A stretch of DNA of 20,000 bases from an uncultured virus (IMG/VR IMGVR_UViG_3300025128_000023) (Duplodnaviria; Heunggongvirae; Uroviricota; Caudoviricetes): IMG/VR virus record IMGVR_UViG_3300025128_000023. One strand, 5' to 3'. Both the position numbers and the translations under genes were made by a program. Shown one piece after another: positions 1 through 20,000 of this stretch. The notes under the pieces are model-generated. The model saw only the letters and a list, made by a program, of their open reading frames with translations. It had not been told where the DNA came from and ran no database searches. Position 1 is the stretch's first letter. Each line of letters starts with the position of its first letter.

Positions 1-436
1 CAACAGTGTATTTACAATCTTTTTTTGCCCATACTTCCATATTATCTATTTTAGTTTTCAAAAAGTTATCATTTAAATTAAGGATTTCATTTTGTTTTTC
101 CAAAGATTTGAGTCTTTTTTGTAATTTATTTAGAACATTATTAGGATTTTCTTGTACAATTCCACTCCATTCCTCTAAAATAGAGAGGTATTTGACTTCT
201 AAATGAGGATTAGCTTTTATCATATATGGAAACTCTTTCAGTGCATGAATGATTGTTGCATGGTTTTTAGAAAAGACATTAGCTATGTCTTTTAGTTTAT
301 AACTACCATACCTTCTCAGTATTGTGTATATAATAGCACGAGCTTCTATGTATCTTATTTGTCTGCTTTTAGAAAATATATCAGGCAACAATAGATGTTG
401 TGATGTGATGTTGATTAATGAGTCTATTTTTTTCAT
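1..436 (-). CDS. DnaA C-terminal (domain IV)-like HTH protein, 3'-partial
   Basis: Not in the ORF track because it runs off the window edge. Manual translation from ATG 436: MKKIDSLINITSQHLLLPDIFSKSRQIRYIEARAIIYTILRRYGSYKLKDIANVFSKNHATIIHALKEF. The SR...AR...L..IA..F.KNHATIIHA pattern is typical of DnaA domain IV. Confidence 0.75.
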   Translation of the reverse strand, partial: MKKIDSLINITSQHLLLPDIFSKSRQIRYIEARAIIYTILRRYGSYKLKDIANVFSKNHATIIHALKEFPYMIKANPHLEVKYLSILEEWSGIVQENPNNVLNKLQKRLKSLEKQNEILNLNDNFLKTKIDNMEVWAKKDCKYTV

Positions 437-752
437 TTGATTTGATATAACTATTTAAATTAATTAAGTCTAAGTAATCATCTAATGTAATCATTATTAA
501 ATTACTTAGTGTTGTAACCATCCCAGGTTCTTTTACTATCTCAAGAGCAAAGGGTTGTGCCACATTATCTATATGAACTACACCACCTAATACATAGGAT
601 CTTAATTCATTTGGTGGAAGATCGGTTACATGATCTTCTATAAACTTTCCTATTTTAAAAGCAACCAATGGATGTAATATATGAAGTGCATCCATAAAAT
701 CATCTTCCATTTCATATCCACTATCCTTTATATATTTCTGTTCTAACACCAT
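381..752 (-). CDS. hypothetical phage protein
   Basis: 123 aa ORF, co-oriented and overlapping both neighbours. Confidence 0.7.
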   Translation of the reverse strand: MVLEQKYIKDSGYEMEDDFMDALHILHPLVAFKIGKFIEDHVTDLPPNELRSYVLGGVVHIDNVAQPFALEIVKEPGMVTTLSNLIMITLDDYLDLINLNSYIKSNEKNRLINQHHITTSIVA

Positions 753-960
753 GGTTGTCTAATTCTTTTAATCTATACTCTTGCAACTTAGACACTTTAC
801 CTTCTGGTTTTTTTATTTCAGAAAACAAAACATCACAGTTTGGTGGTATAGCTATTAAATCTGGTATGCCATTCTTGTTGGTCTTTAATAATTTAATAAC
901 ATAGTACCCTTCATCCTCTAACTCTTTAATTCTTTTAGCTTGTATCTTCTGCTCTGTCAT
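721..960 (-). CDS. VRR-NUC / PD-(D/E)XK resolvase-like nuclease
   Basis: MTEQKIQ...GIPDLIAI...FSEIKKPEGKVSKLQEYRLKEL: E..Q, GxPD, ExK and S.LQ motifs; near an SF2 helicase. Confidence 0.85.
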   Translation of the reverse strand: MTEQKIQAKRIKELEDEGYYVIKLLKTNKNGIPDLIAIPPNCDVLFSEIKKPEGKVSKLQEYRLKELDNHGVRTEIYKG

Positions 961-963
961 ATT

Positions 964-1326
964 TTAATTACCTCTTTTACCAGGATTAACTGGGGTTGGG
1001 GGAGGGTTTACTCCACTTGGAGCAGGCTTAATAACTGGCTGAGAATTATTGTTTGAATTACTATTATTAGGTATTGGGTTGGGTTTATTCCAACTTGGGG
1101 AATAAGTTGGAGCACCATTCCAATGATAATAATTCCAATATCTTGGATAGGAATGAACATTATCATAAATACGATATATGTTTGTTGGCTTGATGGCTTC
1201 AATAGGAATTTTTAAAGTATCACCTTCTTCTGTTACAGCTAAGACATGACTTACCTTTATATCCTTTTGGTAATATATAGGTGAACAACCTATAAACAAC
1301 AACATAAAAATTATATACTTTCTCAT
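964..1326 (-). CDS. putative lipoprotein with Pro/Asn-rich tail
   Basis: N-terminus MRKYIIFMLLFIGC (basic, hydrophobic, lipobox-like Cys); low-complexity P/N C-terminus. Confidence 0.6.
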   Translation of the reverse strand: MRKYIIFMLLFIGCSPIYYQKDIKVSHVLAVTEEGDTLKIPIEAIKPTNIYRIYDNVHSYPRYWNYYHWNGAPTYSPSWNKPNPIPNNSNSNNNSQPVIKPAPSGVNPPPTPVNPGKRGN

Positions 1327-1327
1327 A

Positions 1328-2560
1328 CTACAAAGTTAATAAATCCTTTTTGAAGTGAGTTAGCGTGTAATCCTTCTTCTTAACTACTGCTTTGTATATC
1401 TGATCCTCAATGCCTCCCTTGGAAAAAATCCAATATACTTTATTATATAACCTATCCTTTGTAGTCATCCTATCTCGTGACTGCCAGTAACTCGTAGCAC
1501 TAAAGTCAATGTTATAATATACTAATGCTACTGCTTGTTTTAAACTTATACCTTCTCTTCCACTTACTATCTGTAAAGCAATGCTTTTGTCAGTGTTACA
1601 AAACTCTTCCAGTGTGTTACATATTGATTCACCAAACACATCTTTGATAGCTTCATACTCTGCAGTAAACTTATAGAAGATAGCAATCTTTTTATTTTTA
1701 AACATACTTTGTATAAACTTAGCTTTGGTTAAATCTAATACCATAGACTTACCACTCTCAAACTTTACAGTACCTGAATATAGTTGATGTGTTTTAGACA
1801 TCAGCTTCACTGCTGTGTCGGCTAACACCACCTGATCCTTACCTTCTATAACTCTATCAGTGCTAAGTCTTTTAATTATATTTCTTAAATCACTGGGCAC
1901 ATCAACATATAATATTTCCTCATTTGTTTGAACTTTGAATCCAGCTTCTTTCTGTGTATAAGATATAGTATATGGCTTCATCATATCTATAATAGATTGA
2001 AGTCCTTTACTGTAATCATTAATATAATTACCATTAATTTTTCTTTGTCGTACATCCACATATGTTTTAGCAAATGCATAGAAGTTATTAAACTTTCTAA
2101 AAGGATTGTTTCGTATTCCACACACTTGATGATACATCTGACTGTATGATTCAGGAGTAGGAGTGCCTGAAAGCAGTATGGTATATGGCTCATGAGACAG
2201 TAATATATCCATAATCTGTCTCGCCCTCTTACTTTTTTTAGGAAAAGCACCTAAAGTGTGTGCTTCATCACAAATTAATGCGTCCCATGAGACATCACTT
2301 GGAACTTTATGAAGACTCTCGTAGTTAATTACTAATAAATTATAAGTGTGGTTTAATTGTTGATAGTCATTCTCAATACTTGAGATAGCTTTTTTCTTAG
2401 TAACAAATAGACAGTTCGTGACTGGCAGAAGGCTCACCATACTCAAACTCGTAGCTGTCTTACCAGTACGAACCTCCATAGCAAGATACAAAAATTTATG
2501 ATCTTCTAATATAGGTAAACCTTTATTTACTATCTGTTGTTGGTAATCTCTTAGCTTCAA
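1328..2560 (-). CDS. SF2 (SNF2-like) DNA helicase
   Basis: LRDYQ, RTGKT (Walker A), DEAH, LSGTP, GREGISL, QSRDR motifs. Confidence 0.9.
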   Translation of the reverse strand: MKLRDYQQQIVNKGLPILEDHKFLYLAMEVRTGKTATSLSMVSLLPVTNCLFVTKKKAISSIENDYQQLNHTYNLLVINYESLHKVPSDVSWDALICDEAHTLGAFPKKSKRARQIMDILLSHEPYTILLSGTPTPESYSQMYHQVCGIRNNPFRKFNNFYAFAKTYVDVRQRKINGNYINDYSKGLQSIIDMMKPYTISYTQKEAGFKVQTNEEILYVDVPSDLRNIIKRLSTDRVIEGKDQVVLADTAVKLMSKTHQLYSGTVKFESGKSMVLDLTKAKFIQSMFKNKKIAIFYKFTAEYEAIKDVFGESICNTLEEFCNTDKSIALQIVSGREGISLKQAVALVYYNIDFSATSYWQSRDRMTTKDRLYNKVYWIFSKGGIEDQIYKAVVKKKDYTLTHFKKDLLTL

Positions 2561-3900
2561 AGTATATCTTTTAATTGTTGAACAACTGCATATACCACAT
2601 CTACTGTCACTGCATTACCACATGTCTTATATCTTTGAGTATTACTAACTGTTTTTATTTCTCCATTATAATCCCCCATTTTTGTCCAATCATCAGGAAA
2701 ACCCTGTAGTCTTTCACATTCAATAGGTGTTAATCTTCTTATTTTACCAGTAGTTTTCTCTAATTTTTTTAACATAGACAAATACTCTGAAGAAGATCCT
2801 CCTCTTCCTATTGCCCCAGTAAGTGTGCCACTTACTGATTCATCTACCTTTAAGTTGTCCATTTTATCTTGTTGATTATCATTTAATATGATTCCATTTG
2901 GCTCAGAAGAACGAATAGTAAAAGCATCATCCCCTTCTTGTTTGATAGCATTACCATAGTTTTTAGAATTACCTAATTGTGTAGGCACTACCACACTATC
3001 CAAGGGGTGTGTAGTTACTGCATTAGAAACATCATCTTCCCTAATTTCTAATCTCTTAGACCTATTATCTTCTTCTCCTTTAGGTTTTTGTCTTGGGTAA
3101 GTTCTTAGTGCTCCTGAAATAGCCAGTGGTGGCATAGTGCTAATATCTTTTTCACTATGTCTTCTTGCAGATAAACAAGGGCTTTCATCATCTTCTCTTA
3201 TTCTCAGACCTTCATCATTTCGATAGTCTGCCATCTTTACATAAGTATCAGAAGAGCCCATCTTCCAATACCTGGCAGTTATTGTTCGTGCAGATCGAGG
3301 TCTCCCACTTGAAAGTTCCCCTTCTTTGTCCCCTGTCGATCCATTAGGAACTGTGTCATCTTTTTGGATAGGAAAAATTCCTTTCCAATCTCTTGGGGGG
3401 TCTGCAGAATATCCGACAAGGTAGATTCTCTCTCTGTTTTGGGGTAAAAACCACGATGTATTACACAGTTGCCATTCAAGTCTATAGCCCCCAATGTCGG
3501 TAAAGGCTTGGAGGATTGCCGCAAAGTCTTCGCCAGAGTTTGAGGAGAAAGTTCCTTTAACATTTTCCCAGATAAAAACTCTTGGTCTGCATTCCCGAAT
3601 GAGCCTAATTGCTTCAAGGATAAGGCTTGATCTTTCGCCATCCATCCCCCTACGCTTTCCTGCCAAGCTAAAGTCTTGACAAGGGCTTCCAAAGGTGATA
3701 ACATCGATTTTTGGTAATTGTTCTCTTCGAACATCTGTAACTGATCCGACATATGTACTATTTTTAAAGTTATGTTTATATATTGCTATAGCATGTTGGT
3801 CTACCTCAGAAAAATAAGAGTCACATTCATAGCCAGCTCTTTCAAATCCAAGTTTAAAACCTCCAATACCTGAAAATAAATCTAATATATTTAATTTCAT
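2557..3900 (-). CDS. dcm: C5 DNA cytosine methyltransferase with long variable region
   Basis: DLFSGIGG (I), GSPCQDFS (IV), ENVKG (VI), PQNRERIY (VIII), RRLTPIECERLQGFPD (IX), YKTCGNAV (X). Confidence 0.95.
   Translation of the reverse strand: MKLNILDLFSGIGGFKLGFERAGYECDSYFSEVDQHAIAIYKHNFKNSTYVGSVTDVRREQLPKIDVITFGSPCQDFSLAGKRRGMDGERSSLILEAIRLIRECRPRVFIWENVKGTFSSNSGEDFAAILQAFTDIGGYRLEWQLCNTSWFLPQNRERIYLVGYSADPPRDWKGIFPIQKDDTVPNGSTGDKEGELSSGRPRSARTITARYWKMGSSDTYVKMADYRNDEGLRIREDDESPCLSARRHSEKDISTMPPLAISGALRTYPRQKPKGEEDNRSKRLEIREDDVSNAVTTHPLDSVVVPTQLGNSKNYGNAIKQEGDDAFTIRSSEPNGIILNDNQQDKMDNLKVDESVSGTLTGAIGRGGSSSEYLSMLKKLEKTTGKIRRLTPIECERLQGFPDDWTKMGDYNGEIKTVSNTQRYKTCGNAVTVDVVYAVVQQLKDIL
3279..3752 (-). 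CDS. nested alternative-frame ORF in dcm; candidate methyltransferase beta-type subunit
   Basis: 157 aa ATG-initiated ORF wholly inside dcm on the same strand; contains STLSDILQ...KEFFLSKK, resembling the LsdiLe...kyyLS segment of C5-MTases. Confidence 0.55.
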   Translation of the reverse strand: MSDQLQMFEENNYQKSMLSPLEALVKTLAWQESVGGWMAKDQALSLKQLGSFGNADQEFLSGKMLKELSPQTLAKTLRQSSKPLPTLGAIDLNGNCVIHRGFYPKTERESTLSDILQTPQEIGKEFFLSKKMTQFLMDRQGTKKGNFQVGDLDLHEQ

Positions 3901-3901
3901 A

Positions 3902-6310
3902 TTAAAATGGGAAGTCTGATTGTTCTTCCAGTTTATGTTTACTTATAAATCTAATCCATTTTCCTGGATTATCTCTTCCTTCTTGTGGTGCACATTCCCA
4001 TTTAAACTCTGCGAAAGCACACAACCATTTGTAGAATCTTCTACGAGGTACTGTCATCTTAGACTTTGGAGCAAAGTCAGGGTTCTCTTCTATAAAATCT
4101 AAATACAAATCATTCAGAAATATCTTGGTGTTTAACACCAACTTGTCGTTGACTGTACCACCTACAACACCACACCATTCAATAAACTCGTGGCATGTTT
4201 CGGCAGATAATTTTCTAACCTTCAAGTTAACAAAATCACTTTGGATTAATCCATACTGCAAGTAGAGTTGAAGACATTCAATCATAAACACATCGAACTG
4301 ACACCACTCCTCATCATCCCATTCACCAAACATCATCTTGCCAAACTCTTTTAATGGAGTAAAATCTTTCGTATAATACTGGGCTAATTCTAACTCCCAC
4401 TTTCTTCTTTCGAAGGATGAGCCTTTACCTTTGATAGCATAGTTAGTTGTAATAGCTACCTTTGGACTCTTGGCAAATGGTATCTTAATTGCATCTTTGT
4501 TTTTCTTTTCAAGAGTTAATCCTTCTGTAACTACAGAGAATAATCTTTCAAAGTTAAAGTGTTTGCTTACATCATCAAAGCATAGTATCTGTGTGTCTGC
4601 ACTAACTAACTGATATGCAAAGCTTCTTTCAAAGTTAAATGACTTACCATCAATTACGACTACCTTCTTCATCTGTGATATCCCATTCATAAATAAACCC
4701 TTACCAGTACCCCCTTCTGGATTGTCTGATATAACCTCATCATTTAAGATTGTAGCTGGGCAGTATGCTAAATTTTTATAAGCATGAAGTAGATATCCTA
4801 TTGTAGATTTCATCGATCTGACTCTACTTTCATCTTGACCACATATGTTTGTAATAAAGGTACGATAATCACAAGCCTGTACCTCACACTCTGTAAACAC
4901 TCTATCAATGACATGATCCTTCCATACATACCCCCCTATATCGAGGTAGTCTATGATGGTTAGAGCCTCATGCGAAATTTTTACAGCTCCATTTTTATAA
5001 TATAAATATGCAGTGTCTTTATCATCTTCTATAAAGTACACATCTATAGAACTAAGCAAGGTCAAGAACTCCTCTCGAAAATACCTGGTGTTCTCTGCAA
5101 AGTAATTATAAATAGATAAGTCATCCATCTCTTGTAGATATTCTAAAATAAAATCTTTGATTTCTTTTTCTGAGGTGTGGTCAATTAGATTGTTTGTTAC
5201 CCTTACAAATACATAGTTCTTACTACCTTCAGGATTAAATTTATAAAAGCCATTCTCCTCTAAGAAATGTTTAAATAATATGTGTACTATTTTTATAGTA
5301 CCCTTATCATTCTTAGTCCAAAACTTATGATTGGATTGTTCTTCCTCTATCCTATTGATTACATTGTCTATTGTAACTTCATCTATTTCCTTCTCTTTTA
5401 ATTGAGTTCTTATATCTTTTTTAGAGACACCTCTTTTTAGTTTATGTCTTATCTGATTTACTTTATCTTCATCTTCATAATACTTTTTGCCAAAGTTTTG
5501 TTGTTGAGCATATGCACTATCTATAGTTCTTTTAATTTCAGATCTGTCAAAGTTTCTTGACTCATATTGATTTAAAATATACTCTGCTAAGTTTTGATTA
5601 ATACCATAATCATTGAAAGCTGCAGCCAATACATATGTGTGATGGTTTCTTTGCCCTTCATTCATAGGATATTTTTTCTCCCACCACTTAACTAATATCT
5701 CTACAATTTTATTTTCATCAGTGACTGGTATCGTTGCTTTATCTACATGCTTAATATACTCAGTGTATTCCTCTTCTTCTATTCTATCCCAAGTGCTTGA
5801 TGTTTCATTTATAAATATAAGTGGATCATAAGATTCATAACACACCCTTGATATATTTTTACTGGTAGTGTCAAAGTTTGGAGACTTAAAATACTTTTCT
5901 AAACTTTTAAAATAATTAATATGTTGTTCAGGATCGGTAGGAATCTTCACTAATGCTTTTAAACCCTTACCACTGGGAGATATAAATACTGAGTAGATAT
6001 ATTTATTTTTTGTTAGTCTTTCTTTTTCCTGGAGCATGTCTCGATTTGCACCATACCCATCAAAGTCTAAGCAAATCAAACCACTGTGTTGATTTAGGGA
6101 GTTGTCATTTCGTTGAGTGAATGTTCCAGAAAAACATATAGATGGAAGGTTTTGTTTTAGTTTATTTCTTTGTTCCTTGTCCTTAGTGTTTCTTATCTTC
6201 TTAACTAATTCTTTGGAAGATCCATCTTTTATCCTTTGTAATATAACATCAACTGATCTGTAGAAAGGCTGACTGGTATCTTTTATATCCTTGAAGATAG
6301 TTATGTTCAT
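3902..6310 (-). CDS. primase-helicase (BT4734/VirE N-terminal-like + PriCT-like + P-loop NTPase)
   Basis: KQNLPSICFSGTF, HSGLICLDFD, FISPSGKGLKALV, SRVCYESYDP; EGQRNH (PriCT-like); GGTGKG Walker A, FDD Walker B. Confidence 0.85.
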   Translation of the reverse strand: MNITIFKDIKDTSQPFYRSVDVILQRIKDGSSKELVKKIRNTKDKEQRNKLKQNLPSICFSGTFTQRNDNSLNQHSGLICLDFDGYGANRDMLQEKERLTKNKYIYSVFISPSGKGLKALVKIPTDPEQHINYFKSLEKYFKSPNFDTTSKNISRVCYESYDPLIFINETSSTWDRIEEEEYTEYIKHVDKATIPVTDENKIVEILVKWWEKKYPMNEGQRNHHTYVLAAAFNDYGINQNLAEYILNQYESRNFDRSEIKRTIDSAYAQQQNFGKKYYEDEDKVNQIRHKLKRGVSKKDIRTQLKEKEIDEVTIDNVINRIEEEQSNHKFWTKNDKGTIKIVHILFKHFLEENGFYKFNPEGSKNYVFVRVTNNLIDHTSEKEIKDFILEYLQEMDDLSIYNYFAENTRYFREEFLTLLSSIDVYFIEDDKDTAYLYYKNGAVKISHEALTIIDYLDIGGYVWKDHVIDRVFTECEVQACDYRTFITNICGQDESRVRSMKSTIGYLLHAYKNLAYCPATILNDEVISDNPEGGTGKGLFMNGISQMKKVVVIDGKSFNFERSFAYQLVSADTQILCFDDVSKHFNFERLFSVVTEGLTLEKKNKDAIKIPFAKSPKVAITTNYAIKGKGSSFERRKWELELAQYYTKDFTPLKEFGKMMFGEWDDEEWCQFDVFMIECLQLYLQYGLIQSDFVNLKVRKLSAETCHEFIEWCGVVGGTVNDKLVLNTKIFLNDLYLDFIEENPDFAPKSKMTVPRRRFYKWLCAFAEFKWECAPQEGRDNPGKWIRFISKHKLEEQSDFPF

Positions 6311-6312
6311 TC

Positions 6313-6473
6313 TGTGTTGATTTAATTAAAGTTAATTTACTGACAATCAATACTTTATATTTATTTGTGTTGATTGTGTTGAAAATATGTTAAAAAATAT
6401 ATAGAATAAAAATATTAAAAAAATATTTATTCTGATGTGTGAAAAGTGAAATTTTTATAACACAATTAACACA
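6313..6473. repeat. origin-like element 1: inverted pairs of TGTGTT(G/A)A repeats around an AT-rich spacer, with an IHF-consensus site
   Basis: TGTGTTGATTGTGTTG (6366-6381) inverted to TAACACAATTAACACA (6458-6473); AATCAATACTTTA (6345-6357) matches WATCAANNNNTTR. Confidence 0.6.
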
Positions 6474-6479
6474 AGATGC

Positions 6480-6503
6480 AAAAAAAAGGGGAGATTACTC
6501 CCC
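6480..6503 (-). terminator. intrinsic terminator downstream of the SSB-like gene
   Basis: minus strand GGGGAG-TAAT-CTCCCC-TTTTTTTT. Confidence 0.85.
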
Positions 6504-6537
6504 AATTCATTGCACGCCTTTCGACTACCAAACAATC

Positions 6538-6813
6538 TTAAAATGGTAAGTCAGTTCGTGTGTCTGACTCTGCCACAGCTTGTGGTTGCTCTTTAGTCTC
6601 TCCTTGTGGTTTAGGTACAAATTGATCTAACTCCACATAAGGTTTACCTGAAGATGCAGTTAAAACATTTAGGTTAACCCAACCATTTCGAGCATTACTT
6701 TTAAGAAAAGGAATTGCATCCTCTACCTTAACACTTAAATTTCCGATTACAAAATCGGGAGCATTTTCTCTTCTCTTGAAGGAAAAGCCATCTGCAAAAA
6801 CTTTGTCTGCCAT
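6538..6813 (-). CDS. putative single-stranded DNA-binding protein
   Basis: Short beta-rich protein with a flexible tail ending TDLPF (SSB-type C-terminus), next to nuclease and annealase genes. Confidence 0.6.
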   Translation of the reverse strand: MADKVFADGFSFKRRENAPDFVIGNLSVKVEDAIPFLKSNARNGWVNLNVLTASSGKPYVELDQFVPKPQGETKEQPQAVAESDTRTDLPF

Positions 6814-6815
6814 AA

Positions 6816-7013
6816 TTATCTAATTTTAATATTACTCTCCAAGTGTTCAATAGTAGCCAGGATGATTTCATCCTTCTCTTGTCTACTTTCACAGATGCTT
6901 GGAGTTTCCATCTGTATTATCTTCTTTCCATAGATTCTCTGTTTTAAGTTAAGACATAACTTACAGAGTTTGTCTATGAATGTACGAATTAATATCATCG
7001 TTAGCCTCATCAC
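6816..7013 (-). CDS. small hypothetical protein; start uncertain (possibly ATG 6911)
   Basis: Fills the gap between nuclease and SSB-like genes. Confidence 0.35.
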   Translation of the reverse strand: MMRLTMILIRTFIDKLCKLCLNLKQRIYGKKIIQMETPSICESRQEKDEIILATIEHLESNIKIR

Positions 7014-7698
7014 TAAAAAATTTATTATATATTTCTGTTGCTTGTTCTACTTTTCGTTGCCCCGATCTGAGAAATTCAGAAGAGCAATCATATATACCTA
7101 ACCTGGTAGTGTTCTTACATATAACAAAGAACACCATTGGTTTACCAAACATTCTTTGATACAGATATGCTTGACTATCATAATTATAGGTCTTAGCCGA
7201 GTACATAAATTTATCGATGTCCGAGCTGGTCTTAATGTCAATAAGATATTCTGAATGTACGATATCAGCTTTACCTTTCCACCAATTACCCATAATTTGC
7301 TCTACTTGGGGCACTTCATATTCATTGCCCTCTGCATAAATAAAATCATACATCTCCAGGTTACCTTTCATCTTCTCGACCAGTGCATCGATGTGCTCTG
7401 CTTCGTGCCTTAACAAAAGTATGTCATCTTTTGGACACATTTCTTTGTAGGCTTTAGTCGATCTTGATGCAACATCTACGATTTGATAATCTTTAACTTT
7501 GTCAGGCTCAATCATACAAGCATGAAAGTAAGATCCTTGAATCATTGGCTTTGTCGTAAGTTGTGGTACTCTAAATTGTGTAGGATTTTTAAGTAGATAT
7601 ATTATGTCAGAGTTTGACAAATATTGTTTGCCATACTTACCATAATAAAACTCATCATTCTTTAGTTTGTCTAAGGCTTGTGCTATAGGCTCTATCAT
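6961..7698 (-). CDS. PD-(D/E)XK exonuclease (DUF3799/RecE-like)
   Basis: YLSNS, GSYFH..IEP, KGKADI...IDIKT, YDSQAYLY motifs. Confidence 0.85.
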   Translation of the reverse strand: MIEPIAQALDKLKNDEFYYGKYGKQYLSNSDIIYLLKNPTQFRVPQLTTKPMIQGSYFHACMIEPDKVKDYQIVDVASRSTKAYKEMCPKDDILLLRHEAEHIDALVEKMKGNLEMYDFIYAEGNEYEVPQVEQIMGNWWKGKADIVHSEYLIDIKTSSDIDKFMYSAKTYNYDSQAYLYQRMFGKPMVFFVICKNTTRLGIYDCSSEFLRSGQRKVEQATEIYNKFFSDEANDDINSYIHRQTL

Positions 7699-8288
7699 TA
7701 TTTCAAATGTTTACCGAGTTCCTTCTTTACCGTAGTAGTAACCTTATATTTAGTTGAAAGGTTTTTAACTATAGCACTCAGACCTAACTCTTTGTTAGCA
7801 ACAACATACTTCAATACCTTATCCCAGTTATCATCATCTACTTGTAACTCATAAGTTACATTCTTTGGTTGAGAGATTTTTTTCTCAGTAGCACTTATAA
7901 CATCTTCTCCAACCCATAAAGACAATCCTAATCCATGCATTGCCACTGCCTTAGCAGTAGACCTTTGAATAGCAGTGTTAACATCCATAGATGTAATCTT
8001 TTCTATTCTGATTGAATTGTTTCTGAAATCCATTATAGGTAGGTAATCGATATGCTCTATATCATTTATAGTAATACCGACTTTAACATAAGCAGTTCTG
8101 CCATCAGTAAAAAAGTTCAAGCCAGTAGCCTGATCCTCATAAACATTTCTTTGTGCATTGGGATATCTTAATTTAACGAATGCCCAAGCATTAGCCCAAG
8201 ATAAATAATCAAAGTTTCCTTTTTTCTCTACCTTATCTTTGATGTTGACTTTAGCCAACTCTTCAAAATAATTGTTTTGTTTTGCCAT
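7698..8288 (-). CDS. Sak/DUF1071-like single-strand annealing protein
   Basis: VEKKGNFDYLSWANAW, LPIMDFRN, DVNTAIQR..AKAVAMHGLGLSLW.GED. Confidence 0.85.
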   Translation of the reverse strand: MAKQNNYFEELAKVNIKDKVEKKGNFDYLSWANAWAFVKLRYPNAQRNVYEDQATGLNFFTDGRTAYVKVGITINDIEHIDYLPIMDFRNNSIRIEKITSMDVNTAIQRSTAKAVAMHGLGLSLWVGEDVISATEKKISQPKNVTYELQVDDDNWDKVLKYVVANKELGLSAIVKNLSTKYKVTTTVKKELGKHLK

Positions 8289-8294
8289 TTAATT

Positions 8295-8690
8295 TTAATT
8301 TAATTGATTTAACTTCTGTTTTAATTTAGTATACTTATTTAGTATATTTTCTCTTCTGTTTTTTAAGTTCTGTATATGCTTATCATTCTTCCTGGTGTTA
8401 ACCTCAGTCTTAATTTTATCTTCAATCAATCCCAACTTAAACAAGCAGTTTGATATGGATAAATTAACAGAGCCTCTTCTCCAACCACCATGATAGAAGA
8501 TATTATACTCATCTTCATCTAATATCTTATAGTAGTCTCCACCCTTATTCATATTGAGCATCTCAATCCTATCTCCAAATCTTTGCATCCTCACACCCGA
8601 TCCGATAATCAACTCTCCCTTTGGGACTTGTTGTAGGACCGCCGATGCATCCCCAAGTGCTTGTAACCATATCTCTTCTAAACTATACAC
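8295..8690 (-). CDS. hypothetical phage protein
   Basis: 131 aa ORF with coiled-coil-like C-terminus, overlapping the upstream gene. Confidence 0.7.
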   Translation of the reverse strand: MYSLEEIWLQALGDASAVLQQVPKGELIIGSGVRMQRFGDRIEMLNMNKGGDYYKILDEDEYNIFYHGGWRRGSVNLSISNCLFKLGLIEDKIKTEVNTRKNDKHIQNLKNRRENILNKYTKLKQKLNQLN

Positions 8691-8979
8691 TCTCTTTTAT
8701 TTTATTAACCAAGTGTTTGTAGTCAGGATCGTTGTCTATAAGTTTCTTTGCTCTTTCATATCCATGAAGGATAGAACTCATAGGAACATCATAGCCATGA
8801 TCCTCTAAATAAGACTTAATAAATGTAAGTCTAATTGGTCGTTCCATACATAGCAGATATAATATCTGTCGTGCATCAACTTGGTTTCTTCTTTTAGATT
8901 TTTCGAACAACTTGTCCATTTCTAAATGAAATGCCTTCGCTACAGCTTTAGCATACTTTTCGAATATTTCTCTTTTCAT
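8683..8979 (-). CDS. DnaA C-terminal-like HTH protein (divergent)
   Basis: KSKRRNQVDARQILYLLC...I..YL...SSILHGY resembles DnaA domain IV (SR...v.aRq.amyl...HstvihA). Confidence 0.6.
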   Translation of the reverse strand: MKREIFEKYAKAVAKAFHLEMDKLFEKSKRRNQVDARQILYLLCMERPIRLTFIKSYLEDHGYDVPMSSILHGYERAKKLIDNDPDYKHLVNKIKESV

Positions 8980-9305
8980 TTAAATTCTTTTAATTTTTCT
9001 CGTTTTGATTCTAATAACTTATCTTTAATTACTTGGTCCTCTTTTAATATTTGTACTTTAAGCAGAATTAAATATCCAATCAAATCTTTAAGTGTGTCCT
9101 CTGACTTCAAAGGATCATCAAAACCTAACTTCTTGATTCTACTTAACTTGTCATCTATTCGTGCCAAGATTCCTTCCTTAGCCGATAGCTTACTAAATAT
9201 TTGTGGAGGATGATTGGCAGTGTCTCCATAGTTCTTGTTCTTTTCTATAAGTAACATCACTACTTCTCTTCCCACTTCTTTTATAAAGTCTGCAGTATTT
9301 TTCAT
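8976..9305 (-). CDS. nucleotide-modification associated domain 1 (Nmad1/DUF1599-like) protein
   Basis: KNKNYGD...RIDDKLSRI...EDTLKDLIGY; start moved to ATG 9305, which forms an ATGA overlap with the upstream ORF. Confidence 0.75.
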   Translation of the reverse strand: MKNTADFIKEVGREVVMLLIEKNKNYGDTANHPPQIFSKLSAKEGILARIDDKLSRIKKLGFDDPLKSEDTLKDLIGYLILLKVQILKEDQVIKDKLLESKREKLKEFK

Positions 9306-9472
9306 TGTGTAAATAAAATTAGTAATAATGTTAAGACTAAACAAACAAAGGAGAAAGTAAACAACTTCATGTCTCTTGTATATCTCTGATCAGACTTGCC
9401 TTGTCTACTTCTAAATAGCCTTACTTTTTTTCTTTTCAGAATCTCCTTACCCTCATTTATATAATGTTTCAT
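9302..9472 (-). CDS. small membrane protein (56 aa)
   Basis: Manual ORF MKHYINEGKEILKRKKVRLFRSRQGKSDQRYTRDMKLFTFSFVCLVLTLLLILFTQ; ATGA overlaps at both ends; hydrophobic C-terminus. Confidence 0.65.
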   Translation of the reverse strand: MKHYINEGKEILKRKKVRLFRSRQGKSDQRYTRDMKLFTFSFVCLVLTLLLILFTQ

Positions 9473-9654
9473 TTTTTTGTTCTTAGCTTTTTAATAATTC
9501 TTATTGCTTGTTTCATTTTTTTGTCCAGGTGGTTTTCTAAAGCCTCTACCCTGTGCACTAAAAAATTGATACGATCTTCGTTGTAATTCATAGCTTCTTT
9601 AAGTTTTTTGTTTTCGTTATATATTTTATCTATACTACTCATCTTTAAATCCAT
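9469..9654 (-). CDS. hypothetical coiled-coil protein
   Basis: 61 aa ORF in the tightly packed operon. Confidence 0.6.
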   Translation of the reverse strand: MDLKMSSIDKIYNENKKLKEAMNYNEDRINFLVHRVEALENHLDKKMKQAIRIIKKLRTKK

Positions 9655-9826
9655 ATACTATCCAGGACTTATCAGTTTCGCCTATGGCATCACTGATCCA
9701 CCATTCATTATTTCTATTATTGAAATACTCAATCTCACTCATTAAGTGATCTTGCTCAAACTCTTTCGAGATAATTACTTTGCCACTGTCCTTGACAGAC
9801 CAAAGCTGTGTAAATAGGTCTTCCAT
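9635..9826 (-). CDS. hypothetical protein
   Basis: 63 aa acidic ORF; ATG overlaps the end of the hairpin motif. Confidence 0.6.
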   Translation of the reverse strand: MEDLFTQLWSVKDSGKVIISKEFEQDHLMSEIEYFNNRNNEWWISDAIGETDKSWIVYGFKDE

Positions 9827-9869
9827 CTACCACCACAAGCCCACACCTTTTGAGTGTGAGCTGGGCAGT
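9826..9869 (-). ncRNA. unrecognised structured RNA motif, copy 2
   Basis: ACUGCC-C-AGCUCACACU-CAAAA-GGUGUGGGCU-UGU-GGUGGU-AGA; same architecture as 13646-13691. Confidence 0.55.
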
Positions 9870-9908
9870 TCTAAACTAACTAATTATAACACTTGATCCA
9901 TAAGTAGA

Positions 9909-10055
9909 CTAAATAAAGTAGTGTGGATCATCACTATCTTTATCGCTTTTATATTCTTTAATAGGAAAAAGGTCTGACAGAAATTTGTCAAAGACTTTCT
10001 CTTGGTACTTTATCAAGTTAGCTTGATTGTTCTTACTTTGTTTTGATTTAACCAT
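9909..10055 (-). CDS. small hypothetical protein (48 aa)
   Basis: Manual ORF MVKSKQSKNNQANLIKYQEKVFDKFLSDLFPIKEYKSDKDSDDPHYFI, with an A-rich leader downstream of a promoter. Confidence 0.55.
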   Translation of the reverse strand: MVKSKQSKNNQANLIKYQEKVFDKFLSDLFPIKEYKSDKDSDDPHYFI

Positions 10056-10083
10056 AGATTTAATTTTAATTATAACACACTTG

Positions 10084-10115
10084 CAAATAAAAGGAATTTC
10101 TAAATCAATTCCAAA
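10084..10115 (-). promoter_or_regulatory. Bacteroidota sigma70-type promoter
   Basis: minus strand TTTG-N20-TTTATTTG, one mismatch to TTTG-N19-21-TAnnTTTG. Confidence 0.55.
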
Positions 10116-10301
10116 TTATTTCTTTTTAAATTTTATTATTTCAAAATTTTTAGCCCCAAAGGGTGCTTGTTGTTCTGCTTTTTGAATGGCTTGTCGAGGA
10201 CTTATTGCCTCGACTTCCACTCTATCGTAATCGTAGCCACAATCTTCATCTCCATGAAAATGCAGAAACCAATACTCAACTATATATTCCTTTATTGGCA
10301 T
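10116..10301 (-). CDS. hypothetical protein
   Basis: 61 aa ORF, overlaps the upstream gene end. Confidence 0.65.
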   Translation of the reverse strand: MPIKEYIVEYWFLHFHGDEDCGYDYDRVEVEAISPRQAIQKAEQQAPFGAKNFEIIKFKKK

Positions 10302-10690
10302 AATCCAGTCCCCCTTGTTATTCCAGTTTGAACAAACTCCATAACCTCTATCTCATTGTGCTCTATATTGATTGTGCCCATATCATCAAACTCTTCTCCC
10401 CTCCATCTCACACGACCAGTGATTGAAAGGTTGTTGGGTTTGAAGAAATACTTTATTAAGTATTCTAACCAATCGATGTAGCTATAAAACTTCTCGCCCC
10501 CATCCCATATTAAATAATGAGTGTCGGCATATTCTTCTACAATCCATTGTAGCCATATTGAAGGCTTTCCATTTGGTTGATAACCATCTTCGTGCCTTGT
10601 TTCATAAAGAGTGTTCATTGCTTTTAACTCTTTCTTTGTCAGTTTACGATTAAATTCAAACTGACCATCAAATTCTGTTGTATATCCCAT
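10292..10690 (-). CDS. phage protein of unknown function
   Basis: 132 aa, Trp/Gly-rich: MGYTTEFDG...WLQW...WDGGEKFYSYIDWLEYLI...WRGEE. Confidence 0.75.
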   Translation of the reverse strand: MGYTTEFDGQFEFNRKLTKKELKAMNTLYETRHEDGYQPNGKPSIWLQWIVEEYADTHYLIWDGGEKFYSYIDWLEYLIKYFFKPNNLSITGRVRWRGEEFDDMGTINIEHNEIEVMEFVQTGITRGTGLCQ

Positions 10691-10692
10691 AA

Positions 10693-11085
10693 TTATAAAT
10701 TTTTATATTGTTTTAATTGATTATTAACTGAGTCCAGGAGATAGGTTGTTACCTCCGATTGCAGATCTGCAACATAGTCCCAAAAGTATTCAAGATGGTT
10801 GTCCAGATCCTCTACAGCTTTAAGACTAAGATTAGGATCATGCTCTCGGATGTCTCCTAAAATTCTCATCACATAAGTATTTAATTCATTTTGAAGAAAA
10901 TCTATTGGCTTCTTGTCATAGTTATGCAAGTGTGTCCACTCTATATTAAAGGTCAACAAACTTTCGTAGTCTTCCTTTTCTCTATATGAGTTGTGGTCTT
11001 CTAACCACTTATCGACATCATTTGTTACTCCTACTATATACTCTCTCCCAGTGGATTCAGTATATTTAATTATTGCTATTTTCAT
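10693..11085 (-). CDS. hypothetical acidic protein
   Basis: 130 aa ORF with A-rich leader. Confidence 0.7.
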   Translation of the reverse strand: MKIAIIKYTESTGREYIVGVTNDVDKWLEDHNSYREKEDYESLLTFNIEWTHLHNYDKKPIDFLQNELNTYVMRILGDIREHDPNLSLKAVEDLDNHLEYFWDYVADLQSEVTTYLLDSVNNQLKQYKNL

Positions 11086-11096
11086 ATTAATTTAAA

Positions 11097-11312
11097 TTAA
11101 TTTTTAATTATTTCAGTTACCTCTTCAATCTCCAAGTCTAACTCACTTGCCACATAATTAATGTGCTTTTGAGTTGTTTGAGACCAGTAGCCCAGTTGAT
11201 AAAGTTTGTTATTAACTCCATCAATCTGAGCCACTCTCGTTGAATAAGAGTAGATGTCATCACCTACTCTTGTCAAGTTCGCTTTGTATTTGTCAAATTT
11301 TTCTATTGCCAT
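11097..11312 (-). CDS. small phage protein of unknown function
   Basis: 71 aa; YSYSTRVA...WSQTTQKHIN pattern. Confidence 0.7.
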   Translation of the reverse strand: MAIEKFDKYKANLTRVGDDIYSYSTRVAQIDGVNNKLYQLGYWSQTTQKHINYVASELDLEIEEVTEIIKN

Positions 11313-11322
11313 ATCCTTTAAT

Positions 11323-11451
11323 TTAAATTGTTATACCTAAAAAGAATACTGCATAAGACATATACACAATGCCAAAGCATGCTAATGTTCCCAAGATCCA
11401 AGCTACTCCCATAAAGAAGTAGTGTGTAATAATACTGATTTGATTTTTCAT
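11323..11451 (-). CDS. small membrane protein (42 aa)
   Basis: Manual ORF MKNQISIITHYFFMGVAWILGTLACFGIVYMSYAVFFLGITI; starts 24 nt after the predicted HH-C cut. Confidence 0.6.
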   Translation of the reverse strand: MKNQISIITHYFFMGVAWILGTLACFGIVYMSYAVFFLGITI

Positions 11452-11470
11452 AAATTTAATTTTTAATTAT

Positions 11471-11547
11471 ACATTGACTTTCATTTGAAGGGGAGGCAAC
11501 CTCCCCCATTTAAGTTTCGCCTTGCTCTCAAAGGCTCATCAGAATGT
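11471..11547 (-). ncRNA. type I hammerhead ribozyme (HH-C)
   Basis: ACAUU-CUGAUGA-GCCUU(UGAGAGC)AAGGC-GAA-ACUU[AAAUGGGGGAGGUUGCCUCCCCUUCAAAUGA]AAGU-C^AAUGU; intact core and GUC site, cut between 11476 and 11475. Confidence 0.9.
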
Positions 11548-11549
11548 TT

Positions 11550-11693
11550 CTAATCGTAAAATTTGTGACCTTGATTCTCGTGCCAACTATTAAAGGCATT
11601 TGGATATTCTCTCATCACATAGTTGTGAAGGTCCATCAACTCCTCGATTTCTTGTATCAATTCTTTTTTACTCATCTTTTTATAGTAATTCAT
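11550..11693 (-). CDS. small hypothetical protein (47 aa)
   Basis: Manual ORF MNYYKKMSKKELIQEIEELMDLHNYVMREYPNAFNSWHENQGHKFYD; stop 2 nt before HH-C. Confidence 0.6.
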   Translation of the reverse strand: MNYYKKMSKKELIQEIEELMDLHNYVMREYPNAFNSWHENQGHKFYD

Positions 11694-11703
11694 ATTTATA
11701 GTT

Positions 11704-11928
11704 TTAAAATAATTCTTCTTGTGTTTTTTCCCACTTATCTATCTCAGATCTGATCTGAGATTCTTGATCAAGAATATCTTTACAATATTCTATCAAGTCT
11801 TTTAGTGATTCTATTTCACTATCGGAGGTTGTTTCATAGTCTATGAAGTCTCCATCAAGAATTGCATTTGCACAATCCTCTAAATCCATTGCAGTATTTT
11901 CAAATCTGCAGTAACTCATATTTGCCAT
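11704..11928 (-). CDS. small acidic phage protein
   Basis: MANMSYCRFENT..DL.DC N-terminus, very D/E rich. Confidence 0.7.
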   Translation of the reverse strand: MANMSYCRFENTAMDLEDCANAILDGDFIDYETTSDSEIESLKDLIEYCKDILDQESQIRSEIDKWEKTQEELF

Positions 11929-11929
11929 A

Positions 11930-12592
11930 TTATTTATTTATTAAATTGATTATTTTTTCACTTGCTAACATTACCTCCTCACATAGTTGTGAAGGGATTT
12001 TGCTTTTGTCATAATAGGATTTGATTCCTTGTGTTCCAGTCTGTGAGCCTCTTGGTGCACTTTGGTGGCAAGAGTCTCCATTCTTACACATTGGTTTACT
12101 TACCCATAATGGATTGTTATTCCATATGTCAGTTGGTTTCATTCTTGTATCTCCATACTGACAATAGGTAACTCCATTTAGTTTCCAAGCCTTATTGAAA
12201 TGGTTTTCCCATTTAGGATATTTTCTCATTTTTCCACGAGGGTTCTCCACATACCAAACAAGGTTTGGATTCAAGGTCTGAAAATGTTTTATGATTTCAA
12301 GAGTCTTCTCTAACATTGCAACACCTTTCTTTGCATTGTCTGTTTTAGGTGTGAAGACTTCTCCCTTTACCCAATGCCTTCCAATACTTGCCACACTAAA
12401 TGATTCACAAGGTGGAGATGCCCAAATCATATTTGGAATAAAAGGCACTTTGTTCACATCAAACTCCATTATGTCAACTACATAATTGGTGTTTGGAAAA
12501 TCATTGAAGTCGGAGGAGAACACATTATGTCCTCTCTCCTCTCCAATTTTGCCGATGCTTCGGCTACCACTAAATAATTCTAATACATTCAT
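11930..12592 (-). CDS. short C5-cytosine methyltransferase-like protein
   Basis: LELFSG (I), WASPPC (IV), VENP (VI), YCQYG...KPTDIW; no long TRD. Confidence 0.8.
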   Translation of the reverse strand: MNVLELFSGSRSIGKIGEERGHNVFSSDFNDFPNTNYVVDIMEFDVNKVPFIPNMIWASPPCESFSVASIGRHWVKGEVFTPKTDNAKKGVAMLEKTLEIIKHFQTLNPNLVWYVENPRGKMRKYPKWENHFNKAWKLNGVTYCQYGDTRMKPTDIWNNNPLWVSKPMCKNGDSCHQSAPRGSQTGTQGIKSYYDKSKIPSQLCEEVMLASEKIINLINK

Positions 12593-12595
12593 AGT

Positions 12596-12925
12596 TTATT
12601 GGTTTATCATATCAACTTTTATTTTGAACTGAGATATAAGTAAATGTTCTATCTCATCATATTTATTATTGAAGAAATCTTGTGCCTCTTCAGTATAGTT
12701 ATATGATTGTTCAGATTCATTCCACACTGATTCTTTGTGGTTAAATTTCTCGGCAGTTATTTCTGATGTTATATCACAAACAACTTGCAAGAAAATAGAG
12801 TTAGGAATTATTTGACAATTAAAATATAATTCCATTGTGTCAAGAAATTCTTGCTTATTGATTTTATCATTATCATACTCATCAAGTAGATTATGAAATG
12901 TTAATAAATTAAATTTTTCAATCAT
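12596..12925 (-). CDS. hypothetical acidic protein
   Basis: 109 aa ORF starting 27 nt after the predicted HH-B cut. Confidence 0.7.
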   Translation of the reverse strand: MIEKFNLLTFHNLLDEYDNDKINKQEFLDTMELYFNCQIIPNSIFLQVVCDITSEITAEKFNHKESVWNESEQSYNYTEEAQDFFNNKYDEIEHLLISQFKIKVDMINQ

Positions 12926-12945
12926 TTTTTTTAATTTTTAAGTTT

Positions 12946-13012
12946 AGACATTGACACCTCCAAAAGATCCTATGGAGGTGTTTCGGACTATGAGTCCATC
13001 ATCAGAATGCCT
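12946..13012 (-). ncRNA. type I hammerhead ribozyme (HH-B)
   Basis: AGGCAUU-CUGAUGA-U-GGACU(CAU)AGUCC-GAA-ACACCUCCA(UAGGAUCUUU)UGGAGGUGU-C^AAUGUCU; cut between 12953 and 12952. Confidence 0.92.
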
Positions 13013-13611
13013 CAAATTACATAGATGATGTCTCCTTTATTTGTCTTATAGTTATAGTGTAGCATTGCCCCTCCATCATTTCCTTCATCATCCATTTGAG
13101 GAATTAAACAAGTCTTGTTGTCTAACTCTAATACAAGTGGACTATAATTCCAACCCATATTGCCACATTCAGAGGGTTGAAGATATCTAACTTTAGTTAT
13201 CTTTCTACCTACTAAATGAGCCCATTTGTTTTCGTGCATTTCTCTTGTTCTTTTTGCCTCTATTTTATTTCTCAATTCTTCGGTAAGTACAGACATATCA
13301 ACATCAGATTCTCTCCTTCTTCTTGTCTGCTCATCTCTTTGGTTTCTTGCCTCTCTTCTTTTCTTTAACCAACCTTTTCTATTGGCAACAAATAACCTTC
13401 CTTCATCAGTCATAGAATACAATCCTTTGTCTTCTCTTTGGATTAGATTTTGGCTTACCCACTCTTGAAGAGCATCGGCATAATAGCCTTGTCTAACCAC
13501 ATATGTTTCCAGTTTATTACCTTGTGCAATCCAAATTTGTTTTTGGATATCTTGTCTTGTGAAAGTCCCCTCAACTTTTGAGAGTGCTTTAATTACTTTT
13601 GTTTTTATCAT
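13012..13611 (-). CDS. hypothetical two-domain protein (possible N-terminal winged helix)
   Basis: N-terminal ...LIQREDKGLYSMTDEG (wing-like), charged linker, C-terminal LVGRKITKVRYL...DDEGNDGGA. Confidence 0.7.
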   Translation of the reverse strand: MIKTKVIKALSKVEGTFTRQDIQKQIWIAQGNKLETYVVRQGYYADALQEWVSQNLIQREDKGLYSMTDEGRLFVANRKGWLKKRREARNQRDEQTRRRRESDVDMSVLTEELRNKIEAKRTREMHENKWAHLVGRKITKVRYLQPSECGNMGWNYSPLVLELDNKTCLIPQMDDEGNDGGAMLHYNYKTNKGDIIYVI

Positions 13612-13645
13612 AATTATTTATTTAGTGTTAAAATTAATTTCGTTT

Positions 13646-13691
13646 TCTACCACCAAAACCCCACTATTTTCATAGTGAGGCATTAGGAGGT
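13646..13691 (-). ncRNA. unrecognised structured RNA motif, copy 1
   Basis: ACCUCC-UAAU-GCCUCACUAU-GAAA-AUAGUGGGGU-UUU-GGUGGU-AGA. Confidence 0.55.
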
Positions 13692-13700
13692 TTTTGAGGT

Positions 13701-14033
13701 TTATATCTCTTCATTATACATCCAATCACAATACATTGTTTTCGGAGGTTTATTCATATGTTTTGATGTTTGCAATCCATCTTGAAAGCCCTTTTCCCAC
13801 TCCACAATATTATAGTTATGTGCAGAGTCATTTCCTTGTTCAATCTCATTTAAATAATATTGTTCTTCCTTTGAACTGGCTTCAATGTTTTCATCAATTC
13901 TTTTGTTTTGTGCCTCTAAGATGAAGTTATAAAAGCCCATAGCCATAATAAATTCCTCTTCATCTTGGTTGTTTCTTTCTTCTACTTTAGCATAATATTG
14001 CTCCCATAGTAAGTTGAAATCTAAATCTTTCAT
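13701..14033 (-). CDS. hypothetical acidic protein
   Basis: 110 aa ORF starting 26 nt after the predicted HH-A cut. Confidence 0.7.
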   Translation of the reverse strand: MKDLDFNLLWEQYYAKVEERNNQDEEEFIMAMGFYNFILEAQNKRIDENIEASSKEEQYYLNEIEQGNDSAHNYNIVEWEKGFQDGLQTSKHMNKPPKTMYCDWMYNEEI

Positions 14034-14053
14034 TTTAATTGTTTTTTAGTGTT

Positions 14054-14115
14054 AAATCTGACACCGAAAAAATCGGTGTTTCGTAGGTGTTTAAACCTTT
14101 ACTCATCGGAGATTT
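14054..14115 (-). ncRNA. type I hammerhead ribozyme with U4C core variant (HH-A)
   Basis: AAAUCU-CCGAUGA-GU(AA)AGGU(UUAAAC)ACCUAC-GAA-ACACCGA(UUUUU)UCGGUGU-C^AGAUUU; cut between 14060 and 14059. Confidence 0.8.
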
Positions 14116-14116
14116 T

Positions 14117-14605
14117 TTAACTTCTTTCAATTATTTCATCCTCGACTTCTTTTATTAGTTCTTCGGTTATTCTTTGCCCTCTAAAATCACAGATGGCTTT
14201 GAGATTATACATCAATTCTTGCCCTCTCCAATATGCATAATGATTTACTAATTTTTCGGCATTGTCAAAGGTGTTGTTTATCTCTCCAAAGTTTTCTTTT
14301 TCTTGCTCTTGGCAATATGTAATTAAATCGAATGTATTTAGATTATTTTCTTTTATAAATTGCTCGGCTTGATAATAGCCAATAATAAAATAATCTTCAT
14401 TAAATAAATGATGGTGCAAGTCATCAAAATATTGCCCCTCATAATTTTCGATATTATCGGCAATATGATTAATTAAATCTAAGTCGGCTTCTTGTGTGTG
14501 TGCATTCATATTAATTGTTGTTTGTGTTGGTTCTACTTTTGGAAATCTTTTTGCTATATATTTTTTTAGCTCTTCCCCTTTTAATTCTGTTGTTAAATTA
14601 CTCAT
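14117..14605 (-). CDS. acidic early protein, possibly Ocr-like antirestriction / DNA mimic
   Basis: First sizeable gene of the operon; acidic; DDLHHHLFNEDYFIIGYYQA...ENFGE...EKLVNHYAY, loosely resembling Ocr (DDLH). Confidence 0.45.
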   Translation of the reverse strand: MSNLTTELKGEELKKYIAKRFPKVEPTQTTINMNAHTQEADLDLINHIADNIENYEGQYFDDLHHHLFNEDYFIIGYYQAEQFIKENNLNTFDLITYCQEQEKENFGEINNTFDNAEKLVNHYAYWRGQELMYNLKAICDFRGQRITEELIKEVEDEIIERS

Positions 14606-14607
14606 AG

Positions 14608-14697
14608 TTATAAATTTAAATTGTTAATAAAGTTTTCTAATTCTTGGCAGTTATTTTGAATGGTTGCAAGTTCCATTTCATAAGATAAATTTTTCAT
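14608..14697 (-). CDS. small leader ORF (29 aa)
   Basis: Manual ORF MKNLSYEMELATIQNNCQELENFINNLNL, directly after the promoter. Confidence 0.45.
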   Translation of the reverse strand: MKNLSYEMELATIQNNCQELENFINNLNL

Positions 14698-14739
14698 AAT
14701 GTGTTATAATTAAGTTTTAATTAATTTCTATTTCTGTTC

Positions 14740-14747
14740 CAAAACTA
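14740..14747 (-). promoter_or_regulatory. Bacteroidota -7 element of the putative early promoter
   Basis: TAGTTTTG on the minus strand, exact TAnnTTTG, upstream of the first minus-strand ORF; no clear -33 TTTG. Confidence 0.55.
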
Positions 14748-14849
14748 TGAATAACAATCGGAATAAAAAAATTTATTTCTATTTTATTTCTAAATTAATT
14801 TATAAGTGATTGAGTTACAGCTGTTTATGTCATCAAAAATAGATCTAAA

Positions 14850-15150
14850 ATGGGGTTAATTTGTTTGGGTTTTGTGGGTGTCGGTGTGGGGTTAAGAGAT
14901 TCCTCTCTGTGTTTGTGTGGGGTGTAAGTGGGGGAAGGTGGGAGAATGGGGGAAGGTTAGCCGATAATGAGAGGGAAGGAGAGCAACAACAAGAGCAGAC
15001 AAGAGGAGAAGGGAGGAGAGGCAAGGAGGAGGAGGGCAAAAGTTGAAAAAGTTGCAGAAAAAATTTTAAATAGTCGAGGGGGTAGGCAAAAAAAATCGGT
15101 TTTCGATTGGGGGGGTGGCGACTGTAAACCCATATATAACCCTCAACCCC
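14850..15150 (+). other. G/purine-rich non-coding strand-switch region with a G-quadruplex motif (14919-14952)
   Basis: GGGG-TGTAAGT-GGGGG-AAGGT-GGG-AGAAT-GGGGG; long A/G tract at about 14970-15060. Confidence 0.55.
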
Positions 15151-15181
15151 TATGTATCTGAACACATAAAAATATTTTTAG

Positions 15182-15189
15182 TATCTTTG
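15182..15189 (+). promoter_or_regulatory. Bacteroidota -7 promoter element
   Basis: TATCTTTG, 15 nt before ATG 15205. Confidence 0.55.
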
Positions 15190-15204
15190 TTCAAAACGAA
15201 AGAC

Positions 15205-15420
15205 ATGGCAATGAAAAACGCAACATACTTTAACAATGGTCTTTATATAAAAGATGGCAGATTGGTAAACTACCAAATGGATCCAGGAATGACTGGAATT
15301 AGCCAAGCATCATTGTATAGAAAACAAATGAAAAAACAATATAAGATAGATTGTATCGCAGATGGTATCGAAAGAGCCAAGATGAGAATGGATGGCGATA
15401 AAAATATCTTTGAGTATTAA
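15205..15420 (+). CDS. hypothetical protein (71 aa; start revised from 15115)
   Basis: MAMKNATYFNNGLYIKDGRLVN...; own promoter element and terminator. Confidence 0.65.
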   Translation: MAMKNATYFNNGLYIKDGRLVNYQMDPGMTGISQASLYRKQMKKQYKIDCIADGIERAKMRMDGDKNIFEY

Positions 15421-15456
15421 AAAGAAATTCCCAATTGTTCTGTTTTGATTATTTGT

Positions 15457-15488
15457 GAGAGAGGTTCTAATGAACCTCTTTTCTTTTT
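15457..15488 (+). terminator. intrinsic terminator
   Basis: AGAGGTTC-TAAT-GAACCTCT followed by TTTCTTTTT. Confidence 0.8.
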
Positions 15489-15494
15489 GTACCT

Positions 15495-15690
15495 ACTTCA
15501 ACACTATATCCCAACTTCAACACACTTCAACACTAAATCAACACATCATAACTTACTCTATTTCAGTATATTATATTATTTGTGTTAGTTGTGTTGAAAA
15601 AAACATTAAATTTGTAGACAAGTAACAATATATAATATAGAAAATACTATAGTGCAAAAAAAAAGGACAAACATTAACACAATCAACACA
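15495..15690. repeat. origin-like element 2: iteron-like TCAACAC repeats plus inverted pairs around an AT-rich spacer
   Basis: ACTTCAACAC at 15495, 15514 and 15524, ATCAACAC near 15537; TGTGTTAGTTGTGTTG (15581-15596) inverted to TAACACAATCAACACA (15675-15690). Confidence 0.65.
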
Positions 15691-15744
15691 GATATTAAAA
15701 TAATATATGTATCTTTACTTCATTATAATTAAATAAAATCTTAA

Positions 15745-17382
15745 ATGAGCAACCAAGGATATATCCCTAAAGACTTAACCTTTGATAGCAAAGGCAGACA
15801 AAAGCTAATTGAAGGAATCACCAAAATTTCCAAAGCAGTTAAGAGTACACTCGGCCCACGCGGGAAGACAGTGTTAATAGAATCCCCTGATCACTTAGGA
15901 GGAATTACAATTACTAAGGATGGAGTGACTGTTGCTAAAAGTATTTACTTAGACGATCCAGTTGAGAACCTATCAATTCAAATGATGAAGGATGCAGCCA
16001 ACCGAACCGCAAGTGTTGCAGGTGATGGGACAACAACTGCTATTGTTTTGACTGAGGCTTTGATAAAAGCTGGTAACATTCACATTACTCCCGATATGAA
16101 TACCACTGAAGTGATTCGACACATAAACAAAGTCAGTGAGTATATACTTTCAGTATTGAAACGAAGAGCAGTCGATGTAGATGACAAAGCATTAGTAGAG
16201 GTTGCAAGTATATCAGCTAACAATGATGTAGAGATTGGTGAGATAATTAGTAAAGCATATGAAAAAGTTGGGAAGCATGGAATCGTTACAGTTGAAAAGT
16301 CTATGACTTCGGAAACATATGCGGAAGTTACTAATGGAATTAAAGTAGATAGAGGATATACATCCAACCTATTTATAAACGACCAAAGAAAAGATGAATG
16401 TATACTTGAAGATGTAAAAGTTTTAGTGTGTGATACTGAGATTAGCAACATACTACAAATTGAAACTATACTTAAACCAATCATTCAACAAAATCAAAAG
16501 CTACTTATCATTGGACAATGCTCACAAAATGTAATAAACACTTTGGCCGCGAATGTTGTTCGTAATGGCTTGAAGCTATGTAATATTATTCCACCAAACT
16601 TTGGATATAAGAAAAATGAATTAATGCAAGACATTGCAGTATCAGTAGGTGCTAAGTATTTTTCAGAATCTACTGGTGATGACTTGAGTTTGATTACACC
16701 CAACGACCTGGGATATGCAGATAAAATTATTGTAGGTAAAGAATCATCAGTAATAATTAAACACAATCAACTTACTGAAGAAATAAAACAAAGAATAGAA
16801 GAACTAAAAGAACAACAAGAAAACACAAAGCATAATGAAGAAAAGAAATTTATCAATGAAAGGATCGCAAGTCTTAGTGGTGCAATTGGTTGTATTTATG
16901 TTGGAGGTAACAGTGATGTAGAACAAAAAGAAAAATTTGACCGAGTCGATGACTCGGTATGCGCTGTCAAATCTGCACTTGATGAAGGTATCATCGCGGG
17001 TGGAGGAATAGCCTTGTGGGAAATTGCCGATGGACTTGGTGGAGTTGCACCTTTAGATAAAGACAAGGAAGCATCTAAAGAAGAAAAGGTTGCATACCAC
17101 ATAATGCATGAAACTATAAGAACCCCTTTAATTCAGATATTAGAAAATGCAGGTAAGGATTATAGTAAGATAACCAACGAGTTTAAAAAAGCAAAAAACA
17201 AAAACAAGATATGTTATGGATATGATGCCAAGAACGAAAAGTATGGAAACATGTTTAAGTTAGGAATCATCGATCCTTTAAAAGTAACCAAGAATGCATT
17301 AATAAATGCAGTCAGTGTAGCGACTACTATACTATCTACGAATGCTATAGTAACTCATGCACGAATAAACCAAAAGAAATAA
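15745..17382 (+). CDS. groEL: phage-encoded chaperonin GroEL
   Basis: STLGPRG, ITKDGVTVAK, AGDGTTTA, ERIASLSG, EGIIAGGG, GIIDPLKV; no GGM tail. Confidence 0.97.
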   Translation: MSNQGYIPKDLTFDSKGRQKLIEGITKISKAVKSTLGPRGKTVLIESPDHLGGITITKDGVTVAKSIYLDDPVENLSIQMMKDAANRTASVAGDGTTTAIVLTEALIKAGNIHITPDMNTTEVIRHINKVSEYILSVLKRRAVDVDDKALVEVASISANNDVEIGEIISKAYEKVGKHGIVTVEKSMTSETYAEVTNGIKVDRGYTSNLFINDQRKDECILEDVKVLVCDTEISNILQIETILKPIIQQNQKLLIIGQCSQNVINTLAANVVRNGLKLCNIIPPNFGYKKNELMQDIAVSVGAKYFSESTGDDLSLITPNDLGYADKIIVGKESSVIIKHNQLTEEIKQRIEELKEQQENTKHNEEKKFINERIASLSGAIGCIYVGGNSDVEQKEKFDRVDDSVCAVKSALDEGIIAGGGIALWEIADGLGGVAPLDKDKEASKEEKVAYHIMHETIRTPLIQILENAGKDYSKITNEFKKAKNKNKICYGYDAKNEKYGNMFKLGIIDPLKVTKNALINAVSVATTILSTNAIVTHARINQKK

Positions 17383-17383
17383 T

Positions 17384-17539
17384 ATGCCAATACACAATTA
17401 CATTTTCGACTCTTATAGACAAGAAGTAAAAAAGATTAACGAAGCTATTGAACTTTTAGAAAACCATGGATATATGGTTTATAATAAAGATAAAAAATAT
17501 GACTCCCATAGGAAAGTATATAGTAATTCAGAAGATTAA
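17384..17539 (+). CDS. small hypothetical protein (51 aa) between groEL and groES
   Basis: Manual ORF MPIHNYIFDSYRQEVKKINEAIELLENHGYMVYNKDKKYDSHRKVYSNSED, starting 1 nt after the groEL stop. Confidence 0.55.
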   Translation: MPIHNYIFDSYRQEVKKINEAIELLENHGYMVYNKDKKYDSHRKVYSNSED

Positions 17540-17756
17540 CGAAGAAAAGAAAACAAAGTCAGGACTGTTACTTTCATCAGAAGATGTTGAATCCTTTAGA
17601 TATCAAAAAGGACAAGTAGTAAAACCTGGTACTGATGTTTCTGTTATTAATGAAGGAGATGTTATATTCTATGATAAAGCCGCTGGTCACAGCATGTTTA
17701 TCAAGGATGAAACATTTACTATTATTTCTGAGAGAGATGTCGTTGTTGTTTTATAG
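17499..17756 (+). CDS. groES: co-chaperonin GroES
   Basis: MTPIGKYIVI...EEKKTKSGLLL (mobile loop)...GDVIFY...ISERDVVVVL; start revised to ATG 17499. Confidence 0.9.
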   Translation: MTPIGKYIVIQKINEEKKTKSGLLLSSEDVESFRYQKGQVVKPGTDVSVINEGDVIFYDKAAGHSMFIKDETFTIISERDVVVVL

Positions 17757-18198
17757 TATTGTTTAAATCTTTTATAAAGTTTTTAAATACCTTTTGCATA
17801 TAACTTGCATCATGTTTAAATAATGGATTAGTTGACTCAGGTATCTCTTCACCATTCAACTTCTTATATACACTATTAATCATTCGTTTCGCTTTATATG
17901 TTAACTCATATAATGTAGTTTCGTTACCAGTTCTCTTTCTCCAAACATGAATCCAACCATCTCGTAATAACATACGAAACCTTTTCTCATCCCAGGACAT
18001 TAATTCATTATATTCTTCAAACTTAGTTTTATTAAAAACTTGTTCACTATATAAGAATAATAACATATCTAAATCAGGTGTACCAATACCATAAGTAGCT
18101 TTTACCCAAAACCTTACAACCCTCCAATACTTGAGATAATCGTGATCTGGAGTCACACGAGCTTGTGCTTTTCTGATGTGAAGACCCTTAAATTTCAT
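17722..18198 (-). CDS. hypothetical protein, possible MarR-like winged-helix regulator
   Basis: DLDMLLFLY...LLRDGWIHV...LYELTYKAKRMI; lone minus-strand gene, 35-nt tail-to-tail overlap with groES. Confidence 0.6.
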   Translation of the reverse strand: MKFKGLHIRKAQARVTPDHDYLKYWRVVRFWVKATYGIGTPDLDMLLFLYSEQVFNKTKFEEYNELMSWDEKRFRMLLRDGWIHVWRKRTGNETTLYELTYKAKRMINSVYKKLNGEEIPESTNPLFKHDASYMQKVFKNFIKDLNNTIKQQRHLSQK

Positions 18199-18212
18199 TA
18201 AACTAAATTATA

Positions 18213-18228
18213 TATCTTTGTAAAGATA
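18213..18228. promoter_or_regulatory. palindromic bidirectional promoter/operator
   Basis: TATCTTT-GT-AAAGATA gives TATCTTTG on the plus strand and TATCTTTA on the minus strand, between divergent genes. Confidence 0.55.
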
Positions 18229-18246
18229 CAAACAAAAAAATAAATC

Positions 18247-18615
18247 ATGGGTGTAAGGGTTAGACCAAAACGAACAAAAAGCGCGTCAAAGCGAATAGAC
18301 AAATTAAGCAAAAAGATTAACAAATCTAATGTTAAAGGGAAAGTCAAACGTGCAACCCGACTTGCCAAAAGACAAGCTAAAATAGTTAAGACTGGAAAAA
18401 GAGGAACTGGAAGAGCAGTTTCTAAAGTTAAAAAGGCAGTTAAAAAAATTCAAGGAAGTAAACTTGGTAAAATTGTTACTGCTGCATCTAAAGTTTATAG
18501 CAATGTAAAGAAAGGTAAAGTTAAAGGAGTTATAGATTCAGGAAAAAAATTAGTTTCTGCAGTTAAGTCAAAAAGAAGTTACCCTAAAAAAAGAAAGACT
18601 CGTAAAAGAGCATAA
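18247..18615 (+). CDS. highly basic K/R-rich protein
   Basis: 122 aa with only two acidic residues; histone H1-like composition. Confidence 0.7.
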   Translation: MGVRVRPKRTKSASKRIDKLSKKINKSNVKGKVKRATRLAKRQAKIVKTGKRGTGRAVSKVKKAVKKIQGSKLGKIVTAASKVYSNVKKGKVKGVIDSGKKLVSAVKSKRSYPKKRKTRKRA

Positions 18616-18620
18616 ATAAA

Positions 18621-18917
18621 ATGGCAACAAAAAGAAATTCAAGAGTAATTGCTCGTAAAGTAAAAGCCACAAGGCGTAAGTATAATAAGGTTAAAAAGAG
18701 TGAATCTAAAATTGCAAAAAAAGCTTCAAAACTTTTAAAACAATTAGGACCTAAGAAATATGAAAAGCTAAGAACAAGTAATGTTAAAGGATTAAGTAGT
18801 GGTCAAAGAAAAAGTGTAACTAAAATAAATGCACTTGCAAAAAAGAATGCTCGAAAGAAAAAAGCAATTAAAAGAAAAGAAGTTAAAATTAATAAAAGAC
18901 TAAGTAGAAAAAAATAA
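18621..18917 (+). CDS. highly basic K/R-rich protein
   Basis: 98 aa, K/R/A/S rich. Confidence 0.7.
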   Translation: MATKRNSRVIARKVKATRRKYNKVKKSESKIAKKASKLLKQLGPKKYEKLRTSNVKGLSSGQRKSVTKINALAKKNARKKKAIKRKEVKINKRLSRKK

Positions 18918-18923
18918 AAAATC

Positions 18924-19271
18924 ATGAGCGACTATATACTAAAAGCTAAAAATAAAAAGAAAAAAGTAAAAGGTACGAAGAGGCGACAATACAAGAAATC
19001 GGTTACTAAATCACTTGACTCAAGAACTAATAGGCTTGAAAAAAGAAAGAACAAATATCCTTCTAAAGGTCGCTTAATTTCACAACCTGGAAGTAAAACA
19101 AAATCTAAGATAGTTACAACTAAAAGAGCAGCAAGACTTAAAAAAAGAGCACAAGGTAGACCTTTAAAGAGAAAACTTAGCACTGTAGGTCAAAGAGTAA
19201 AGAGAGTTGCAAAGAAAGCGGTAAGAAAAGTTGTAAGAGGTATGGGAAGTAAAACCAAAAGAAAAAAATAA
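18924..19271 (+). CDS. highly basic K/R-rich protein
   Basis: 115 aa, K/R rich. Confidence 0.7.
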   Translation: MSDYILKAKNKKKKVKGTKRRQYKKSVTKSLDSRTNRLEKRKNKYPSKGRLISQPGSKTKSKIVTTKRAARLKKRAQGRPLKRKLSTVGQRVKRVAKKAVRKVVRGMGSKTKRKK

Positions 19272-19303
19272 ATAACTAATAAATAACTAATAAATATAAC
19301 ACA

Positions 19304-19534
19304 ATGGCTGATAGAGTAACAAGAATATTGCGTAGATCCGATAGAATCGGTAATCGTGCATACAAAGCTGCCAGTAAAGGCAAAAGCAGAAAAGCAGATA
19401 GACTTAGAAGAAAATCTTCTAAAGTAGCGGCTAAAGCAAGAGGGGTAGCATGTAAAATCAATGCAAGAGGAAAAAAGGTTTGTAGAAAAAGCAGAAGAAA
19501 CAATAATAGAGGATTTAACCCTCGTAAATACTAA
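19304..19534 (+). CDS. highly basic R/K-rich protein
   Basis: 76 aa, protamine-like, two Cys. Confidence 0.7.
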   Translation: MADRVTRILRRSDRIGNRAYKAASKGKSRKADRLRRKSSKVAAKARGVACKINARGKKVCRKSRRNNNRGFNPRKY

Positions 19535-19671
19535 TGGCAAGAAAGATAGTTAACAATTATAAAGTTACGCCACATAAAAAAAGACCAGGAGTCCACAGTA
19601 AAAACCGATTTACTAAACAAGTTGGTGGAAAGTATTACAGTGGTAGATTATATCGTGGTCAAGGAAGATAA
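19534..19671 (+). CDS. small basic protein ending YRGQGR (45 aa)
   Basis: Manual ORF MARKIVNNYKVTPHKKRPGVHSKNRFTKQVGGKYYSGRLYRGQGR; TAATG coupling to the upstream gene. Confidence 0.7.
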   Translation: MARKIVNNYKVTPHKKRPGVHSKNRFTKQVGGKYYSGRLYRGQGR

Positions 19672-19682
19672 AAAATAAAGTT

Positions 19683-19892
19683 ATGAGTGAAAGATGTAAA
19701 ATTCAAGTATTAGGGAAAGACCCTAACGATTCTAAAAGACCTGCAAGGTTTTCTGATGATCCTAAAGTTAGAAGAAAACAAAAAATGGATTTAGCTGCAT
19801 GTAGAAAAGGAAAGAGAGAAGATCTATTGAAGAAAGGCAAAGATAAAGTAAACGAGTTGTTTAACAAGAAAAAAGATTCGATAGGTGGCTAA
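19683..19892 (+). CDS. small basic hypothetical protein
   Basis: 69 aa ORF. Confidence 0.6.
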   Translation: MSERCKIQVLGKDPNDSKRPARFSDDPKVRRKQKMDLAACRKGKREDLLKKGKDKVNELFNKKKDSIGG

Positions 19893-20000
19893 AAAAGAAA
19901 ACCCATGTAAAGGCAAGAAAAAAGGAACTAAAGAGTTGCTTACTTGTCAATATAACAATAAAGTTATTTCTCAAAAGAAGTATATAAGAAAAATGAGAAA
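19885..20000 (+). CDS. basic hypothetical protein, 3'-partial
   Basis: GTG start: (M)AKKENPCKGKKKGTKELLTCQYNNKVISQKKYIRKMR, open to the window end. Confidence 0.45.
   Translation, partial: MAKKENPCKGKKKGTKELLTCQYNNKVISQKKYIRKMR

Follow-up and report, generated by a model that had tools for sequence, protein, structure and literature searches.

The stretch of DNA analysed here (the window) is 20,000 nucleotides long and comes from an uncultured virus. Two copies of an intergenic RNA motif, here called A and B, lie on its minus strand in an operon that also contains three hammerhead-like motifs and a canonical intrinsic terminator (Table 1).

Table 1 Motif copies and neighbouring features in the window
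Feature	Position	Strand	Remarks
Copy A, P1 5' strand ACUGCC	9864..9869	-	Pairs with GGUGGU along its whole length, two of the pairs being G-U (fold)
Copy A, hairpin HP1	9838..9862	-	From the fold; 52.9 bits with model R1
Copy A, linker and core	9826..9837	-	Linker UGU (9837-9835), core GGUGGUAGA (9834-9826)
Copy B, P1 5' strand ACCUCC	13686..13691	-	Pairs with GGUGGU, with one U.U mismatch
Copy B, hairpin HP1	13658..13681	-	10 bp, GAAA tetraloop, U-G wobble at fourth pair (fold); 61.3 bits with model R1
Copy B, linker and core	13646..13657	-	Linker UUU (13657-13655), core GGUGGUAGA (13654-13646)
HH-A, hammerhead-like	12947..13011	-	Junction downstream of copy B's gene; CUGAUGA, GAAA, GUC and three stems by eye
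HH-B, hammerhead-like	14055..14118	-	Junction upstream of copy B's upstream gene; CCGAUGAG core variant
Third hammerhead-like motif of the operon	11509..11574	-	Hammerhead_3, 27.7 bits, cut-off 48.5
Canonical intrinsic terminator	6488..6503	-	GC hairpin and 8 U; both copies lie upstream of it, the primase/helicase gene downstream

Both copies were found on the minus strand, at 9826-9869 and 13646-13691, where the initial annotation had placed them, and folding of the window sequence reproduces the structures claimed. The upper stem does contain the CUCAC/GUGGG core, a U-G wobble common to both copies and a swap from G-C to C-G at the outer pair that follows, and the shared 3' end UGGUGGUAGA is likewise borne out by the window sequence. 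The basal stem (P1) with GGUGGU holds for copy A, but in copy B it is interrupted by the U.U mismatch; a second ACCUC lies close by at 13700-13696. The minimum free energy is -22.1 kcal/mol for copy A (z = -3.8) and -21.0 kcal/mol for copy B (z = -4.7), values that none of 200 shuffles equalled. The exact 10-mer TGGTGGTAGA has two sites in the window, these being copies A and B only, and with at most one mismatch there are six matches against 0.81 expected, a number reached by none of 200 shuffles. The next ATG after copy B is at 13611, 34 nt past the core, while in copy A the final A of the core also serves as the first base of the start codon (ATG) of ORF 9635-9826. In a relative (L080) the motif instead sits before the homolog of window ORF 9469-9654, unlike copy A.

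Three consecutive junctions had also been read as ribozyme, motif, ribozyme. The order is as described, but the flanking hammerheads are either below the Rfam threshold or not seen by it: HH-A, although its canonical core is complete by eye, gave no report at E ≤ 1, and HH-B scores 21.7 bits with RAGATH-1-hammerhead, for which the cut-off is 56.3. The core of HH-B has CCGAUGAG in place of CUGAUGAG, and relatives keep the same stem II with CUGAUGAG.

Rfam 15 was searched with the whole window (E ≤ 1) and with the two copies alone (E ≤ 10), membership requiring a covariance-model score at or above the gathering score of the family. The families in scope included hammerhead, twister, pistol, hatchet, hairpin, HDV-like, RAGATH, T-box and Flavo-1, and none was reached by the motif; its best scores, 13.8-19.5 bits, were to unrelated sRNA and miRNA models and far under their cut-offs. 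The motif is thus not a named family, as had been supposed. The initial annotation would have been overturned by an Rfam match or by a lack of further covarying homologs; neither was the outcome, because Rfam holds no match for either copy and covarying homologs are numerous, with 50 distinct hairpins in 53 intergenic instances from IMG/VR and genome contigs.

The carriers are Bacteroidota-type phages, which do not use Shine-Dalgarno sequences, and Clostridia proviruses, and the core is identical in the two contexts. It is found in Clostridia proviruses of 40-49 kb and also in one chromosomal curli operon; no cultured carrier of the motif was found. In the scan of genome contigs, motif matches were single per locus. 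A CRISPR repeat mimic (an RNA anti-CRISPR) was considered and rejected. Of 401 Bacteroidota genomes, 46 contain the motif 14-mer, none of them more than twice, and a reversed control is about equally frequent; therefore no CRISPR array among these genomes carries it. Judged from sequence, the hairpin and its fixed 12-base sequence are a widespread, uncatalogued signal of phage early operons.

The elements always come in the same order: first a C-rich 5' strand, then a covarying hairpin rich in GC, a U-rich linker, the near-invariant GGUGGUAGA(AAC), and a start codon. HP1 usually ends in a tetraloop, the loops being mostly GNRA or UUCG, and together P1 and HP1 make 16-20 bp with an internal loop. 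The linker is 4 nt in the family layout, with a U run of 3-4 nt, and in the cases read by eye (for which there is no tally) the last G/C pair of HP1 is 4 nt from the core. It follows from this spacing that the conserved block begins directly past the hairpin; at about 13-16 nt it is as long as a transcription bubble.

Covariation shows HP1 to be a true hairpin. In 54 distinct sequences 92.5% of its paired cells are complementary, compared with 72.8% in shuffles, and none of 500 shuffles reaches the observed value. Both sides change in 8 of the 10 pairs, and slid controls give at most 56.7%. The rest of the motif is conserved on one side only, the linker and core being near-invariant and the partner strand variable. 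In sets that were not selected by the core pattern, the core reads GGTGGTAGA. Variants are chiefly at positions 1, 3, 8 and 9; among those seen, positions 2, 5 and 6 do not change, position 4 is altered once (GGTAGTAGA), and position 7 only in the form GGTGGTGA. The 5' partner varies in both sequence and register (ACUGCC, ACCUCC, CCACC, CACCAA, CUACCAC and CUGCGA are all found), and nevertheless pairs with the core better than composition-matched shuffles do (mean ddG -8.35 vs -5.98 kcal/mol). In 13 of 50 cases, against 2.5 expected, no more than 5% of shuffles pair as well, and changes in the core are matched by changes on the 5' side (CGUGG with CUGCGA, GGAGG with ACCUC). The bases of the 5' internal loop and the hairpin loop vary; no conserved junction or loop bases were found in the motif, nor any pseudoknot or multi-helix junction, and a second hairpin is present in some copies only.

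The initial annotation had fixed the functional strand from the G-U pairs, and the wider family agrees. Of 110 candidates with a strong hairpin, the sense strand gives the better fold in 77 and the antisense strand in 33, and G-U/U-G pairs number 143 against 14 single A.C/C.A mismatches.

In the five operons formed by the window and G003-G006, the motif is on the sense strand, at 0.4-5.6 kb from the start of the operon, with one or two copies per genome; another genome (G009) has three. Every strong match in 80 primase-anchored loci is co-oriented with the genes. Nine operons were scanned for terminators. Eight have a canonical one, and in seven of these the first such terminator comes after one or more copies of the motif; in the ninth (G010) no terminator was found. 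The motif lies wholly in untranslated spacer, from about 20 nt past the stop codon, which is mostly 16-30 nt ahead of HP1. For 46 of 50 instances the next ATG is -1 to 73 nt from the core, most often at 20-37 nt. This distance led us to reject a Shine-Dalgarno site, which would be purine-rich and pair with 16S rRNA 5-10 nt before the start codon. The genes of the window have no Shine-Dalgarno sequence, and Clostridia-type copies have a separate GGA or GGAG closer to the ATG.

A start codon so placed would also suit a promoter acting at the DNA level, with transcription beginning at or just past the core, whether a host promoter or a hairpin promoter for a virion or phage RNA polymerase. Phage N4 has a hairpin promoter of this kind. 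In L086 and L087 a canonical terminator lies about 35 nt upstream of the motif, in some copies a second hairpin follows that would be at the 5' end of the transcript, and relatives encode giant proteins of 2755-2899 residues. These proteins have no Pfam polymerase domain, and the one from G005 has no match in PHROGs or the PDB. We nevertheless consider a promoter very improbable. The same core is present in the Clostridia proviruses and the curli operon, the excess of G-U pairs indicates that it is the sense strand that pairs, and the ATG of copy A overlaps the core. A Bacteroidota sigma-A promoter (TTTG at -33, TAnnTTTG at -7) was rejected, there being no TAnnTTTG at constant distance past the linker TTTG. 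In 7 of 50 cases a strict box of this kind does occur, but ahead of the hairpin by 36-75 nt, placing the motif inside the transcript.

The motif shares its intercistronic slots with hammerheads in the window, G003, G004, G010, L084 and L086. Pairs of homologous junctions were compared for motif (M) and hammerhead (H), giving 1 H/M, 5 M/M, 1 H/H, 18 M/none and 13 H/none. The single H/M pair lies before a methyltransferase gene (78% identical) and has the motif in G003 and a hammerhead in L084. This replacement hints at a shared role in RNA processing. One such role would be a site for a host endonuclease that separates cistrons as hammerheads do, cut either by an RNase III-type enzyme at P1, the internal loop and HP1, or by an RNase E/G/Y-type enzyme at the single-stranded linker and core. 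The length of the interrupted helix and its location in untranslated spacer are consistent with this. T7 early mRNA carries RNase III processing sites, and these resemble the motif in having an upper stem, an internal loop and a lower stem between early genes; the motif differs in being conserved on one strand only and in its short, variable lower stem. RNase III needs no 12-nt sequence on one strand and would not keep one while the partner drifts. Bacteroidota and Clostridia are not alike in RNase E and RNase Y, yet the core is the same in both, and the motif has few copies, confined to the promoter-proximal part, against 3-6 hammerheads per operon. An endonuclease site is therefore possible but, in our view, unlikely.

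The shared slots could alternatively mean that the motif is itself catalytic, a very small new class of self-cleaving ribozyme that is interchangeable with hammerheads and cuts early polycistronic phage RNA. The two co-occur in several unrelated phage lineages, the short core is conserved across phyla, and the motif matches no known family. The motif can be compared with intergenic phage hammerheads and with the RAGATH candidate RNAs discovered close to such hammerheads: it takes the same slots in the same operons, and the one direct replacement by a hammerhead is a further likeness. However, the motif has no hammerhead core and matches no Rfam ribozyme or RAGATH model, and its conserved bases lie outside junctions. 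All of its conserved nucleotides are in one strand of a helix whose partner shifts in register, its loops are not conserved, neither a pseudoknot nor a multi-helix junction was found in it, and its second hairpin is not constant. A new ribozyme class thus appears highly improbable, and a catalytic motif is the least supported of the three functions that the initial annotation listed.

A GC-rich tetraloop hairpin followed by U's just past a stop codon is also what is expected of an intrinsic (Rho-independent) terminator, which would work with any bacterial polymerase. The motif could be an ordinary constitutive terminator that also stabilises 3' ends and travels on a mobile regulatory cassette, with the GGUGGUAGA tail kept mainly by descent; T4-type phages have promoter/stem-loop cassettes. 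Near-identical 40-nt copies do adjoin unrelated genes across genomes (copy B of the window, winB, and L005, L007, L011 and L086), and presence or absence often varies at homologous junctions, as the 18 M/none pairs show. One 83-residue ORF is flanked by two identical copies, the last of them at the operon end. Arrays of copies are found in L419, L420 and L422, with 3-5 copies within 2.8 kb in L422, and L421 has one copy at the operon 3' end, convergent with an integrase gene. In these multi-copy loci and at the operon end, the motif resembles a plain terminator more closely than a loading site. However, the motif has only 3-4 U's, always followed by the invariant core, while canonical terminators with 6-8 U's coexist in the same genomes and operons, including those directly upstream of the motif in L086 and L087. 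A scan for a GC-rich hairpin directly before at least five T in eight called 20 terminator-like sites in the window, neither motif copy among them. Descent alone would leave unexplained why 50 divergent hairpins share 12 nt that are fixed across phyla. An ordinary terminator cassette is, we think, rather doubtful.

On the basis of these observations, we hypothesise that the motif is a cis-acting checkpoint at which the RNA polymerase that is transcribing it undergoes hairpin-dependent pausing and termination, built like the opsX sites of Bacteroides, and would put the probability of this at about 0.4. What points to it is the bubble-sized block directly past the hairpin, together with a partner that varies in sequence and register. 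Of the three functions first listed, antitermination or recognition by a protein or the polymerase fits best, because of that block, the variable partner and the one to three copies near the operon start; a host-nuclease site would be possible. Anatomy, conservation, covariation, strand, positions and copy number are observed directly; pausing, termination and the involvement of any factor are what we infer. The GC-rich nascent HP1 would fold in the RNA exit channel, at which point the polymerase would stand on the invariant block, four U-rich nucleotides and then GGUGGUAGA. In that position the complex would have the block as its RNA-DNA hybrid, its exposed non-template strand and its downstream fork. 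A pause and partial termination may then result from the combined action of the hairpin, the weak hybrid of U-rich sequence, the G-G ... U|G arrangement and the ops-like GGTAG. The C-rich strand upstream of HP1 could then pair with the newly made UUGGUGG RNA and extend the hairpin, like the 'escape duplex' of opsX, so that the transcript is released or the polymerase is pushed forward. One to three such checkpoints near the start of the early operon would set how much transcription reaches the replication genes downstream, and may be where an elongation or antitermination factor is loaded.

An element whose target is RNA polymerase itself should function whatever the host, which fits the spread over Bacteroidota-type phages and Clostridia proviruses. 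The short U run counts against the checkpoint, and so do the negative terminator scan for both copies, the multi-copy loci and operon-end copy, and the replacement by a hammerhead. A NusG-family gene (PF02357) was found in none of five phage records searched, four of them complete, while the control was positive in 11 of 14 genomes, and no protein common to all motif carriers was found. There is consequently no candidate for a sequence-specific loading factor. That the motif is a universal 'ops-like' site which recruits housekeeping NusG or NusA in phages of different phyla seems to us unlikely.

The lambda nut and HK022 put elements are antitermination sites, and the motif resembles them in several ways. 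It has one to three copies per genome, past early promoters and before terminators, and combines a hairpin having a GNRA-type loop with a conserved linear element. It differs in the order and sequences of the elements, it has no boxA consensus, and no N-like protein was found.

The closest parallel to the checkpoint is provided by ops, which serves RfaH, and opsX, which serves the specialised NusG paralogs UpxY. The B. fragilis opsX sites are reported to be about 40 nt long; their nascent RNA forms a pause hairpin that extends to -12 to -9, the non-template strand exposes the element YGCGNAGCR (GCGGTAGC in E. coli ops), escape is driven by an extension of the hairpin that is optional, and the start codon comes about 41 nt further on (PMC11685472). 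Set against that description, the motif differs in several respects. No NusG paralog that could be its cognate was found in the five phage records, the motif is intercistronic as well as in leaders and may occur several times per operon, and its core is the same across phyla whereas opsX sites are locus-specific. The core GTGGTAGA agrees with E. coli ops in 6 of 8 positions, without the outer G-C pair, and does not preserve the GCG/AGC stem that the non-template hairpin forms; an ops/opsX recruitment site was rejected on this element sequence. The likeness to ops was noticed post hoc, and the G-C and C-G pairs of the ops stem are absent from the common form of the core. A natural variant in L417, GCGGTAGA, matches ops at 7 of 8 positions, and the core has the G-GTAG of GCGGTAGC. 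In both systems a nascent hairpin, which for the motif is a putative pause hairpin, is followed directly by a conserved block of about 12 nt that is, or in the motif would be, exposed as non-template DNA, and upstream RNA can extend the hairpin by pairing with new RNA, which for the motif is our reading of the C-rich strand. Both sites are promoter-proximal in long operons with a start codon tens of nucleotides downstream, and the hairpin-to-core spacing of the motif, with its ATG at 20-37 nt, is compatible with the opsX geometry, in which distances are counted from the pause position.

Both copies of the intergenic motif lie exactly where the initial annotation placed them. Each begins with a C-rich strand, the 5' side of the basal helix P1, which is followed by a hairpin (HP1) of 24–25 nt with a CUCAC/GUGGG base containing a U-G wobble. 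After the closing wobble pair there is a U-rich linker of 3 nt, and both copies have the 3' end GGUGGUAGA. They fold far better than shuffled sequences (z = -3.8 and -4.7), and the basal stem of copy B contains a U.U mismatch. Within the window, an exact 10-mer of the core is confined to these two copies.

The window is an AT-rich phage segment (32.8% GC), and the DNA runs that contain it are labelled marine metagenome; no RNA run containing it appears among the 23 runs listed. Its operon extends on the minus strand from about 14.7 kb to position 1 and contains small orphan ORFs together with genes for DNA methyltransferases, a Sak-type annealing protein, an exonuclease and a primase/helicase; a GroEL-like gene is divergent to it. 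The leaders of the genes are A/U-rich and have no Shine-Dalgarno sites. The primase has its best cultured relatives in phages that infect Flavobacteriia. A megablast of positions 9000-15000 against phages gave no match, and a Pfam search of the early ORFs found nothing. The long C/T-rich tract in the divergent region is possibly a promoter/origin region, or else a repeat.

Coordinates of the motif copies and of other features in the window and in related sequences (G, related phage genomes or contigs; L, loci compared)
Sequence	Feature	Position	Strand	Remark
Window	Copy A	9826-9869	-	
Window	Copy B	13646-13691	-	Flanked by HH-A and HH-B
Window	HH-A, hammerhead-like	12947-13011	-	Directly after stop of ORF 13012-13611; canonical core and three stems by eye; absent from Rfam results at E<=1
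Window	HH-B, hammerhead-like	14055-14118	-	CCGAUGAG variant; 21.7 bits, below cut-off
Window	Third hammerhead-like motif	11509-11574		27.7 bits, below cut-off
Window	199-aa protein	13012-13611	-	Adjoins copy B
Window	63-aa ORF	9635-9826	-	ATG overlaps motif core; no family match
Window	Next gene	9469-9654		
Window	C/T-rich low-complexity tract	~14860-15160	-	CCTCC/CTCTC-type runs; between early operon and GroEL-like gene
L011-L015	Homologs of 199-aa protein	3001-3561		37-38% identity
L086; L084; L398	Hammerheads homologous to HH-B	~4039; ~190; ~14734		CUGAUGAG
L418	Motif copies	6065-6112; 8177-8219	-	Saprospiraceae bin, contig C65
L398; L404; L416	tRNA genes	15732-15806; 8178-8251; 4184-4257		In or beside early regions
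G003; G004; G005; G006	2755-2899-aa protein	29012-37279; 35437-43968; 3407-12106; 266-8596		

The hammerheads homologous to HH-B share its stem II, and the U-to-C change in the core of HH-B may mark a weakened or inactive copy. The 199-aa protein contains an arginine-rich stretch, KKRREARNQRDEQTRRRRES, which recalls arginine-rich RNA-binding peptides. Full-length homologs were found in only five contigs, where they directly adjoin a motif copy, but on the opposite side from that in the window; only the C-terminal residues (~133-185) are widespread. The 63-aa ORF may not be a real gene, because in the locus L080 the motif directly precedes a homolog of the next window gene.

The motif had been described as belonging to no named family, and this has been borne out: in Rfam 15 neither the window nor the copies by themselves match anything relevant, and the family is thus uncatalogued. 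The further homologs that were anticipated do exist. A strict pattern scan of IMG/VR gave 10 further loci; two of these, identical to each other and GC-rich, are doubtful. Built from 10 sequences, a covariance model (R1) finds no copies in the window beyond the two, and elsewhere two in each of the five contigs with a full-length homolog of the 199-aa gene, one or two in four related phage contigs, and three and two in two others. At E<=1e-3 it matches 10 of 80 primase-anchored loci, every match being on the gene strand. A pattern fixing the last three hairpin bases, linker and core matches at least 119 IMG/VR stretches, and among bacterial and archaeal genome contigs an 18-letter version matches at least 122 stretches; many of these matches are chance ones inside genes, and the family size is a lower bound. 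Requiring that a hairpin ends 1–5 nt before the core, and that each of the three frames contains stop codons, left 53 intergenic instances with 50 distinct hairpins, many of them related by descent, so that counts are not of independent events.

The carriers include phages of Flavobacteriia type, phage-like contigs from bins of Saprospiraceae and others, an element integrated on a Mucilaginibacter contig, Clostridia proviruses (Ruminococcaceae/Oscillospiraceae bins), in which Shine-Dalgarno sites do precede the genes, and, in a Saprospiraceae bin, a single chromosomal operon of curli type. This last is the only clearly non-phage context seen; its two copies, one with the core GGTAGTAGA, sit between tandem curlin-repeat genes, with CsgE nearby. 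In two Clostridia proviruses (L414/L415) the motif has an Amidoligase_2 gene on one side and a gamma-glutamyl cyclotransferase-like gene on the other; the early operon of G006 contains a homolog of the latter. The motif is absent from six cultured or named phages (MW202828, elemoE, Leef_1, Panino, phi46:1 and BT-TP2), the best score being 12.7 bits. In 401 Bacteroidota genomes the 14-mer is not commoner than its reversed control, and a literature search on the core sequence returned unrelated primers only.

HP1 covaries strongly: 92.5% of cells are paired in an alignment that was fitted to the model and has part of the 3' arm fixed by the search pattern. Column shuffles give 72.8%, and none of the 500 attains the observed value. 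Both sides change in 8 of the 10 pairs, and slid controls reach at most 56.7%. Most loops read GAAA/GAGA or UUCG, and the arms differ in composition, with C prevalent on the 5' side and G on the 3' side (C-G 497, G-C 149). Wobble pairs greatly outnumber A.C mismatches among the HP1 candidates (143 vs 14), and the sense strand folds better in 77 of 110 strong candidates, which argues that the pairing is selected on the sense strand, either as RNA or as non-template DNA.

Four U-rich nucleotides separate the last G/C pair of HP1 from the core. Pattern-based retrieval is a source of bias in the core and in the final bases of the hairpin; sets collected irrespective of the core give it as GGTGGTAGA. 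Its variants are GGTGGTACA, GGTGGTAAA, GGTGGTATA, GGTGGTAGT/G, GGTGGTGA, CGTGGTAGA, GGAGGTATA, GGCGGTAGA and GGTAGTAGA, often with AAC on the 3' side. A second hairpin 3' of the core is found in only part of the family. The strand upstream of HP1 is complementary to linker and core, in varying registers and sequences, and two core changes are matched by changes in it. It was assessed by energy, the longest-helix version of the test being too permissive: stabilisation is -8.35 kcal/mol, compared to -5.98 kcal/mol in composition-matched shuffles, with at most 5% of shuffles as good in 13/50 cases and at most 20% in 30/50. As judged from these comparisons, the key feature is an asymmetry: the 12–16 nt right after a variable HP1 are fixed across phyla, while their pairing partner varies but still pairs. 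HP1 and its U-rich linker could be read as a plain terminator cassette, but the U run is short, the tail 3' of HP1 is invariant and canonical terminators sit near the motif, and we regard this as unlikely.

The upstream stop codon mostly ends 16–30 nt before HP1. For 46 of 50 copies the next ATG is at -1 to 73 nt, with 20–37 nt the commonest distance. In the window and in G003-G006 (three complete contigs and one partial), the copies are on the sense strand, and 0.4–5.6 kb separate them from the point where the early/replication operon begins. In 7/50 cases there is a strict Bacteroidota -7 box 36–75 nt upstream, which places these copies in 5' leaders. That the motif is itself a promoter is highly improbable; a host sigma-A promoter was rejected, there being no -7 box at fixed spacing.

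Six of the operons (window, G003, G004, G010, L084 and L086) contain both the motif and hammerhead-like motifs, mostly with canonical terminators further downstream. The hammerhead-like motifs are the more numerous (up to 5–6 in L084). When the elements upstream of homologous genes were compared between genomes, the pairs were motif/motif in 5 cases, hammerhead/hammerhead in 1, motif/hammerhead in 1, motif/nothing in 18 and hammerhead/nothing in 13. Both elements therefore come and go at homologous junctions. The motif could share more than location with the hammerheads and be a new ribozyme, which we consider very doubtful, or it could be a processing site for a host RNase, which is unlikely, though less so. 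If it is self-cleaving or directs a host nuclease, it would be a new element in the 'punctuation' that marks off the genes of phage operons one by one, of which hammerheads are at present the main known example. Six primase relatives without the motif (L130, L134, L135, L138, L146 and L156) have another recurrent intergenic element, a long hairpin with GGTGGTGTC-TTYAAA-GACAC after it; the latter pairs with a downstream ACUACCC in a 10-bp hairpin of its own.

Several other readings were rejected. The core is too far from the ATG for a Shine-Dalgarno site, free or sequestered, the phage has none, and separate ones accompany the copies of Clostridia type. Pairing with the 16S 3' tail is broken by core variants at positions 3 and 4 (by eye only). 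No CRISPR arrays with the motif sequence were found. The element order, judged by eye, does not fit T-box-like UGGN/tRNA CCA pairing, a tRNA-like fold, or HDV-like and hairpin-ribozyme layouts, and Rfam has nothing of this kind. Integron attC-like or REP-like recombination sites are loosely alike in architecture, but there is no common recombinase and the copy number is low. Comparators were T7 RNase III sites, N4 promoters, lambda nut, HK022 put and T4 PeSL cassettes, together with the 12-nt ops consensus.

We suggest, with a probability of about 0.4, that the motif is a hairpin-dependent pause/termination checkpoint. The transcribing polymerase would read the fixed block (as hybrid, exposed non-template strand and downstream fork) as HP1 forms, and the upstream strand would have only to extend HP1 afterwards. 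The asymmetry is what such a reading would lead one to expect, and together with the precedent of the Bacteroides opsX sites it is the reason for adopting this proposal. Its main effect may be attenuation, or it may also load a factor. Against such loading, searches for a NusG paralog or common partner protein found none, and there are arrays of copies and one copy at an operon end. The five phage records searched gave no NusG NGN domain, and in the fetched ~10-kb motif regions of two Clostridia proviruses no ORF has a homolog in every Flavobacteriia-type set compared. G003-G006 each encode a giant protein; that of G005 has a methyltransferase-domain match only (Pfam), with no PDB or PHROG match, and G005 also has a crAss-type muzzle-protein domain.

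Known elongation-control signals (ops, nut, put and opsX) stem from few model systems, and Rfam and the literature on the core, ops, UpxY and RAGATH gave no catalogued sequence-defined pause or termination element common to phages of different phyla. A checkpoint would provide a compact, portable read-through control part for Bacteroidota, where expression tools are few, a marker of early operons in uncultured phages, and a test of the horizontal spread of polymerase-level signals. Whether checkpoint or cleavage site, the motif merits a covariance model and an Rfam entry.

Among the closest known systems is opsX. In PMC11685472, these sites are demonstrated to combine a pause hairpin, a non-template element related to E. 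coli ops (GCGGTAGC) and an 'escape duplex', with the start codon ~41 nt downstream. The likeness of the motif core to the ops 8-mer was noticed after the fact: 6 of 8 positions are common to both, and 7 of 8 in one natural variant.

Follow-up and report, generated by a model that had tools for sequence, protein, structure and literature searches.

Three elements in the early region of an uncultured phage, HH1, HH2 and HH3 (Table 1), are genuine, selected type I hammerhead motifs on the minus (coding) strand. The window, that is, the whole stretch of 20,000 nucleotides that was analysed (IMG/VR IMGVR_UViG_3300025128_000023), comes from an uncultured marine phage, the host of which probably belongs to the Flavobacteriia (Bacteroidota). 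Its genes include those for a Sak annealing protein, an exonuclease, a primase/helicase, methylases and GroEL/GroES, and its nearest named relatives are phages of Flavobacteriia. The three hammerheads lie within 2.65 kb in one orientation and flank a block of two genes and a block of four genes. It is proposed here that each of them occupies the space from a stop codon to the A-rich leader of the following gene in the variable early region, and that together they probably cut a multi-gene transcript and uncouple its cistrons.

Table 1. Hammerheads, genes, leaders and candidate signals of the early region, in the order of the minus strand
Feature	Position	Strand	Remark
Promoter-like motif, first copy	14719..14743	(-)	head of minus-strand gene array
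orf162 (phrog_10208, unknown function)	14117..14605	(-)	gene upstream of HH1
HH1, type I hammerhead	14054..14115	(-)	predicted cut 14060/14059
A-rich leader, 26 nt, after predicted HH1 cut	14034..14059	(-)	ahead of orf110 ATG (14033)
orf110, no family match	13701..14033	(-)	first gene after HH1
Terminator-like hairpin, 10 bp, GAAA loop, then UUUU	13654..13681	(-)	between orf110 and orf199
Promoter-like motif, second copy	13632..13657	(-)	directly after hairpin
orf199	13012..13611	(-)	gene upstream of HH2
HH2, type I hammerhead	12946..13013	(-)	predicted cut 12953/12952
A-rich leader, 27 nt, after predicted HH2 cut	12926..12952	(-)	ahead of orf109 ATG (12925)
Four-gene block HH2-HH3	11550..12925	(-)	orf109, methyltransferase-like protein, orf74, orf47
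HH3, type I hammerhead	11471..11547	(-)	predicted cut 11476/11475
A-rich leader, 24 nt, after predicted HH3 cut	11452..11475	(-)	ahead of orf42 ATG (11451)
orf42, small hydrophobic ORF	11323..11451	(-)	first gene after HH3

Anatomy and support of the three hammerheads

The identification in the earlier note of three type I hammerheads on the coding strand is borne out by the sequence itself, by a descriptor scan and by a covariance model (R1). All three have the same topology, in which stems II and III end in loops and stem I is open; in each of them, GAAA precedes a stem III with an A-U closing pair, and the cleavage site is GUC, a triplet of the N-U-H type. On the 5' strand of the core (C3 U4 G5 A6 N7 G8 A9), HH2 and HH3 conform with CUGAUGA, and HH1 deviates at one position with CCGAUGA (C at position 4). 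Stem I of HH1 has 6 bp, its stem II consists of 3 bp, an AA bulge and another 3 bp, and its stem III has 6-7 bp. The stems of HH2 have 6-7 bp (I), 5 bp (II) and 9 bp (III), with one extra U before stem II (after A9), a feature that many of the 42 viral type I hammerheads used to build R1 also have. HH3 has 5 bp in each of stems I and II and a long stem III with an internal loop and only 4 basal pairs. As matched by the descriptor, stems I/II/III measure 6/3/7 in HH1, 7/5/9 in HH2 and 5/5/4 in HH3, the last being the weakest of the three in stem I and at the base of stem III. Inspection by eye of the flanks of HH1 and its homologues gave no convincing conserved complement to loop II that could form a loop-loop contact or pseudoknot between stems I and II, the type of tertiary contact by which hammerheads cleave fast at physiological Mg2+.

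The descriptor scan of both strands of the window returned exactly three matches, which are HH1, HH2 and HH3, and in first-order shuffles of the window any match occurred in 2 of 300 (mean 0.007 per window). The covariance model rests on 42 distinct type I hammerheads of viruses, all from outside the window, and its alignments of the three elements cover the full model. It scored 43.5 bits for HH2 (E 1.8e-12) and 41.2 bits for HH1 (E 1e-11), both values being inflated because the building sequences were fetched by a pattern derived from the stem III of these two, and 35.8 bits for HH3 (E 6.5e-10); the next best match in the window reached 11.9 bits. The minimum-energy fold of HH2 is the three-way junction of a hammerhead (z -2.76). 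For HH1, the hammerhead fold is the centroid structure and not the minimum-energy structure, and for HH3 it is neither of the two.

The Rfam hammerhead models, which the earlier note had named for a check of the minus strand, gave 0 matches in the window at their gathering thresholds, none of the three elements reaching the cut-offs. At a relaxed threshold, RF00008 (Hammerhead_3) gave 27.7 bits on a permuted reading of HH3, against a cut-off of 48.5, and RF03152 (RAGATH-1-hammerhead) gave 21.3 bits on HH2 and 21.7 bits on HH1, against a cut-off of 56.3; these alignments were partial. RF00163 (Hammerhead_1) had no match in the window even when relaxed, and none in the nearest GenBank phage, MW202828.1, or in the nearest virus record, G001, which is without the window region. 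These three families have the catalytic core, the three-helix junction and the GUC cleavage site in common with the window elements; the difference lies in the scores, which are 21-28 bits in the window against cut-offs of 48.5-56.3. The long stems II and III likely explain the low values. Because the scores fall so far under the cut-offs, routine annotation overlooks the window hammerheads, and standard Rfam annotation is thus shown to miss phage hammerheads of this type.

The earlier claim that structure has been selected holds, since in the homologues from related phages the core is retained and the stems vary by compensatory substitutions. Among 14 aligned hammerheads, in an alignment that was itself fitted to the model, 97.1% of the cells were paired and 13 of the 15 pairs had changed on both sides; none of 500 shuffles was as high, and slid controls were 30-38% paired. 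The pair A15.1-U16.1 was invariant in 14 of 14. Conservation of the core in related phages, which had been named as a check of the prediction, was found in the homologues; in the window, the core of HH1 departs from it at C4. The three homologues of HH1 (L185:98-159, L191:4034-4095 and L189:185-288) have an identical stem II and the canonical core CUGAUGA, so that within the 32-nt block of core and stem II the sole difference is core position 4, and their stems I and III differ from those of HH1 by compensatory changes. Of the 42 distinct viral hammerheads from which the model was built, at least 90% have U at position 4, and two, L089 and L128, have C4. By sequence comparison, the U4-to-C change of HH1 is derived, all three homologues having U, and with it HH1 may be slow or inactive. 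For the other two elements, L234:3537-3598 is HH2-like and has a compensatory change in stem II, and L185:1873-1929 has the stem I of HH3 but not its stem II, and its stem III is compact.

Hammerheads in related phages

The relatives set comprised 80 primase-related viral loci (1.40 Mb), in which the descriptors gave 55 matches (20 type I, 35 type III) in 27 loci. All 55 lie on the primase (coding) strand and upstream of the primase, and the 15 matches of R1 in these loci (11 loci) are likewise all on the primase strand. The number of hammerheads per relative ranges from 0 to 6, the highest being the six that L189 has in 3.3 kb (filters off). L192, a close relative, has no hammerheads, and none was found by the descriptors in MW202828.1, the primase of which is 68% identical and the GroEL/early-region layout of which is as in the window; because these two close relatives do without them, the hammerheads are dispensable. 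In all 13 mapped loci, the hammerheads are confined to a variable block, made up of small genes, that precedes a conserved DnaA-HTH/Sak/exonuclease/primase module. For orf162, which precedes HH1, viral_contigs yielded no relatives. The C-terminal part of orf199 is widespread among viral contigs; the 55 viral loci encoding its relatives (~407 kb) contain only one hammerhead, of type III, and no orthologous junctions. In the four-gene block, the 220-aa DNA methyltransferase-like protein corresponds to phrog_757 and orf74 to phrog_8760.

A layout of stop codon, ribozyme, A-rich leader and ATG recurs in the phage group. In the window, the distances from predicted cut to ATG given in the earlier note (26, 27 and 24 nt for HH1, HH2 and HH3) were recovered, and its statement that each hammerhead adjoins the upstream stop agrees with gaps of 2, 1 and 2 nt between the stop and the model match, the 5' end of HH2 overlapping the TGA stop of orf199. 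Across the group, 19 of the 20 type I hammerheads have their predicted cut 19-32 nt ahead of the ATG, a distance of which stem I accounts for 5-6 nt; for the remaining one, in L234, another ATG in the same frame is present at 25 nt. A stop codon lies -9 to +5 nt from the ribozyme start in 15 of 18 cases, and in a wider viral set it adjoins the ribozyme in 39 of 42, a count without a control. In related phages, junctions of this kind also hold type III hammerheads, with a median of 21 nt from the 3' edge to the ATG (at most 40 nt in 27 of 35). An A-rich leader does follow each predicted cut, as had been described; however, such leaders are not peculiar to the ribozyme junctions, as they also precede genes without a ribozyme, for example orf199 and orf74. 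They are compatible with translation starts that lack a Shine-Dalgarno sequence, such as those of Bacteroidota.

The genes next to the hammerheads change from phage to phage. Of 17 genes downstream of the relatives' hammerheads, 15 have no PHROG family match, and the 32-nt block of core and stem II, core position 4 aside, adjoins non-homologous genes in the window, L185, L189 and L191. These observations, the confinement to the variable block, the position of all matches upstream of the primase and the placement of the ribozyme 3' edge about 15-25 nt before the ATG in both topologies would also fit a portable start cassette or insulator, which gives often exchanged accessory genes a standard, neighbour-independent start, splitting of the message not being its main role. 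A neighbour-independent start region would mean that the ribozyme persists only where genes are shuffled. RiboJ, a synthetic hammerhead insulator placed just upstream of the translation start, strips off the varying RNA that precedes it and so makes expression uniform; as the body of the ribozyme remains attached to the downstream RNA, it resembles the type III relatives and not the type I copies of the window. As an explanation of the window elements such a role is unlikely, since the layout can also be explained by genome compaction, the ribozyme filling the gap and the start region needing about 20 free nt; it also overlaps the main explanation and does not exclude cutting. For the marine Flavobacteriia-type phage group, it may be suggested tentatively that the hammerhead is a portable, context-insulating start cassette for fast-changing early accessory genes. 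In that case the ribozyme would be linked with gene exchange, and cutting would mainly serve to release a leader lacking a Shine-Dalgarno sequence from the sequence upstream. A function of the hammerheads as homology linkers for recombination was considered and set aside, because a crossover in the core joins unmatched stem I halves and the shared blocks are short.

Variation within the window phage was scarce in four other DNA data sets (low power), where the sole variant inside the ribozymes was 12990 A>T, in loop II of HH2, seen in one run and near a contig end. One run, X19, has a 6-nt insertion behind 11454, in the leader ahead of orf42. The patchy presence of hammerheads among the relatives, including close ones without any, the derived core change of HH1 and the weak stem I and weak basal stem III of HH3 are features that decaying or selfish elements might have, that is, relics or small self-spreading sequences of little benefit, of which HH1 and HH3 may no longer cut. 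Such an origin is improbable in view of the strict bias to the coding strand (55 of 55 matches), the strong compensatory covariation, the strict placement between stop codon and start region and the near absence of variation inside the ribozymes in those low-powered data sets, all of which point to continuing selection.

Predicted processing and its precedents

In the favoured explanation, the cutting of a multi-gene transcript, each ribozyme would fold into its three-helix junction during transcription of the RNA and would then break its own backbone by internal transesterification on the 3' side of the C in GUC (at 14060/14059, 12953/12952 and 11476/11475). Following what is known of the hammerhead family, in which self-cleavage depends on Mg2+, the upstream RNA would end in the folded ribozyme and a 2',3'-cyclic phosphate, and the downstream RNA would start with a 5'-OH on an unstructured leader of 24-27 nt. 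The net effect would be to uncouple neighbouring cistrons, the stability and the translation start of each small accessory gene being independent of what lies upstream. Such ribozyme processing of a multi-gene phage transcript appears plausible from the sequence, and we infer cleavage in vivo and an effect on expression. The structured 3' ends envisaged in the earlier note would result from the type I topology of the window; they do not extend to the type III relatives, in which it is the downstream RNA that would carry the folded ribozyme, at its 5' end.

The early polycistronic transcript of phage T7 is cut between cistrons at structured sites by the host RNase III, which leaves 5'-phosphate and 3'-OH ends, whereas in the window the RNA itself would do the cutting, with 5'-OH and cyclic phosphate ends as the result. 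Ends of this latter kind suit RtcB-type ligases, pairs of hammerheads flank defined gene blocks, and the stem I sequence CAUU/AAUG is common to HH2 and HH3, as would be compatible with release of the ribozyme-flanked segments 14059-12953 and 12952-11476 and their subsequent circularisation or ligation. This possibility was raised by Perreault et al. (2011, PMC3088659), who, as their text has it, could not detect spliced or circular products; a ligase gene was recognised in 0 of the 30 window ORFs scanned, and such a fate of the segments is very improbable here.

Cleavage that divides the message, the preferred reading, has precedents. Clustered hammerheads between phage genes have been known since 2011, and the window is a further case of them; the self-processing phage message, which the earlier note had inferred, is not a new idea and is already contained in Perreault et al. 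(2011, PMC3088659), where ribozyme processing of multi-gene phage transcripts was proposed and partly tested. According to the text of that paper, clustered prophage hammerheads cleave in vitro, and the triple of Agrobacterium tumefaciens also does so in vivo after cloning. Rare core variants and weak stems are treated there as natural. As described there, these clusters resemble the window in having several close hammerheads on the coding strand of phage DNA, flanking single genes or short blocks of varying identity. They come from prophages and phages, whereas the window is an uncultured marine Flavobacteriia-type phage contig and not a prophage; all three of its hammerheads, as distinct from those clusters, are of type I. 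The cut-to-ATG spacing of 19-32 nt and the confinement to a variable block across a phage group are documented here and were not seen in the text of Perreault et al., which also makes no mention of the U4-to-C change of HH1; its supplementary alignments (Dataset S1) may include this type I subfamily or the variant.

The same source describes the hammerhead HHphage of the haloviruses HF1 and HF2, which is similar in lying 13 nt upstream of the start codon with which the first gene of an early polycistronic transcript begins; the 5' end mapped for this transcript is at most 3 nt away from the cleavage site (PMC3088659). It differs in having an archaeal host and in being a single ribozyme of an unusual variant that needs high salt (PMC3088659). 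In a 2019 review (PMC6765202), the idea of an influence on stability and translation is repeated for hammerheads, and the role of those in bacteria and phages is still described as unresolved. A search of the literature on phage hammerheads and marine Bacteroidetes phages found no paper on this phage group. The window adds no new principle; it points to a large, well-sampled phage group for testing the role of hammerheads, in which natural comparisons with and without ribozymes would be available, given a cultivable member or a metatranscriptome, because comparable early regions contain 0 to 6 of them, in both topologies and at fixed spacing.

Candidate transcription signals

The single early polycistron assumed in the earlier note is probably not uninterrupted, as the stretch from HH1 to HH2 contains a hairpin and a copy of a repeated promoter-like motif. 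The fold of the hairpin has a z of -4.05, and 0 of 200 shuffles were as stable. In L191, L192 and L193 it is kept by compensatory changes and is followed by an invariant UUUUGGUGGUA. Because this conserved, terminator-like structure separates HH1 from HH2, more than one transcription unit is suggested. The promoter-like motif consists of TTTGG, a spacer and AAATTAATT, and has 2 matches in the window against 0.04 expected; its two copies are putative promoters. The motif is not general in the relatives, with 5 matches in 1.40 Mb. A search of the hairpin region (13600-13710) with Rfam gave nothing significant, and the same region also shows as blastn islands among the relatives.

Three type I hammerheads between early genes of the window

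HH1, HH2 and HH3, the three type I hammerhead motifs lying between small early genes, have a complete layout, consisting in the 5' to 3' direction of the 5' strand of stem I, C(U/C)GAUGA, hairpin II, GAAA, hairpin III ending in U, a C and the 3' strand of stem I. In the 20-kb window, a descriptor that asked for the core, a GAAA, a U-H site and minimum stem lengths of 4, 3 and 4 pairs matched these three sites and no others, each of them on the minus strand, against a mean of 0.007 per shuffled window (any match in only 2 of 300 first-order shuffles). This confirms the three hammerheads that the earlier note had read from the sequence, and the distances it gave were also correct on remeasurement: the gaps between upstream stop codon and ribozyme are 2, 1 and 2 nt, and the cuts lie 26, 27 and 24 nt before the next ATG (HH1, HH2 and HH3, respectively).

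Features of the window and homologues of HH1 (HH1-HH3 from the minus-strand sequence 11300-14300; Rfam matches from a relaxed search, all sub-threshold)
Feature	Position	Strand	Predicted cut	Rfam match, bits (cut-off)	Remarks
HH1	14054-14115	minus	14060/14059	RF03152, 21.7 (56.3)	
HH2	12946-13013	minus	12953/12952	RF03152, 21.3 (56.3)	
HH3	11471-11547	minus	11476/11475	RF00008, 27.7 (48.5)	Rfam match to HH3 region, permuted reading
HH1 homologue	L185:98-159				93% identical, blastn
HH1 homologue	L191:4034-4095				80% identical including leader
HH1 homologue	L189:185-288				
Hairpin	13654-13681	minus			between orf110 and orf199
TTTGG motif, second copy	13632-13657	minus			directly after the hairpin
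TTTGG motif, first copy	14719-14743	minus			head of the gene array
Early gene array	~14700 down to ~300	minus			small proteins without family match; 220-aa DNA methyltransferase-like protein; DnaA-type HTH protein; Sak single-strand annealing protein; exonuclease; 802-aa primase/helicase; C5 cytosine methylase; SNF2-type helicase
GroEL (545 aa) and GroES (96 aa)	15745-17756	plus			divergent from early array
C/T-rich stretch	14860-15110	minus			~250 nt, low complexity
101-aa ORF	15115-15420	plus			adjoins C/T-rich stretch
Terminator-like hairpin	15457-15482				follows the 101-aa ORF
Geneless gap	6311-6537				227 nt, upstream of primase gene

Based on the observed motifs, the selection on them, their strand bias and their layout, it is proposed here that HH1, HH2 and HH3 are probably self-cleaving ribozymes that cut a multi-gene early RNA and uncouple neighbouring accessory genes. 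From this we infer cleavage in vivo, the chemistry of the ends and an effect on expression: each hammerhead would act on the multi-gene early RNA during its synthesis, cutting at GUC; the upstream product would keep the ribozyme at its 3' end and the downstream RNA would begin with a 5'-OH on a leader of 24-27 nt, with the outcome that stability and translation of the neighbouring accessory genes would be uncoupled.

At curated thresholds, Rfam had no match in the whole window. The earlier note had named a minus-strand search with the Rfam hammerhead models as a check; relaxed searches of this kind returned a match at each of the three hammerheads, none reaching its cut-off. Because these matches were sub-threshold, a covariance model (R1) was built on an alignment (A1) of 42 distinct viral type I sequences, none of them from the window. 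The retrieval pattern, the core plus the base of stem III, had at least 123 matching stretches in IMG/VR, and the 80 loci fetched from these included a complete descriptor hammerhead in 43 and more than one in 9. With filters off, R1 gave 43.5 bits to HH2, 41.2 to HH1 and 35.8 to HH3 (E 1.8e-12 to 6.5e-10), scores that favour HH1 and HH2, from which the retrieval pattern was derived; HH3 does not have their stem III pattern, yet it reached this score, and the next best match in the window had 11.9 bits. The Rfam thresholds miss the whole of this type I subfamily.

Selection on structure, and layout

HH1 and its three homologues in the viral loci L185, L191 and L189 have in common a 32-nt core and stem II block differing only at core position 4; stems I and III have diverged with their pairing kept through compensatory changes, and the copies have either GUC or GUA as cleavage site. 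The flanking genes of the four copies do not align. A start cassette or insulator role coupled to gene exchange, which overlaps with the cutting of early RNA proposed here, is considered unlikely. HH2 has the same stem I as L234:3537-3598, with C-G changed to U-A in stem II, and HH3 has the same stem I as L185:1873-1929, a copy that differs in stem II and whose stem III is compact.

In a covariation alignment of 14 hammerheads from the window and four relatives, fitted to the model in a way that favours structure, 97.1% of cells were standard pairs and both sides had changed in 13 of the 15 pairs, bearing out the earlier view that the stems vary with pairing kept. None of 500 shuffles reached the observed values, and sliding the partners by 1-3 columns gave a pairing of 30-38%. 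In four other DNA data sets, a comparison with little power, the ribozymes differed at a single place, loop II of HH2, and the leader after HH3 had a 6-nt insertion.

The HH1 core is CCGAUGA, with a C at position 4, where at least 90% of the 42 model sequences have U and a natural C is also present in L089 and L128. All three HH1 homologues carry U; therefore, the U4C change in HH1 is derived. One other DNA run covering HH1 had no listed difference inside it. Core changes have been stated in general terms to reduce hammerhead activity (PMC3088659); section 8 of that paper, which says so, does not discuss U4C itself. HH2 has an extra U after A9, a variant frequent among the viral sequences of the A1 set. 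In thermodynamic folding, the hammerhead fold was the minimum-energy structure for HH2 (z -2.76), the centroid for HH1 and neither for HH3, in which stem I and basal stem III are weak; weak stems III have been described as common among hammerheads (PMC3088659). That HH1-HH3 are decaying or selfish elements is improbable.

Among the type I hammerheads of this phage group, the cut lies 19-32 nt before an ATG in 19 of 20, the exception (L234) having an ATG 1 nt after the cut and a second, in-frame one at 25 nt, and the upstream stop codon lies -9 to +5 nt from the ribozyme start in 15 of 18. Of the 42 hammerheads in the wider IMG/VR type I set, 39 start no more than 15 nt from the stop of a long open frame (raw count), an ATG-led ORF starts at most 60 nt from the cut in 32 of 42, and an ORF start falls at 15-35 nt in 16 of 42, versus 9.8% of random positions. 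The 3' edge of type III ribozymes in the relatives is at a median of 21 nt before the ATG (no more than 40 nt in 27 of 35), and the preceding stop codon is mostly 24-38 nt before the ribozyme. Therefore, the start region directly follows the ribozyme in both topologies; what distinguishes type I from type III is which of the two cut products would retain the folded ribozyme.

Hammerheads in related phages and published precedent

The best 80 of 186 primase relatives in IMG/VR were analysed (1.40 Mb). With default filters, R1 had 15 matches in 11 of these loci, every one of them upstream of the primase and on its strand; with filters off in six loci, it had six matches in L189, two each in L191 and L185, one in L186 and none in L192 and L190. 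L189 (primase 75% identical) has the densest array among the loci examined, with six type I hammerheads in 3.3 kb (L189:185-3437), an ATG 19-29 nt after each and one copy directly before a methyltransferase gene. A three-topology descriptor gave 55 matches (20 type I and 35 type III) in 27 of the best 80 loci, all 55 again upstream of the primase and on the strand encoding it. In 13 loci mapped at protein level, the conserved module of DnaA-HTH, orf131, Sak, exonuclease and primase is without ribozyme, and every hammerhead is in the variable small-gene block upstream of it. The genes after the relatives' type I hammerheads have no PHROG family in 15 of 17 cases, the remaining two being a methyltransferase and a member of a family of unknown function. 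MW202828.1, the closest genome in GenBank, is laid out like the window but is without hammerhead.

More distant primase relatives (L213, L218, L231, L235, L247 and L251, first 5.3 kb each) have at least three hammerheads each, most of them type III, compact (~50 nt) and closely alike in their loops. The two types occur together in L213 and L218 (two type III and one type I in L218), and several of the type III copies have an extra G/C-rich hairpin between ribozyme and ATG.

Perreault et al. (2011, PMC3088659) described prophage single genes or short gene blocks, of varying identity, flanked by multiple hammerheads, and reported in vitro cleavage for three tandem arrangements, with in vivo self-cleavage also reported after cloning for the Agrobacterium triple around ardA. 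Release and circularisation of the ribozyme-flanked segments is a very remote alternative, as circular or spliced products are given in the same report as not detected. In a halovirus, the hammerhead lies 13 nt before the start codon, and a mapped transcript 5' end is at most 3 nt from the cut (PMC3088659). A 2019 review repeated that such processing could yield transcripts differing in stability or translation efficiency, and called the purpose of phage and bacterial hammerheads still undefined (PMC6765202). The ribozyme-processing interpretation is reasonable and is already in print. The additions made here are modest: a large group of marine phages whose early regions carry 0-6 ribozymes each, in both topologies and at a constant distance from the start codon, the record of a natural U4C copy (HH1) and a type I subfamily shown to escape the Rfam thresholds.

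Possible transcription units, gene context and probable host

Between orf110, downstream of HH1, and orf199, upstream of HH2, there is a hairpin of 10 bp, capped by a GAAA loop and followed by a U run, that is far more stable than its shuffles (z -4.05). L191, L192 and L193 preserve it via compensatory changes, with UUUUGGUGGUA invariant after it, and it resembles a terminator or some other regulatory RNA element. The motif TTTGG-spacer-AAATTAATT has two matches in the window versus 0.04 expected, each ~20-25 nt before an ATG; it is not general among the relatives, with 5 matches in the 1.40 Mb of the best 80 of 186. The two copies are possible early promoters of Bacteroidota type. If the putative terminator and two promoters are correct, HH1 would belong to a first transcription unit and HH2 and HH3 to a second. 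Of the single early polycistron proposed earlier, the three same-strand hammerheads between genes stand; the conserved hairpin and second promoter-like motif between HH1 and HH2 argue against a single unit. The hairpin homologues are at different places in the early regions of L191, L192 and L193. DNA read depth peaks at 13612-13700 in all four metagenome runs, which suggests that the hairpin region is common to many phages in those samples.

The best primase match is to MW202828.1, an uncultured Caudoviricetes genome (68% identity) with the same GroEL/GroES arrangement. Named primase relatives are phages of Flavobacterium, Nonlabens, Polaribacter, Cellulophaga, Maribacter and Tenacibaculum, and the stretch is present in twenty DNA runs, mostly labelled marine metagenome; because of these relatives and runs, the window is phage DNA with a probable Flavobacteriia host. 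The A-rich leaders after HH1-HH3 have no Shine-Dalgarno sequence, which fits this host group, and comparable leaders are also found ahead of window genes without a ribozyme.

At 11870-11983, the DNA depth is 5-10x that of the flanks in all four metagenome runs and many contigs diverge on both sides; therefore, the start of orf74 and the end of the methyltransferase gene appear to be common to many different phages in those four samples. The C/T-rich stretch has no convincing gene; it is part of the 1.1 kb that separates the early array from the divergent GroEL. The gap upstream of the primase gene is partly conserved in relatives, and a 43-nt piece of it (6329-6371) matches L191:1674-1715 with 88% identity.
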